64,000 nt of DNA from Candidatus Hydrogenedentota bacterium (GCA_963668025.2 CAXXTH010000010.1:640001-704000); one strand, 5' to 3'. Positions 1-64,000 are shown, numbered from the stretch's first letter. The notes: generated by a model from the letters alone, not told the origin. Translations and numbers: made by a program.

Positions 1-1
1 G

Positions 2-988
2 GCGGCGTGGGATCAATTCCCTGCGGAGTGTGAAGTGCGGTATTCCACGGAATCCCTGGAAAACGCGTCTGCTCTTGAGATTCATGATTCCACGAGCCAT
101 ATCGAGATCACGGGCAACGCCTTCCGCGTAAAAATTGGGCGGGATTCCGGGGTCATCGAATCGTACATGCACGCAGGGCGGGAATTGATGTCCAGCCCCC
201 TCGTGCCGAATTTCTGGCGGGCGCCAGTGGACAACGATTTGGGCAACCAAATGCCCACCCGCTTGGCGGTTTGGCGTCATGCGGGTGCAGAGCGGCAAGT
301 GCAAAGCATCTCTCTGGAACAAGCAGCGCCAGAGGCCATACAGATTTCGGTGCAGATGGCGCTATCGAAGGCGGATTCTCATTACGAAGCGATATATACG
401 GTATATGGCAATGGTGATATCATCGTGCAGACGCGATTGGAGCCAAGGAACGGCGGTTTGCCGGAATTGCCCCGCATCGGCATGCAATTTGGCCTGCCTG
501 CTGAGTATGACACGCTGACTTGGTTTGGGCGCGGACCTCATGAGAGTTATTGGGATCGAAAAGCAAGCGCCGCCGTGGGCTTGTATAGTGGAAAAATCAA
601 CGAGCTCACACATGATTATATCCGCCCGCAGGAGAATGGGAACCGCTCAGATGTCCGCTGGGCGGCGTTCACTAACGAAAGCGGCGCGGGACTCATGATT
701 GTGGGAATTCCCCTGTTTGATGTAACAGCGTGGCCGTACACGCTGGATGATCTGGAAAAAGCCCGGCACACGTATGAGCTTCCCACGCGGGATACGTACA
801 CCATTAGCGTGGATTACCTCCAAATGGGTTTGGGCGGCGATAATTGCTGGGGCGCATTACCCTATCCGGCGTATAGACTGCCCGCCCAGCCCTACCAGCA
901 TGCGTTCCGCTTGAGTTTTTATACGCCCGAATTGGGCGAGATGGCGCAAGCCACCCGGAGGATGCTGTCGGGCATGGGCGCACGTTAG
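2..988 (+). CDS. Beta-galactosidase (GH2), C-terminal Bgal_small domain; 5'-truncated by window edge
   Basis: Frame is open from base 2; motifs NFWRAPVDND, GRGPHESYWDRK, YIRPQENGNRSDVRW, QMGLGGDNCWG typical of the LacZ C-terminal domain. Confidence 0.9.
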   Translation, partial: AAWDQFPAECEVRYSTESLENASALEIHDSTSHIEITGNAFRVKIGRDSGVIESYMHAGRELMSSPLVPNFWRAPVDNDLGNQMPTRLAVWRHAGAERQVQSISLEQAAPEAIQISVQMALSKADSHYEAIYTVYGNGDIIVQTRLEPRNGGLPELPRIGMQFGLPAEYDTLTWFGRGPHESYWDRKASAAVGLYSGKINELTHDYIRPQENGNRSDVRWAAFTNESGAGLMIVGIPLFDVTAWPYTLDDLEKARHTYELPTRDTYTISVDYLQMGLGGDNCWGALPYPAYRLPAQPYQHAFRLSFYTPELGEMAQATRRMLSGMGAR

Positions 989-1063
989 GCTTTTCGACTC
1001 GCTTCTTTGAGCCAAACCAGCAGCGTCATTAAGCGATATGCGCAATGCAAGGGAGGGGTATTT

Positions 1064-2392
1064 ATGTTCGCCGCAGTCTCAATGGCCATTCTGGCGGTGT
1101 TGCCGCTATCTCTAGCTGCCGATGATTCTCCGCCTTCGCCGCCGGTGTTGAAAGCCGTCGGAAAGCCATTCGTGCTACCGGTGAAAATGCCGCCATCGGA
1201 GCCTAATGGCGCATACACGGAAGTGCCCGCATGGGTAGCAACCGATGAATCAGGGCCGCGTTATTTCCTGCCGACCGGTTTCACCTATGTCGCGAAGCCG
1301 AAGCCAGGAAAATCCATACTCACCGACGCGGATGCGTTTGGCGATACGCCGGCCATATTAGCATCGCAAGAGGACACCCGCGCATCCGGGTATGCCGATC
1401 CGTCTAGGCTCAATCCAAATCTTGTGTGGCGGCGCAATTATTATGGCATCTATAGCGCCCATCTGCTGGAGCCAGGCCTTGACGGCAAGAGAGGTTATCT
1501 AGCGATCCTGCATGGTGAAAACAAGAACGAGGCCTTCCCAGATAAAAATCGGTATTATGACAATACCGTGCTTCCTTCCCGTTCCTACAAAATTCCCGAT
1601 GAGTACTCGGGATGGTTTGACGGCTCATACCGCGATTACTGGCCTGCATACTTTGCTTTTGTCTCGGCGGCTTGGAGCCCAGCAGATGAAAACGATGGAT
1701 GCAATTTCGACGCCCATGATCTTGGCCCCATCGTATGGCCTTCTGCAGGTTATGTCACCGCGAATGGCGGGAAGGCCGGCAATGGCCTGCGTGCGCCCAG
1801 CTCCATCATTGAAGGTGGATATATCTACGTCTACTATTTAGATGGATGCTCCACGGAGGTTGAAGGCCGTGAATCAGGTATTAAGGTCTCCCGTGCGCCA
1901 ATTTCCAATGATGGAATGCCTGGCCCGTTCATGAATTACTACAACGGTTCTTTCTCAGAGCCTTCGCTGCCCGCGGGATTCACGAAAGACAACGCGCGTG
2001 CGTTTCTCAGTTCATGTGGCGGGAAAAGCTCGAAGGTGCATCCCGATCTCGGCTGGAATACCAACCGCTTCAGTGTGGCGAAGCTAGAAGGAACAGACTG
2101 TTTTATCAGCGTCGAGGAGCGTTTTCAAAACCAGGACGGGTCAATGGTTTTCCTGGATTATTTAAGGCTCTCGAAGGATCTCGTGCATTGGAGTGAAGCC
2201 GCGGCGTTGCCAGGCACGGAATCACGGAATGGAACTGGTTTTGACAATCCTGTGCTGGCCAATGAAGATTTCACCTCGAACACCTTGGTTTCACCGAAAG
2301 CATTCTATGCCATCGGAAGCGGTTGGGTGGATGCCAAAATGAAAGCTATCAAGGTTTGTCTTGATATGGAAAAACAAGCCAAAGATAGTTGA
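1064..2392 (+). CDS. Secreted hypothetical protein, possibly beta-propeller glycoside hydrolase-like
   Basis: Signal peptide after GGAGGGG RBS; DLGPIV, PSSIIEGGYIYVYY and SKDLVHWS (Asp-box-like) motifs. Confidence 0.55.
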   Translation: MFAAVSMAILAVLPLSLAADDSPPSPPVLKAVGKPFVLPVKMPPSEPNGAYTEVPAWVATDESGPRYFLPTGFTYVAKPKPGKSILTDADAFGDTPAILASQEDTRASGYADPSRLNPNLVWRRNYYGIYSAHLLEPGLDGKRGYLAILHGENKNEAFPDKNRYYDNTVLPSRSYKIPDEYSGWFDGSYRDYWPAYFAFVSAAWSPADENDGCNFDAHDLGPIVWPSAGYVTANGGKAGNGLRAPSSIIEGGYIYVYYLDGCSTEVEGRESGIKVSRAPISNDGMPGPFMNYYNGSFSEPSLPAGFTKDNARAFLSSCGGKSSKVHPDLGWNTNRFSVAKLEGTDCFISVEERFQNQDGSMVFLDYLRLSKDLVHWSEAAALPGTESRNGTGFDNPVLANEDFTSNTLVSPKAFYAIGSGWVDAKMKAIKVCLDMEKQAKDS

Positions 2393-3182
2393 AATCTTGA
2401 TTCTGTTTTTTACTCCATAGGCCGCTTATCCGATTATCTTGGTGTTGAAACCAAGAAAGGATGGCGGCCGTGGCACTCTACTTGCAGCCACTGGCCGATT
2501 TGCCCATCTTCAGGCGGCGGCCTTCAATGTCCATGTAGACTTCGCCTTCTTTCAACGTCTGGCGCTGCCGGTGGTTGTCGGCTCCATAAAGATTCTCGGC
2601 ATCAAGATCCACGACACTCTGATGATTCGCATGATGGATGTCCTACTCCACGCCGGTTCCCAACTTTCCGGCTGGCCCAAGGAATCAACGCCGCACTCCT
2701 ATTTGTATTATTTCACAAAAGGATTTATGGCTCTCTCGCAAACAGCCTGTTCCATCATCGCCTCGATTCCCTTATGCAAACCAACTCAAAACTGCAACGC
2801 GCTCATACCAATGCCGACATCCAAATACAGAAAATCATCCATTTACTTGAGGCCGCGTAAAATCGTGAGTAGAAAATTCTCAGATCCTTACGGGTAGAAT
2901 CTAACGATTGTTAATCCTTGTTAATCCTAAAGAGTTTCACGATTGTGGGATTGCACTCTAGCTGAAGCAACAATCCGGGAATCCAGGACAGTTCGAACAT
3001 GCCCGAAAAGCCCGCCGCGCCAATACCGGCCATCACCAAGCAGGCAGCCATCACTGCCCAGCCATGCCACATCGAAATGATTTGAAATTAAGCTTGCCGG
3101 GATACAAGCAGAATACAAAAGCAGTTCTAAAGAAAAAATCCCCAAGGACCCGTTTTTACAAGTCATTGAGGCTGAATACTTT

Positions 3183-3230
3183 AGGTGGTGGGCGGTACAG
3201 GACTCGAACCTGTGACCCCCTGCGTGTAAG
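3183..3230. repeat. att site: 48-bp direct repeat of the tRNA-Val 3' half (copy at 18173-18220)
   Basis: aggtggtgggcggtacaggactcgaacctgtgaccccctgcgtgtaag is identical at both positions and stops in the anticodon loop. Confidence 0.97.
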
Positions 3231-3330
3231 TGAGTTATTGTTTGTATATTCGGTGTAACAACATGTTAGGGCAATATGCACAAAAAGCCTTGAGTTCCCT
3301 AGAGTTAAAGCCTGTTTTGTATTTTACCTC

Positions 3331-3359
3331 TTGACACATATCGTTACATGGTGTATGCT
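3331..3359 (+). promoter_or_regulatory. Sigma70 promoter of the integrase
   Basis: TTGACA-17 nt-TATGCT upstream of the integrase. Confidence 0.7.
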
Positions 3360-3361
3360 TG

Positions 3362-3387
3362 AAAATGATCCATGAGTGATCCATGGA
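3362..3387. repeat. Putative integrase arm-type sites (TGATCCAT x2); copy at 18082-18107
   Basis: aaaatgatccatgagtgatccatgga vs aaaatgatccataactgatccatgga, 24/26 identical, one inside each end of the element. Confidence 0.75.
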
Positions 3388-3430
3388 TCAGAATGCGGTT
3401 GATCACCGCGAGGCGAGAAAGGAAACAACC

Positions 3431-4708
3431 ATGGGAAAGGTCAACTTAACGGCAAAGGCAATTCGAGACGCCCTGCCTACTGAGCGGGAATATACGCTCA
3501 CCGATCTCGTTGTCCGAAACCTGGCTTTGCGTATCCTGCCTTCCGGCCAAAAAATCTACACGCTTTTATATATGGATCATGCAGGCCGCCGTAAACGCCT
3601 TACGCTTGGCAACGCAGATGTTCTGTCCGTTGCGCAGGTCCGAATACTCGCCAGGCAACGCCAGGCAGATATCGCGAAGGGCATTGACCCTTCCGAGGAA
3701 AAGAAAAAAGCCAAGCGCAATCTGACATTGCGGCAGTTCATGGACGAACACTACACGCCGTGGTTACTCAGTAATCTTAGAAGCGGTAAAGAGGTTGATA
3801 AATCTTTGCGGCGTGCGTTCAAGAGCCTTATGAATATGAAGTTGAGCGCCATATCCGCATTTCATGTTGAAAAAGTACGCGCCGAACTCACGAAAGCAGG
3901 CAAGCGCGTGGCCTCAAATCGATATAGTGCGCTATTTAAAGCTCTCGTAGCCCGCGCCCATAAATGGGAATTCCTCGAAACGAATATCATTGCCGGTAAA
4001 GTATCTCGCCACAAAGAAGACCGGGGGCGTGTTCAATATCTAGATGCGGCAGAAGAGGCCCGCCTGCTCGAAGCGCTCGACCGCAGGCAGAATAAGCAGA
4101 GGGAAGAACGCGCCCGTATGATTGCGTGGGCACAACAACGGCATCTCCCGACGTTGCCCGATCTGAATGGGCTCATCTATACCGATTATTTGAAACCGCT
4201 CATACTTGCAGTGTTGTACTCCGGTATGCGCCGGGGCGAAGCGTTCAGCCTGCTATGGTCTGATATCAATTGGGAACAGAATACCATCACCATCCGCGCG
4301 GAGTCCGCGAAGTCGGAGAAAATGCGGCATATCCCTATGTGCGCCGCGCTACGGCAGGTGTTGGAGCAATGGCAAGCCCAAAGTATGGGGCAAGGTCTTG
4401 TGTTTCCAAGCCTCAAGACTGGCGGACGCCTCGACAATATTCAAACATCATGGGAGCGTCTCATAAAGGATGCGAAGATTGAAGGCTTTCGATTCCATGA
4501 TCTGCGGCATTCGTTCGCATCAAGGCTGGCCATGGCGGGCGTGGACTTAAACACCATTCGTGAATTGCTGGGGCATTCGGATCTGAAAATGACTCTGCGA
4601 TATGCGCACCTATCACCGGCCCGGACGCAAGCGGCGGTGAATGTGCTCGACCGAATTGACAACGCGATCTCGTTCCCTGGCGTGAAGCAGGAAGGTAGCA
4701 CCTCATGA
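3431..4708 (+). CDS. int: Tyrosine integrase with N-terminal arm-binding (DUF4102-like) domain
   Basis: SGMRRGE, FHDLRHSFAS, LLGHSDLKMTLRYAH catalytic motifs; RBS AAGGA before ATG 3431. Confidence 0.95.
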   Translation: MGKVNLTAKAIRDALPTEREYTLTDLVVRNLALRILPSGQKIYTLLYMDHAGRRKRLTLGNADVLSVAQVRILARQRQADIAKGIDPSEEKKKAKRNLTLRQFMDEHYTPWLLSNLRSGKEVDKSLRRAFKSLMNMKLSAISAFHVEKVRAELTKAGKRVASNRYSALFKALVARAHKWEFLETNIIAGKVSRHKEDRGRVQYLDAAEEARLLEALDRRQNKQREERARMIAWAQQRHLPTLPDLNGLIYTDYLKPLILAVLYSGMRRGEAFSLLWSDINWEQNTITIRAESAKSEKMRHIPMCAALRQVLEQWQAQSMGQGLVFPSLKTGGRLDNIQTSWERLIKDAKIEGFRFHDLRHSFASRLAMAGVDLNTIRELLGHSDLKMTLRYAHLSPARTQAAVNVLDRIDNAISFPGVKQEGSTS

Positions 4709-4855
4709 AGCGAGCGAACCGCCACGCCACGAACACGGTTTCGGACGGGTGCTTACACCACTCGCGCGAAGATCGTTGCTCTACGGCCATCCTACGAAGC
4801 CGTTTCGAGGAAGACGGGGTGCTATGTAATACCCGAATAAAGGAAGGAGTCCATC

Positions 4856-5245
4856 ATGTACAGTAATCGCCATAATCGAAAGGCGGAAAGAGAAGCCGCT
4901 TACGAAGCTATTCCTATGGAATCGACACCCCCCGCCCAATCCCTGTCCGCCGCCAAGCGCCTCCCTCGATACCTAAAAATTGGGCAGGTAGTAGCAGAAT
5001 ACGGCTTGTCTCCGCAGACATGGCGGAGGCTGGCGTTGGCGGGAAACATCACGGCGGTAGAACTCAAAAGCAACGAACGTGGTATATGCGGGAAAACCCA
5101 CTTTGCGTATGATCGCAGTAGCATTGAGGCGTATCTACAAGAAAATATTGTGCGTCCGCCAATACGAATCGATGATCGGCAAGCCGACAGAGAATGGCGT
5201 AAACGCTACGCGGCGGAAAACTACAGGAATGGAGGTAAAGGGTGA
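4856..5245 (+). CDS. Excisionase-like HTH protein
   Basis: YLKIGQVVAEYGLSPQTWRRLALAG...YDRSSIEAYL winged-HTH pattern; GGAG RBS; next to int. Confidence 0.65.
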   Translation: MYSNRHNRKAEREAAYEAIPMESTPPAQSLSAAKRLPRYLKIGQVVAEYGLSPQTWRRLALAGNITAVELKSNERGICGKTHFAYDRSSIEAYLQENIVRPPIRIDDRQADREWRKRYAAENYRNGGKG

Positions 5246-5428
5246 TGGAATTCCAAATCGTAAGGGCGCAACGGAGCCTTTAGGTGAATGCTAAGGCATG
5301 ACCCGGCCATCGTGGCCGGTGAAAGCATAAAGGCCCCTGAGTGGTCGCAACACCCAGAGGCCACGGACGGGTAGGATTGCGGCTCCTACCCGCCCAGAGT
5401 ATAACAGCCGCGTGAAGGAACACGCACC

Positions 5429-5860
5429 ATGAACGCAGAGGCAGAAACCAAGCAGCCCGTAGGGGACCAACGGCCAATCACGGTTCATATCCCATCGCAT
5501 CTTCAAGGACGCCCCATCCATGTTTTCGCAATGGACGAAGGTGAACCAGACACATGGGACGTTATGCCAGACAAGCGCCGCTATGAACAGCAGTGCACGG
5601 CATGCGGAGCGGGCATGTTATTCAATCCCGTCCCGTACGGATTTTGTCCATTTTGCGGCGAGCCGCTAGACATTACTCTCGCAAAAGAGACCACGTGCGA
5701 TGATAATCTGCTTGAGGCCCGGCAGGAAGGTATGCGTGGATGCCTTATGTATATGGGCAACATCATGACGATGTTGAACCAAAGTTTTTATGACAACAAA
5801 CCGGATAGCGATGTAATTGCCGCTCTGCGCGAAGATTTACACAGGGAGTGGGATGTCTAA
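5429..5860 (+). CDS. Zn-ribbon hypothetical protein
   Basis: CTAC...CPFCG motif; AAGGA RBS. Confidence 0.6.
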   Translation: MNAEAETKQPVGDQRPITVHIPSHLQGRPIHVFAMDEGEPDTWDVMPDKRRYEQQCTACGAGMLFNPVPYGFCPFCGEPLDITLAKETTCDDNLLEARQEGMRGCLMYMGNIMTMLNQSFYDNKPDSDVIAALREDLHREWDV

Positions 5861-5968
5861 TTTTTTGGGCAGCGGGCTTGATCACCCGCGCGCGCGTGCG
5901 GGCACTGGCGCTACTCCTTTCGGCCCGGTGTCCGTATGCGGCCCACCTCGAATGGAGGATACCTTCTA

Positions 5969-6178
5969 ATGCCGAATTCATTGGCTTTGGCCGTCCTTGG
6001 TGTCATTTATGCTCACCCTGAGACTTTCGATTACTTCGTGAAGACTGGAAATCTTGTCGTCGAGAAACGAAATCCTGATATGCAGATCGATGTCTTCACA
6101 CTCAACGAAATCCGCCATGTTGCGAAGTGTGTCCGAGAGTACCGCAACAGGACTGCGCAGCCCGGCGTGACCCTCTGA
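5969..6178 (+). CDS. Small hypothetical protein
   Basis: GGAGG RBS; co-oriented in the operon. Confidence 0.5.
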   Translation: MPNSLALAVLGVIYAHPETFDYFVKTGNLVVEKRNPDMQIDVFTLNEIRHVAKCVREYRNRTAQPGVTL

Positions 6179-6192
6179 AAGGAGGTAATGAA

Positions 6193-6399
6193 ATGCGCAA
6201 AGCAAAATCAGCGCCATCTGAAAAGCCTAATAATTACTACGGGCTTAGGGGGCTAAAACTCACCCCACAAAAACGCATACTGGCTAAAATGGCCGTGCAT
6301 GCCGACGAGCTTATGGGTGCATGCACGGACATAAATACGGACACGAAAATTGTACGGCGACACATGAGGGCGCTGAATCGTCTACTGGCCCAAATCTGA
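6193..6399 (+). CDS. Small hypothetical protein
   Basis: Strong AAAGGAGGT RBS. Confidence 0.55.
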   Translation: MRKAKSAPSEKPNNYYGLRGLKLTPQKRILAKMAVHADELMGACTDINTDTKIVRRHMRALNRLLAQI

Positions 6400-6426
6400 C
6401 GGGCTGGCGTGTGCTGGCCCGCTTTT
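6400..6426 (+). terminator. Putative intrinsic terminator
   Basis: cgggctggc-gtgt-gctggcccg hairpin followed by ctttt. Confidence 0.45.
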
Positions 6427-6458
6427 CGTGGCTCTGAATGGTGTAAGGAGCGTATGAC

Positions 6459-6818
6459 ATGAACCAAGAAACCGCCGAACGCGTGAAGTATGGGTATCTA
6501 GTAGTTGCCGCTTTGCTTTTTGCGCTATGGACTATAACTGGTTGTGGAGAAAAACAGTCATTACCGAGTAATGATCCATGGGCAACGCCAGGACCAAAAA
6601 TTATTACTCAACAGGAATATAATCAAATTACGCCAGGCATGGCGAAAAATGAGGTGATCCGTATAATTGGAAGCCCAGGGAAAGTACAGATGAATATCAA
6701 TGATAGTGACGGTGAAATGCTTGTCTTGATCTGGGATAATCCAGATTTAGGCTATGCTTGTGTAAGGTTTCAAAATGGAATAGCGCAAGATAAGAACTGC
6801 ATGGGCTTGGAGTGGTAG
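6459..6818 (+). CDS. Lipoprotein, BLIP/SmpA-like (DUF3862-like) domain
   Basis: Lipobox ITGC; ITQQEYNQITPGMAKNEVIRIIGSPG motif; AT-rich. Confidence 0.7.
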   Translation: MNQETAERVKYGYLVVAALLFALWTITGCGEKQSLPSNDPWATPGPKIITQQEYNQITPGMAKNEVIRIIGSPGKVQMNINDSDGEMLVLIWDNPDLGYACVRFQNGIAQDKNCMGLEW

Positions 6819-7250
6819 GCGTGTGCGGTATCGCATATCCGCAACCAGCTAGGCCGCCGTAACCTGGACGTACCACAACGAGCGGCGCTGGCAGTGCGGC
6901 TGGAAAAGGTGCTCATGAAAGAGGCGCACGTACGTCAAGTATCCGCCTTAAAACAAAACAAAGAAAATCAAGAAAATACCGTTCCCGTCCATGGACGGGA
7001 ACGGAAGGATGTCCGCGAAAACGAAGCATCCGAGCAAGCAGCCAAAGCGTTTGACGTGAGCGGAGCAACAGTACAGCGGGCGAAGAGAGTAGAGAAAAAC
7101 GCCCCGGAGGTATTTCAGGAAATGGCAGACGGAAAAATATCCGTGCGGGCGGCGGAGGGACTGAGCAAGCTCCCGAAAGGCCAGCGCAAGGAGGCGCTGA
7201 AACTAACTACGCCACTTCCTGGACTTTCCGCCACGAACGCACTATACTGA
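6819..7250 (+). pseudogene. 5'-truncated ParB/Spo0J-like phage protein remnant
   Basis: The in-frame sequence upstream of 6894 reads HIRNQLGRRNLDVPQRAALA, followed by HTH AAKAFDVSGATVQRAK and GKISVRAA; no proper start or ParB N-domain. Confidence 0.6.
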
Positions 7251-7370
7251 TACGCAGACTTTAGGGTAGCCGAAAGCCGATTGCAACGGCCCGGCTCACG
7301 GGAACCGCCACCCCGGCAGCACTCCGCTAAGGGTGGCGGTTCCCGGCCCGCAACAATAGGAGTGCGAGTG

Positions 7371-8012
7371 ATGGAAGCCTACCAAATAAGCGAAGCACGC
7401 ATAGCCATTATCCACGAACGCGAGACAGCCATCTTTGAAAGCCTTGACGAAACGCCACGTAGTGCGAATATCGATATTGAAGAGTTGGCGGCATGGCTTG
7501 CGAAAGACGCACTCAACCAGATATCTCGATATGGACGTGGCTTCAATTTTAATGTAGATTTATGGGACGAAATTGAACGCGGGACATTCCAGCCCCTTCA
7601 CTACAAAGATGGCATACCAGTGCTTTGCCGCGCCGATGTACGGCGATTCTGCCGCGCCCATGGGATAAGTATTCCGCCCGTGTTTGTCGAAGATCCTATG
7701 CCACGGGACGAGATTATAAAGGAACTGATCAGGAAGGGATTCAAGCCGGACACAGCAAAACACAGCCATGATAGAGCCCGCGCAAGTGGTATTCTTACGG
7801 ACGATACTCCCGCATCCGAAGTAATGAGGTGGATAGACAGAAAGAACCCTCGAAAATACCAACATACCAAGAAACGCAAATGCGCCAGTTGCGAAGAGCT
7901 GAAACCAATCAGCGAATACAACGGCGACGGCCATACATGTAAGTCCTGCCTAAAATTGCGACCCCGCCCCGCCCAAACGCTGGCCGAAGCCTCCGCACGG
8001 GAGCGTCGTTAA
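7371..8012 (+). CDS. Hypothetical protein with C-terminal Zn finger
   Basis: AGGAG RBS; CASCEELKP...CKSC. Confidence 0.65.
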   Translation: MEAYQISEARIAIIHERETAIFESLDETPRSANIDIEELAAWLAKDALNQISRYGRGFNFNVDLWDEIERGTFQPLHYKDGIPVLCRADVRRFCRAHGISIPPVFVEDPMPRDEIIKELIRKGFKPDTAKHSHDRARASGILTDDTPASEVMRWIDRKNPRKYQHTKKRKCASCEELKPISEYNGDGHTCKSCLKLRPRPAQTLAEASARERR

Positions 8013-8214
8013 TACCCGCCATTTCCCGAATCTGCACCTTGCATATCACTGAATAGCGCAGGGACAAAAAGGGGACATTTAAGTTTTTTATCCTAACAAA
8101 CCCTAATAAATATCGCAAAACACACCGTTTTTATTGGACATTCGCGTACCCCTTCAATATCCGTGGTAACATAATTACAGAAGTTGAAACACGGAATAAC
8201 ACAGGAGCAACGCG

Positions 8215-8466
8215 ATGACAAAAAAAATTCACGGACTTAGCCCAGAAGTGCGGCGCGAGGTTTGTATGCTCTCATTGCAAGACCTCGCGAAGGTTCTGCA
8301 TAGAAGCTATGGATATCTCCGCCGTCGTGTAATGGAAGGCCCACTCCCCGGGCGAATGCCCCTACCGCAATACACAAAAATCGGCAACCGCATTCTATTC
8401 AGACTTGAAGACGTTCAGGAATATATCAACGAACACATAGTGCATCAGCACGTGGTGGGCGAATAA
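8215..8466 (+). CDS. AlpA-like HTH regulator
   Basis: MLSLQDLAKVLHRSYGYLRR...LPQYTKIGNRILFRLEDVQEYI; directly upstream of the replication genes. Confidence 0.75.
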   Translation: MTKKIHGLSPEVRREVCMLSLQDLAKVLHRSYGYLRRRVMEGPLPGRMPLPQYTKIGNRILFRLEDVQEYINEHIVHQHVVGE

Positions 8467-8469
8467 TAC

Positions 8470-8850
8470 ATGACTGAGCCCATCGACATTAACCGTGCCC
8501 GCCGACGGAAACGCCCTGGCCCAGCGGATTCAATGGAATTCCGCCGTTCCGAGTTATGTACGGAGTACAGCGGTTCGCGCGTGTTTGCAAATAAGTGCGG
8601 CTCGTTTGTGCGGTTCGTGAAAGGCCTCGGGTGGCTCCGTTGGACTGGAACGCATTGGGAAGAAGATCCCGAACGCGTGCGGTGTATGTGCATCGAGGTT
8701 GTTGGTCAATATTTCCGCGATACAGCCGGACAGTACGCGCGTGATGGCGATGACGCAGATTTAATCAAGCATATATTGGCATTTGCCAGAAAGTGCGAAA
8801 GCGCCAGTACTGTTGATGCAATATTGCGCATCTGTGAGGGGTATCTTTAA
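8470..8850 (+). CDS. D5_N-like fragment of a P4-family primase/helicase
   Basis: VRFVKGLGWLRWTGTHWEED motif; TAATG overlap with the next ORF. Confidence 0.7.
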   Translation: MTEPIDINRARRRKRPGPADSMEFRRSELCTEYSGSRVFANKCGSFVRFVKGLGWLRWTGTHWEEDPERVRCMCIEVVGQYFRDTAGQYARDGDDADLIKHILAFARKCESASTVDAILRICEGYL

Positions 8851-9893
8851 TGAAGATTGACGAATTTGATAGCCACCCATTTCTTGTAAATTTTAAAAAT
8901 TGCACGCTCGACTTCGAGCAGATGCAGGGTGAACTTCCAAAAGTAAAGCAGCACTGCCAGTCGGACTATCTGACTAAGTGCTTACCTTACGATTACAATG
9001 AAGGCGCACCGGCGCACCTTTGGGAGAGCGTCATCGAGCACGCCATACCAAACCCAGCCACACGTCGATTTCTTCAAAAAAGTCTCGGTTACTCCGTGCT
9101 CGGCACCTGCCGCGAGCAGTGCGCGTTCATAGCTTATGGGCCACCCGCGACTTGCAAGAGCACCGTTTTCGGAACCGTACTTCGTCTTCTGGGCCCATAC
9201 GGATCTAGATGCGCCACCCAGGCGCTATTAGAAAAGCCCGTGAATGGCGGAGCGTCACCCGACATTGCAGATCAGCGAGGCGTCCGGTTTCTCCTTGCAA
9301 GTGAAACGCCGGAAAATGGGCGATTAAATGAATCTCTGTTTAAAGAGCTCACTGGCCAGGACCGTATACGAGCGCGTCCGCTGTATAAACAAAGTATTGA
9401 ATTCGAGGCCACCGGGAAGTTGTGGATTTTGACCAACCATAAACCCGTAATCCGCGACACCACCGGAGCAGTATGGAGACGTATACGGCTTATCCCATTC
9501 GATGTTGTTATCCCAAAAAAAGAACGGGATAAAACCTTACCGGACCGGCTCTCGCGAGAATCAGAAGGTATTCTCCGTTGGCTCGTTGAAGGGGCGTGTA
9601 TGTATATGAAAGAAGGACTTGAACCTCCTGAGCAAGTCGAAGTTGAAACGGACAAATACCGCGAACAGCAAGACACGATTGGGCGCTTTATATCCGAATG
9701 CACGATCCAAGAGCAATACAAGCAGGTGTCGAAAACAGCGCTTTACGAGGAATACGAGAGATGGTCGCGTGACAGTGGGGAATATGCCGTGAACAAAAAA
9801 AAGTTCGGCGAGTACCTGTTTGAGCATGGGTTTGATGATTACAAGGGCACTGCCGGAAAGCGCTTCTGGCTAAACATAGGATTGATGGCATGA
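8850..9893 (+). CDS. P4/D5-family SF3 helicase, ATPase part
   Basis: PFLVNFKNCTLD, YGPPATCKST (Walker A variant), FKELTGQDRIRARPLY, TNHKP, WRRIRLIPF. Confidence 0.9.
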   Translation: MKIDEFDSHPFLVNFKNCTLDFEQMQGELPKVKQHCQSDYLTKCLPYDYNEGAPAHLWESVIEHAIPNPATRRFLQKSLGYSVLGTCREQCAFIAYGPPATCKSTVFGTVLRLLGPYGSRCATQALLEKPVNGGASPDIADQRGVRFLLASETPENGRLNESLFKELTGQDRIRARPLYKQSIEFEATGKLWILTNHKPVIRDTTGAVWRRIRLIPFDVVIPKKERDKTLPDRLSRESEGILRWLVEGACMYMKEGLEPPEQVEVETDKYREQQDTIGRFISECTIQEQYKQVSKTALYEEYERWSRDSGEYAVNKKKFGEYLFEHGFDDYKGTAGKRFWLNIGLMA

Positions 9894-9993
9894 GTGGCGG
9901 GAGAGGCGCGTGTTTACATAACTTTCTATATAAATTCCCTTCGCGTAAGGAACTTTATAAAACACGTGCCACTTATGCCACCTTCGCCACTCA
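9885..9993. other. Putative replication origin (inverted iteron arrays around an AT-rich core)
   Basis: 3x (a/g)(t/a)ggc(a/g) at 9-nt spacing, AT-rich centre, 3x (t/c)gccac at 9-nt spacing; cgtgttt/aaacacg inverted pair. Confidence 0.6.
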
Positions 9994-10017
9994 CAACCAA
10001 AAAAAAGGAAACTTACC

Positions 10018-10572
10018 ATGTGCAACGATTACCCAGTTCTATACGGTACCCCATACCGCGACCTAAACAACCATTCCATGATTGAGGTCTGGTGTCCCAC
10101 CTGCCGCGATATGCACCATCACGGATGGCCCGCCGATGCCAAACCCGGCCACCGGGAGCATCGGGCACCGCATTGCCTATCACGTCCCCGTGGTCTTGGC
10201 CAGCCATTCGAGAGCCCGAATCTAGACGGGTATTACATCATGGACGCCCAGGATGCCCCACAGGTTCCCATGGATGCACCGCCGCCCGTGGTGGAAGGGA
10301 GATTATTCAAGCAATGTGGCGAGCTCCGTGTGATGGTGACCGGCTGCCCATTTTGTGGCGGTTCGCATGTACACGGATGGAATCGGCCACAGACGGTATC
10401 GCAGCGGACCTCACATTGCAAATTGCCGAACCGGATTAAAGGCATGATCCACCGGTGGGGCGAATACGAAATCCATCTCAAGAGATCCACCACAGATCCA
10501 CAGCCCCATACGGAGCCAGCACCCAAATCTCTAACCCATTCATCCGCAACGATTTCCGAAGCGGATTTTTAA
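10018..10572 (+). CDS. Hypothetical protein with two CPxC-x3-HxHGW metal-binding repeats
   Basis: WCPTCRDMHHHGW...HC and GCPFCGGSHVHGW...HC. Confidence 0.65.
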   Translation: MCNDYPVLYGTPYRDLNNHSMIEVWCPTCRDMHHHGWPADAKPGHREHRAPHCLSRPRGLGQPFESPNLDGYYIMDAQDAPQVPMDAPPPVVEGRLFKQCGELRVMVTGCPFCGGSHVHGWNRPQTVSQRTSHCKLPNRIKGMIHRWGEYEIHLKRSTTDPQPHTEPAPKSLTHSSATISEADF

Positions 10573-10614
10573 CGTAACCCATTGGTTAGGAACCAAATTT
10601 AAGGAGAAAAACGC

Positions 10615-10902
10615 ATGCATCCACGAATTATCCACAGGAGAACCAAAGACGCCCTTGACGCCCTTAACGCCGCGCTCGGGCAGATCTGTGCCGCGCTCGG
10701 CATTGAGCCCGCGCCGGTTGAGACGGCCAAACCGATGACATTGGCTATGCAGCCCGAATTACGGGAAATGTTCTTCACCGAGGCTGCCGCTATCACCGCC
10801 CAGGCGGCTGCATTGACTCTGGCGCGCCCCGTGGTGGCCAAGGCCGATGAACCAACACCAATGAAAGGAAAAGCCGTCAATGGCCAAAAAACCACATCCT
10901 GA
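10615..10902 (+). CDS. Hypothetical protein
   Basis: AAGGAG RBS; first gene of the coupled late operon. Confidence 0.6.
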   Translation: MHPRIIHRRTKDALDALNAALGQICAALGIEPAPVETAKPMTLAMQPELREMFFTEAAAITAQAAALTLARPVVAKADEPTPMKGKAVNGQKTTS

Positions 10903-11185
10903 TATCACCTCGCTTCGGATGTATATGCGGGCGCATCGAGGGCTTCACGAAGCCGCTGAAATCGTCCTAGACGAGGTGGAGGCCATCGCGCCCCAGGAGA
11001 TCGCCCGTAGCGCGGCGCGCATTCGCCGGGCGCTTACCAGGCTGGCAACCGCCACATTCAGTGAGGCCGTCCGCGGTGCCCAGCGGTGCCCAGCGGGCAA
11101 TCGTGAGGCAAAAGCAGTCTTGGCGGTTGACGGCTTCAAATGGATTGAGCACCGCCGTGGAAATAAATCCCGAGGTGGCGCATGA
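10880..11185 (+). CDS. Hypothetical protein
   Basis: ATGA overlap with terS. Confidence 0.55.
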   Translation: MAKKPHPDITSLRMYMRAHRGLHEAAEIVLDEVEAIAPQEIARSAARIRRALTRLATATFSEAVRGAQRCPAGNREAKAVLAVDGFKWIEHRRGNKSRGGA

Positions 11186-11757
11186 GACGACTGACCGCCA
11201 AGCAAACTGCATTTGTGCAGCACTACTCCATCACCGGCAACGCCACCCAATCCGCCAAGATGGCAGGCTATTCCGGCTCCACCGGCACGCTCAGCGTAAC
11301 CGGCGCGGAGAACCTAAGAAAGCCTAGTATTCAAGAGGCGCTCAGGTCGTTAACCGCACCACTCACGGACAAATTGAATACCAACAGAGCGGCGCGCGTG
11401 GCGTATTTGAGCGCTGTAATGCGAGGCGAAGTGGCCGAAGACGATGGCGCTATTCCCGCCGTTGCCGTCCGCGTGAGGGCTTGCGAAATTCTGGCCCGCA
11501 TCGAGGGTGACATGGTCACTCGCATCGAGGCGACGGTCCAGCGTGCGCCCGATCCGCAGTTCGACCTATCGAAGCTCACACGCGATCAAGTGGTGCTTGT
11601 GGAGTGCCTGCAAACCCGGGCATTGGTGAATCCTGATGAGCATAGTCGCTATCAGATGGCAATGCTACAAGAGGAATTCGACAGATGGCCGGATGAACGG
11701 AAGTTGGCTATTTTTGTGAAGAAACCCGAAATCGGCGAAACTACGAAGGAGAATTGA
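11182..11757 (+). CDS. terS: Terminase small subunit
   Basis: LTAKQTAFVQHY..GNATQSAKMAGYS...GAENLRKPSIQEAL; YLSAVMRGE. Confidence 0.9.
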   Translation: MRRLTAKQTAFVQHYSITGNATQSAKMAGYSGSTGTLSVTGAENLRKPSIQEALRSLTAPLTDKLNTNRAARVAYLSAVMRGEVAEDDGAIPAVAVRVRACEILARIEGDMVTRIEATVQRAPDPQFDLSKLTRDQVVLVECLQTRALVNPDEHSRYQMAMLQEEFDRWPDERKLAIFVKKPEIGETTKEN

Positions 11758-12296
11758 TGATGGCTTATGATGAAAATGGAACACGAATTGATCTACCACC
11801 GGTACAGATGCCGCGTTTCGTGAATGATACCGCCCGGCTTGTGGATGAACAGGCCGAAAAAGCGGGTGTGGCGCTTCACCCTATTCAAAGAATGCGCATC
11901 GTTGAAGATGTTCACGCCTATTGCCAGCAGAAAATCGATCATGGGCGCGCGCCTAGCCCGCAAGAATTCCACGACGCCATTCGTCGCGAAATTTGGCAAC
12001 TGACCCCGGTTGGCCGCAACGTGACGGAAGGCATAAAGCAGCGGCAAGCCGCCGCCGCCCAGGTCGCGGCCAAGCAAGCCGCCGATGCCGCCGCGAAGGC
12101 TGCCGCCGGGATTGAAAACGAAAAACAGGCGTTCCTTGCCAGTGCCCGGCGGGTATGGCCCGGTACTGATACGGATTTTGCCCAGAAAGCTGATGCACTT
12201 TGGGCTGACGAATGCGAGCGCCGCTGTGTCGCGCAGATGACCGGCGCGCAGGCCTGCCCCGCTGGCATACGCCGTGCTTACAAGGGGGCAATCTGA
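11757..12296 (+). CDS. Hypothetical protein
   Basis: TGATG coupling with terS; Ala-rich helical segment. Confidence 0.65.
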   Translation: MMAYDENGTRIDLPPVQMPRFVNDTARLVDEQAEKAGVALHPIQRMRIVEDVHAYCQQKIDHGRAPSPQEFHDAIRREIWQLTPVGRNVTEGIKQRQAAAAQVAAKQAADAAAKAAAGIENEKQAFLASARRVWPGTDTDFAQKADALWADECERRCVAQMTGAQACPAGIRRAYKGAI

Positions 12297-12676
12297 TGAA
12301 ACCTCTCGATTTTGATGATAAAATGTGGCGTGTTATACGTCAAGACGTATGTGGGATCCTTGATGCTGACGCGGCAACCTTGTTTGGGTGTCGGCGCAAA
12401 GACATTTGGAAAGTTGTAACTGAGTATCCTGACCTTTTTGGGCCAGACATGTGTATCCGCCTCTCTGATAAAGAGCGCATCGTAATGGCCAAACAGGTCG
12501 GAATACGTCCGAAAGACACCATGCTTTTTTTCGTTGGCCACGGTGCCATTTATTGCGCACCATATATCGAAACCAAACGCGCACAGACCATCTACCGCAC
12601 CCTTGTGGAGCACTTCACAATTACCGGTATCGCTGAACTAACCGCCCGGCTGGCCGAAGCAACGAAAGGGGTATAA
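12296..12676 (+). CDS. ORF6N (KilA-N-like) domain protein, divergent
   Basis: ILDADAATLFGCRRKDIWKVVTEYPDLFGPDMCIRLSDKE...FFVGHG...ETKRA follows the ORF6N pattern; TGATG coupling. Confidence 0.6.
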   Translation: MKPLDFDDKMWRVIRQDVCGILDADAATLFGCRRKDIWKVVTEYPDLFGPDMCIRLSDKERIVMAKQVGIRPKDTMLFFVGHGAIYCAPYIETKRAQTIYRTLVEHFTITGIAELTARLAEATKGV

Positions 12677-12679
12677 CGC

Positions 12680-15484
12680 ATGGAACTTGGAACCTTAGCC
12701 ATTCGTTTTCAGTCTGACGGCCTAATCCAACTCAATAACGACATGTCGAATCTCCGCACGCAGGCAAATGCGAACTTCGGAGAGATCACCCGTACCGTGG
12801 GCGCAGGCATGACGGCGGCGGGTGCGGCCATCACCGGCGCGCTCGGGCTGTCTGCGAAGGCCGCCAGCGACTTTGGTGCTGGCTTGGCCAATCTTGGTAC
12901 GCTTGGCGTAACGAACCTGGATGAAATGGGTGAAGCTGTCCTGGATTACTCGGTCGCTATGGGGCAGGACGCATGCCAAGCAAACGAAAATCTATATCAA
13001 CTCGTTTCGCGCGACGTTCCAAAAGATAATTTGATCGATGTTCTGACCGCATCCGCTAAAGGCGCGGCAGTAGGCGTAGGCACAGTGAACGACTCGCTTG
13101 TGCTGGGCACTTCAGTATTAAACAACTACTCCCGGGACATGGTAAAAGGCGCGAATTACACAGAAAAGTTTGAGCAAGTCATGGGAATCGCGGCGTCTGC
13201 CATTCAAACAGGCGCTACCACGATGGGAGAGTTGGGCACCACGATTGGGCGGGTGGCCCCTATCGCGTCTAAGGCGGGCATATCCCTGGAAGACCTATTC
13301 GCATCGGTTGCGACGATTACATCCACAGGTACACAGACTAGCGAGGCGGTGTCCGGGCTGAAGGCCGCGATCTCGAACATCATATCTCCGACCAGTGAGG
13401 CCACAAAGGTTAGCGAGGCGCTTGGGCTTCAATTTGATGCGGCGGCCATCAAGTCTAAGGGATGGTCGGGATTCCTGCAAGAGCTGCAAACCAAGGTCAC
13501 TGAGGGCGTACCGAAACTCGGGCAGTATAAAGCGCAATTGCAGCAACAGGCCCAACAGATGGGGCTTACCGCCGAAAAGACCAAGGAATTGCGCACTCAA
13601 TTCAAGTCGCTTGAGGGCGTCTCAAATGACTCGCTCACGGTATTTGCCAACCTATTCCCCAGCGTTGAGGCCTTAAACGCAGCGCTTGCGCTCACGTCTG
13701 AAAGCGGGGCCAAGAAGATGGTTGCCGCTCAGAAGGACATGGCAAACGGCATGGAATTACTGAACGACCGCTACGGTGAGTGGGCAAAGAATAATCCCGA
13801 GCTTGCGTTCAAGCAGTTGAAGGCGGCCACGGCGGCGCTGGCGATTTCCGTTGGGCAGCTATTACTACCGGCGCTCACGAAGATAGTGAATGTCGTCCGG
13901 CCAGTGGTGAATGCGTTCCGAACATTCACGGACCACACAGGGGCGGCGGGCACAGCTATTGTATCGTTTATTGGTGGTGTCGGGTTACTCGGTTTTGCGT
14001 TTGGGCCAGTGATTTATTCCGCAACGAGCCTCGTTAGCGCCCTACGTCTTATTGCGCATCCGTCGCTGATACTGTCGCTGGGGCAAGCCGCCACCGGCGT
14101 GAAATCCATCGGCGTAGCAGCCACGGCGGCGCGTATTCCGATGCTCGCAATGGGCGGCAGCTTGACTGCAACAGCGGCGACCGCAGGCGCGCTTGCAATC
14201 GCCATAGGGGCGGCTGGAACATTTATCGCTGCCGATATCGTGATGTTCAAGAAGTGGCGCGATGCAGTTGAGCAGCGCAAAGAATCAGAGCAAAAACTTC
14301 AGGACAAGATCATTGAGCGCGCCAAGCAGCTCGAGGCCCAGGGCGTGTATATCGATTGGGCAGCCATGAAGGAAATGACCGCCGATCAGCAAGTCATGTA
14401 TATGAACGACCAGAAGGCAGCACAAGAAAAGCAACAATTCCAAGACTGGATGACACGCACTAACCAGAAAGCACTCACCGAAGAACAAGACGCCCAGCGC
14501 CACAACATCCAGCTAAACTGGAACCTAACCAGCGAAGAGGCCTACAACGCCTCACTGTCTGACGCTGACGCCGCCACGAAACTGAAGCTAGTCCAGGCCG
14601 ATGAAACGCACACGCAGCTTATCCTTGAACAACTCGGTATCCGCACAGCCGAAAGCCGCACACAGTTAAGCGAGCAAGCGCAGGCCGCCATTGCGGCTGC
14701 CGAACAGCAGAAGGCGGCAACTGAGACGGTGCTACAGTCACTTGACAAAAACATAGGCGCGATTACAGAACTCGGAACCGTTGCAGAGGCCACCGGAGAC
14801 GCCACGAAGACCGCCACGGAAACTATGAAGGACGGCTTCCAGGAAGCATCCAAAGATGTTCCGAAATACTGCAAGATCATCACGAGCGACAAAGACGGCA
14901 TCGTGATTATCAAGAAGTCATCCGCAGACCTGCGAGAAGAGATCGGCAACGTGCCCGGCGCTATGCGCAACGGCATGAGTGAGGCGGCGAAATACGTAAG
15001 CCAGTATTGCGCAGATATGAACGCCAGTATCCAAGAGGTGATCGACAAACTCAACTCCATAGACCCGTCCGTGCGGCATTCGCCCTCCATAAACGACCGT
15101 ATCGAGGTGGGCTTATCCCAGATGGGCGGCCTATTCAATTCCGCCTTGGACGGGATCACCTCGAAGTTCGCGAGTTCACGGAACACCATGGCCAGCCTGG
15201 CGGCGTCACTATCCGCCATGATGGGCAGCATAGGCTCTACGGGCTACACGGTGCGCAACGGCGACGTGGTGAAATCATCCAGCGCTACAGGCACAACGAC
15301 CGCCCCGGGTGCCGAAGCCCCGATATCGCCCGTTGGCAACACAAACCCTATCGGCATATACCCACCACAGGTGACCGTGAACATCAATCACCCGGTGCTG
15401 CATAAGGACGCGGATATCAACGTGTTGTTATCGAAGATGGGGCAGATGCTCCGCGCGCAGAAACTCGCTAAAGGGGTGGGGTGA
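12680..15484 (+). CDS. Phage tail tape measure protein (TP901-family core)
   Basis: 934 aa; GATTMGELGTTIGRVAPIASKAGISLEDL, SEAVSGLKAAISNIISPT, hydrophobic central helices, RHSPS motif. Confidence 0.9.
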   Translation: MELGTLAIRFQSDGLIQLNNDMSNLRTQANANFGEITRTVGAGMTAAGAAITGALGLSAKAASDFGAGLANLGTLGVTNLDEMGEAVLDYSVAMGQDACQANENLYQLVSRDVPKDNLIDVLTASAKGAAVGVGTVNDSLVLGTSVLNNYSRDMVKGANYTEKFEQVMGIAASAIQTGATTMGELGTTIGRVAPIASKAGISLEDLFASVATITSTGTQTSEAVSGLKAAISNIISPTSEATKVSEALGLQFDAAAIKSKGWSGFLQELQTKVTEGVPKLGQYKAQLQQQAQQMGLTAEKTKELRTQFKSLEGVSNDSLTVFANLFPSVEALNAALALTSESGAKKMVAAQKDMANGMELLNDRYGEWAKNNPELAFKQLKAATAALAISVGQLLLPALTKIVNVVRPVVNAFRTFTDHTGAAGTAIVSFIGGVGLLGFAFGPVIYSATSLVSALRLIAHPSLILSLGQAATGVKSIGVAATAARIPMLAMGGSLTATAATAGALAIAIGAAGTFIAADIVMFKKWRDAVEQRKESEQKLQDKIIERAKQLEAQGVYIDWAAMKEMTADQQVMYMNDQKAAQEKQQFQDWMTRTNQKALTEEQDAQRHNIQLNWNLTSEEAYNASLSDADAATKLKLVQADETHTQLILEQLGIRTAESRTQLSEQAQAAIAAAEQQKAATETVLQSLDKNIGAITELGTVAEATGDATKTATETMKDGFQEASKDVPKYCKIITSDKDGIVIIKKSSADLREEIGNVPGAMRNGMSEAAKYVSQYCADMNASIQEVIDKLNSIDPSVRHSPSINDRIEVGLSQMGGLFNSALDGITSKFASSRNTMASLAASLSAMMGSIGSTGYTVRNGDVVKSSSATGTTTAPGAEAPISPVGNTNPIGIYPPQVTVNINHPVLHKDADINVLLSKMGQMLRAQKLAKGVG

Positions 15485-15905
15485 TGGCGGATAATGCGTG
15501 GATCGAGTGGAACGGCGATGAATGTCTGATTCGGATCAAAAACGCCACCAAAGACAGCATCAAAAAGATCGCGCTGGCCGTCGAAGCACAGGCCAAGGCG
15601 AATATTGAGGAGCCGTTCCTGCATAAGCAAGGCCGTAAGCGCCGCGATGGCCGCGACGCACACGGGCGGTTTTTGGGTAGAGGCGCAAGTGACGAATCCG
15701 ATCTCATGCGCAGCCAGATCGACACGGGGGCGATGATCAATTCCACACGCGCCGTGTTTGACGGCTTGCCTTCCGGCGCAATGGCTGCCGTTATATCACC
15801 CCAGGAATACGCCCCGTACCAAGAAGCTATCCGCCCGTTCCTTATGCCCGCCGTTGATGAGGTCGTTTCAGATAAAGCGGAAGGGATCATTAAGAACCAG
15901 TTTAA
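15484..15905 (+). CDS. HK97 gp10-like tail/neck protein; last 6 codons displaced by IS1380
   Basis: IDTGAMINS, EYAPYQE, RPFLMPA motifs; removing the IS restores ...KNQFKADGID* (stop 17618-17620); present frame runs to 16119. Confidence 0.75.
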
Positions 15906-17596
15906 CCTAAAAAAGGCAGTAGGAACTTGCTTTGGGATTTTTCCAGCCCAATTTTGTAAAGAAATAACTGTCCTGTCCCGCTCTTTACGTTGGCGCCGGC
16001 AGCAGGTTGGGGGTGGCCAGCGGCCTTCCCTCGAGTATTTTGGCGAAGATCCGGCTGAGGATCGTCCGCCATCGTTCGTTCCAGTTCAACTGCCGCGCAG
16101 TTGCTTTCATCTCCAATAAAAAGGCGTTTACGGATTTCAGAACTTGTTCCATAGCATGTCCTTGCGCATGCACGGGGGTGATGGTGAGCGTGGTTTGGCC
16201 TCCGTGGCGGGTCTGCTGTCCCACGCCGTAGAGCAGCAGAGGGCGGCTCGTGATCGCTTCGGCGTGGCGCTCCGGAATCGCCAAGCGCACGTACAAAGAC
16301 CACCAATTGTAAATCAGGGCTATGATTCGCGCCATGATTTGGCAGCGCTTCATATCGTGGGTGGTATACCCGCCCCACCCCCACTGGTTTTTCTGTTCAT
16401 CGTAGATGTTTTCCGCATCGCCCCGGTCGCGATAATGCTGGGCCAAGGCCGATAGGGGGTCTGTCAGCGAAGTGGCCAGCAGCGCGTATTCATACTGCTG
16501 CACGGCTCCCGCTTGGATCTCGATGAGCTGTAGTTGGGGGGAGGGGTCAGGCAATAGCGGCTCCGTTTCCAGAACGATACTCCCTTTGAGCTTGCGCCGC
16601 AGAACGATTACCCGGCGTTTGCTCGTCCATCCCATAAGCTCCAGACGGTCTTCCAAACCTTCCCAGCCTTGGCCTGCTGGCGTCCAGTCCTTAGAACAAA
16701 AGGCCTGCTGGATAAGCCGTTTCACGTTGCTGGTCTGCCGCAATTTGAACAGATAGGGCACTCCGCGCGCTTCGGCTTCGCTCATGTCGCGTTCGTTGCC
16801 GAAGGCGCAGTCGCCGCGAATCATGCCCGGCCAGGCCGCGCGCGGCAAGCCATCGAGAAAATGCCACAATCCAGGCATGGTGTATTTCGCCGCCGTCTCG
16901 TTGCCCGGCCGGACTTCCACGTCCAGCACCAAGCGCGTGTTCGCCATAAAATAGGTATGCAGCACATGAGAAGGACGGCCCTGTTTCGCCGGATTGTAGC
17001 CCAGCACGGCCCCTTCTTGATGGCCGAACAGGGGCTTCACGCTTGTATCCACGTCCAAAATCCAAGGCTCATAAAGCAACGGCTCATAACAGCGGCGCAG
17101 GTGCTTCTGTAGCCAGCCCGCGCAGGCTTCCCCGTCCGCCAGTATAAATGCCCGCCGCGCCGAGGAGGCGCTCATGATCTTGCTCATACCCAGCAAGCCC
17201 GGGTTCACCGCGTCGTAACGGACCGCGTCAATGTGCGCATAGCGGGTGTGGCCCGCCAGCACTGATAAAAATAGCGTGCCCAGCACATCCCTCTTGCGCG
17301 GCGCATTATTGCTGGCGTACGCCAGCGGACAGTCCTCCACCCACGCTTCAAAAAGCTCCGCCGTCTTGAGGAAATCGATAAAGAACGCCAACTGGCCAAA
17401 CGGCGTCGTTGCCGCCTCCCGGTCCCATTCCACATGCACCCGGCCCCCGTAGCTATCTACGAAAATCGGCGCCTCCAAAGACAACCATTCCTCCTCTCCC
17501 AATGGGGGAGCATCTTGCTGTTGCGATTCTGTTTCCATGTTCTTTATCTTGAACTACTTCCTGCTCGACACTCAAGATTCAACTGGCGTTTTTAGG
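15906..17596 (-). mobile_element. IS1380-family insertion sequence
   Basis: Imperfect TIRs CCTAAAAAAGGCAGT / CCTAAAAACGCCAGT; 5-bp TSD TTTAA (15901-15905, 17597-17601); 1691 bp. Confidence 0.92.
15985..17538 (-). CDS. IS1380-family DDE transposase
   Basis: ILDVDTSVK...GHQEGAVLGYNP, IRGDCAFG, YRDRGDAENIYDEQKNQWG. Confidence 0.92.
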   Translation of the reverse strand: METESQQQDAPPLGEEEWLSLEAPIFVDSYGGRVHVEWDREAATTPFGQLAFFIDFLKTAELFEAWVEDCPLAYASNNAPRKRDVLGTLFLSVLAGHTRYAHIDAVRYDAVNPGLLGMSKIMSASSARRAFILADGEACAGWLQKHLRRCYEPLLYEPWILDVDTSVKPLFGHQEGAVLGYNPAKQGRPSHVLHTYFMANTRLVLDVEVRPGNETAAKYTMPGLWHFLDGLPRAAWPGMIRGDCAFGNERDMSEAEARGVPYLFKLRQTSNVKRLIQQAFCSKDWTPAGQGWEGLEDRLELMGWTSKRRVIVLRRKLKGSIVLETEPLLPDPSPQLQLIEIQAGAVQQYEYALLATSLTDPLSALAQHYRDRGDAENIYDEQKNQWGWGGYTTHDMKRCQIMARIIALIYNWWSLYVRLAIPERHAEAITSRPLLLYGVGQQTRHGGQTTLTITPVHAQGHAMEQVLKSVNAFLLEMKATARQLNWNERWRTILSRIFAKILEGRPLATPNLLPAPT

Positions 17597-17659
17597 TTTA
17601 AAGCGGACGGCATAGATTAGCCCGACACCCGGGCGGCCCGTGATGCTACCCGGTTTTAT

Positions 17660-17700
17660 GCCCCCAGCGGTTCGCCCCCAGTGGGCCGCTGGGGGCTTTT
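17660..17700 (+). terminator. Intrinsic terminator ending the satellite late operon
   Basis: gcccccagcggttc...gggccgctgggggc followed by tttt. Confidence 0.75.
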
Positions 17701-18121
17701 GGTGTTTTCTAGGGGATATCCGCCGCACACTTGATCCACTATTGGGTTTATTTTCGGGCTGAATCGAACGGGTCTAAGTGATTAAATATAAACACGTTAC
17801 GTGCATTTTACGCCCTAATCCCGAACGCCTCGGCGGCAATCCGAGATGGGAATGTAGACTTTGGTGCAAGGTTGCACTAAGGTGCCATTGCCACAGTGAA
17901 GCTGGCGGCGCTGTACGCACCGGCGGCGCGGGAGAGGATGGAGGCGACGCAAGCCAATCCAGGCGAAAAAGTAGGAGCTAAGGCTGCTGCAACCTTGCAG
18001 CAACGGATTGACCCCAAAGAAATAACCTATCACTTCGCCCCCCTCACTGGTGAGTAGAATCCACACACCAGGATTCCTTTCAAAATGATCCATAACTGAT
18101 CCATGGAAGAATTTTAACGAT

Positions 18122-18162
18122 AAAAGGCCTCAAGGAACGACTTTTGTAAGTCCTTGAGGCCT
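18122..18162 (-). terminator. Element-supplied hairpin/terminator downstream of tRNA-Val
   Basis: 12-bp perfect stem aggcctcaagga/tccttgaggcct with a short T tract on the minus strand. Confidence 0.6.
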
Positions 18163-18175
18163 AGCGCTTTAAAGG

Positions 18176-18252
18176 TGGTGGGCGGTACAGGACTCGAACC
18201 TGTGACCCCCTGCGTGTAAGGCAGGTGCTCTAACCAACTGAGCTAACCGCCC
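18176..18252 (-). tRNA. tRNA-Val(TAC)
   Basis: GGGCGGTTAGCTCAGTTGGTTAGAGCACCTGCCTTACACGCAGGGGGTCACAGGTTCGAGTCCTGTACCGCCCACCA; cloverleaf, TTCGA loop, encoded CCA. Confidence 0.97.
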
Positions 18253-18303
18253 ATCTGTTTCCTGGCTTTCGTCATCGCTTCGTGATGGGGACTCAGCGGA
18301 GAT

Positions 18304-18332
18304 ATTATGCATGTATGGGCCTAGCACTTCAA
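18304..18332 (-). promoter_or_regulatory. Sigma70 promoter for tRNA-Val
   Basis: TTGAAG-17 nt-CATAAT on the minus strand. Confidence 0.6.
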
Positions 18333-18357
18333 TAGTAAGTTTTTCAGGTATGAAACA

Positions 18358-19803
18358 TTAGAATGGCACATCCTCATCATCGTAGCCAGCGGGAGGAACG
18401 TCATCGGAATCAGTGGCATGGGCGGCGGAGGGAGCAGCGCCTGCCCTGGCGATGGTCTTAAACCGCTGGATGGGGCGGTCAAACAGCAGATCGAATTTGC
18501 CCGTGGGACCGTTTCGTTGTTTGGCGATGTTGACACGGATCAAATTCTCATTGCCCTCGGTTTCGTGCGCGGGCGGGCGCGCGAGCATGATAACCACGTC
18601 GGCGTCTTGTTCGATGGCGCCTGATTCGCGCAAATGGAAGAGCTTAGGCATGCCGGTGTCGTCTTTTTCGGCTTCGCGGCTGAGCTGGGAAAGGGTGATG
18701 ACGGGCACGCGCAGTTCGCGGGCGATCCCCTTGATCGAGCGGCTGATTTCGGCGATTTCGATCTGGCGGCTTTCGGAACGGCCTGGCGCGCTCATAAGCT
18801 GGAGGTAGTCAATGATGATCACATCCACGTCGTGCTGGGCCTTATGCCGCCGGGCTTTTGACTTCAAATCGAGCACGCTGATATTGGGGGTGTCATCGAT
18901 ATAGAGTTTTGCCTGGCTCAGTGTGTCGGCGGCCCGCTGGAGTTTGGTGAATTCGGCGGACGCAAGGAAGCCCGTGCGGAAGCGGCTCGAATCGATTTTG
19001 CCTTCCATGCACAGCAGGCGTTGGGTGAGCTGTTCTTTCGACATTTCTAGGCTGAAGAGAAGCGAGGATTTGTGCTCCTGCACCGCCACATGCGACGCCA
19101 CATTCAAGGCGAATGCCGTTTTACCCACGGACGGCCGGGCCGCCAGCACAATCATGTCGGACGGCTGGAGCCCCGATAGCATTTCATCCAAGTCTTGGAA
19201 TCCCGTGGGCAATCCCGTGATGCCCGAGTGGGATTTCATCATTTCCTCGATGCGGTGAATGCTGGCTTCGAGGAGGTCGCCCACGCGGGAGATGGGATTG
19301 AGCTGGCGCTTTTCGGCGATGGAGAAAATGCCGGATTCGGCCCTGTCGAGCAAGGTGCTCGTGTCTTCGGGGACCGTGTAGGCTTCGTTGGCGATGTTCG
19401 TGCAGGTCGAGATGACTTTGCGCAGCACCGCCATGTCCAGGACGATTCGGGCGTAATATTCCACATTCGCGGAAGTGGGAACAGCGCCCATGAGCCCGGC
19501 GATAAAGCTTGTGCCGCCGATTTCCTCCAGCCCGCCGCCACGCGAGAGCTGGTCGCTGACGGTAGTGGCGTCCACGGGCGCTGAATTCTGAAACAGCGCA
19601 ACCGCCGCATCATAGACGCGGCGATGCGCTGGCACATAAAAAATGTCTTCACTATCACCGCCGAGGATCTCTATAGCCACGCCGACGGCGTCGTTATTGA
19701 TCAGCATCGCCCCTAGCACCGACCGCTCCGCATCAATGTTCTGAGGCGGGGTGCGGTCGAAGACGGCCTGGGGCTGAGGCTGCGGCTTAGGCTGCCTGGC
19801 CAA
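18358..19803 (-). CDS. dnaB: Replicative DNA helicase
   Basis: PPQNIDAERSVLG, AARPSVGKT, IIDYLQLM, LRESGAIEQDAD. Confidence 0.97.
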   Translation of the reverse strand: MARQPKPQPQPQAVFDRTPPQNIDAERSVLGAMLINNDAVGVAIEILGGDSEDIFYVPAHRRVYDAAVALFQNSAPVDATTVSDQLSRGGGLEEIGGTSFIAGLMGAVPTSANVEYYARIVLDMAVLRKVISTCTNIANEAYTVPEDTSTLLDRAESGIFSIAEKRQLNPISRVGDLLEASIHRIEEMMKSHSGITGLPTGFQDLDEMLSGLQPSDMIVLAARPSVGKTAFALNVASHVAVQEHKSSLLFSLEMSKEQLTQRLLCMEGKIDSSRFRTGFLASAEFTKLQRAADTLSQAKLYIDDTPNISVLDLKSKARRHKAQHDVDVIIIDYLQLMSAPGRSESRQIEIAEISRSIKGIARELRVPVITLSQLSREAEKDDTGMPKLFHLRESGAIEQDADVVIMLARPPAHETEGNENLIRVNIAKQRNGPTGKFDLLFDRPIQRFKTIARAGAAPSAAHATDSDDVPPAGYDDEDVPF

Positions 19804-20325
19804 TTACTCGGAATCCTCGTCCTCGTCTTCGTAGACCGCGTTGACCGGTTCCTCATCTTCTTCCACGGGAACCTCGACGGGCTGCTCGGAGGCGACCCAC
19901 ACCTTGATATGGGCTTCGACGCCGCTTCCCAGTTTCACGCTGACCGTGAAGATGCCGAGGTTTTTGATGGGCTCTTCGAGCTTGATGCTCTTGCGGTCCA
20001 CTTCATACCCTTTGGCTTTGAGCTGTTCGGCGATCATGGCCGATGTGATGGAGCCGAAGAGTTTTTCGTCTTCACCGGCGCGGGCCTTGAATTCGAGCGT
20101 CAGCTCTTCCATGGTCTTGGCCACTTCCTGGAGCTTGGCGCGCACTTTTTCTTCGCGGCGCTTGATCTGGCGCACTTCGTGTTCGACTTGCTTGGCGCTC
20201 GCCGAATCCAGGCTCACGGCCATCTTGCGCGGAATCAGGTAATTGCGCGCGTAGCCGTCGGCCACTTTCACGGTCTGGCCCATGTCGCCCAGACTCGCCA
20301 CGTGTTCGCATAAAATCACTTTCAC
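19804..20325 (-). CDS. rplI: 50S ribosomal protein L9
   Basis: VKVADGYARNYLIP, KLFGSIT. Confidence 0.97.
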   Translation of the reverse strand: MKVILCEHVASLGDMGQTVKVADGYARNYLIPRKMAVSLDSASAKQVEHEVRQIKRREEKVRAKLQEVAKTMEELTLEFKARAGEDEKLFGSITSAMIAEQLKAKGYEVDRKSIKLEEPIKNLGIFTVSVKLGSGVEAHIKVWVASEQPVEVPVEEDEEPVNAVYEDEDEDSE

Positions 20326-20408
20326 CGTAGGAACCTCCCTGCTTCGGAGCGCCTTTTGCGGCGCTCTCGCTATTACGCTTCAGATCATTCTGTATAATCG
20401 TTTTTGCA

Positions 20409-21461
20409 TTACGCGTCGCCGCCGGAGTTGCGCGCTTGGTCCCTGGCTGCTTTCCATATTTCGAGCTTCCGCCGGAAATCGAACCAGGTATCAAACAGGC
20501 CTATGCTCAAGGGCAGCAACCGGCCTGCATATGCCATCAGCACCAAAAAGAGCGCCAAAACCACGATGGTGGGCAACTGCCAAATCCGAAACGCGAACAA
20601 CGCGATGGCCGTTCCGTTTAGCCAATAAATCAGAGCCAACGCGACCGCCGTATTCCATACAAATGGGCGCAGCCCCCATTCGGGCCAGCGCACGTCCGCA
20701 TACCAAAGACCCACCGCAAGTATGGCTGCCCATACGAGCCATTCCGGCGGGCGCATTTGGCTGAATCCGCCTTGGATGCCTTGGCCCGGCAACCGGGTCT
20801 GCACCCAGCGCGCCGTCATGGACACGCAAAAGCAGAACATGAGGACCACCCAGCAGAATACCATGCCCAGGCCCACATCGCCCCAATGCTCCAACAATAG
20901 CCATTGAAACATCCGCGTGGCGATTTCCCCATTTTCGCCTTGTTGTTCAGCGAATTTGAGGCTTACTGCATCTTGGTACGCCAATGCAGCGCGTTCCAGC
21001 CATTGGGGCCATGCCCACACGGCGGCAAGCACAATGCCCGTCATGGCCAAACCGGACGCCATCGCGACAACGCGCCCATAAGTCCACCGCCGCACCATGC
21101 CATATCCAATGATTAGGCCAAGGGCCGCAGCGCAGCCATCGAATAGCACTACAAACCACACCGGCCACGCCATATGCACGCCCAAAGAGGCCGCAATTGG
21201 CCTGGATAACGCCTGGCCCAGGAACGCCCCGATCACGGTGGCCCCTATCAACGCCACGCTCATCCAGCGGCGTCCAGCGGCAATGGCAGCCGCCACTTGT
21301 ATGGGCAGAACGGCAAACTCGATATTGCCGCTGACGCCGCCCATTGCAAACGCCAGCCCCGCCATTCCTTGTGCGGCTATGGCCAGCAAGTACATGATAT
21401 GATCCCTAGCGAAGCGTTTGGCGCTTCGCTGGCCCTGCGGGCCGGCTTCCAACCGAATCAA
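20409..21461 (-). CDS. DUF2232/YybS-family membrane protein
   Basis: Multi-TM, C-terminal [11 protein letters not shown]; canonical position between rpsR and rplI. Confidence 0.85.
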
Positions 21462-21715
21462 TCTGCGACAAATGGCAGCAGAGCGATCTGGCGGGCGCGC
21501 TTGATGGCTTCCGTAAGCATGCGCTGATGCCGCGCCGTAGCGCCCGTGATCCGGCGGGGGATGATCTTCCCGCGCTCGGTGATGTAGTGTTTCAACATCG
21601 CCGTATCTTTATAGTCGATGTATACGACCCGGTCCACCGTCAGCCGGCAAACTTTATTTCCCGGCGAAGTACGCCGTTTCGCTTTTTCTTTGGTACGTGT
21701 TTTGAATCGCGCCAT
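21458..21715 (-). CDS. rpsR: 30S ribosomal protein S18
   Basis: IDYKD...[14 protein letters not shown]...[13 protein letters not shown]. Confidence 0.97.
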
Positions 21716-21762
21716 GATAATCTCCTGCTCACCCGTTCGATGCCCGCCTCGATGGAGGGGCC

Positions 21763-22225
21763 TCAGAAGGGGATGTCATCTTCCGGTATCGGTTCTTCGA
21801 TTGTGCGAGGCTGAGGCCTTCCCTGCTGCCCGCTACTACTGCTTGCTCCGCTGCTGCTGTTTGCGCCGCTGCCGCCTCCGCCACTACGGTCATCCCAATC
21901 CAAAATGTGAACCCGTGTGGCGTTCACTTTAATGGTGGTCCGTTTCTGGCCGGTATTTTTATCTTCCCACTCTTCGCCGCGGAGTTCTCCCTCGACGAGA
22001 ATGGGCCGGCCTTTTTTGAGGTATTGGCCGCAATATTCGGCGCTTTTATCCCACGACTTGACGTTGATAAACAGGGTGTCGTTTTTTTGTTCCCCGTCTT
22101 TTGACTTGTATCGCCGGTCTACCGCTAGGCCCATCTCACAGACGGCCATACCCGAAGACAAATAGCGGAGATCCGGGTCGCGCGTCAGGCGGCCTGACAA
22201 AAAAAACGCGGTTCAGTTCCGGCAT
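21763..22225 (-). CDS. ssb: Single-stranded DNA-binding protein, apparent +1 frameshift in T8 at 22199-22206
   Basis: MPELNRVF from ATG 22225 joins LSGRLTRDP...DDIPF only if the T-run is 7 nt. Confidence 0.92.
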
Positions 22226-22265
22226 GCGCAGATCTGACATTCCTCAACCCTCCCGCGGTTTAATT

Positions 22266-22700
22266 CTAATCGTTATCGTCGTCATCATCGTCGTCATCGC
22301 GGCGGCGGCGATGGCGCGGGCGGCTGTCGCCGTCATCATCATCGCGGGAAGCCGCGCTGGCTTGAATTTCAGCTTGTTTTCGCTTGGCTTGTTCTTCTTC
22401 CAAACGCAGCGTCTGCTCATCAAAATGTATGACCAGATGGCGGATAATCGGCTCTTCGAGCCGGAAGTACGTTCCCAGACGCGCAACGAAAGAAGGGGCG
22501 GCGGTGAACCGCAGCAGCACGTAACAGCCTTCGGTAAATTGCTTTACCTTATAGGCCAGCTTGCGTTTACCCCAGATTTCGGAGCGCACGATAGCACCAC
22601 CGGCGTCTACCGCCATGGCTTCCACTTTCTTCGCTATCGCCTGGATCTCATCGTCCCCCAGGTCTGGGCGGACAATGTAGAGCGCTTCGTAAGTCCTCAC
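22266..22700 (-). CDS. rpsF: 30S ribosomal protein S6
   Basis: MRTYEALYIVRPDL, WGKRKLAY, acidic tail. Confidence 0.97.
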   Translation of the reverse strand: MRTYEALYIVRPDLGDDEIQAIAKKVEAMAVDAGGAIVRSEIWGKRKLAYKVKQFTEGCYVLLRFTAAPSFVARLGTYFRLEEPIIRHLVIHFDEQTLRLEEEQAKRKQAEIQASAASRDDDDGDSRPRHRRRRDDDDDDDDND

Positions 22701-22899
22701 GTTCGTTTAACCTCCTTATAGGTTTAGCCAATCATCTCCCGCCAGACGGGCGGGAAGCCACGTATCCTATCAAAAATGCCCCGCCCGCCTCAACCTTTTA
22801 ACGGAATGCAAAATAATCCCGGGGCGCAACGGTATACTCCGAATCGATACTGGCCATTTATTTGATTTTTGTATATGCCGAATCATGCCGGTAATGTAA

Positions 22900-23340
22900 G
22901 CGTGTCCCGAAGGGACAACCCATCATACCCAGGGCCGGCCGCCGCCCGAAGGGCAAGGGAGCCCATGGGAGCAAGCGGACCCTACCACGCGCCCTGAGCG
23001 GTGGGGCAAGCCCCACCTCACAAGATTTTAGTGTGTTTAGCGTATTTAACGGCCTAAAAATGCAGACCTTATGATTGCGGATATGCTGCGCCAGGCTACT
23101 ATATAGCAGACACTGTTTTCTTGCGAAGATTCTAGATTCAAATCCTGTCACATCATATAGTTGCATATCTCGGTTCTTTACATGGCGTTTTGCTTGAGTC
23201 TTACTCATCACATGGGCGAGACGCCCATGCTACGTGAGTAAAACCTCTGGAAAAATTTATTGGCGTTCATTCGCGTCCATTCGCGGTTTAAAACGGGCTG
23301 TTTGGTTGCGGCCATGCCGCGTTAAGTTCATCAGTGGTTG
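22900..23340. repeat. Intergenic cluster of REP-like palindromes and short repeats
   Basis: gtcccgaagggac, ggtggggcaagccccacc, catgggcgagacgcccatg, cattcgcg x2. Confidence 0.5.
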
Positions 23341-23348
23341 CATTCCTA

Positions 23349-24926
23349 TCATTTAGCCGTTGGCGGCGAATGATCGGCGTTCTTGCTGGTCATCTCTCCA
23401 GAAAAGCGCACTTCGCCTAAGGGCGCATCTTCCATGTTGGGTGAGCCGGACCAGGACGAATTCTCTTTGGCGACATTGCAGCGGTGGCGAATAAACTCGA
23501 TACGCCATGTTTCACCTTCGCGGGGTGCGCGGATGAGATCGGGGAATGGAATGGCCAGCTCCGCCGCCCATCCAGTGGGATAATCTTTCACGGCGGCGCG
23601 CCAAGAGCTGTCCCAAGACGCATCGCCATTCATGCTGTCGAATTGGCTGCCGCGCGCATTGAGCACGAAGCGATACAGGGGCCCTTGGGGCGGCGACGCC
23701 AGCACCTCGAAGGATTCTTCCTCCCACAGAGCGGCGTCACGGGGATGCTCTTGCGCCGCCAAGGTATCCATGCGCGGCTCGCGCAGATAGGCGGCGATGT
23801 AGAGTGCGTCCGCATCATGGGCGATGCGGATCGTCGTTTGGGCTTCCGCGAAGGCATCTTCGCCTTGGAGGACAAATCCTTCTGCCTGGGCCTTGCGCGG
23901 CCAGGCAGGCTCCTTGAAGTCGGCGTCCAGTTTTGGCGGGGCGGCTGTATACGCACTTTCCGTGGCGGCGGCGGGCTTCAACGCAAACACGCGCGGATTG
24001 CGCAACACTGCTGATTCCGCGGCCGAGACGGCGGTGATGCGTAAAAAACGGGCGTCCACGGGTTTGCTGGGAAGGACGGGGCCTTGGACTCCGCCGGGCT
24101 GTGCAGAAGTCCACTGTTGGATTAGCGCATATTGCTGGCCGTCTTTGCTCGATTCCAGGCGTACTTCCGTCGAGCCCGCCGTGTCGAAGTCGGCGCGGCA
24201 TATGGGCCCTGGCGGTGACAAGAAATCGAACACCGCCCGCGCTTCATGCTCGATATCCGTGAATTCGGGCTTGCCTCGAAATTCGAGGACGCGGCAGCCC
24301 GGCGGGATATTCAAAGGGCGGTAGGGCAGGATGAAACTGCGGAACAGCACTGTTGAAGGTGCGAACAGGTTTCTCGAGCGAATGGTCTCGATGATGTCCT
24401 TGCGGCGCGCATCATCGAAATCCGGGTCCAGCTTCGCCTGCGCTTCTACGATATCCACGAGGCGGCCCGTATCAAATGTGTCCGTGGCCTGGGCGCGCTC
24501 CATTTCGAGAAGCTGCCAGCGCACCATGTTCTCATATAAATCCACTACCGGGCGAATGGCCTCTTTGCCATACCGTTTCTCGATTGCATCCGCCTGGCTC
24601 TTCACTCGCTGGAGGGCTTCACGAGGCTCGATATTGCGCAAGGTTTGGCGGTTGGCATATGCGGTCAGCGCGGCAAGCACGTCGCTGTAATCGGGCTGTT
24701 CCAGCCGCGCCCCGAAACAGGCGTTCAGCCCGCCAGGCCACGGGTCCGTGGAATTGCCGCGCGGTTCTTTGGTTGTTTTTTCTGTTTTTAGGCTGGGCGC
24801 GGAAACCGCTGGCGCGGTTTTGTTCGGGGAGAAGACGCCTTTATTGCCTGAAGGCCCGGCTGCCGCCTGAGTGGCGCATAATGCAATGAGGGCGGCGCAA
24901 GCAGTGGCGGGACAGAGCCATTTCAT
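23349..24926 (-). CDS. Secreted protein with C-terminal CBM9/DOMON-like domain
   Basis: Signal peptide; PPKLDADFKEPAW, HDADALYIA, RDAALWEEESFEV, WAAELAIPF. Confidence 0.75.
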   Translation of the reverse strand: MKWLCPATACAALIALCATQAAAGPSGNKGVFSPNKTAPAVSAPSLKTEKTTKEPRGNSTDPWPGGLNACFGARLEQPDYSDVLAALTAYANRQTLRNIEPREALQRVKSQADAIEKRYGKEAIRPVVDLYENMVRWQLLEMERAQATDTFDTGRLVDIVEAQAKLDPDFDDARRKDIIETIRSRNLFAPSTVLFRSFILPYRPLNIPPGCRVLEFRGKPEFTDIEHEARAVFDFLSPPGPICRADFDTAGSTEVRLESSKDGQQYALIQQWTSAQPGGVQGPVLPSKPVDARFLRITAVSAAESAVLRNPRVFALKPAAATESAYTAAPPKLDADFKEPAWPRKAQAEGFVLQGEDAFAEAQTTIRIAHDADALYIAAYLREPRMDTLAAQEHPRDAALWEEESFEVLASPPQGPLYRFVLNARGSQFDSMNGDASWDSSWRAAVKDYPTGWAAELAIPFPDLIRAPREGETWRIEFIRHRCNVAKENSSWSGSPNMEDAPLGEVRFSGEMTSKNADHSPPTAK

Positions 24927-26152
24927 GAATGCTTTTCCTTCTTCTTGGCAATGGGCTTCTTTTTCCCCGGTTCAGGAGGCGCGGGCGGTTCGGGAGGTTT
25001 CGGGCTTGCAGGCTCGGCGGCTTCGATGCCATACGGGCGCACGATAATGCGGCGCAGAACGCCTTCTCCGGCGGCGGGTGTTTGGATGCTGAGGGTCTTG
25101 CCCCAAGGAGCGCCGCCCACCAGCCGGGGCTTCTGTTCCTCTTCCGGCGCATCGGGGTTGGGCTTCCATGGGGCCGCTCCCGTGCAAATCGCATCGAGGG
25201 GATCGTCAATAAACAGCGTCAATTGCTCGCGCATGGGCATGAGGGCGGCGGGGCGCGCCCCGAAGCCGATGCTCCACCGCGCGCCGATCAGGGCGCGCCG
25301 TTCTTCATGGATGCGCCCACTATCCGGCCCTAGGCTGGCTTCCGTGAAGGTGGAGATATATCCGTCTTGGCCATACGTGAAAGCATACACGGGTTCGCCA
25401 AAATAGGCGGAATACGCCGCCTGGCCATCCGCGCCCGGCGACAGATATGCCGGCAATGGGCATGCTTCAATCAAGGCGTATACACGTTGAAATTCTTCTT
25501 CCGAGCCATGGGCCGTCAGGGGGCCTGTTACTAAAACAAACGCCGGGGCGGGCGGCGGCTCGGGAGGCGCTTGCTCCGTTTCCGTCTCAGGCGCGGCGGC
25601 GGCTTTCTCTTGCGGTGCGGGATTGAGCGCAGGCTTGGGCGCGTGCGCTTCGGGCTTGGGCGGCTCCGGCAGGGGCGCGCAGGCTTCTTCGAGCAGCGCC
25701 GCGAACACGGCGTCCGGCGTTTCCCCGATGCGCGGCCCTGCGATATGAATCACGGCATACGAGTCCGGAAACGATGCAACTACGAAAACAGCCTTGTTTA
25801 AGCGTATGCCGCCCGGTTCCACGTCCATCACAAGGGAGTACGCACCTGGTGTCGCTTGCGCGGGAATATGGCACAGCGCCACGGCATGAACGCCTTTCGT
25901 GGTCCATTCCACTTCGAGCGGGAGCGGCGAGGTTCCTTCTGGCCCTTCCAGTCGCAATGCGGGCTGCCCGCTGGCCGCATCTGGCTGGGCCTGCACCTCG
26001 AATGCGCCGCCGGGCAATACGATGGCGGGCATGCCCACATGCGGTGATTGGATTTGCGCCAAATGGCTGGGCTGGCCTTGCACCGCCGTGCTAACCGCCG
26101 TTAATAGAAAAATCGCGAGCCACCGCGTCATGGCTTGCTCCTTGGACGCCAT
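24923..26152 (-). CDS. Secreted hypothetical protein, degenerate metallophosphoesterase-like
   Basis: Signal peptide; FVLVTGPLT, LPAYLSPG resemble calcineurin-like motifs without the metal ligands. Confidence 0.55.
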   Translation of the reverse strand: MASKEQAMTRWLAIFLLTAVSTAVQGQPSHLAQIQSPHVGMPAIVLPGGAFEVQAQPDAASGQPALRLEGPEGTSPLPLEVEWTTKGVHAVALCHIPAQATPGAYSLVMDVEPGGIRLNKAVFVVASFPDSYAVIHIAGPRIGETPDAVFAALLEEACAPLPEPPKPEAHAPKPALNPAPQEKAAAAPETETEQAPPEPPPAPAFVLVTGPLTAHGSEEEFQRVYALIEACPLPAYLSPGADGQAAYSAYFGEPVYAFTYGQDGYISTFTEASLGPDSGRIHEERRALIGARWSIGFGARPAALMPMREQLTLFIDDPLDAICTGAAPWKPNPDAPEEEQKPRLVGGAPWGKTLSIQTPAAGEGVLRRIIVRPYGIEAAEPASPKPPEPPAPPEPGKKKPIAKKKEKHS

Positions 26153-27273
26153 GCCGGGGCGTATACAGGCCCGCTGGCGTCGAGTAATCTGCGCGGCTCT
26201 TGGCCATTCGAGTGGGATACATACACGGCGGATGCGCCGTTTTCATCGCTGGCGTAGGCCATCCATGCGCCATCGGGCGACCAAGACGGCCCCCAGCAGT
26301 CGCTATCCGCATGAACCGCGATAGGATAAGCCAGCGCCGTATCGGTATTCACCCGATAAATGCCCCGGCGGCCCGAACGGAACGATTCGAACGCCAGCCA
26401 GTCTCCCTTGGGCGACCACACGGGATTCCAGTCTCCTGCGTGATGATTCGACACATCTAGCGCACCCTTGTACGACAACACGAAGAGCTCCCGGTCGCCA
26501 CCGTCATTAGACTCGAACGCCACTTTGCTCCCGCCGGGATGCATCGCCGGATTCCACTCCGCATAACTGCCCACGGAAGGCATCACCTTCGATGGCAGCG
26601 GCAAAGCGTGTTCCGGCGTCACCACGAAGATATCCGTGCTCAAGCCTCCTGCCGAGTCCATGCGAAGCCCAATGGCGAGCAGCGTATTGGCGGGATTGGG
26701 ATGTATTGCCGCCCACGCTTGGGCTTCGGGGCCGCCCATCGTTTCGAGCTGGTCCTGCAATGCGGCAATGAGAAGCGACTCCTCGCCTAGCCATACGGGC
26801 CGCATCAGCCCTTTTTGCCCCCCGCCCCATACGGCCTCTTGGTTTGTATCCATATCCCAGACATGGATGGTAGAGGCCTGCGGCTCGCCATCGTGGGCGG
26901 AATAGGCGATGCGCGGATGGTATTCCCGCCCCTTTTCCTCCGGGAGTGACGACCACGCCGGGTCTTGGCTCCAAGGCGTCTGGGCGGGCAGCATGCGCCC
27001 TCCGGTGTTATCCGGGCGGACGGCATAAATGCCCGATTGGCCATTCGAGCCGCATTCGAAGGCTATCCACGCCCCATCGGGCGACCACACGGGCGGGCCA
27101 ATGGAGTCGCTGGGCGCGCCCATATAGGCCACCTGCAGATCCGCCAGTGAAACGACGCCAGCTTGCCGCCCCTCGATGCCGCGCTCGAAGACGCACGCAA
27201 TATGCCCTTCAGGCTCCGAAGCGCACAAAGACGCTATGATCAAAAAAATCGTTTGAGACAACATGGCGGGCAT
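26128..27273 (-). CDS. TolB-like PD40 beta-propeller protein
   Basis: Repeated PVWSPDG / PSWSPDG / AFES motifs. Confidence 0.8.
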   Translation of the reverse strand: MPAMLSQTIFLIIASLCASEPEGHIACVFERGIEGRQAGVVSLADLQVAYMGAPSDSIGPPVWSPDGAWIAFECGSNGQSGIYAVRPDNTGGRMLPAQTPWSQDPAWSSLPEEKGREYHPRIAYSAHDGEPQASTIHVWDMDTNQEAVWGGGQKGLMRPVWLGEESLLIAALQDQLETMGGPEAQAWAAIHPNPANTLLAIGLRMDSAGGLSTDIFVVTPEHALPLPSKVMPSVGSYAEWNPAMHPGGSKVAFESNDGGDRELFVLSYKGALDVSNHHAGDWNPVWSPKGDWLAFESFRSGRRGIYRVNTDTALAYPIAVHADSDCWGPSWSPDGAWMAYASDENGASAVYVSHSNGQEPRRLLDASGPVYAPAWRPRSKP

Positions 27274-27382
27274 TCTACCAGAGCCAGGCGGTGGACTTCA
27301 CGGAGAAGAGGAAGATACATTGGGAAGTTGTTCAGACGAATAGGATCTTTTACACTAGCAATGGATGGCAGGAGGATGAATT

Positions 27383-28477
27383 GTGGATACGCCAAAGCCG
27401 AAACGGCTAAGATTGCAACGTCTAGAGATTCAAAACATAAAAGTTTTGGATTCTTTTGAGATCGATCTACCAGCTCCCAGCATGGCAAACGAGCCAGATG
27501 TATTTGTCTTCGGAAGCAAGAACGGATTTGGGAAAACGTCTTTTCTTGAATCATGTGGATTGTTGCTTCTCTTGGGGATGTATGAGAAAGGAAGGTATGA
27601 GTTTAAAGAATATAGTGATAGGCATGTAGATTTGATAGATATCCTTGTACGGTCCGGAGAAAAAGTAGCGCAGATTAATGGGAGAATTGACATAAATCTA
27701 CAATGTATTGATATTGCTATTTCTTTAGACAGATCAGGTAAAGTGAAAATAAGCGGCGATAGCAGAATTCTTCAAGAGATATATAAGCCACCTGGAGTAT
27801 ATTCAAACGAGATTCTAAATCAATTCCTTTTTTCTTTGTTTGGATTTGACGGGGAACCGCTTATTTTGCCGGGCTTGGTTTTTTTGCATAGTTATCGCAA
27901 AATCCAGGAAGGGAACCCAGAACTAGGGATTATGGTTTCCGCCGAACGCCAATATGAAAGATCTATTCGGTTTTTTCCGAAAAAATGGGAATCTTCGGTT
28001 AATAGATTTAAACTTGAAGTTCTCCGTTTCATGATGGCCAAAGCGAATTTATTTGAAAATAACGAGCATGATCAATCACAGGATGAATTGCAGCAGCTAA
28101 ACGAACTCGTACGTCGCTATACAGGTGGCACGATTGAAAAGTTACGTCCTTCTCCGGACAACACATTAGGTTTAAGGGTTACGCCAACAAATGGTGGCCC
28201 CTCATTTGCGTTTGATGGCCTTAGCTCCGGTCAGAAAGAAATCATTTCGACGTTGTTTCTTATCTGGTTTTCCTCAAAGAACCAGCCATGTATTGTGTTG
28301 ATCGATGAACCGGAATTACATTTGAATGCGGAATGGCAGCGAGATTTCGTGCGCCAGCTTCATCAATTAGCCCCATGGAACCAGTATATCATCGCGACGC
28401 ATTCACAAGATATTTTTGAATCCGTTCCACAGGAGCGGCGCTTCTTGCTCGTTGCTGGCAAGGATGGCAAAGCATGA
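27383..28477 (+). CDS. AAA_15/AAA_21-type ABC ATPase (AriA-like)
   Basis: GSKNGFGKTS, LSSGQKE, VLIDEPELHLN, IIATHS; AGGAGG RBS before GTG; low GC. Confidence 0.85.
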   Translation: MDTPKPKRLRLQRLEIQNIKVLDSFEIDLPAPSMANEPDVFVFGSKNGFGKTSFLESCGLLLLLGMYEKGRYEFKEYSDRHVDLIDILVRSGEKVAQINGRIDINLQCIDIAISLDRSGKVKISGDSRILQEIYKPPGVYSNEILNQFLFSLFGFDGEPLILPGLVFLHSYRKIQEGNPELGIMVSAERQYERSIRFFPKKWESSVNRFKLEVLRFMMAKANLFENNEHDQSQDELQQLNELVRRYTGGTIEKLRPSPDNTLGLRVTPTNGGPSFAFDGLSSGQKEIISTLFLIWFSSKNQPCIVLIDEPELHLNAEWQRDFVRQLHQLAPWNQYIIATHSQDIFESVPQERRFLLVAGKDGKA

Positions 28478-29364
28478 CCACCATCCAGAGAAATGTCCAA
28501 GGCGAAGATATCCGGCAAAGCGCCAAGCATGTGTTATTTGTTGAAGGGAACGATGATAACGGCCTAGATCCTCTGGTATTATCCGAACTATTGCCTATAG
28601 AGATTTCGGTAAAACCCTTGGGAGCGTCGTATCATATCCGTAGCGCTGCCGAAGCCCTTCATAAGCACCATCCCAGTTATTATTTCTTGATTGATCGCGA
28701 CCACCATGAAGATGATTTCATAAACAATTGCTGGAAGAATTTTCCAGATGAATCGAAATCAAATCTCCTGGTGTGGTTCCGGCGGGAATTAGAAAACTAC
28801 TTTCTCATTCCAGAATATCTTAAGCATTCGAAATATTTAACCGCTACGTCAAAAAAATTGCTCGATTCCATTCGCAAGCACTGCCAGCAGCGGTTATACT
28901 TGGACGTTGCCAACCAAGTCATTGTTTCTCTCCGTGAAGATTTCAAATTGAAATGGATCGATTTTTTTGAGAAGATTAAGGGATTTGAATCAAAGGAACT
29001 CGCTCTCAAGCAACTCAAGGAAAGGCCAGAATTTAAAGCAAAAATAGAAACCACCTCGTCCGCCCTGGATATTTTGGAGGTGGAGCGAAGATTCCATGCT
29101 AAGCTCCATGATTTTACTGAAGGAAACGAAAATCTCGACTACGGCAGTGGCCGTTGGCTGGAGCTGGTCCGAGGAAAGAAAGTATTACCTTCGGTCATAA
29201 AGGAGTGCTTCACAGTTGCAGATGCGCAGGGAACGCCTCTTCAAGCAGGCCGTGAAAGCATTAAGGAAATCGCTAAAGATCTGCTGGGTAAAGGCTTGGA
29301 TAAGCAACCAGATGATTTTCAGCGTCTGTATAAAATTATTTCGGCTAGAATAGCATCATCCTAA
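28474..29364 (+). CDS. TOPRIM-type putative nuclease (DUF4435/AriB-like)
   Basis: LFVEGNDD, LIDRD, RELENYFL, VRGK; ATGA coupled to the ATPase. Confidence 0.7.
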   Translation: MTTIQRNVQGEDIRQSAKHVLFVEGNDDNGLDPLVLSELLPIEISVKPLGASYHIRSAAEALHKHHPSYYFLIDRDHHEDDFINNCWKNFPDESKSNLLVWFRRELENYFLIPEYLKHSKYLTATSKKLLDSIRKHCQQRLYLDVANQVIVSLREDFKLKWIDFFEKIKGFESKELALKQLKERPEFKAKIETTSSALDILEVERRFHAKLHDFTEGNENLDYGSGRWLELVRGKKVLPSVIKECFTVADAQGTPLQAGRESIKEIAKDLLGKGLDKQPDDFQRLYKIISARIASS

Positions 29365-29573
29365 CGCTGAAGCACTCTATTTGCAGCTTATCAGCCCGGG
29401 AGTGTTTTCTAGGTCCAGCGAGAATTGGCCACCGCGTCCAGTGATAAAACTGCCTGTAAAAAATAAAAACTTGCCCTCATACAGAAAAAATTTTAACTAC
29501 AATGTCCTGGATGCCATGAACGTGCAGTTGGAAGCTCTGGCCGGAGCAAGCGTGCATTGGGGCTTTTCGCGCC

Positions 29574-30830
29574 CTATGCCTTGCGGGAAATAGCGTGAAC
29601 CAGCAGCGATTGTTTCCCCTTTTCCTGGAGGGACTCATCGAGAAAAGCAATCTCGTCGTCGTTCACGATGGTGTAGGGGAATTGTTTCACTCCCTTTTTA
29701 TCCAACAAGAAGACAAAAGACTTTTCGAAAGCAGCCTTACCAGCGGCGACTACTTGGCACCCAAGTGAGACATTCTCCTTGAGCGGCGTTTCACTCGTAA
29801 TGGCCTGCTTCGCATACGCCGAGTGTATGTTTGCGCCGGTAATCTGGTAGTTCCCTTTCATCTCGGCGCGCGTGCCCTCCGCGCTTCCCGTTTTCAAGCG
29901 ATATCCGGGGTCTTTTCCACGATGAAGGCCCCGCACGTAGGTGACTTGCTTTGAGTCTAGCCGCCCGACACCCTGCTTCGTGCTGCTGGATTCTGTCGTC
30001 ATGCGGTATTCATACACTTCGAATCCGCCATTCGCGTCCTCTATAATAACGAACATCGTGTCGTCATATCGTTGATTGGTGTTGTTTTGCAGGCCTTCTG
30101 TCCAGTCCAGGCCGCGAACGGCGATAGCGTTGGCCGCGCAGCCTGAGCCGTTCGCCTCCACCCATGCACCACCTTTTAGCGTCACGATGAGTTTTGCCTC
30201 CATGGCAATGGCGCTTGCCTCCTTGCCCTCATATGAACGCACAAATCCTTGTGACTCTACTGGAACGATGGGGGACGGCACATCGGTGTACAGGGCAAGG
30301 GTGAGATCTTCCTCACAGACGAGTGCGTGCATCTTGGCGCGATTCGACGGCAACACAAGTTGGCGGAGTTCACGGGTTTCCACGGGGACAGCAACTTCCA
30401 CCATGTTTCCTTCTTCATCGACCGCCTCCAGCGGAATAGACTCCGTCTGTAGGGATGCCATCACGCCGAAATCTTGTTCGATTCGCGCCATGAGATCCGC
30501 ATGAATCCGTTGGCGCAGTTGATTGACAAGCTCCAAGCCGCGCTGCACAAGATCCTCTCCAGACTTCGGAGGCCCTTCGTTGCGGTCCGATTGTTTGCCC
30601 GGTTGTCCTGTCTTAGATTGCCCTTGGCACTCCCGTAGGTACTCGTCCAGATAGGCTTGGATTCCCTGCTGGAGTTCGTCCACGCTCATATCGGCCCGCA
30701 ATGGGGTTGTTTTGTCCTGTTTCTTGTCCGGGATACTCGCCTTCTTGGGTGGCGTGCTTGCGCAGTGGGCTGTCGTGAGCGCCAACACAAGGACAAAAGC
30801 CAGATTACGTATTCGCCGCATGCTCCACAT
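29574..30830 (-). CDS. Lipoprotein with putative YkuD-like (His...SxGC) domain
   Basis: Lipobox TAHC; AVRG..YDD..TTE..GLHRG..GANIHSA...SLGCQV. Confidence 0.6.
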   Translation of the reverse strand: MWSMRRIRNLAFVLVLALTTAHCASTPPKKASIPDKKQDKTTPLRADMSVDELQQGIQAYLDEYLRECQGQSKTGQPGKQSDRNEGPPKSGEDLVQRGLELVNQLRQRIHADLMARIEQDFGVMASLQTESIPLEAVDEEGNMVEVAVPVETRELRQLVLPSNRAKMHALVCEEDLTLALYTDVPSPIVPVESQGFVRSYEGKEASAIAMEAKLIVTLKGGAWVEANGSGCAANAIAVRGLDWTEGLQNNTNQRYDDTMFVIIEDANGGFEVYEYRMTTESSSTKQGVGRLDSKQVTYVRGLHRGKDPGYRLKTGSAEGTRAEMKGNYQITGANIHSAYAKQAITSETPLKENVSLGCQVVAAGKAAFEKSFVFLLDKKGVKQFPYTIVNDDEIAFLDESLQEKGKQSLLVHAISRKA

Positions 30831-31462
30831 GTTCTCGCCCTCATCAAGCGGCAGGCCCAATCGCCCACCGGGATTTTCCATATGGTCAAGCCTGAAAAAC
30901 CTGGCAATGCGCTTAGATAACTCCTATGAGTATTGGGAAACAGTCTTCAACTCCCGTTTCAATTTGTTTCGCCCTTCAAGCGAGTGTTTCACAAGCATGA
31001 AGAGTCTATCAATTCGATGCGCTCTTGAAGAGAGGTGGGGCGTCAACGGTTCACCCCAGACAACAGCGCATCTTCTTGATGACACCCGCCGGGCAATCCT
31101 TTGGCCGGTTGCCCGCCAGCAAAAACAGCCTCCGTTTCACCGGGCAATGCCAGTTTAGCACAGCTTTGGTTGTTTCGAGGCGTGTGTTTTTTTCTTGGGG
31201 CTTTCGGCAAAAAAGTAACGAGATGCCTCCGAATGATGTTTCTCGCCCGAAAGGCGCATATAAAGCCTGGCGTGGGTATTGCCCACCACCCAATGGAATG
31301 CCATGAATCTGGCGGTTTTCGCACCCGTTAAACCATTGCAAAAAAAGTCACTTGCGTTCGTAGGCGAAAAACTTCTTGTTTATTCTTACAGAAGCTGGAG
31401 CGTAAGGTGCTGACTCAAGGATTTAGAACGTCTATGGCACGCTTCCGGCGGCGTATGTGCGC

Positions 31463-32638
31463 TTATAGATGGGCTGGCCTATTCGCGTGTGCGCGAATCG
31501 CCGGGGTGAGGAATGCCATGCAGACAAATCCGGCGACACTCAGTAGTCCTATGCATGCGAGAATAGGTATCATGAATGAGCCCCGGGCATCATAAGCGTA
31601 TGCGGCAACGACGGGGGCGAAAGAGGCGGGAATGTTGCTAGACATCATCCATCCATACAGGTGGCCGACCCGGCGGGCGCCCCAGATTCTGGATACGGAA
31701 GCGGCAAAGAGCACGAGCACGCCGCCGTAATTCGCTCCCGCCAAAAACGCAAAACAGAGGAATCCGGCCATGGAGCGGGATAACATGAAAAAGAGAGACA
31801 ATACAAAGGCTTGAGCGAGCAGATTAACGTGAATAAGCCAGCCGCCGTGCGTGCGATCAAACCCAAGCCCCCAGCCTACACGCCCCATCGCATTTCCCAA
31901 GGCGAATAGGGACACCGCCGCCGCTCCGGCCGAGGCGGTCGAACCGGCGACGAGTTGTTTGAGATTCGCATTCACTAGGAAACCGGCGCAAAGCCCCGAG
32001 AACATCGCCAAGTATAGAATGGCAAAAAGGTATTTCTTCCCATTTCCGGTTTGGGCGGGTGCGATGGATTCGTGTGGAAGCTCTTTGGGAACTCGCATGA
32101 AGAAACCCGCGCAGGCCACCAACACCAAGAACACAATGCCGCATCCCCGGAATACGAAATAGGGCGAAATGCTTTCCTGTTCCATCAAATGGCTGGAGAT
32201 CTGGGCGACGAGTGCGGCGCCTCCCCCGAATCCCGCCACGGCAAGCCCCGTGACGAGGCCCTGTTGTTTGGGGAACCATAGGATGCCGGTCGCAATAGGC
32301 ACCACATAAGCCAGGCCCACGCCGATTCCGCCGATGACGCCAATTCCTATAATCGTTAATGCATAACAACCTTCCCCAAAACCGGCCGAAATCCATCCTG
32401 CCCCAAACACGATGCCGCCTGCCACGGCGCATGCACGGGGGCCTATTCGTTTCATCAGTATGCCGGAGAACATCGTCGTGAGGGGAAACACAATGTAAAA
32501 CACGGTGAACGGCAGTTGGGTTTTGCTGAGGGACAATCCTTCCAAAGCCTGGAGCGGTGTTACGAAGACAGACCAGGCATACGTCGAGCCCAGGCACAAT
32601 GTCATGCATATAGACGCGCACAGTACAAGATATCGCAT
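31463..32638 (-). CDS. MFS transporter, OFA (oxalate:formate antiporter) family
   Basis: 12 TM; YAWSVF, WFPKQQGLVTGLAVAGFGGG. Confidence 0.9.
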   Translation of the reverse strand: MRYLVLCASICMTLCLGSTYAWSVFVTPLQALEGLSLSKTQLPFTVFYIVFPLTTMFSGILMKRIGPRACAVAGGIVFGAGWISAGFGEGCYALTIIGIGVIGGIGVGLAYVVPIATGILWFPKQQGLVTGLAVAGFGGGAALVAQISSHLMEQESISPYFVFRGCGIVFLVLVACAGFFMRVPKELPHESIAPAQTGNGKKYLFAILYLAMFSGLCAGFLVNANLKQLVAGSTASAGAAAVSLFALGNAMGRVGWGLGFDRTHGGWLIHVNLLAQAFVLSLFFMLSRSMAGFLCFAFLAGANYGGVLVLFAASVSRIWGARRVGHLYGWMMSSNIPASFAPVVAAYAYDARGSFMIPILACIGLLSVAGFVCMAFLTPAIRAHANRPAHL

Positions 32639-33472
32639 CGTGGTGTTATCATCCTATTCAATTGCATCGTTCAATAAAAACAGCGGTGGCGGTTTGTTCC
32701 GGCAAAAAAACTACCAGAAAAAGGGATGGCGATTGTAATGCGATTCGGATTCTGTGTACAGCCTTGGCTGGCGGAGCGCGGCGCTCGGTCCTATACGAAA
32801 GGCCTGGCCGCTACCTAATCGCGTGCGCTCGAAAAAACTTGCCGCTCCTCATCCGGCTCGCATCATGCCATACTTGCTCGGAAAAATTCTATCCGTCCGC
32901 TGACCCCAAAGCGCCAGGCAGGCTCGATGGATGTCTTTGTGCTTATAAGCCTTTTGCGCTTCTTTTTTTTACCCACACATAGCGGGAAGGCGGTTCGGGC
33001 CATGGCCTATAATCCTATGCGCTTCCCGTATCACGTAACTCTAATAATGAAAATGGGTTGGAGGTGAATTCCGCGTGTAGGCAGGCAACCTACTTTCAGG
33101 CAAACAGAAAAATAATCTTGGGAAACGCCACCTGGCGCACAAACGGCATGCTGCGCAAAATGGAGGTGTTGGTATTGGATATGGTCGCGGAAAACCATTG
33201 CCACGCCACCAAGCCCACCACTAAATTCGGGACATAATTGCCGCCGCTCCGCTTGAAGATCAACCGAAAACCACATAATAAAGGCTAATCCGTCCGATCA
33301 TTCATTCACGAAAGCAAGGCGCCACATGACCGCTCCTCTCGTCTATAGTTTTGCCATTTTTGGCGGCGTTCTTCGGGCCGTTCTTTTTCAGTTCTGCGAG
33401 GTACGCCAACGACGATCTGCATCGCGCGACACCCAGACTGCGCATAGCCCATTCGCGCAGATCTTGCCTGAA

Positions 33473-35512
33473 TCACGGGAGGACCTTTTCCTTGTCAGGG
33501 TCTCGGCCGGCGATGGCGATAAAAATATCTTCTATCTCGTTGAAGGCTTGTACGACATCGGGGTCGAATTGGGTGCCGCTCCCTGCGGAGATAAGCTTGG
33601 CCGCTTCTGCATGGGGCAAGGGGGGCTTATACGGACGCTTGGAACGGAGTGCGTCGTAGACATCGGCCAGGGCCATCAACCTGGCTGCCAGCGGGATTTC
33701 GGCGCCTTTGAGTCCTTTCGGGTAGCCTTTTCCGTCCCATCGCTCGTGGTGGGCCAAGGCAATTTCCTGGGCGTAGCGAAGGAATGAGAGCTTCTGCTTG
33801 ATTCCGGAGATCCTCTCGGCACGCACCAAAGCTTGATGCCCGGCGATGGTATGCAGGCGCATGACATCGAATTCCTCGTCCGTCAGTCGTCCAGGTTTAA
33901 GCAGAATATTATCTGGTATGCCGACTTTCCCGATATCATGGAGCGGAGCACTCTTGAACAGCATGTCGAGAGTTTCCGCGCTCAACTCTTTTTTATACTG
34001 CGGCTTTTTCGCCAGTTGCATGGCCAGTGCGCGTACGTAATATTGGGTACGGACGATGTGGCCGCCCGTTTCCGGATCGCGGGTCTCCGCCACGGTAACC
34101 AGGCCCAAGATAGCGCAATCCTGAGCCAGGGCTAGTTCGTAGGACTTCTGTCGGGCCACGTTCTCCTCGCGGCGAAACCGGACCACACCCAGTATGATGA
34201 AGGTGGCGCCCAGCGCCGCCATCGGGGTGACAGGCGACAGATACAGGCCATGCGCGTTGAGCAACCACTGTGCGCCGTACCACAGGCCCGTCAGCCCGCC
34301 TGCACCAGTCAGGGCGCACACGGTGAGCGAGTATCTGGACAACAAGACGGTCATTATAGCGCCCAACACGAGTACCAGTATGCATTGCACCCCGATACTC
34401 CAGGCCGGACTATGCAGAAAACTCCCGCGTAGGATGGCGTCGGCGGTCACGGCGTGTACTTGCACGCCGGGAAATCTCCGATCCAGCGGTGTAGCTTGGA
34501 CGTCCTGCTGCCCGGCGGCGGAGGAACCGAGGAACACCACCTTGCCTCGCAGTTGATCCAGCAGCACGTTCTTCTTCAACAGGTCCACGGCTGACACCCA
34601 CTGGAATTGCTGCCGTCCCGCCTGATTAAACGGCAACAGCATTCCGCCTTGGCGGTCGGTTGGAATCCGAATATCGCCCACCTGCACTTCCTCGATGCCG
34701 GCCGCCGATACCCTCATCGTTGCCTGGAAAACGCCTATCTTTCGCATGACCGCGGCCAACGCCAACGATGGATATATCCGATCTTGACAGGCGATCAACA
34801 GAGGCGCTCGACGGATCTTCCCGTCTGAGTCGGGCAGGGCGTTGAGGAACCCGATGGATTGCACCGAATGTGACAACTGGGATAACGGATACAGCGCGCT
34901 CGAGGCCTTTGGCAGGGGAATGGACTCCGGGGCATCGGCTGATCGTTGAATTACGATCTCCGGTATCGGCAACGAAGGAATGACCGCACGGTCTGGCTCA
35001 TCGAACATGAACCAGATGCTTGCCACGACCTCCGGGAACGCCATCGTCCGGGCCAACAGTGCATCATTGTCTAGATAATCCGTAGGAACCTGGCTGAAAT
35101 CGATGGAGACCTGCAGCGCCTGCTGGAGACTTTCCTTGAGCTGATTTAGAGAAAGCCGGTCCGGTTCCGCGAGAATGAAGTCGATACCCACCGATTTCAC
35201 ATCGGCCTCATGAAGCGTTTCCAACAGACGCGCTATCTGATACCGCGGCCAAGGCCATTGCCCCAGTTCCCGCAGACTCTTCTCGTCAACATCCACGATA
35301 ACGACCTCGGAAGGAGGAGGGATTCTGCGAAGGGAGCTTAGGAGCTCGTCATAGCCCAGGTTATCGAGCTGTATCATTGCCGACGGCCGGAACACCGTCA
35401 AGAACAGTAGAAAAAAGGACAACCCAACACCCATCACCAGTACGCTACGCTGTGTGCGCCGGGCGATCGGACGCCGTGCAGGAATGAAGACGGGTTGCGG
35501 TCTTTCTGTCAT
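33473..35512 (-). CDS. CHASE2 sensor + HD-GYP phosphodiesterase
   Basis: DEKSLRELGQWPWPR, PGVQVHA, LHDIGK, HHERWDGKGYP. Confidence 0.93.
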   Translation of the reverse strand: MTERPQPVFIPARRPIARRTQRSVLVMGVGLSFFLLFLTVFRPSAMIQLDNLGYDELLSSLRRIPPPSEVVIVDVDEKSLRELGQWPWPRYQIARLLETLHEADVKSVGIDFILAEPDRLSLNQLKESLQQALQVSIDFSQVPTDYLDNDALLARTMAFPEVVASIWFMFDEPDRAVIPSLPIPEIVIQRSADAPESIPLPKASSALYPLSQLSHSVQSIGFLNALPDSDGKIRRAPLLIACQDRIYPSLALAAVMRKIGVFQATMRVSAAGIEEVQVGDIRIPTDRQGGMLLPFNQAGRQQFQWVSAVDLLKKNVLLDQLRGKVVFLGSSAAGQQDVQATPLDRRFPGVQVHAVTADAILRGSFLHSPAWSIGVQCILVLVLGAIMTVLLSRYSLTVCALTGAGGLTGLWYGAQWLLNAHGLYLSPVTPMAALGATFIILGVVRFRREENVARQKSYELALAQDCAILGLVTVAETRDPETGGHIVRTQYYVRALAMQLAKKPQYKKELSAETLDMLFKSAPLHDIGKVGIPDNILLKPGRLTDEEFDVMRLHTIAGHQALVRAERISGIKQKLSFLRYAQEIALAHHERWDGKGYPKGLKGAEIPLAARLMALADVYDALRSKRPYKPPLPHAEAAKLISAGSGTQFDPDVVQAFNEIEDIFIAIAGRDPDKEKVLP

Positions 35513-35524
35513 GTCCGGTTATGC

Positions 35525-36130
35525 TCAGCGGACGATGATTTCAACGCGGCGGTTTTTCGGCTCCGACACATTGTCGCCCGTCTTCACCAAAGGTTCGCCC
35601 TTTCCATGATAGGCGATATTCATGTACTTCACGTCTACGCCGTTCTCGACGAGATAATCCCTGATTTTGATGGCCCGTTCCATCGAGAGTTTCATGTTAT
35701 GTTCTGCATCGCCCGTCGTGTCGGCATGGCCATTGATACTGATGTCGCGCGAATCCCTTTTCTTAATCTCAGCAGGAACAAGAGCTAGGTCCTGTTCCGA
35801 TTTGGCATCCAACTCCGTGGAGTCGGCGCCGAAATACAACAGGAAGAAGGCCGGGGCCGGTGGTTCGGCCGCTAAGGCGTCGCCAAAAACTTGCTGCGTC
35901 GTGGCCTGATCCATCGGTGAGATCTTCTTCGGCGCGGATACGGCGCTATCCACGGACACGGTGTCGTTCCCTTGCGACAACGTGGCCGTTCCCGCATCGT
36001 TCTTTATGCTGATACTTCCGACATGCTCGTCCCGATCCGGAACCAGCACAAACACATTTTTGTTTCTTGCACAACCTGCAACAGCCACGAAAACACAAAT
36101 CAACACTCCCCATCTTGTGATATACTTCAT
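35525..36130 (-). CDS. OmpA-family lipoprotein
   Basis: Lipobox VAGC; GHADTTG..NMKLSMERA, NRRVEI. Confidence 0.9.
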   Translation of the reverse strand: MKYITRWGVLICVFVAVAGCARNKNVFVLVPDRDEHVGSISIKNDAGTATLSQGNDTVSVDSAVSAPKKISPMDQATTQQVFGDALAAEPPAPAFFLLYFGADSTELDAKSEQDLALVPAEIKKRDSRDISINGHADTTGDAEHNMKLSMERAIKIRDYLVENGVDVKYMNIAYHGKGEPLVKTGDNVSEPKNRRVEIIVR

Positions 36131-36168
36131 GAGTGCTCTCCCCATTGGATGTTCCTGATTTGCTTCAC

Positions 36169-36663
36169 TTATTTTCCTTCTATCTTCGCCATGAACTTCG
36201 TGCCTCGAACCGCCACCACACCCACAGGCGTTTCCACCTTCACCGCCTCCGGCGCCAGTTTCGCGATTCGCCCCGACACATAGACGAAGGTGCCTTTGAC
36301 CATCTTCAGCGCGACCGCAAAGACACCCTCATTCGGCTTAAACGCGAACTCCTTCATTCTCAACTCGCTGGAGTTGCCGAGGGAAACCGTCGTGTCATCG
36401 CGCAGGATGATGCCCAAAGAACCATCCTCACCTGTGCGCAGTACATCCTCCGAATACACGCGTGATCCCAGTTCCGCGAGAATCTCCTGGCCGTTTCGGA
36501 CGATAGTAGCTTCCCCTTTCAGTGTCTTTATGCTGCCCGCCGCCGTGTCTGTTCCCGAGGCTTGCTGCGGGTCCGCCGTGTTTTTGTCGGCATTCTCTGA
36601 ATACGCAGTGACACAAATTCCCAACATGCCCACAAGCAGACAGCACAGAAGACGCATACACAT
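36169..36663 (-). CDS. FecR-domain protein
   Basis: LRTGEDG...DDTTVSLG...VETPVGVVAVRGTKF. Confidence 0.88.
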   Translation of the reverse strand: MCMRLLCCLLVGMLGICVTAYSENADKNTADPQQASGTDTAAGSIKTLKGEATIVRNGQEILAELGSRVYSEDVLRTGEDGSLGIILRDDTTVSLGNSSELRMKEFAFKPNEGVFAVALKMVKGTFVYVSGRIAKLAPEAVKVETPVGVVAVRGTKFMAKIEGK

Positions 36664-37090
36664 GGCGCACCCTTCCTTCTTCGTAGCCCAAACGGTTTCG
36701 ACGTCCTCTACAACGAAAAGACAAACACCCCTTCACGGATCGATACGTCCTGAAACTCAATACCGTGATAATAAGTAATACGATAATAATGATAACATGT
36801 TAATCCGTATCTGTCAATGATTTACGCCCGGAGAGATCTCCAGAAAATCGGCGAGGACATTTCTATAAACTGGTAACTCTATTCAGAATGAATAGTTGCG
36901 GTTATCACTTCCCTTTTTTTGGTGGGAAATCCTGTCAGATAAATATACGCTGTACTACCATCACGACGCCCATCCAATTTATACTCACGCAAAGCCGCCA
37001 GGAATGCAAAGGTAAACGAGAATAAACAGTGTTATGCCGTTCCAATGGATTGCGGGCAGCATCATGTTAAGTGATTGATAGGCTTGTATC

Positions 37091-38887
37091 ATGAATGCTT
37101 CGCCAGGAGATAGATGGCCGCGCGTGGCCGTGGTTGCACTGCTGGGCATTTGCACGCTGGCCAGCGTGCTTCATCCCCGATTATATCCCCATTTCACGGA
37201 TGTGTACTACCACATCGCGGCCATTGAAGGCTTCCGGCAGGCGGGTGGATTGCCATTGTGGGCGTTTTGGGAGCAGGCGGAAGCGGGCAGGCCCCATATA
37301 TATCCGCCCGCATTGCATCTGGCGGGCATGCTGTCCGCCGGGCTGGGCGTTTCGCCATGGACCTTCGGCGTTTTCATGAGCTGGGCATGCTGGCCGGTTT
37401 CGCTGTGGCTGGCATGGCTGCTGGTGCGGCGCATTGGCGGCGAACGGGCCGGGTTGCTGGCGGTGGCGTTTTTAGCGGGCCCACATGCCTGGTTTTTCCA
37501 GCAGGCCGCCCACACGGCGAATGCCTGGGCGCTGCTCTGGACGATTGGGGCGCTGCTGGCGTTCTCCCATAACCGCATGCCGCTGGCGGGGGCGTGTGCG
37601 GCCTTGGCGGCGGGCAGCCATGGCATGGGATTCGCCGCTCCGGTGGCGCTCGGGCTTGCACGGCTCATCGGGCCAAAGGGTAAAACATGCGATATCTTCT
37701 GGCTCGTGGGGCTGCCCTTGGCGGCGTTTGCGCCATGGGCGTGGCATATGGCCCAGCACCAAGGCCAGGTGGCCTCGAGGGAAGGCTGGCTGCAATGGGG
37801 CATGTTCCGGCTCGATCCGGTTCTGACGGTGTTCGCGCTGGCTGGGCTGGGCGTTTCGATTGGACGCGCTATGCAATGCCGCCGCCAGGACGATAACGAA
37901 TCCGCCCAGCGCTGGCTGCTTGGCGCGGCATTTTTGGCGGGTTTTACGGTTGTTTTCCCGATGCACTACGCACACCGGTTTTGGGCGTTCAATGCCTTTC
38001 TGCCCTATGCTTTGCTGGCGGGCATAGGCGGGGCAGCCGTGCTCGAACGCATGCGGGGGGGCGTATCCCGGGAAGCTGCTACTATCGCGCTGACGCTCTC
38101 GGCGCTGCTCGTCATGCCCGTTTGGCGGCCCGCCTCACGGGGCCTTCCGGAACAGGCGGGCAATCTCCGGCGCTTAACCGCCGATGATGAACGCGCCCCC
38201 GAATGGTTGTGGGAGAAGCCCGCATTGTGGACCCTGGCCATTGGCCGTACGCGGGGCATGGAACGATGGGGATATCTGCGAGAACTCGGGAAATGGCTGC
38301 ATACAGCACGCGGCGAGTTGCGCCCCGGCTGTATCGTGTTCGCTCCGGGCGTGATAGGCAACGTGGCTACAGCGGCCACCGGGGTATGGAGCACGGGAGG
38401 CATGCTGGCCGAGGTGGAAGGGAACGGGCGGCCTACAGCCGCCATGCAATGTGATTATATCCTGGATATGCATCTCGCACGCAAGTCCGGTCCTCCGCTC
38501 CACACTATCCCATTCCCTCCAGCGCCGAAAGGTTTTGAGGTTGTTGAGGAGCATGCGGCGCGCGCAGAAAATCAAGATACGCTGGAAGCACGCCTGTATC
38601 GCTCTACGAAAATGAATGGGCCGCGCCCCGCCCCGCGTGCGGCTGTTCCAAGCTGGGTTTTCTGGCTGGGCGTTGGTGGTTTTCCATTGCTGGTTTTAGC
38701 AGAGAAATGCCGCCGCTCAACGCCCCGGGTTTGCGCGCGAACGGCGGCTGTGGTCTTGTTTGCCATTCCATGGGCCTGGCTTGCCGCGGCCGTATCGATT
38801 GAATTGCCAGACACACATCCAACCGTTCAGACCGCGCCACACCAGCCCGGAAGCCCTAAATACAATCCCACCCTTTACTCGCCGTAG
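37091..38887 (+). CDS. Multi-TM protein, GT-C glycosyltransferase-like
   Basis: DVYYH, GRPHIYPPALH followed by many TM helices. Confidence 0.6.
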   Translation: MNASPGDRWPRVAVVALLGICTLASVLHPRLYPHFTDVYYHIAAIEGFRQAGGLPLWAFWEQAEAGRPHIYPPALHLAGMLSAGLGVSPWTFGVFMSWACWPVSLWLAWLLVRRIGGERAGLLAVAFLAGPHAWFFQQAAHTANAWALLWTIGALLAFSHNRMPLAGACAALAAGSHGMGFAAPVALGLARLIGPKGKTCDIFWLVGLPLAAFAPWAWHMAQHQGQVASREGWLQWGMFRLDPVLTVFALAGLGVSIGRAMQCRRQDDNESAQRWLLGAAFLAGFTVVFPMHYAHRFWAFNAFLPYALLAGIGGAAVLERMRGGVSREAATIALTLSALLVMPVWRPASRGLPEQAGNLRRLTADDERAPEWLWEKPALWTLAIGRTRGMERWGYLRELGKWLHTARGELRPGCIVFAPGVIGNVATAATGVWSTGGMLAEVEGNGRPTAAMQCDYILDMHLARKSGPPLHTIPFPPAPKGFEVVEEHAARAENQDTLEARLYRSTKMNGPRPAPRAAVPSWVFWLGVGGFPLLVLAEKCRRSTPRVCARTAAVVLFAIPWAWLAAAVSIELPDTHPTVQTAPHQPGSPKYNPTLYSP

Positions 38888-41800
38888 TCATCGAGTTCGT
38901 AGCCACCGTAGCATGATTCGTCGTCCCTGGCCACCCGGAAGCCGATATTATGTTGGTTCGCATCTGGGGGCATCGGCTCACGGCGCGCGACCCGCAGCTC
39001 CGTGGCGTCGCCATCCAGCCAGCTTCCGCCTCGAATCACCCGATTCCCGAATTGGGCCGCCTTTGTCGGCAACACATAGAAGTTATATTCGTCCTCGACC
39101 CATTCCCAGACATTTCCGCTCATGTCATAACAGAGCGCCGGGCTCACTCCGCTGTAATAACCGACAGGCGTCGTGAAGGGCCAATTGGCGAGCCCGAGCG
39201 GATTCACCAGGTTAAAGTTGGCGTCCGCCGTGGTAATGGTGTCGGCGCTGATGCCGTAGAGCCAATGCCCATCGTCTTTCCATCCCGCGCAGTACTCCCA
39301 TTCCGATTCCGTGGGCAGCCGGTAGCCATCGGCCCAGTAATCGTAGATTACCCAATTCTCCAAATCATAGTAGACATAGTACCCGTCCATCTCACTCCAC
39401 CAGTTGCAGAAGGCCAGAGCGCCGTACCAGCTTACCTCGACCACCGGATGGCGGCTTGCATACCAATTCGAGGCAAGCTCCTCATTCCGAAGCGGAATAT
39501 AGAACCAGGACATCTCCGTGTCATACTCGATATCGCACCATTCCGAGGCTTCACCGCCGCCCTCGAGCTGAATCAGGCGCCATCCGTTGTAATACACATC
39601 GCCGCCCGTATAGACGCCCCCAATGGCATCAGTTAGAAGGCCCTCGCCAAGGGCATAATTCAACGCATGGGCATACTGGCAATTCGTTGCCTCATATGGG
39701 CTTATCGCCATCGTGCCGAAATAGGTCCAGAACGCGGGCAGCTCATTCTCCTGGGCAACCCCAAATTCACTTTCGGCGCTGGACGCACCTTGCCGGAATT
39801 CAGTCTCCCCATCCACGCACTGCGTTTGTATTTGAGGTTGGGTGATGGTGATTTCCGCATAAACGGAATCGGGCGGGTTGTTGTAATGCGCTTCATCCCA
39901 AACCGTCAGCTCAATCCGGTAGGTTCCAGGCTGATCGGGTACGAATGTGGGCATCGAAGTTTCATTGTCATTGAGAACCGACCGGCTCCCTTCGGGCTTT
40001 TCTAGTAGATACCATGAATACTCCACGGCGTCGCCTTCCGGATCTTCCGCTGAGCCTACCAGGCGGATCTCCTGCCACTGGCAGAACGAGGCATATTGGC
40101 CCGCGTCCGGAGTGGGGGGCTGGTTCTCGCGGATGGTCATGACGCTATGCGTCGCCAATGGGCTATAGTTGATGCCATCAAACACCATCAATGTGGCGAT
40201 ATATTCGCCCTGCACATCGGCGGTGAATGAGGATTCCATGGTGTCCGCAGGCGACATCACCGCTGCACTGCCTTCCGGCTTTGCGCTAAGCTCCCATGTG
40301 TACAAAAGGGCGTCGCCATCCGGATCTGAAGAGTTCACTCCAGAAAGCGAAACCACTTGCGGGCCCTCGGTGATGTCTACCGAATCAGGCCCTGTGATGA
40401 CCGCCGTAGGGGCTCGGTTGCCCGGCTCCACCGTGACCGCATGCGTGTCTGGTGCGCTATCCAGTTGCCCGTCGTTCACGATAAGCTGGAATTCATATAC
40501 TCCGGGCGCATCAGGTACGAATGTGAACGAATCCGCCGTGGGAGCGCCTATTGACGCGCTGCTGCCTTCGGGCCGGCTCAAGAGCATCCAAGCATAGCTC
40601 AATGCGTCGCCATCGGGATCAGAGGAACTCAATCCATTTAAACTGAACTTGCCGCCCGTGGGATAGCCCATCGTTGCGGTGGTGGGGCCTTCAATCACGG
40701 CTACGGGCTTCCGGTTTTCGCGGCTCGCCGTGACGGTATGCGTCGCCAACGGGCTATAGTTGATGCCGTCAAACACCCTCAACGTGGCGGTGTATTCACC
40801 GGGCAAATCGGCGGTGAACGAGGACTCCAGGGCGTCTGTTGGAGCTAGAGCCGCAGCGCTTCCTGTTGGTTTCGTGTTGAGCTCCCATGCATATGAAAGG
40901 GCGTCACCTTCCGGATCCGAGGAATTTGCACCCGAGAGTGCAACTACTTGAGGGCCTTCGGTGACATTCACCTCAGTGGGGCCGGTAATGGCAGCCGTGG
41001 GCGCTTGGTTTCCTGCATCCACGGTAACCACATGCGTGGCCTGTTCGCTGTTCAGTTGTCCATCATTCACAATGAGCTGGAACTCGTATTCACCGGGCGC
41101 ATCCGCCTGAAAACTGAACGAATCCACTGCTGGGCTGTTAATCGCCGCCATGCTGTTTTCCGGCTTGCGCAACAGTATCCAAGCATAGCTTAAGGTGTCG
41201 CCATCGGGATCAGACGAATTCACTCCGCTCAAATTGAACTTGCCGCTCGATGGATAACCCAGTGATACCGTTGAAGGGCCATCAATCACGGCCACGGGCT
41301 GATGATTGGTTGGTATCGAAGCCGTGACTGTATGCTGTGCGGGATTGCTTTCCACGCCGAGATTATCCGTTACCACCAGTTCGACGATATATGCGCCAGG
41401 CACATCTGGCGTGAAGGAGGCAGTCACGTTCGTGGCGCTATCCAAAGCGGTTTCGCTGCCTGCGGGCTTCGAGACGAAGCTCCATGCATAGGAAGCAATC
41501 GCGCCATCGGGATCGTAAGAGTTTTCGCCACTCAGCGAGACGCCTCCATTCTTGGCCTTTATGGTATATGTGCCAGGCCCCGTGATGACCGCGACGGGCC
41601 GCACGTTGGTGATGCTAAGCGTGAACGTGGTGGCGGAGTCGGATAAGGATTCATCCCGCACCACCAAACGGACTACATAATCACCTACTTTATCCGCGAC
41701 AAAGGTGGGCGCTACAGTATTGGCATTGGAGAGGGCCGCGGCGCTGCCTGCCGGCCGGCTAACGAAAGACCATTCATACGTGATTACATCACCATCCGGA

Positions 41801-42300
41801 TCGCTCGAATCGCTGCCATCCAGCGCCACCAGGCCCGTGCTAATCGTCACCGGATTGACTTTAGCCACTGCTTCAGGCGGGTTATTATCCCCTGGGGCTT
41901 CCACGACGATGGCCTGGCATGTGATGTCGGAATCCCCATTCGACAGTGTCACCGTCAGGCAAACGGTATATGTTCCCACCACCGCATACGCATGCACCGC
42001 ATCTTGGCCTTGGCTCCATGCGCCATCGCCAAAATCCCATCGATAACTTACGATATAGACTTCTTCATAGGTATCATATTCATCTGGGTCGCGAAATTTA
42101 TCGTCCGCCAGGACAAGCGGGGGCAAGACCTGCGCATTCCCTTCAAATTCAATGGCTTGTCCTGGCGTAGCCGTGTGGGTGCTGGCCGTGAAGCCCGCAA
42201 TAAGCGATTTGCCCCCTAGAGGGCATCCGATGCACAGAATGGGCAGCATCCCTACTATCGCCCATGCGGCATATTTGTTGATTCTCGTGTTCGAAGCCAT
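38875..42300 (-). CDS. Surface lipoprotein with PKD/Ig-like repeats and C-terminal FGE-sulfatase domain
   Basis: Lipobox CIGC; WDFGDG; repeated SSDPDGD..Y.W; YRLPTESEWE, DMSGNVWEW, RGGSW, IGFR. Confidence 0.9.
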   Translation of the reverse strand: MASNTRINKYAAWAIVGMLPILCIGCPLGGKSLIAGFTASTHTATPGQAIEFEGNAQVLPPLVLADDKFRDPDEYDTYEEVYIVSYRWDFGDGAWSQGQDAVHAYAVVGTYTVCLTVTLSNGDSDITCQAIVVEAPGDNNPPEAVAKVNPVTISTGLVALDGSDSSDPDGDVITYEWSFVSRPAGSAAALSNANTVAPTFVADKVGDYVVRLVVRDESLSDSATTFTLSITNVRPVAVITGPGTYTIKAKNGGVSLSGENSYDPDGAIASYAWSFVSKPAGSETALDSATNVTASFTPDVPGAYIVELVVTDNLGVESNPAQHTVTASIPTNHQPVAVIDGPSTVSLGYPSSGKFNLSGVNSSDPDGDTLSYAWILLRKPENSMAAINSPAVDSFSFQADAPGEYEFQLIVNDGQLNSEQATHVVTVDAGNQAPTAAITGPTEVNVTEGPQVVALSGANSSDPEGDALSYAWELNTKPTGSAAALAPTDALESSFTADLPGEYTATLRVFDGINYSPLATHTVTASRENRKPVAVIEGPTTATMGYPTGGKFSLNGLSSSDPDGDALSYAWMLLSRPEGSSASIGAPTADSFTFVPDAPGVYEFQLIVNDGQLDSAPDTHAVTVEPGNRAPTAVITGPDSVDITEGPQVVSLSGVNSSDPDGDALLYTWELSAKPEGSAAVMSPADTMESSFTADVQGEYIATLMVFDGINYSPLATHSVMTIRENQPPTPDAGQYASFCQWQEIRLVGSAEDPEGDAVEYSWYLLEKPEGSRSVLNDNETSMPTFVPDQPGTYRIELTVWDEAHYNNPPDSVYAEITITQPQIQTQCVDGETEFRQGASSAESEFGVAQENELPAFWTYFGTMAISPYEATNCQYAHALNYALGEGLLTDAIGGVYTGGDVYYNGWRLIQLEGGGEASEWCDIEYDTEMSWFYIPLRNEELASNWYASRHPVVEVSWYGALAFCNWWSEMDGYYVYYDLENWVIYDYWADGYRLPTESEWEYCAGWKDDGHWLYGISADTITTADANFNLVNPLGLANWPFTTPVGYYSGVSPALCYDMSGNVWEWVEDEYNFYVLPTKAAQFGNRVIRGGSWLDGDATELRVARREPMPPDANQHNIGFRVARDDESCYGGYELDDYGE
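40121..41300. repeat. Intragenic tandem duplication, 591-bp period (two PKD-like domains per unit)
   Basis: Near-identical segments offset by 591 nt, e.g. gcgtcgccaa.gggctatagttgatgcc at about 40149 and 40740. Confidence 0.85.
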
Positions 42301-42804
42301 AACGCCGTCCTCCCCTCCAAATCCGAACTTAGGACAAACTCTAGACCACGAATGCTGCAAGACAAGTGATGTTTCTATCTATTGCCTTTTTTGTATGCTG
42401 CTCTCCAATTCTATTAAAGTTTTTAATTTTCTCCGCATTGCAGAAACTGGAAATTCAATTAAATATAGGGCGTCTATAATATTATTTCGTTGTGGCAAAT
42501 TATGCAAATTAAAAATTGTGCGTAAAGTAGAAAACTCTTGTATCGCACATTCCGCTGAAAAGAGGATGGCAATAATGAAGGGGCGGGGTCTGAGGTGGTT
42601 TTCAACCAACCCACTCTGTTTAACTTGAAAATACGCGAAAAGCGGATCTGCAATTAACGAGTGTCGTTCGCTTGTGTCTGGTAGCCGGTAGTTCTTATTG
42701 CTTTTGCCGTTCGTTTGACCAGTTTGACCAGTCCCCCAAAAACGTAACGGGCTGCTTCAAATCTATAAGACGCACTAAAAGACGGACTTTTTGTGATCCA
42801 CTGT

Positions 42805-44463
42805 TTAGTATTCGCTATCACTAATCATATGAGCAACGTCTTCGGGAGATAACGCTGTTCTAAGAAGTTGTCGAAAATGACGATTCTGGATCGTTTTACT
42901 GGTTAGGGCAAGCATTTGAAGCTGGGCGGTAGGAGATTGCGATGGAGAGAGGATAAGGAAAACGAACTCTATGGGGTATTCGGTAACGACATCCACTATT
43001 CCATGGCGAGTCAGGCCTAAGGCAAGCCGAGGCATGGACAAGCCGTCTAGTCGTGCATGGGGAAAAGCGACGCCTTCGTTGAAAAAAGTCGATCCTTGCT
43101 GTTCACGTTCCCATAGTTTTCGCGAAGCTTCAGCAAGCTGGCTCTGCTCACTATCACCCAAGGCGGCTTTCGCTAAGGCGTTTAGAACTTCTTCTTTCAA
43201 AACAGGTTCATCCCAAATCACAATGCTGTCTCGTAAAAGAAACTGCTTCAGAGAGAGAAGACTTGGGCTTGTCTCAAGCTGGCGAGATGGCGTATTCGAT
43301 GGCGGTTCGCCAGCAGTTGGCGTTATCTTGGCCGCTTTATGCGTATCAAGTATAACGATGGTCATGCCTTCCGCATTTTCCACAAGACGTTCCACGATAC
43401 TGCGCTTGCCGTGTAGTTTTTGAAAAAACGGCACTTTTCTTGGCGTTCCGATTACAATGTGCCCAACGTGATATTCATTCGCAAAGCGCAAAATCGTTTC
43501 CGATACATCCTCGCCTTTATACGTAAAAACCATTGCTCCTAGTTGCTTCGCCAGCGTTAGCGTTCCGGACAAGATGCGTTGCGTTTCAGCGTCGATGGCG
43601 GTCGGCTCTTCCGATGGCGTTTGAACGTATAAGGCATACCAATTTCGGTTCAAACGGCCTGCAAGACGTGACGCATAACGAAGAAGCCTTTCACAGTTAG
43701 GTCCGGCGGAACTTAGGCAAACCATAACCTGTTCGGCGGTTAGCGACGTTTCTTGTTCTTCGGGGGTGCGGCGGCGGAAATCGATTTGCGAAGCCAATTC
43801 ACGCAGTGTGATTTCCCGGAGCTGCCCGAGATGGGACTCGGTAAAGAAATTGCCCAGCGCCGTTTCGATGCGGTCCGCCGGATAAATCTTGCCTTGCTCC
43901 AAGCGTCGGCGCAGGTCTTCCGTAGTGATGTCTACGTTCACGATCTGGTCCGCTTCGGCCAAAACATTGTCCGGCAAGCGTTCCCGCACTTTAATGCCGA
44001 CCGCTGACTCAACCGTATCGTAGAGGCTCTCCAAATGCTGTACGTTGAGCGTCGTGATAACGTGAATACCCGCTTCCAGAATGTCCTGCACATCTTCGTA
44101 GCGTTTTTGATTTTTTCCACCAGGAACATTCGTATGCGCCAGTTCATCGATCAGAACGACTTTGGGCTTTCGTGCGAGAACCGCGTCGACATCCATTTCC
44201 TCCAGCGCTATGCCGCGATATTCCTGGCGGAATCGCGGAACGATTTCCAATCCATCGACCAGATGGGCCGTCTCCTCGCGTCCGTGCGTTTCGACAAAGC
44301 CGACAACGACATCGACGCCTTCCGTTTTCAAACGATGCCCTTCCGCCAGCATTTGGCAGGTTTTGCCGACGCCCGCGCAATAGCCCAGGTAAACCTTGAG
44401 ACGGCCGCGTTGTGCGCGGCGGATCATGCGCAGAAAACTGCTGGCCTTGTCATCTGCCGCCAT
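42805..44463 (-). CDS. kdpD: KdpD N-terminal sensor (KdpD+Usp) fused to a PTS EIIA domain; no kinase domain
   Basis: GRLKVYLGYCAGVGKT, DELAHTN, TTLNVQHLESL; Usp domain; GSTFFNEGVAFPHAR EIIA motif. Confidence 0.88.
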   Translation of the reverse strand: MAADDKASSFLRMIRRAQRGRLKVYLGYCAGVGKTCQMLAEGHRLKTEGVDVVVGFVETHGREETAHLVDGLEIVPRFRQEYRGIALEEMDVDAVLARKPKVVLIDELAHTNVPGGKNQKRYEDVQDILEAGIHVITTLNVQHLESLYDTVESAVGIKVRERLPDNVLAEADQIVNVDITTEDLRRRLEQGKIYPADRIETALGNFFTESHLGQLREITLRELASQIDFRRRTPEEQETSLTAEQVMVCLSSAGPNCERLLRYASRLAGRLNRNWYALYVQTPSEEPTAIDAETQRILSGTLTLAKQLGAMVFTYKGEDVSETILRFANEYHVGHIVIGTPRKVPFFQKLHGKRSIVERLVENAEGMTIVILDTHKAAKITPTAGEPPSNTPSRQLETSPSLLSLKQFLLRDSIVIWDEPVLKEEVLNALAKAALGDSEQSQLAEASRKLWEREQQGSTFFNEGVAFPHARLDGLSMPRLALGLTRHGIVDVVTEYPIEFVFLILSPSQSPTAQLQMLALTSKTIQNRHFRQLLRTALSPEDVAHMISDSEY

Positions 44464-44466
44464 AGC

Positions 44467-45060
44467 CTACTTTCCAGCCGCTGCCCGCCGGTCGAGGGCG
44501 AGGTTCGTTTGCAACACATTAACGCGAGGCTCTCCCAATACGCCCAAGGCCCGGCCTTCGGTATGTTTCCGGATTTCCTCGTTTATCACATCGGGAGGCA
44601 CGCCACGCGCTTTAGCGATGCGAGAAGCCTGCAACAAGGCATTTTCTACACTAATATGCGGATCAAGTCCACTCGCGGAAGCCATGACCGCATCGGCGGG
44701 AACTTGTATCTCGCGAGACAGGCCGTTCTCATTGCGATATTCGTCAACGCACTTCCGCGTTTTCTCTATTAGCACCTTTGAAGTTGGCCCCAAGTTGCTG
44801 CCGCCCGAAGCCATCGTATCGTAGCCGTTTCCGGCCGCGGAAGGGCGAGGATGCAAATACTGGGGGCTCTTAAAGGCCTGGCCAAGCAAGTCCGAGCCGA
44901 CGGCGCTCCCATTATGATAAACTATAGAGCCGTTGGCCTTGCCGGGAAACAACCCTTGCGCGGCAACAAAAACCGCCAAAGGATAGAGGCCGCATACAAG
45001 CACGGCCAATGCCGCTGTTAGGACAACCGATATTCTCAATTCATTAACAAAGTGTTTCAT
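44467..45060 (-). CDS. kdpC: K+-transporting ATPase subunit C
   Basis: ANGS, PRPSA, SGGSNLGPTS, ASASGLDPHIS. Confidence 0.95.
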   Translation of the reverse strand: MKHFVNELRISVVLTAALAVLVCGLYPLAVFVAAQGLFPGKANGSIVYHNGSAVGSDLLGQAFKSPQYLHPRPSAAGNGYDTMASGGSNLGPTSKVLIEKTRKCVDEYRNENGLSREIQVPADAVMASASGLDPHISVENALLQASRIAKARGVPPDVINEEIRKHTEGRALGVLGEPRVNVLQTNLALDRRAAAGK

Positions 45061-45070
45061 GGCGATATCC

Positions 45071-47089
45071 TCAGACGGCATGGAGCACATTCACAAGCAC
45101 GTCGATCAGTTTTATTCCAACAAATGGGGCAATCAGGCCGCCGCCGCCGTAAATAAACAAATTCCGCTGTAAAAGCGCTTGCGCCGTCATGGGACGGAAG
45201 GCTACGCCGCGCAACGCCAGCGGGATCAGCGCAACGATGATCAGCGCATTGAAAATGACAGCGCTTAGAATAGCGCTGGAGGGCGAACCGAGCCGCATGA
45301 CATTGAGTGGCGCGATCATCGGAAACGCGCTGATGAGCATAGCCGGTATGATGGCAAAATACTTGGCGACATCGTTGGCGATACTGAACGTCGTTAGCGC
45401 GCCGCGCGTCATCAGCATTTGCTTTCCGATCTCGACGATCTCGATGAGCTTCGTCGGATTGGAATCCAAGTCAACCATATTGCCCGCTTCTTTGGCGGCT
45501 TGCGTCCCGGTATTCATCGCTACGCCAACATCGGCTTGCGCCAGCGCGGGCGCATCGTTCGTGCCGTCGCCCGTCATGGCGACCAAATGGCCCGAGGCTT
45601 GTTCCTGGCGAATCAAGGCCAATTTGTCTTCGGGCTTCGCCTCGGCGAGGAAATCGTCCACGCCCGCTTCCTTGGCGATGGCGGTGGCCGTCAGCTTGTT
45701 GTCGCCGGTAATCATGACCGTCTTAATGCCCATCGCGCGGAAACGTTCAAAACGGTCGCGCAATCCGCCTTTTACAACATCCTTCAGATAAACAACCCCC
45801 AAGGCCTTGCCGTTTTCCGCAACGGCCAGCGGCGTCCCGCCCGCCCGCGATACCGCGCCCACCGCATCCTCGACTTCGCCCGGCAGCGGCGTTTCGAGAA
45901 AATCGCGGATAGCTTGCGCCGCGCCTTTCCGTATCCGCCGCCCGCCAAGGTCGACGCCGCTCATGCGCGTCTGCGCCGAAAACGAGACGAATTGAGCATG
46001 CGGCATTTCGGAAATAGCGCGCCCGCGCAGGCCATATTGTTTCGCGAGCACAACGATGCTCCGGCCTTCGGGCGTTTCGTCGGCCAGCGACGCCAATTGT
46101 GCGGCATCGGCCAATTGTTCCAGAGAAACACCTTGCGCTGGAATGAACTGAACGGCTTCGCGATTGCCAAGTGTAATCGTGCCGGTCTTATCCAGCAGCA
46201 AGACGTTTACGTCGCCCGCAGCCTCGACAGCCCGCCCGCTCATGGCTAGCACGTTCTTTTGTACGAGCCGGTCGATTCCGGCAATCCCAATGGCGCTAAG
46301 CAATCCGCCAATCGTAGTAGGGATTAGACAGACCAGCAAGGCGGCCAACACCGCAATGGAGAAATCCACGCCTGAATAGATACCAAAAAATTTCAACGTG
46401 GTGATCGCGGCAAGAAATATAATCGTCAATGCGGAAAGCAGGATAGCCAGCGCGATCTCATTGGGTGTTTTTTGCCGTTGCGCGCCTTCCACCAATCCTA
46501 TCATGCGGTCCAAAAAACTCTCGCCCGGATTCGCCGTTACACGGATCTTAATCTGGTCGGACAGAACGCGCGTGCCGCCCGTTACGGCGCTACGGTCGCC
46601 CCCGGCCTCTCGAATGACCGGCGCGGACTCGCCCGTAATGGCCGACTCGTCGACTGTCGCAATGCCTTCCGTAATTTCGCCGTCAGCAGGAATGATCTCG
46701 CCTGCGGAGACTAGCGCGAGATCGTTCTTCCGTAAACTCTCCGCGGAAACCTGCTCAATGGCGCCATTGGCCCGCAGGCGATTGGCCATTGTATGCGTGC
46801 GCGTTTTGCGCAGCGCATCCGCTTGCGCCTTGCCACGGCCTTCGGCGATGGCCTCCGCGAAGTTCGCAAACAGCACCGTAAACCACAACCAGAGGGCGAT
46901 CTGGAGCACGAACCCCGAAGATTCGCCTTCTGAAATCATGAATAGGTTGAGGGTCGTAATGAACGCCCCTACCTCGGTAACGAACATAACCGGGTTTTTC
47001 ATCATCGAAATGGGGTTGAGCTTTTTGAACGAATCGGCCAACGCCCGGAAAATAATGCCTCGTTCAAACAATGCGCGTTTCTTAGCCAT
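45071..47089 (-). CDS. kdpB: K+-transporting ATPase subunit B
   Basis: [31 protein letters not shown]. Confidence 0.97.
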
Positions 47090-47102
47090 ATCGTTTAGCC
47101 TT

Positions 47103-48839
47103 TCAATGTAATGCGTGTGAGGCAGTCATGATGAAGTGCTCGACAATTGGACCGAGCGCCAGCGCGGGTAAGAAGGTCAGCGCGCCTACAATAAGGATCG
47201 TGCCGGCGAGTAGAATGCCGAAGGTCGCGCCTGCCACGGGAAAGCTGCCTCCGCTGATCGGAAGCTGTTTTTTTTGCGCCAAGTTTCCGGCGAGCGCAAG
47301 CACGGGAAGCATCATGAGAAAACGGCCCTCCAGCATCGCAATCGCCAGCGTAACATTATAGGCGGGCGTATTCGCGGAAAGCCCGGCAAAGGCGCTGCCA
47401 TTGTTGCCCGTGGCGGAGCTAAACGCATAGAGGATTTCACTGAATCCATGAGGCCCTTGATTGGCAAGGCCCGAAAGCCCCCATGGGCAGACACAGGCCC
47501 ATGCCGTAAAACCGAGAATACTGAAGATAGCCACTAGCACGAACAGCACGGCCAGCTTCACGTCGTGGGCTTCAATTTTTTTGCCTAGATATTCCGGCGT
47601 GCGTCCTACCATCAGGCCCGCAAGAAAGACCGCCAAGATGACGAAAATCAGCATCCCATATAATCCAGAACCCACGCCCCCGAAAATGATTTCGCCCAGT
47701 TGTATATTCACCAACGGGACAAGCCCGCCCAGCGGCGTGAATGAATCGTGCATCGCATTAACGGCCCCGCACGAGGCATCGGTCGTAATCGTGGCGAACA
47801 GCGCGGAATTGAAAATGCCGAAGCGGGTTTCTTTCCCTTCCATGTTGCCATCGGACGGATTTACGCCCAGCGTGTGGATTCCAGGATTTCCCGAAGCCTC
47901 GGCCCACCAGCATACCAGCACGCCGCATGCAAATATGCACGCCATGCACGCCCAAACCGTCCAGCCATGGCGCTGATTTTTTACCATTCGCCCGAGGTAA
48001 TACGTCAGGCCGCTTGGAATGAGGAAGATGGAAAGCATCTGAACAAAATTGGATAACGGCGTCGGATTCTCGAACGGATGAGCCGAGTTGGCATTAAAAA
48101 ATCCGCCACCATTTGTTCCCAACATTTTTATTGCTTCTTGTGACGCTACCGGGCCTTGAGGAATCGTTTGCGATGTGCCTGGCGTTTCACCCGAAACAAC
48201 CTCTAATGGCGTTATGGATATATACTCCCGGAAATTCTGCACTACGCCCTGGCTTACCAAAAAAAGCGCATAAACAAAGCAAGCAGGCGCTAGTAGATAA
48301 AGCGTTATGCGAATCAAGTCAGTCCAAAAGTTGCCAACTATATGTGCGGTCGAACGCGCCAAACCGCGTACAAGCGCCGCCGCAACTGCAATGCCCGCCG
48401 CCGCGCTGGCAAAATTATGAAAGGCGAGGCCAACCATTTGCGAAAAATACGACATGGTGGATTCGCCCGGATAACTTTGCCAATTGGTATTGGTTGTAAA
48501 ACTGGCGGACGTGTTGAACGCCAAATCCCACGATAAATTCCAGAAATGCTCCGGATTAAGCGGCAGATATTGTTGCAGCCGCAAGATGGCGTAGGTAAAG
48601 AACAAGCCTACGGCGCTAAACAAACACAGCGAAAACGCATACTGCTTCCACGTCTGTTCCTCGAACGGATCGACACGAGCAACTCTATAAAGGAAAATTT
48701 CGAACGGTTTGACCAACGGATCGAGCATCGTCTTTTCTTTTGGGTCGAGCACTCGATACAGGCATATGCCTACTGGCTTAGTTAAAACTAACAAGACTCC
48801 AATAAAAAGCATGAATTGAATCCAGCCATGGATATCCAT
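47103..48839 (-). CDS. kdpA: K+-transporting ATPase subunit A
   Basis: [35 protein letters not shown]. Confidence 0.97.
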
Positions 48840-48849
48840 CAGAGCCTCC

Positions 48850-48930
48850 TCAAAACCATTCCGGCTTGAACACGGAAACGAAGAGATACGCTAGTAGCGC
48901 AATGACAACTAATCCAACGATTGCATTCAT
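48850..48930 (-). CDS. kdpF: KdpF (26 aa; not in the ORF track)
   Basis: MNAIVGLVVIALLAYLFVSVFKPEWF*, directly upstream of kdpA. Confidence 0.88.
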   Translation of the reverse strand: MNAIVGLVVIALLAYLFVSVFKPEWF

Positions 48931-50777
48931 AATCGAATACCTTCTGTAGCAGATGCCTGTTTGTCATCCGCTCTTTTCAGCGAGAACGAAAATACACTGC
49001 CTTCACCCAGTTGGCTTTCAACGCGAATCTCGCCGCCGTGCGCCACAACGATTTCCTTGGCAATGGCAAGTCCAAGTCCCGCGCCGGAACTGCCTTGTTC
49101 GGGAACTCGAAAAAACTGTTCGAACACGCGTGGCAAATACTCAGGCGCAATACCCGCTCCGGTGTCGGATACGGCGTACCAGACTGTCTTTTCCTCCACT
49201 TTCGCCGAAACGGTAATGTGGCCGCCCGGCAAGGTATATGTAAGCGCGTTTGTCAAAAGATTGCCGAAAACGTGTGAGATTCGCGTGGGGTCCGCATATA
49301 CCGGCGGCAAGCTGGAAGGAAGCGAAGCGGCCAGCATAATGCCGCAATCTTGGGCTTTTGTCCTATATGTCTCTATCGAACTGGCCGCCAGCGCCGCCGC
49401 ATCAACCGGTTGGAGGTCCATTTGAGCACGGCCGGATTGGATGCGGGCAATGTCCAGCAAATCCTCAACAATGGCGTACAAACGTTCGCAGTCTTCACGC
49501 GCGGTAGCCAGCAATTCTTCTTGTTTGGGCATTAGCGTGCCGAGCTTGTCGTCCAACAATAAATAAAGCGCCATACGAATAGAGGTCAGTGGTGTTTTCA
49601 GTTGATGCGACACCGTGGAAACAAGCCCGCGCTTGAGTTCCTCTTGTTGCTCAAGTTGTGTTGCGTCGTGCAATAGCAACGTAATGCCCACGGGCTGGTT
49701 AAGGCTGTCCAATACAGGTACGGCTTCCGGGCGATAAAATCGTTCCTTCCCCCCGATGAAAACCTGAATCAGATGATCCCCCTCGGCAAGTTCTTCGCGA
49801 TGGCCCGACTGTATAGCCCGCCGCACAAGCACCTCCATCCATGGATTCCTGCATTCCCGCAACGGACATCCGACCTCGATGCCAAACACCGCCCGCGCAG
49901 CTTTCGTCACTACTTCAACGGTTTCGTCCAGATCGACAACGATAATGGCGGCAGACAAGCTTTCCAATGCTTGTTGAGTCGACCGTTGAATATTCATCAT
50001 CTTGGCTTCGTTCGTACGGCGATAGGCCCGCAAGCTTGACGCCATGGCGTCGAAAGCCTGCGCTAATTGCCCCATCTCATCGTGCGAGACCGTACCAACC
50101 ACCAGATCTAAATTGCCATGTGCGATCTCGTTTGCAGACGCTGTCAACGCCATAATCGGACGTAAAATCCATAAACCGGTGTAATAAATAAACGTAACCG
50201 CAATGCCAAACCCACAAACGAATAGGAAATACATGCGCTGGCTCGCTTGAGCCGCCTTTTGCCGAGCTGCCATATTGGCATCGGCCATGTTTTGTTGATT
50301 CATTAAAAGTATATGGTTGGCGGATTCTTTAACTGCTTGAAAAAACGGAAGCAGCTCCGCAAAATATTGCTTTCGGCGCATATCCATTGGTTTCGACGCA
50401 TCTAGGACCTGCTTGAGCATATCTTGATACTTCGAATAATTCTCCTCCAATCCCTTGAATGTGTTTCCTTCGTCCGGCAGCGTAATATTGCCACTCTCCA
50501 CACGCATAGCCTTATCAAATCTCGCCGTATGCTCCCGGATTTGCTCTTTCCCCTCAGATACATACCCCAACATAGTGAATACGACGCCGCTGTCCACCCG
50601 ATCCAGGCTTTCCTTCATATCTTGGCAAGCAATGACGCTACGGTAATTTTCCTGCAAAATGACATCTATCGATTGCCCTAACTCGTTTATACGCAGGATT
50701 CCTTGAATGCCGATAATCAAAATGACCAGCAGCAGTCCGCCAAATCCTAGCGAAAGCTTTGAGCGTAATCCGAACAC
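48927..50777 (-). CDS. Sensor histidine kinase (4-helix sensor, HAMP, PAS-like, HisKA, HATPase)
   Basis: SHQLKTPLTSI, NLLTNA, DTGAGI, GLGLAI; AAGGAG RBS before GTG 50777. Confidence 0.92.
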   Translation of the reverse strand: MFGLRSKLSLGFGGLLLVILIIGIQGILRINELGQSIDVILQENYRSVIACQDMKESLDRVDSGVVFTMLGYVSEGKEQIREHTARFDKAMRVESGNITLPDEGNTFKGLEENYSKYQDMLKQVLDASKPMDMRRKQYFAELLPFFQAVKESANHILLMNQQNMADANMAARQKAAQASQRMYFLFVCGFGIAVTFIYYTGLWILRPIMALTASANEIAHGNLDLVVGTVSHDEMGQLAQAFDAMASSLRAYRRTNEAKMMNIQRSTQQALESLSAAIIVVDLDETVEVVTKAARAVFGIEVGCPLRECRNPWMEVLVRRAIQSGHREELAEGDHLIQVFIGGKERFYRPEAVPVLDSLNQPVGITLLLHDATQLEQQEELKRGLVSTVSHQLKTPLTSIRMALYLLLDDKLGTLMPKQEELLATAREDCERLYAIVEDLLDIARIQSGRAQMDLQPVDAAALAASSIETYRTKAQDCGIMLAASLPSSLPPVYADPTRISHVFGNLLTNALTYTLPGGHITVSAKVEEKTVWYAVSDTGAGIAPEYLPRVFEQFFRVPEQGSSGAGLGLAIAKEIVVAHGGEIRVESQLGEGSVFSFSLKRADDKQASATEGIRL

Positions 50778-50808
50778 TGCACATGCTCCTTTCTTGCTTT
50801 TCCTAGAG

Positions 50809-50824
50809 AGCAAGCGCAATGCCA
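50809..50824 (-). promoter_or_regulatory. Sigma54 -24/-12 promoter for HK-kdpFABC-kdpD'
   Basis: TGGCATTGCGCTTGCT matches TGGCAC-N5-TTGCW. Confidence 0.75.
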
Positions 50825-50913
50825 ATACGGAAATAAAAAAATGCCCCCAAAGAGGGCATTTTCAAGGAATTGAACCGGGCGCACGTTGCAATCTTAAAGG
50901 AACATCTCAGGAT

Positions 50914-50934
50914 TGCCTTGCATTATGCAAGGCA
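50914..50934. promoter_or_regulatory. Palindromic putative activator (UAS) site
   Basis: tgccttgcat-t-atgcaaggca perfect palindrome about 100 bp upstream of the sigma54 promoter. Confidence 0.55.
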
Positions 50935-50953
50935 TTTTGACTCGCGAAAGGAT

Positions 50954-52309
50954 TCATATTTCGTATTGCTTGCGCTTGCGCCAAAGCGTCGCTTGATCGA
51001 TACCAAGCGTATCGGCGGCTTCTTGCAAGGTCTTGGCCGTGGCAAGAACCCGGCGGATATGACGTTCCTCCACCTCCTGTAACGTGAGCCGTTCATCCGA
51101 TTTGTCGTGCGACTGAATACTGGTAATAACTTCGGGCAAGTAATGTATGCCGATAATATTGCTTGTAGCCAAAATACTCGCACGCTCAACGACGTTTCGC
51201 AATTCTCGGAGGTTGCCCGGCCATGGATACAGCGTCAGCGCTTCTTTTACCTCTTCCGAAAAACCATGAAACGTACGATGATGTGTCTTTCCGAAAAACG
51301 CCAGTAAATGTTCCGCTAACGGGACGATATCTTCCTGCCGTTCGTGCAATGCAGGCATCACAAGCTGCACAACATTCAAGCGGTAAAATAGATCCTCGCG
51401 GAATCGCCTTTCTTTCACGGCCTGTTCGAGATCAACGTTCGTCGCCGCCAGAAGCCGCACATCTTCCGTACGTGTCCGATAATCGCCGACCCGCTCATAT
51501 TCCCGGTCTTGAATAAAGCGAAGCAATTTTGGCTGTAATGACAACGGCAAATCACCGATCTCATCCAACAGCAGCGTCCCGCTTTCACACGCGGCAATCC
51601 GCCCTGGATTGTCCCCCACAGCCCCCGTAAAAGCCCCCTTGACATGGCCGAACAACTCACTTTCCAACAGCTCCGCCGGTAACGAAGGACATGAAACCAC
51701 GCCCAGTGGCTTCGAAGACCGTTTGCTCCAGCTATGAATCGCTCGGGCTAAAATGCCCTTGCCTGTCCCGCTTTCGCCGCGAATCAAAATCGTCACATCC
51801 GAACCGGCCACCTGCCGGGCCAGATCGAGCACGCGCTGCATGGATGGCGCCCGCGTCGTAAGGTTCACCTCCGGATTGATCCTCTTAAAATCTTCCTGCA
51901 ACGCGGCTAGGCGCTGCTCCAAAAGACGCACCTTTGACGCCTTTTCCACCGCCATCCGCACCTGTTCGGGCGTGAACGGCTTCGGAATATAATCCGCCGC
52001 GCCGCGACGTATCGCCTCAACCGCCGTATCAATGGACGCATACGCCGTAATCACAATAATTTTGAGCCAAGGCGAAGACGCCAGCAACGCAGGAATCAGC
52101 TCCATCCCGCTTGCAGTGCCCAATCGCAAATCGACAAAGGCGGCATCGAATGAACGCCGCCCTGCTTCCGTAAGTGCGTCTTGAAAATTACTTACGCCAA
52201 CCACATTATGCCCATCCGTTTCCAGGCATATCGAAAGCGTCTTGCGGATATTTATTTCGTCATCTACAACCAGAATTTTCAAAACAGCATTGCCTTGCTC
52301 CGTGTTCAT
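50954..52309 (-). CDS. Sigma54-dependent response regulator (NtrC family)
   Basis: REC, GESGTGK, ESELFGHVKGAFTGA, WPGNLREL, Fis-type HTH. Confidence 0.95.
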   Translation of the reverse strand: MNTEQGNAVLKILVVDDEINIRKTLSICLETDGHNVVGVSNFQDALTEAGRRSFDAAFVDLRLGTASGMELIPALLASSPWLKIIVITAYASIDTAVEAIRRGAADYIPKPFTPEQVRMAVEKASKVRLLEQRLAALQEDFKRINPEVNLTTRAPSMQRVLDLARQVAGSDVTILIRGESGTGKGILARAIHSWSKRSSKPLGVVSCPSLPAELLESELFGHVKGAFTGAVGDNPGRIAACESGTLLLDEIGDLPLSLQPKLLRFIQDREYERVGDYRTRTEDVRLLAATNVDLEQAVKERRFREDLFYRLNVVQLVMPALHERQEDIVPLAEHLLAFFGKTHHRTFHGFSEEVKEALTLYPWPGNLRELRNVVERASILATSNIIGIHYLPEVITSIQSHDKSDERLTLQEVEERHIRRVLATAKTLQEAADTLGIDQATLWRKRKQYEI

Positions 52310-52565
52310 TTTTATCTCTCTCGGTTTAGAAAAACTAAAACAGAGAATATCATAACAAGATATAAAAACGATGATTTCATGGCGCTCTGGTCCTTTACCC
52401 GCACTTATGCGCGGTATGAAATATCCCCTGTCTGGCCCGCTCTTTTATCAATGGCCATATAATATCATCCCCTTCAAAAGAAAGGGCAAATCTAGAAAAT
52501 CTAGGACAAATGATAGCAGGCTTTTTAGGTGTGGTCCGATTTTGGTCCAAAGAGGCATTTTGATA

Positions 52566-52604
52566 GAAAAAAGGGCTTACGAATATTCGTAAGCCCTTTA
52601 TTTT
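52566..52604. terminator. Palindromic terminator-like hairpin; group IIC intron target
   Basis: aaagggcttacgaatattcgtaagcccttt + atttt immediately before GTGCG. Confidence 0.8.
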
Positions 52605-54485
52605 GTGCGCCCGGCAGGGCGCGTTTACTTGAGGGTGCAAGTCCCTTACAGGCCTGATAGGAGGAACTGTTAGCCGGACGGCAAGGGTGTCCACCTTGAG
52701 GTGGAATCTGAAGGAAGCCGCAGGCAAAGCACTGGCCCGACGAACAGGAATCGCATAGGAGGCGGACATGCTGGGTGAGAAGGCAAATAGATTCAAAGCC
52801 CGAATCCTATCCGGAAAGCATGGACGTAGATGCGGCGGGTATAAGTGTGAAGGTGAACGCGCATTACCCGGGGAGATCTGCGTGTCCCCCACAGGGCAAG
52901 ACGCTCATCGAGCGTTGAGAGACATGCAGAAGTCAGCCGAGGGCATAGTAGGTTCATCGACCGGACTGAAGGCCCGAACGTGGATTGCGGTAAGGAGAAC
53001 TGGACTTTCGATGAGATCAGGAGACGCAGACCGATGGGCTGCAATGCCCGGAGCCACCCCGGCGGGTAGCGGACGGAATCCGCGAGAGGAAGGGGCAGGC
53101 GCGTCAAAGGTCACGGCAGGTTCGGAAGGCTCCAAGCCAGAGGTGACGGAGTTGATGGAAGCGGTGGTCGAACGCGAGAACATGAGGACGGCGCTGCGTC
53201 GAGTACAGGTGAACAAAGGTGCTGCGGGCGTGGATGGCATGACCGTGGAGGAATTGACGCCTTACCTCAAGACGCAATGGCCGGGCATCAAAGAGGCGCT
53301 GTTGGCAGGACGGTATGAACCGAGTCCGGTACGCGGGGTAGAAATCCCGAAACCGGACGGGAAAGGGGTGCGGCAGCTGGGCATCCCGACGGTGTTAGAC
53401 CGGCTTATCCAACAAGCGCTGCATCAGGTGTTGCAACCGCTCTTTGACCCGAACTTTTCCGAGTGGAGCTATGGTTTCCGTCCGGGCCGCGACGCCCATC
53501 AGGCGGTGCGCCAAGCACAAGCCTATGTGAGCGAAGGCCGGCGCTGGGTGGTGGACATGGACTTGGAGAAGTTCTTTGACCGAGTGAACCACGACATCTT
53601 GATGTCGCGGGTGGCCCGCCGGGTCAAAGACAAACGGGTGCTCCGGCTCATTCGGAGCTACCTTCAAGCAGGCATCATGGAAGGCGGATTGGTATCGCAG
53701 CGCACGGAAGGTACGCCGCAGGGCGGACCGCTTTCGCCGCTGCTGTCCAACATCCTGCTGGATGACTTGGACAAGGAACTGGAACGTCGGGGCCATGCCT
53801 TCTGCCGCTACGCCGACGACTGCAACATCTACGTGCAGTCCAAGCACGCGGGAGAACGTGTGCTGGCCTCACTGACCCGGTTCCTCCATGAGCGGCTCAA
53901 ACTCCGGGTTAACTCGGACAAGAGCGCCGTGGACCGTCCGTGGAACCGAAAATTCCTGGGCTACAGCATGACGCCCCACCACGAGCCGCGACTCAAAGTC
54001 GCGTCCAAGAGTGTGGAACGCTTCAAGGCCAAGCTCAGGATACTTTTCCTGCACGGACGCGGTCGAAACCTCCAGCGGTTCATCCAAGAACTCGCGCCCG
54101 TGTTGCGTGGCTGGGTGAACTACTTCCGGCTGGCCCAGGTGAAGGGACTCTTCGAGGAATTGGACCAGTGGATTCGGCGTAAGCTGCGCGGTCTCCTCTG
54201 GCGACGGTGGAAACGCGTCTACACACGAGCAAAAAACCTGATGAAACGGGGATTGGACGAGAAACGTGCGTGGAAGTCCGCCACCAACGGACACGGCCCC
54301 TGGTGGAACGCCGGAGCCTCGCACATGAACGAAGCCTTCCCCAAGAAGTACTTCGATGAACTTGGACTCGTGACACTGCTGGATCAACTGCACAAACTTC
54401 AAGACAAGACACGAACCGCCGTATACGGAACCGTACGTACGGTGGTGTGGGAGGGCGGCGGAGGCGACTCCGCCCCCTACCCGAT
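52605..54485 (+). mobile_element. Group IIC intron no. 1
   Basis: 5' GTGCGCCCGG; DV gaaccgccgtatacggaaccgtacgtacggtggtgt; DVI ending cctacccgat. Confidence 0.93.
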
Positions 54486-54786
54486 GTGTGCCAAGCATGG
54501 CGCGGATCTAAGGGGTGTAAGTCCCCTGCAAGCCCTGATGGTGGGAATTGCTAGCCAAGAGCAAGGGCGTCGCCGCGAGGCGGGGTCTGGAGGAAGCAGG
54601 AGGCAAAAGTCGGACTCGACGCACAGAAACCGGATAGAAGGCCGGGGTGGCGGGGCAAGCCAGCAATGGATGGCGACGCCCAATAACCATTCGGACACAC
54701 ACCTTGGTAAATCCGGCGAGGCCCGGCGGAAAGAGGCGCGTCTTACCTTGGGAGACCTGTTCATCTGTCTGGAAGAGCCAGACTAG
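53011..54786 (+). CDS. ltrA: Group II intron RT/maturase; reads through the intron end
   Basis: NKGAAGVDG, RQLGIPTV, GTPQGGPLSPLL, RYADD; no endonuclease domain; AAGGAG RBS before ATG 53011. Confidence 0.92.
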   Translation: MRSGDADRWAAMPGATPAGSGRNPREEGAGASKVTAGSEGSKPEVTELMEAVVERENMRTALRRVQVNKGAAGVDGMTVEELTPYLKTQWPGIKEALLAGRYEPSPVRGVEIPKPDGKGVRQLGIPTVLDRLIQQALHQVLQPLFDPNFSEWSYGFRPGRDAHQAVRQAQAYVSEGRRWVVDMDLEKFFDRVNHDILMSRVARRVKDKRVLRLIRSYLQAGIMEGGLVSQRTEGTPQGGPLSPLLSNILLDDLDKELERRGHAFCRYADDCNIYVQSKHAGERVLASLTRFLHERLKLRVNSDKSAVDRPWNRKFLGYSMTPHHEPRLKVASKSVERFKAKLRILFLHGRGRNLQRFIQELAPVLRGWVNYFRLAQVKGLFEELDQWIRRKLRGLLWRRWKRVYTRAKNLMKRGLDEKRAWKSATNGHGPWWNAGASHMNEAFPKKYFDELGLVTLLDQLHKLQDKTRTAVYGTVRTVVWEGGGGDSAPYPMCAKHGADLRGVSPLQALMVGIASQEQGRRREAGSGGSRRQKSDSTHRNRIEGRGGGASQQWMATPNNHSDTHLGKSGEARRKEARLTLGDLFICLEEPD

Positions 54787-56379
54787 CGGGATGGCAACAT
54801 GTCGCGAGGGGTGGGCAGGAGTCAGCCGAGGCCATAATACCCGCAAGGGGAAGGGCCGAATCGATCATTCAAGGAGCAGCATTGAACGTCTCGTGGGATA
54901 GGGAGCGGCAGGAAGTAGCAGGTTGCCAGATGGAGTTCCCACTGGAGTCGGCTTGCCACGGCGCAATCGGAGAAGGCGGAACCGAATCGGATGCGTTCGA
55001 GGCGCGGCAACTATTTCCGGCGGCGAACAAGAGGCGAGCCTTGACGCAAGACTTGATGGAACGGGTCGCGAGTCTTGCGAACCTGACGGAAGCGGTACGC
55101 CGGGTGCAACGGAACAAAGGCGCGGCGGGTGCGGACGTCATGAGCGTACGCGACCTGAAGCGTTGGTTTCCGGAACACTGGCGGGGACTGCAAGAGGAAC
55201 TGACGGCAGGGCGCTACCGTCCCCAACCGGTGTTGGGAGTGCAAATCCCCAAGCCGGGCGGGGGGATGCGGCAACTGGGCATTCCGACGGTGGTGGACCG
55301 AGTCGTGCAACAAGCGCTCTTGCAGGCTCTCGAACCGCTTCTAGACCCGGCCTTCTCGGAAAGCAGTTATGGATTTCGTCCAAGGCACAATGCACATCAG
55401 GCGCTGCGGCAAGCCAGCACGTACGTAAGCGAAGGCCGCTGCATTGTTGTGGACATGGACCTGGAAAAATTCTTCGACCGGGTCAACCACGACATCCTGA
55501 TGGCGCGCGTGGCGCGGCACGTGTCAGACAAACGCGTACTCCGACTCATCCGCTGGTTTCTTGAAGTGGGCATGATGCAGAACGGCGTATGCATCGAACG
55601 ATACGAAGGGACCCCGCAAGGCGGTCCTCTATCGCCGCTGCTGGCCAACCTGCTCTTGGACGACCTGGACAAGGAGTTGGAGAAACGAGGGCATCGTTTT
55701 TGCCGCTATGCGGACGACTGCAACATTTACGTGCAGACGATACGCGCGGGAGAACGTGTCCTGACATCGGTCACGCAGTTCCTTGAGGGGAAGCTGAAAC
55801 TACGGGTGAACCGCGAGAAGAGCGCGGTGGCGTTCGTGGGAGAGCGGAAATTTTTGGGTTATCGCTTGCTGGGTGGGGGGCGATTGGGCATCGCGCCCAA
55901 GAGCCTCGACCGGGCGAAAGACCGCATCCGCGACATCACGCGACGCAACCGCGGCGACGCCAAAGTGCGCCAGATGATTGAGGAGCTCAACAGCTTCCTG
56001 AGCGGCTGGATAACCTACTATCGGTTTGCCGAAGCAAAGGGCCATCTGGAACGCCTCGGGGAATGGATGCGGCGCAAACTGCGCTGCGTCATCCTCAAAC
56101 GCCTCAAGCGCACGAAAACCATAGCGGACTTCCTTAGAAAACTAGGCGTGCCGCAATTTCAGGCATGGATACTCGCAGGGTCCGGGAAGGGCTGGTGGCG
56201 CAAAGCGGGGAGTCCTCCCGCGCAACACGCCATGGACAAACAATGGTTCGCGAAACAAAAACTGATAGACCCGGTTCAACGGTACGAAACGTTCAAAAAT
56301 GACCGAAACCGCCGTGGTACCGAGCAGGTATGCCCGGTGGTGTGAGAGGGGGGGACCGTGAGGAACCCCCCTACTCGAT
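54486..56379 (+). mobile_element. Group IIC intron no. 2
   Basis: 5' GTGTGCCAAGCATGGCG directly after intron 1; DV aaccgccgtggtaccgagcaggtatgcccggtggtgt; DVI ending cctactcgat. Confidence 0.93.
54882..56345 (+). CDS. ltrA: Group II intron RT/maturase
   Basis: RQLGIPTV, GTPQGGPLSPLL, RYADD; AAGGAG RBS before TTG. Confidence 0.93.
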   Translation: MNVSWDRERQEVAGCQMEFPLESACHGAIGEGGTESDAFEARQLFPAANKRRALTQDLMERVASLANLTEAVRRVQRNKGAAGADVMSVRDLKRWFPEHWRGLQEELTAGRYRPQPVLGVQIPKPGGGMRQLGIPTVVDRVVQQALLQALEPLLDPAFSESSYGFRPRHNAHQALRQASTYVSEGRCIVVDMDLEKFFDRVNHDILMARVARHVSDKRVLRLIRWFLEVGMMQNGVCIERYEGTPQGGPLSPLLANLLLDDLDKELEKRGHRFCRYADDCNIYVQTIRAGERVLTSVTQFLEGKLKLRVNREKSAVAFVGERKFLGYRLLGGGRLGIAPKSLDRAKDRIRDITRRNRGDAKVRQMIEELNSFLSGWITYYRFAEAKGHLERLGEWMRRKLRCVILKRLKRTKTIADFLRKLGVPQFQAWILAGSGKGWWRKAGSPPAQHAMDKQWFAKQKLIDPVQRYETFKNDRNRRGTEQVCPVV

Positions 56380-56577
56380 TTTACAGCCTCGGAATTACAT
56401 CGGGACACCACAAAGTGGTTTAAAACTGAATGTAACAAATGGATTCTCCTTCTCCGTGACATGGGTGATACGCCTATGTCACAACATTCAAAATGGACTT
56501 GGAGCTGTACAGTGCGATGAGCGCCGTATCATTGCATACAATTTATAATCGCTCTAGCGTGGTTTTCTGGCATCTTC

Positions 56578-56606
56578 TTGACAAAATAAGCATTACTGTG
56601 TAGCTT
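56578..56606 (+). promoter_or_regulatory. Putative sigma70 promoter
   Basis: TTGACA-17 nt-TAGCTT. Confidence 0.45.
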
Positions 56607-56819
56607 AATGCATAAATACGCACAAATGTGTTCGAGGGATCATTCGGCTAGTCATTTGGCATATGCTCCGTTTTCAGTACTTACGGTGGAGTCAAATGAG
56701 GTGAGGGTGGAACACAGGCAGCCTGGATCCATCTACGAGTTGTAGGGATTGATGCATGATTGAGGCGATTCTTCCGCGAAGGTGGTGTTTCGCCACGAGG
56801 GGAGAGGAGAATTGATGCG

Positions 56820-59282
56820 ATGCTCTTAAAACTAGCCACCAATAATCTCCAATGGTTCAGTGGTCTTTTTCGAGTGGCGCTGGCTGGAATTGCACTGTTC
56901 GGTGCAATTTTTCCCATCGCCGTCCGTGCAGAGGAGTCCGGGAAAATGCTCGTGGCAACCAAAGATCCGAATACTTCCGAAGTCGTGCTGGGTAACGATA
57001 TCGTCCGAGTTCGTTTCCCGTGGAAATCGGCCCGTTTTGAAAAATTTCCTAATGGCTACACTGGATACACCCTCGAAATGTACAAGGACGGCCAATGGGC
57101 GCCGATGGCCGTTGCTCCTTATTTTTCGTCATTTTCTTACCGTTCCGGCTGGGGCCGCGACTGGCTTCACTATGTCATTCCTCGGACGGTCGAGGTTTCG
57201 CAAGACGCCGGGTATGCCCGCGTGGTGTTCAAGGAAACCATGGCGGATCTGGACCGCGTGCCCTGGCGGTTCGAATTCACTTTCGAGGTCCGGCCCGGCG
57301 CGCCTTATATTGAAACCACCTATACTGCGACGGTCGACGGCAAGTGCGAGGTGTTGTTATTTGATGGGCCACGGCTGCATGTAGGAGAAGGCGCTTTTGG
57401 CGGCGCGCGGGAAGAGGCGCTCTTCCCTGGCATCGAGTATCTGCAACACGAGGAACGCTCGAGCGACATGGATGCGATGGGCCCCGGCGCACGCTTGCAT
57501 ATGACGCCACTCCCCTCGCAAATCACGATACCTCTGATGGCGATTTACAATGAAGGATGCGTGGCTGGCCTCATGTGGGATCCAATGAAGCCTTGGCATG
57601 GCGATAAAACCTGTCCCAGTGCGCTGTTCGCGTCCCCCAACTGGCTGGAAAACGAATCCAACCATCTGCTGGGGCTTTTCCTGCCCAGCGCGCCTGATTA
57701 TGTGCCCGAGAATGGCGTTCGCGCGCATATTCCTTTAGTGTTGGAGGCGGGTGAAACGATGCGCATGGAGGCTTCTTTATTTGCAGCGCCAGCGTCATCG
57801 GTCATGGATGCCGTGGAACTGTGGCTGAAGAAACGCGGCGGTTTGCCGGAGCCCACGAAACCGCCCTGTTCTTATCGGGAACATGTCGCGAAACAGGTTC
57901 AGATCCTTGTAGACGATGCCTGGGACAAAGAGGGCAAAGGATGGCCTTGGGAATATGGCGGTGATGCTACATTTCATCCGACGATAGCCACCGTACTCGC
58001 CAAGTCACTGCCATTCATAGATGACAAGGAACTCGAGAAGCGCGCACGCGAACGGATTCAGGTGGTCGCCAAAGACACCGCCTATCTGCCGCTGGCGTTT
58101 CGTTGGGGCAACCTTGCACGGGCCGTTGAAGTGCAACGGGCAAGCGCTCAAGCTCTTATCGACGCACAGGCCGAAGACGGCTCCTGGGGATATCACCAGT
58201 CGGAAACCGCCGAACTGGGATTACTAGGCTTAATGGGCCCCCCTGAACCAGGCTACATCGCAGAGGAGGGACAGCGCTCCCAAGGAATTACTGCGGGCAA
58301 AACCGCATCTTTGCTCGAATATGCGTTGTTGGCGAATGATCCGGCGGCGCTTGCTGCGGGACTGCGCGGCATCGAGGACATGAACCGGTATACCGTGCCC
58401 TATGTGTATGACAATGACGAATGCCCGCCATCGCCGTCGTTGCATGGTTCCTATTTCGGTATGCGGGCTTGTTTGATTGCCTACCGGATGACGCAAGATA
58501 AGGCCTATCTGGACCAAGCCAGGAAATGGGCGATGACGGGGCTTCCCTTTGTGTATCTCTGGAGCTTTGGCCCGCGGAATGTCGACTTTGGCCAAGTCCA
58601 TACAGCGGAGAAACACTTTGTAAGGGGCAATGAGCTATATGAAAACACTGAGCGGGATCCCATGCTTTATGGGGCGCTGTACGGATATGGCTCCAGCCAG
58701 TATATGCACCATTGGTACGGCTTATTGGTCCAATGGATAGGCCTAAAGTATGCCGAAGATCTTGTCCGCATGGCCAAATACGATTCATCTTTCCCATGGG
58801 AAACCCTCAGTGAAGGTCTTGTGTCGAGCGGGATGTGGCAGACCTTTGATGTAAAGCCGTTCGCCGGGTACTTTCCCGATGCCTTTAGCGTCGAGCGATG
58901 GGCGCCCAGTGGGCCTGCTTTCTCACCCGCTTGGCTGCTAAACACCATCCTTTTGTGTGGCTTTGATGTTCAGGACTGGGATACCACCATCGTTCCTCAT
59001 GAAAACGGCAGATTCCATATCACAAGCTCTACAAGCGTAGGAGGCGCTGTCTTTACCGATGGCATGCTTCGATTTACCCTGGATGACCCGGCATGCGCCT
59101 ATGTGAGGGCAGTTGTAACGGATGTGCCGTCCAACTCATCCATAACGGTGGATGGCCAGGCGTTGCAGCAGGTGGAAGACCTCATATCCGTGGAAGAAGG
59201 CTGGCAGCGAACTCCTCAAGGCATTACTTTGATTAAGGTTTGCCAGAAGGAGAAGCCACGCGCCATTGAAATAGCCTCGTAA
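56820..59282 (+). CDS. Large secreted protein, probable carbohydrate-active alpha/alpha-toroid
   Basis: Signal peptide; beta-sandwich N-terminus; QAEDGSW, AYRMTQDKAYLDQARKWA helical repeats. Confidence 0.6.
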   Translation: MLLKLATNNLQWFSGLFRVALAGIALFGAIFPIAVRAEESGKMLVATKDPNTSEVVLGNDIVRVRFPWKSARFEKFPNGYTGYTLEMYKDGQWAPMAVAPYFSSFSYRSGWGRDWLHYVIPRTVEVSQDAGYARVVFKETMADLDRVPWRFEFTFEVRPGAPYIETTYTATVDGKCEVLLFDGPRLHVGEGAFGGAREEALFPGIEYLQHEERSSDMDAMGPGARLHMTPLPSQITIPLMAIYNEGCVAGLMWDPMKPWHGDKTCPSALFASPNWLENESNHLLGLFLPSAPDYVPENGVRAHIPLVLEAGETMRMEASLFAAPASSVMDAVELWLKKRGGLPEPTKPPCSYREHVAKQVQILVDDAWDKEGKGWPWEYGGDATFHPTIATVLAKSLPFIDDKELEKRARERIQVVAKDTAYLPLAFRWGNLARAVEVQRASAQALIDAQAEDGSWGYHQSETAELGLLGLMGPPEPGYIAEEGQRSQGITAGKTASLLEYALLANDPAALAAGLRGIEDMNRYTVPYVYDNDECPPSPSLHGSYFGMRACLIAYRMTQDKAYLDQARKWAMTGLPFVYLWSFGPRNVDFGQVHTAEKHFVRGNELYENTERDPMLYGALYGYGSSQYMHHWYGLLVQWIGLKYAEDLVRMAKYDSSFPWETLSEGLVSSGMWQTFDVKPFAGYFPDAFSVERWAPSGPAFSPAWLLNTILLCGFDVQDWDTTIVPHENGRFHITSSTSVGGAVFTDGMLRFTLDDPACAYVRAVVTDVPSNSSITVDGQALQQVEDLISVEEGWQRTPQGITLIKVCQKEKPRAIEIAS

Positions 59283-59448
59283 AATCCGTTGATTTATTAA
59301 AACAGCTTTGAATGAAAGGGCGCGGTGCTGCACGCGCCCTTTTTCTCATATGCGCCAGGCCGGGCGTTTGGAAGCCGATGATTGCCGATTTCCCCCTTCC
59401 CTTTCCTACATGGTAAGATACTCGCGGTGTTGTAGAAGGGGATTCTCA

Positions 59449-60375
59449 GTGCGTCATCCGTGTTGCTTGATATATGCCGCCCTCATGGCAAGCCTGGTTC
59501 CAGCGTTATGCGCATTCGCGCAAAACGAGAAAGAAACATGGTTCTGTTTGATAGACGGCAAAGGCCTCCTCACCGAGGTGCGGGGCGAGGGCTGGTTTCT
59601 GCGCGGCAATACCGTGACCGGCGACAAGACCTATCCTTTCATCCAGCTTAAACAAATTGAGCGCCTCGCGGAGGACCGCCTGCTGGTGACTTTGGACCCG
59701 GAAGAAGGGGAAAGCGGGACGGAGAAAGAGCAGGAAGAGGTTTTCGCTCCCACTATTGGCTGCGCCGCTTCTTCTTTATATGGCGAGTATTTCACGACAG
59801 ATGGGCTCCGGCATGTCGTTAGCGCCGATGTGCTCTTTAAGACGTATTGTTTCGTCATTATTCATGGGGAATTGAAGTATAATCCCGAGACAAAAAAATA
59901 CTATCCCCCGGATTATGAATATGATCCGTATACACGAAAGCGACTGGTGGAATGGAATCGCGAGCAATCGCCGCTTACGGGGATAAAAGCCGCCCGGGCT
60001 GGCCTTATGGCCATAGCACTGTCGAACTGGATCAACCAAAACGGCCCCATGCGTTCCATCGAGCTGCATGCCCCCCGCCTGCGGGATTCGAGGATGCTTC
60101 ATGATCACCTCGTGGAACTGTTTGGCCGCGATATGGATGAACTCCTTGATGACGCCGTGGCGGAAGCCAAGCGGCGTAAATTGCTTGAAGAAACCGTCGT
60201 GGGAACGGACCTGGATTCCGAGAAGCAATTGCGTTCCACCCAGCAGGAAAAACCCGCATTGGTGGAATCGGTGGAAGAACTGACGCCTGAAGCAGAAGAA
60301 ACCGCACAGACACCGGCGGAAAAGTCCAGAGAAGAGAAACCGCAGGCGGAAGAATCTGGCGCGAGTAAAAAATAA
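59449..60375 (+). CDS. Secreted hypothetical protein
   Basis: Signal peptide, acidic tail, genome-like codon usage. Confidence 0.6.
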   Translation: MRHPCCLIYAALMASLVPALCAFAQNEKETWFCLIDGKGLLTEVRGEGWFLRGNTVTGDKTYPFIQLKQIERLAEDRLLVTLDPEEGESGTEKEQEEVFAPTIGCAASSLYGEYFTTDGLRHVVSADVLFKTYCFVIIHGELKYNPETKKYYPPDYEYDPYTRKRLVEWNREQSPLTGIKAARAGLMAIALSNWINQNGPMRSIELHAPRLRDSRMLHDHLVELFGRDMDELLDDAVAEAKRRKLLEETVVGTDLDSEKQLRSTQQEKPALVESVEELTPEAEETAQTPAEKSREEKPQAEESGASKK

Positions 60376-60539
60376 CCTTAGAAGACGATAGACGGGCAGT
60401 CCAAAAAAGACGAAGAATAAAAGAAACGCCCCTGACTTATATCACGCCATGAAATGATGCGCATGGATATACGCCAGATGATTTTTCGGCGAAAAGGGGC
60501 ATAACACATGGAAATCAGGCATTTGGAGGGAGCGTAGCG

Positions 60540-61601
60540 ATGGGCGTGGTAATGGTGACCGGTTCGGGAGGATTGATAGGCGCGGAAACCGTCCGGCGTT
60601 TCGCACGGGAAGGTTTCACCGTCGTGGGCATCGACAACGACATGCGAGCCTATTTCTTCGGCCCTGAAGGCTCGACGCGCTGGTCGAGCGAACGCTTGTG
60701 CGCGGAACTGCCCAATTTCCGCCATCATGCCGTGGATATCCGGGATTATGCGGCGCTGGAAGGCGTATTCCAGGAATACAAGGGCGATATCCAGCTTATC
60801 GTGCATACCGCCGCGCAGCCGAGCCATGACTGGGCCGCGAAAGAGCCGCTCACGGATTTCGGCGTTAATGCGCTGGGCACGGTGAATATGCTCGAACTGG
60901 CGCGCCTGTACTGCATTGAAGCGCCGTTCATCTTTACTTCGACTAACAAGGTTTATGGCGACACGCCGAACTTGCTGCCGTTAATCGAAATGGACACGCG
61001 CTGGGAGGTGGAGCCTTCCCATCCATATGCGGAATATGGCATTGATGAAACCATGAGCATCGACCAATGCAAGCACTCCGTTTTCGGCGCTTCCAAGGTC
61101 GCGGCGGATGTCATGGTGCAGGAATTTGGCCGGTATTGGGGCATGAAAACCGCCGTATTCCGGGGGGGCTGCTTGACGGGTCCAGGGCACTCCGGCGCGG
61201 AATTGCACGGCTTTTTGTCTTACCTGATGAAGTGCGCCATCACGAAGCGCGAGTACCGCATTTTTGGCTACAAAGGCAAGCAGGTGCGCGACAACATCCA
61301 TTCGTATGACCTTGTCGAGTGTTTCTGGCAGTTCTTCCAAGCGCCCCGCTCGGGCGAAGTGTATAACATGGGGGGGAGCCGGCATAGCAACTGCTCGATG
61401 CAGGAAGCTATCGCCATGTGTGAAGAACTCACCGGCAACAAGATGGTGACGGCTTATGTGGATGATAACCGCATCGGCGATCATATCTGGTGGATTTCGG
61501 ATGTCCGCCGCTTCCAGCAACACTATCCAAGCTGGCAATATCAATATGACATCCATTCGCTGATGAAAGAGATTCACCGGGGATTTGAAGGCCGTCTGTA
61601 A
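60540..61601 (+). CDS. NAD-dependent epimerase (CDP-paratose 2-epimerase-like)
   Basis: [39 protein letters not shown]. Confidence 0.88.
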
Positions 61602-61730
61602 CGCCTTCCGGGAATATGGCATAATAACGCGGGACTGGCCGCTGAGTCCTCCCTTCGGGAGAAGAGGATTCCTCAGTCCCGGCTAACCCCCCGCCGCCCA
61701 AGCGCGCGGCATAAGAGGAAAGGATTTTCT

Positions 61731-62450
61731 ATGAACCGGTTTGTGTGGAGTTTCGTTGCTTTTGGAGCGGTTGCAATAGTGCTGTGCGGCTGTGGAGAAA
61801 AAGCGCCGGATACGGGCGGCATCACGCAAGTGGTTGAACCTGGCCCGGGGAATAAAGCGGTCATTACGACGCCTCCGGCTCCTGCTTCCTCGCCTGCCCA
61901 AAAGGCTCCCGCGCCGGCCCAAAAGGCTGCCGCTCCGGCAAAGAAAGCAGTGTATAAAGAGGAATTGTTGTTTACGGGCAACCATCCCTGGAACGCCATC
62001 GGCAATGGCGATTTTGAATATTTTTACGAAGGTTCGCTTTTCCCGCATGAATGGATTGGCTGGTACCACTATCCTGTATGCGCGTCCGAGAAATCCATTA
62101 AGAAATTCGGTGAACACAGCGTGAAAATCACCGGGCTCAAGAAGGATTATTCGGTGCTGATTTCCAAGACAGCCCCTCCGCTCGAAAAAGTATATGGAAA
62201 AAAAGTGACATTCGGGGCATGGGTGTATACCTCGAATCCGAAAAAAACGGATGTGGTCGTTTACAGCAATTTGGAAAAACCGCCTGCGTCGCAGCCCACC
62301 AAGGCCAATGAATGGCAGTTAGTGAAAGTAACCACCACGGTTCCGGAAGACGCGGAAACGTTTATGGTCGGCATCAGCCTCAAGCCGGATGATAATCCTG
62401 TGGTGTGTTATGTGGATGGCGCTTCCCTGTACATCGACCGTGAACTCTAG
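61731..62450 (+). CDS. Lipoprotein with CBM4/9-like domain
   Basis: Lipobox LCGC; Pro/Ala linker; NGDFE, TFGAWV, EWQLV, YVDGASL. Confidence 0.7.
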   Translation: MNRFVWSFVAFGAVAIVLCGCGEKAPDTGGITQVVEPGPGNKAVITTPPAPASSPAQKAPAPAQKAAAPAKKAVYKEELLFTGNHPWNAIGNGDFEYFYEGSLFPHEWIGWYHYPVCASEKSIKKFGEHSVKITGLKKDYSVLISKTAPPLEKVYGKKVTFGAWVYTSNPKKTDVVVYSNLEKPPASQPTKANEWQLVKVTTTVPEDAETFMVGISLKPDDNPVVCYVDGASLYIDREL

Positions 62451-62519
62451 ACGGATTTGAGGGAGCCGGTTCACGATGGCCCGGCTCCCATTGCTTATCT
62501 ATGTGGAGGACACATCGGC

Positions 62520-63635
62520 ATGAATCGAGCGGCGGCGGGCGGATGGCTGGCGGCATGTGCGCTGCTCAGTGTATCCGCATGGGCCGGGGACGCTTCGTTC
62601 GGCGAACTCACCGCGCGCGTGCAAGCGATTACGCCCACCCATGTGCTGGCGGCTGAACTCGCTCCGGGCGTGCTTCGCTTGGCGGGCTGCGATGCTGGGA
62701 CAGATGGTCCGCGCTCCGTGAAGCGAGCCGCGCCGTTCGAGGTGGCTATCTATTTGGAATTTTTGCCGGAATGTGAAGCGCCGTTCGAGCAGGAGTTGCT
62801 GGTATCTCTTGGTACAGCCGATATCGCCCGCATACCCCTGCGTTTTGACGCTGTTCAGCCAGGCGCCGTGGTGAAACAGACGCTGTCGCTCTACACGCCC
62901 CGGAATGCGCCGCTGGGAACCCAGCCATTGAAGGCTGGTTTGGTGCGAAAAGGCGCGCCTGGCGAAGCACGGCAATGTATGAGCCCGCGCATGGCCCCGT
63001 TGATGGAGCTGGATGTGCAATCCGCCGAGGCCGCTGAATCCATCCCAGATGCCAGCAAGGCGGTGTTGCTGGCCAGTGTGGATTCAAATGGGCGCGGTAT
63101 GCTTGCCAATGGCGGTTTTGAATCTGGTTTTCGCAATTGGTCCGTGGGGGAAGGCATTCAAGAGGGCATGTCGGGATGGAACCGCGTGCTTGGGCTTGCA
63201 CTCGATAACTCGGTGCGCCTTGCTGGGGAGTATTCGTTGCGTATTGATTTCTGCGGAGGGCAGGATGTGAATTTTTTCCATCTCACCCAAGACATCCCCG
63301 CGCAAGGCTCGTGTGAATATGTTGTGCGGTATTTTATCAAGACTCAAGACATCACTTCCCATGAAGGACCGGGTCTCGCCGTGCGCGATCCGGATCTGCC
63401 TATCACCCAATTCTACGCCGTGACCCCGAAGGCGATGCGCCTTACCGGCGTCCATGAGTGGACGCCGGTCGAGTTTTCGTTTCAAACACCCGCCCGCACC
63501 AAGCGCCTGCGCATTATTGTGCGCCGTGACGGCAGCGGCCCCGAAACCTATCTTCCAGCCCGCTTTGGTCCCATTGGCGGTTCGGCATGGTTCGACCAGA
63601 TTCAAGTCATCGAGCGGCAGCGGGCGGCGTCATGA
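62520..63635 (+). CDS. Secreted protein with CBM4/9-like domain
   Basis: Signal peptide; ANGGFESG, LTGVHEWTPV, AWFDQIQV. Confidence 0.65.
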   Translation: MNRAAAGGWLAACALLSVSAWAGDASFGELTARVQAITPTHVLAAELAPGVLRLAGCDAGTDGPRSVKRAAPFEVAIYLEFLPECEAPFEQELLVSLGTADIARIPLRFDAVQPGAVVKQTLSLYTPRNAPLGTQPLKAGLVRKGAPGEARQCMSPRMAPLMELDVQSAEAAESIPDASKAVLLASVDSNGRGMLANGGFESGFRNWSVGEGIQEGMSGWNRVLGLALDNSVRLAGEYSLRIDFCGGQDVNFFHLTQDIPAQGSCEYVVRYFIKTQDITSHEGPGLAVRDPDLPITQFYAVTPKAMRLTGVHEWTPVEFSFQTPARTKRLRIIVRRDGSGPETYLPARFGPIGGSAWFDQIQVIERQRAAS

Positions 63636-64000
63636 GTGAGATGCAAGCGCTGTCCGATGAACCGGCTGCCGGGCCTGGTTCCGCGCCAGGCAGGCAGCGA
63701 TTTTCCGTGTATCTGCCGTTAGGAATCGCGGTCGCCGTGGCGGGGGCTGCGATTGGCTTTGAACCCTTTATTACCATAGGACTCTTGGGCGGAATAACCG
63801 CCTTCTTGTTCTGCGCATCCGATAACCGCATGCGTTTTGCGTTATTCGCCTTGGCGGCTTATGCGCCCATTGAGGAGTTTGCTCTCAAATGGGCCCCTTC
63901 TGAGCTATTCTTCCCCATGCGTTTCGGCTTTTTTGTGTTCATAGGCGCCTGTGTCGCGTTCTTGTTCGCTTTTCGGCTCGCGGTGGGCCGCTTCAAATGG
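63632..64000 (+). CDS. Membrane protein, 3'-truncated (possibly O-antigen ligase-like)
   Basis: ATGA overlap; open hydrophobic frame MSEMQAL...SVYLPLGIAVAVAG... to the window end. Confidence 0.55.
   Translation, partial: MSEMQALSDEPAAGPGSAPGRQRFSVYLPLGIAVAVAGAAIGFEPFITIGLLGGITAFLFCASDNRMRFALFALAAYAPIEEFALKWAPSELFFPMRFGFFVFIGACVAFLFAFRLAVGRFKW

Follow-up and report, generated by a model that had tools for sequence, protein, structure and literature searches.

The 15.0-kb island analysed here (13.3 kb without its IS), which holds the seven-gene operon at 10615-15905, is best read, with somewhat better than even confidence, as a PICI-like satellite carrying a matched pair of TMP and tail-completion protein (TCP) for chimeric tails. 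The island probably makes hybrid tails with helper parts. If true, the satellite brings its own tail core, a hybrid-tail strategy only recently shown in cholera-phage satellites; satellites with a TMP are already known and published (PLEs, EPIPs). All positions refer to the window, i.e., the whole stretch of 64,000 nucleotides from Candidatus Hydrogenedentota bacterium (GCA_963668025.2) that was analysed.

The island and its operon

The integration site of the island is a tRNA-Val gene, with identical 48-bp repeats at both borders. The following features were assigned (position, strand, description):

3183..3230, no strand assigned, attL, 48-bp direct repeat, 100% identical to 18173-18220 and corresponding to the 3' portion of tRNA-Val
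3383..4708, +, tyrosine integrase with arm-binding domain (PF00589 1.5e-30, PF13356 7.1e-15, phrog_1 2.3e-60)
4856..5245, +, AlpA/excisionase-like HTH protein (phrog_66 2.6e-08; HTH_17 4.3e-04, under the curated cut-off)
8215..8466, +, second AlpA-type HTH_17 protein (PF12728 1.3e-07, 32.2 bits against a cut-off of 27)
8470..9893, +, D5_N and D5/P4-alpha-type helicase (PF08706 spread over two ORFs; phrog_1156 1.2e-89)
10018..10572, +, 184-aa protein with two CPxC...H.HGW motifs, without a family match in profile searches
10615-10902, +, orfA, 95 aa
10880-11185, +, orfB, 101 aa, 23-nt overlap with orfA
11182-11757, +, terS, ATGA overlap with orfB
11757-12296, +, orfD, 179 aa, TGATG join to terS
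12296-12676, +, orfE, 126 aa, TGATG join to orfD
12680-15484, +, TMP gene, 934 aa, 3-nt gap after orfE
15484..15905, +, gp10-like gene (putative TCP), 5' part, codons 1-140 plus bases 1-2 of codon 141, TGATG join to the TMP gene
15906..17595, -, IS with inverted ends and a DDE transposase (15985-17538)
17602-17620, +, 3' remainder of the gp10-like gene beyond the IS, last six codons, starting at base 3 of codon 141, and stop
17660-17696, +, intrinsic terminator, 16-pair stem with 12 G-C pairs and a T run, 40 nt past the natural gp10-like stop
18173..18252, -, attR (18173-18220) within the intact tRNA-Val gene (18176-18252)

The D5 helicase gene consists of two ORFs that meet at a TAATG junction (8848-8852), where the D5_N domain is broken; no primase domain turned up in the island. 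Capsid, portal, TerL and lysis families were absent among the 20 ORFs scanned, and no tail tube or baseplate genes were found in the island. Without its IS the island has roughly a third of the length of the related phage G134 (44.9 kb, 98% complete), a satellite/helper size ratio that also applies to SaPI1/80alpha and P4/P2. PICIs (SaPI type and Gram-negative) carry an integrase, AlpA or Stl, a primase-replicase and TerS or Rpp within ~10-15 kb, and classical PICIs are not known to carry tail structural genes. The island resembles PICIs in its length, its tRNA site, the integrase at one end, the AlpA-type HTH proteins, the D5/P4-alpha-type helicase and TerS, and it shares with them the absence of capsid, portal, TerL and lysis genes, whereas the TMP and TCP, the split helicase and the lack of a detectable primase domain set it apart from the classical members. 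Neither a capsid-size (cpm) nor a ppi homologue was recognisable in the island.

The initial annotation had described the operon as tightly coupled by ATGA/TGATG overlaps or a 3-nt gap, with RBSs, a single terminator at 17660 and no gene fragments at the joins. Direct reading bore out the coupling for all seven genes, which lie on one strand with overlaps or, in one case, a 3-nt gap at the joins; the six tight junctions were free of gene fragments. Shine-Dalgarno-like purine runs precede six of the seven starts, so that the claim on RBSs stood except at orfB, where the run is weak. The annotated frame had the best codon-usage score of six in all ten genes tested (orfA, orfB, orfD and orfE included), by a narrow margin in the case of orfB. 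The terminator was confirmed as a strong hairpin, the strongest of 25 terminator-like sites within 3000-18400 (a count not above the 19.2 +/- 4.0 expected by chance), the other candidates on the + strand within 6421-17660 having 5-7 pairs only; its sequence is 97% identical in a second copy of the island (copy 2, see below). No sigma-70-like promoter was found directly upstream of orfA, and since the genes from 8215 onward lie on the operon strand, none of the gaps exceeding 124 nt, the transcription unit may start upstream of orfA.

The end point 15905 given for the operon did not hold as the end of its last gene. The TAA at 15903-15905 is out of frame with the gp10-like gene, whose reading frame continues into the IS up to 16119; the IS (1.7 kb) interrupts the gene at this point, six codons before the natural stop TAG at 17618-20. 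The target duplication GTTTAA was located at 15900-15905 and 17596-17601, in copy 2 the sequence runs through the insertion point without a break, and apart from the IS the gp10-like gene is full length. The insertion is recent; the genome holds 22 near-full-length copies of this IS at 99-100% identity, including the one in the island.

TMP, gp10-like protein and gene order

The TMP label was confirmed over the full length of phage TMPs. The protein matched PF10145 (1.1e-24, 87.8 bits against a cut-off of 33.2) and TIGR01760 (1.3e-19, 70.5 bits against a cut-off of 28.8), was 35% identical to three phage cousins (P0002-P0004) across 90-99% of the length, and aligned through residues 3-932 with the TMP of contig L035. 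Both termini are conserved in an alignment (A1) with metagenomic phage TMPs; among deposited phage genomes the C-terminal half (~residues 480-934) had no match. Pfam and further profile searches revealed no lytic or enzymatic domain.

For the last gene the gp10 label stood in part. All five members of the gp10-like family matched phrog_5 (best E 1.8e-05, range 1e-5 to 5e-4), in the same profile region that HK97 gp10 matches at 3.4e-35, and the phage homologues (38-48% identity) occupy the neck position of siphovirus structural modules. On the other hand, the protein matched no Pfam family at E<=1, and hhalign against HK97 gp10 alone aligned only an RPFxxPA stretch (probability 1.2%). The AF2 model had a pLDDT of 52.6. 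The shared PHROG family and the synteny give a weak but consistent indication of membership in the HK97 gp10/Neck1/tail-completion (TCP) family, and the putative name TCP is used here in this sense. The island TCP contains a 23-residue basic insertion, which is absent in the phage homologues and apparently also in a metagenome variant.

In all five related phage or prophage contigs that have a gp10-like gene (L035, L037, L039, L036 and G107) this gene precedes the TMP gene, with a terminator-position gene, the major tail gene and chaperone-position genes in between. The phage homologues are placed, as in HK97, between the head-completion genes and the terminator/major tail genes, the order in HK97 and the related contigs being gp10, terminator, major tail, chaperone, TMP. 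While the TCP gene is found ~2.7 kb upstream of the TMP gene in the related phages, it stands directly 3' of it in the island. Because the island order is the reverse of that in the phages, it cannot be explained by simple deletion and a rearrangement is needed. Comparison with these contigs places the TMP and the putative TCP in a siphovirus lineage that is represented by viral contigs and by a prophage from the same bacterial family, and indicates that their genes were rearranged so as to adjoin, with translational coupling predicted from the TGATG join.

Second copy and companion genes

The genome contains a second copy riddled with IS elements, in which orfD-orfE-TMP-TCP are retained; it lacks orfA and orfB, its terS is 5'-truncated, and a replication gene was not found in it. 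The identity between the copies is patchy (49-100%), which points to exchange among a pool of variants, and the frames of the six genes compared are all intact, even in segments down to 49-85% nucleotide identity. The dN/dS values, calculated from these two copies with their past sequence exchange (1.35 kb are 100% identical), were 0.19-0.44 in all six genes compared, including 0.19 for TMP, 0.19 for TCP, 0.44 for orfD, 0.24 for orfE and 0.33 for the terS part. Contigs with ~90% identity from a wastewater metagenome (another study) span the orfE/TMP junction and connect the gp10-like gene with the terminator region, no IS lying between. The earlier proposal of a selected module rather than a random deletion is supported by the full-length TMP, the near-full-length gp10-like gene, the changed gene order and the dN/dS values. 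Both copies carry IS damage and other defects (here the loss of the last six TCP codons to the IS and the split D5_N, in copy 2 the truncated terS) and may now be immobile.

The terS label was likewise upheld, by PF03592 (Terminase_2; 1.5e-15, 58.5 bits against a curated cut-off of 26.1, profile positions 1-81 of 141) and phrog_51 (1.3e-20), with 183 phage records among the evidence for the call. TerS combines the N-terminal DNA-binding part of Terminase_2 with a divergent C-terminal half. TerS and the full-length TMP can be regarded as solid assignments.

Profile searches of the Pfam/PHROG type returned no family for orfA, which had one distant relative (P0088, 41% identity, E 3.9e-04) among 1.84 billion representatives; orfB is an ORFan, its homology search recovering only itself. 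Both are candidates that may interfere with helper packaging or assembly. PADLOC gave no match for orfA, orfB or orfD.

The ORFan orfD was present in this genome only, among 133 representative genomes of the order. Its suggested role as a tail-assembly chaperone fits the position, orfD and then orfE preceding the TMP gene, yet was not borne out by comparison: against the chaperone-position proteins of three related phages the hhalign probability was 0.13%, and the proposed fold search with its all-helical structural model yielded no match above noise (Foldseek against BFVD, best E 0.058; wide VIA search, best Z 7.6, within noise for helical models). Candidate roles for orfD are those of a tail chaperone or of a capsid-size factor. 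A programmed -1 frameshift of the gpG/gpGT type was rejected, as no X_XXY_YYZ heptamer occurs at orfD/orfE; orfE is in the -1 frame relative to orfD, but starts at a conserved ATG with an SD-like run of its own, and upstream of this ATG its frame is not conserved between the two copies.

The ORF6N label of orfE was favoured by its Atlas features (score 0.92 for ORF6N clusters, 168 shared features) and by PADLOC PDC-S05 (4.3e-05; 4.8e-05 for the copy-2 allele), but not by PF10543, where the match (17.2 bits, E 0.0066) fell under the cut-off of 27.8. A divergent ORF6N/KilA-N-type DNA-binding domain is weakly supported, and orfE probably acts as a regulator that binds DNA or as an antirepressor.

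Proposed cycle, alternatives and known systems

In the proposed cycle a helper siphovirus would infect the host, the island TerS would guide the helper TerL to package island DNA, and the island TMP and TCP would take the place of the helper's pair within a tail otherwise made of helper parts. A foreign TMP would need its own TCP, since in the solved 80alpha/SaPI1 neck a single TCP docks on the N-termini of three TMP chains. The TCP concerned, gp51, has HK97 gp10, lambda gpZ and SPP1 gp16.1 as equivalents. A beta-hairpin of gp51 pairs with N-terminal strands of the three TMP chains, and gp51 also closes off the DNA end and is in contact with the head-tail connector (Kizziah et al., PMC11661146). 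The island TCP has the phrog_5 family and the neck position in related phages in common with gp51, whereas TMP and TCP are helper-encoded in 80alpha/SaPI1 and satellite-encoded here. A search for helper candidates in the genome (93.75% complete) returned no further TMP of PF10145 and neither a PF05065 capsid nor a PF03354/PF03237 TerL.

The IS in both copies, the 22 near-identical copies of one IS in the genome and the split helicase gene would suit a decaying prophage remnant or mosaic in which terS, TMP and the gp10-like gene were left by chance or are of recent origin, without any satellite cycle, as would the failure to find a helper or any relatives in the 133 genomes of the order. We nevertheless consider such a remnant improbable: deletion alone could not reach the TMP-TCP order, the six tight junctions contain no gene fragments, the six genes combine dN/dS of 0.19-0.44 with frames intact at 49-85% nucleotide identity, the backbone (integrase, AlpA, D5 helicase) is of the P4/PICI type rather than a set of phage replication and lysis genes, the att repeats are precise, with no difference between them, and an independent metagenome contains a third variant. 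An action of the TMP-like protein outside the virion, as a membrane- or cell-wall-active effector with the gp10-like protein as an unrelated small partner, appears very unlikely. Residues ~480-934 are unmatched among deposited phage genomes and the gp10 assignment is weak, yet the alignment with metagenomic phage TMPs extends from end to end and takes in the conserved C-terminus, neither a lytic nor an enzymatic domain was detected in the TMP, and the gp10-like homologues (38-48% identity) are located at the siphovirus neck position.

There is also a small chance that the TMP-TCP pair serves mainly interference or immunity, as a dominant-negative tail core that poisons the assembly of helper tails or as an escape from the island's own tail-targeting defence. 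This would parallel PLE11, with one small island ORF as the blocker: Rta of PLE11 (80 aa, no recognisable family) is reported to block the ICP1 TMP, the PLE TMP being resistant (PMC12987554), and Tab of phage JBD26 is reported to stop tail assembly via the TMP (PMC10884400). Both orfA (95 aa) and orfB (101 aa) encode small proteins without a family, in the same operon as TMP and TCP, but orfA, orfB and orfD were without a PADLOC match and copy 2 keeps TMP and TCP without orfA and orfB. This explanation moreover overlaps with that of a satellite with chimeric tails, which we prefer.

For the preferred satellite reading the closest precedents are the PLEs of Vibrio cholerae (PLE11, PLE1, PLE4), satellites of phage ICP1 that place their own TMP in chimeric tails (Mathur, Boyd et al., Nature 2026, PMC12987554). 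They are, like the island, integrative and without tail tube or baseplate genes, and they encode the alternative TMP in an operon with other small satellite genes. They differ in the partner of the TMP, which is a chaperone (TAC), often together with a baseplate hub (BhuB), and not a TCP/Neck1 protein, and in having a myovirus as helper where the island TMP/TCP source lineage is siphoviral; TerS is an additional gene of the island. No TAC or hub of the PLE type was recognised in the island by profile scans or by hhalign of orfD, and there is no sequence relationship to the PLEs, the island TMP being of the TP901/PF10145 type.

EPIPs of Mycolicibacterium aichiense also carry a TMP, which was proposed to alter their tails, these being longer than those of the helper (bioRxiv Dec 2025, PMC12822802). 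EPIPs and the island are both small satellites with TerS, TMP and neck-region proteins. Chimeric tails have been shown for PLEs and EPIPs were isolated as particles, in contrast to the island, which is read from its genes. EPIPs, from an actinobacterial host, use a serine integrase and encode scaffold, capsid and head-to-tail adaptor and stopper proteins, whereas the island has a tyrosine integrase, no head genes and a neck protein of the gp10/TCP type.

Island backbone and extent of the gene block

The genes analysed here are carried by an island of 15,038 bp (13.3 kb without its insertion sequence, IS), which lies between 48-bp direct repeats (3183-3230 and 18173-18220, 100% identical) representing the 3' part of a tRNA-Val gene (18176-18252). 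Read from the left, the island first encodes a tyrosine integrase that has an arm-binding domain and then an AlpA/excisionase-like protein. Next come several small uncharacterised proteins, one of them a lipoprotein and another ParB-HTH-like, followed by a further HTH_17 protein, a helicase of the D5_N plus D5/P4-alpha type in two ORFs, a zinc-ribbon-like protein of 184 aa and finally a block of seven genes. Capsid, portal, large terminase, tail tube, baseplate and lysis families were not found among the 20 island ORFs scanned. This is the backbone of a satellite of the P4/PICI type, as opposed to that of a prophage.

Genes of the seven-gene block and the adjoining IS
10615-10902, + strand: orfA, 95 aa
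10880-11185, + strand: orfB, 101 aa, 23-nt overlap with orfA
11182-11757, + strand: terS, ATGA junction
11757-12296, + strand: orfD, TGATG junction
12296-12676, + strand: orfE, TGATG junction
12680-15484, + strand: tail tape measure protein (TMP) gene, 934 aa, 3-nt gap before its start
from 15484, + strand: gp10-like gene, TGATG junction (1-base overlap with the TMP gene)
15906-17595: IS, with a DDE transposase gene at 15985-17538 on the - strand

Direct reading of the junctions largely bore out the initial annotation, which described the seven genes as joined by overlaps or a 3-nt gap. The ribosome binding sites that it reported were recovered as a clear purine-rich Shine-Dalgarno-like run before six of the seven starts, the signal before orfB being weak. 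By a codon-usage score derived from 25 long ORFs of the window, the annotated frame was the best of six in all 10 genes tested, including orfA, orfB, orfD and orfE, with a narrow margin for orfB. A sigma-70-like promoter was not found before orfA; the genes from 8215 onwards run in one direction, no gap between them exceeding 124 nt.

The end of the block had been placed at 15905 and has to be moved, as the TAA at 15903-15905 does not lie in the reading frame and 15905 is the edge of the IS and not a gene end. This IS has imperfect inverted ends and is flanked by a duplicated GTTTAA (15900-15905 and 17596-17601), while a second copy of the module in the same genome is uninterrupted across the insertion point. 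Because of the IS edge and the contiguity of the second copy, the gp10-like gene originally ended six codons further (...QFKADGID, stop at 17618-20), 40 nt before the terminator; today its frame reads into the IS as far as 16119. The terminator initially annotated at 17660 was confirmed as a strong one (17660-17696) and ranks first among the 25 terminator-like sites of 3000-18400. Of the IS, which has a DDE_Tnp_1_4 transposase, 22 near-full-length copies at 99-100% identity, the one at 15906-17595 included, and 3 partial copies were counted in the genome, which indicates a recent burst.

Several further features of the backbone were recorded. The D5_N domain of the helicase gene (8470-9893) is divided between two ORFs with a TAATG junction (8848-8852), profile positions 3-78 lying in the upstream ORF and 85-141 in the downstream one, and no primase domain was found upstream; the split is either a disabling frameshift or a two-piece, translationally coupled form. 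The helicase DNA had no match among plasmids. Just within both island ends lies a 29-nt repeat (3359-3387 and 18079-18107, 90% identical) containing two ATGATCCAT-like units, one copy of which overlaps the integrase start; these repeats are candidate arm-type integrase binding sites. The 184-aa protein between the helicase gene and orfA (10018-10572) has two CPxC...H.HGW motifs, a zinc-ribbon-like duplication, and matched no family in any library. In the early region, a predicted lipoprotein of 119 aa (6459-6818), whose BamE/SmpA-like match is weak (E 1e-04, slightly under the cut-off), is a candidate surface or exclusion factor.

Gene order in related phages and in the second copy

The closest TMPs were found on viral contigs, with best-segment identities of 48% (L035), 45% (L036 and L037, the latter phage being present in another collection as L016), 42% (L038) and 36% (L039). 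Homologues of the gp10-like protein, 38-48% identical, were present on L035, L036, L037 and L039, and none was detected on L038. In every one of these four contigs the gp10-like gene lies upstream of the TMP gene and is followed by a gene of 141-181 aa at the terminator position, the major tail protein gene (phrog_10909 in all three contigs scanned), a gene of 199-267 aa at the chaperone position, a small ORF, the TMP gene and the Dit gene. The order in HK97 agrees, with gp10 upstream of the TMP gene, and so does that of a prophage carried by G107, a genome from the same bacterial family. The pieces of this prophage, split over two contig ends (L126 and L127; G107:C455 and C580), encode, in this order, the gp10-like protein, proteins of 146 aa, 284 aa (major-tail size) and 212 aa, and the TMP.

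The island order is reversed, the gp10-like gene coming immediately after the TMP gene and overlapping it by 1 base. Since the gp10-like gene is upstream in the related phages, deletion alone cannot give this arrangement. The alternative of a random deletion, against which the initial annotation had set a selected module, therefore falls short of the observed order, and the selected module is further favoured by the second copy, which keeps orfD-orfE-TMP-gp10.

This second copy (L013, G000:C10:1040001-1060000, positions 5131-20000) occupies a different tRNA whose 3' end is similar. The copy is without orfA and orfB, about 32 codons are gone at the 5' end of its terS, no replication gene was found in it, and it carries transposase genes of other IS families. 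The orfD-orfE-TMP-gp10 genes are retained with identical junction types and an intact gp10-like gene of 147 aa.

Transposase genes in the second copy (positions in L013)
8634-10013, - strand: transposase gene
10633-12360, + strand: transposase gene
17334-18716, - strand: transposase gene

The dN/dS check across homologous elements suggested in the initial annotation was performed by the Nei-Gojobori method between the island and the second copy, and gave values of 0.19-0.44 over six genes for two copies with exchanged sequence. Identity of the module between them is a patchwork ranging from 49% to 100%, which shows that sequence has passed between the copies as well as between them and other variants; the two sequences are not independent replicates.

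dN/dS between the island and the second copy (two sequences)
int: 0.19
terS (part): 0.33
orfD: 0.44
orfE: 0.24 (45% amino acid identity, dS saturated)
TMP: 0.19
gp10-like: 0.19

A third variant was found in a wastewater metagenome from another study (X5), as assembled contig pieces about 90% identical to the island. They span the orfE/TMP junction (12429-12708) and run from the gp10-like gene into the terminator region with no IS in between. Since the island and the second copy are both damaged by IS, their present-day mobility is doubtful.

Within the TMP gene, a stretch of 1.35 kb (14113-15462) is 100% identical to the second copy and has flanks of 63-91% identity, which suggests recent gene conversion between the copies. 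The second copy also has a full-length ORF6N protein adjoining its integrase (L013 6693-7331, PF10543 6e-32) and is flanked by a gene for the methanol-cobalamin methyltransferase MtaB.

Protein identities

The assignments of TerS and TMP are solid at the level of sequence families. TerS matched PF03592 (58.5 bits, cut-off 26.1) and phrog_51 (1.3e-20), and 183 phage records were matched by tblastn; no relatives were found in IMG/VR or in the 4 related phage records, and among 133 representative genomes of the order only weak N-terminal matches were obtained, in 4 other genomes. TMP matched PF10145 (87.8 bits) and TIGR01760 (70.5 bits). Its nearest relatives, P0002 (979 aa, 13 member sequences, on a 15.4-kb contig), P0003 and P0004, share 35% identity across 90-99% of its length, the L035 protein aligns with residues 3-932, and both termini are conserved in the alignment; by this comparison the TMP is not a fragment. 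The TMP protein gave no match in the collection of genome contigs; the TMP alignment as query retrieved 8 loci, every one at no more than 33% identity.

The gp10-like protein, our candidate tail completion protein (TCP), had no Pfam match at E<=1 and no match among deposited phages, and its family profile found nothing among PDB sequences (best E 0.91). All five family members matched phrog_5 'tail completion or Neck1 protein' (best E 1.8e-05), in the region that HK97 gp10 matches at 3.4e-35. The AF2 model, built from a 5-row alignment, was poor (pLDDT 52.6). Among the 133 representative genomes the family occurred in the genome of the island and in G107 only.

OrfE probably has a divergent ORF6N/KilA-N-type DNA-binding domain, as suggested by a Pfam ORF6N signal (E 0.0066, under the cut-off), PADLOC PDC-S05 at 4e-05 in both alleles and language-model neighbours in ORF6N clusters (0.92). 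The initial annotation proposed that orfA, orfB and orfD encode tail-assembly chaperones or helper-interference factors, for which no support was obtained. A single relative of orfA, 41% identical, was found among 1.84 billion representatives, and searches of 5.8 billion clusters retrieved orfB itself only and the two G000 copies of orfD only, both being ORFans. Using orfA, orfB, terS, orfD and orfE as tblastn queries against 99 TMP-bearing loci gave no match at E<=1e-3, and NCBIfam and PADLOC returned nothing for orfA, orfB and orfD. There was no usable Atlas match for orfD, no relative in IMG/VR or in any of the 4 related phage records, and no hit in the 132 other genomes of the order.

Structure prediction and fold search, as put forward for orfD, likewise gave no match: the all-helical model (pLDDT 79.4, with one helix of 49 residues) gave 0 Foldseek matches in BFVD at E<=0.001, and in the VIA wide search the highest Z was 7.6 (0 at Z>=8), with no tail chaperone among the 50 matches listed. 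By gene position orfD could encode a chaperone or a capsid-size factor. A -1 frameshift fusion of orfD and orfE, resembling gpG/gpGT, was considered and rejected.

Putative function and comparison with known satellites

Satellites were long believed to leave the tails of their helpers unchanged, and to our knowledge it was not until 2025-26 that tail manipulation was demonstrated, in the PLEs directed against cholera phages. The Vibrio cholerae PLEs are described as encoding their own TMP, a chaperone and often a baseplate hub, and as forming chimeric tails with ICP1 parts; their TMPs are 'selectively incorporated ... through an unknown mechanism', and tmp genes are noted in further putative satellites (PMC12987554). 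Mycolicibacterium EPIPs are likewise reported to carry TerS, neck proteins and TMP and to have altered tails (PMC12822802), and TMP-bearing satellites are a kind already in print. The present island differs from the PLEs in its distant bacterial lineage, in that the source phages are siphoviruses, and in that the partner of TMP is a putative tail completion protein instead of a chaperone or hub.

Any helper would have to come from outside the genome of the island (93.75% complete), in which no other PF10145 TMP, no PF05065 capsid and no PF03354 or PF03237 large terminase was found; the prophage lineage of G107 is a possible relative of such a helper. Taken without the IS, the island (13.3 kb) has about one third the length of the related phage G134 (44.9 kb), a ratio classical for small-capsid satellites.

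In the proposed mechanism TerS would redirect helper packaging onto island DNA, and the island would provide a matched TMP-TCP pair, since a foreign TMP would need a TCP fitting its N-terminus. In the 80alpha/SaPI1 neck study, one TCP lies inside the neck, where its beta-hairpin and the N-terminal strands of three TMP chains form a five-strand sheet. This TCP also caps the end of the DNA and is in contact with the head-tail connector; the authors equate it with HK97 gp10, lambda gpZ and SPP1 gp16.1 (PMC11661146). Given these contacts of a TCP with the TMP N-termini, the packaged DNA end and the connector, we put forward, as an unlikely reading by analogy, that TMP and TCP would form a matched 'tail-lumen cartridge' with TCP as the missing selectivity device joining satellite-type tails to satellite-filled heads. 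If true, this would explain the selective incorporation of satellite TMPs (PMC12987554). The TCP family may not be uniform, because the supposed TCP of T5 is located at the tail tip (PMC11784142).

The island adds to the evidence for widespread TMP carriage by satellites and, together with the 80alpha neck structure, gives a concrete idea of the contacts that a satellite must bring when swapping the tail core. Such carriage also bears on the reading of 'cryptic prophages' in genomes and on the prediction of phage-satellite conflicts.

A minor observation concerns the gp10-like protein, which has a 23-residue Arg/Lys-rich insertion at about residues 52-76 (15610-15700), after a PF.HK.G motif and in the region after the first helix. 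The insertion is absent from the four phage homologues, apparently also from the X5 variant, and is present in both G000 copies.
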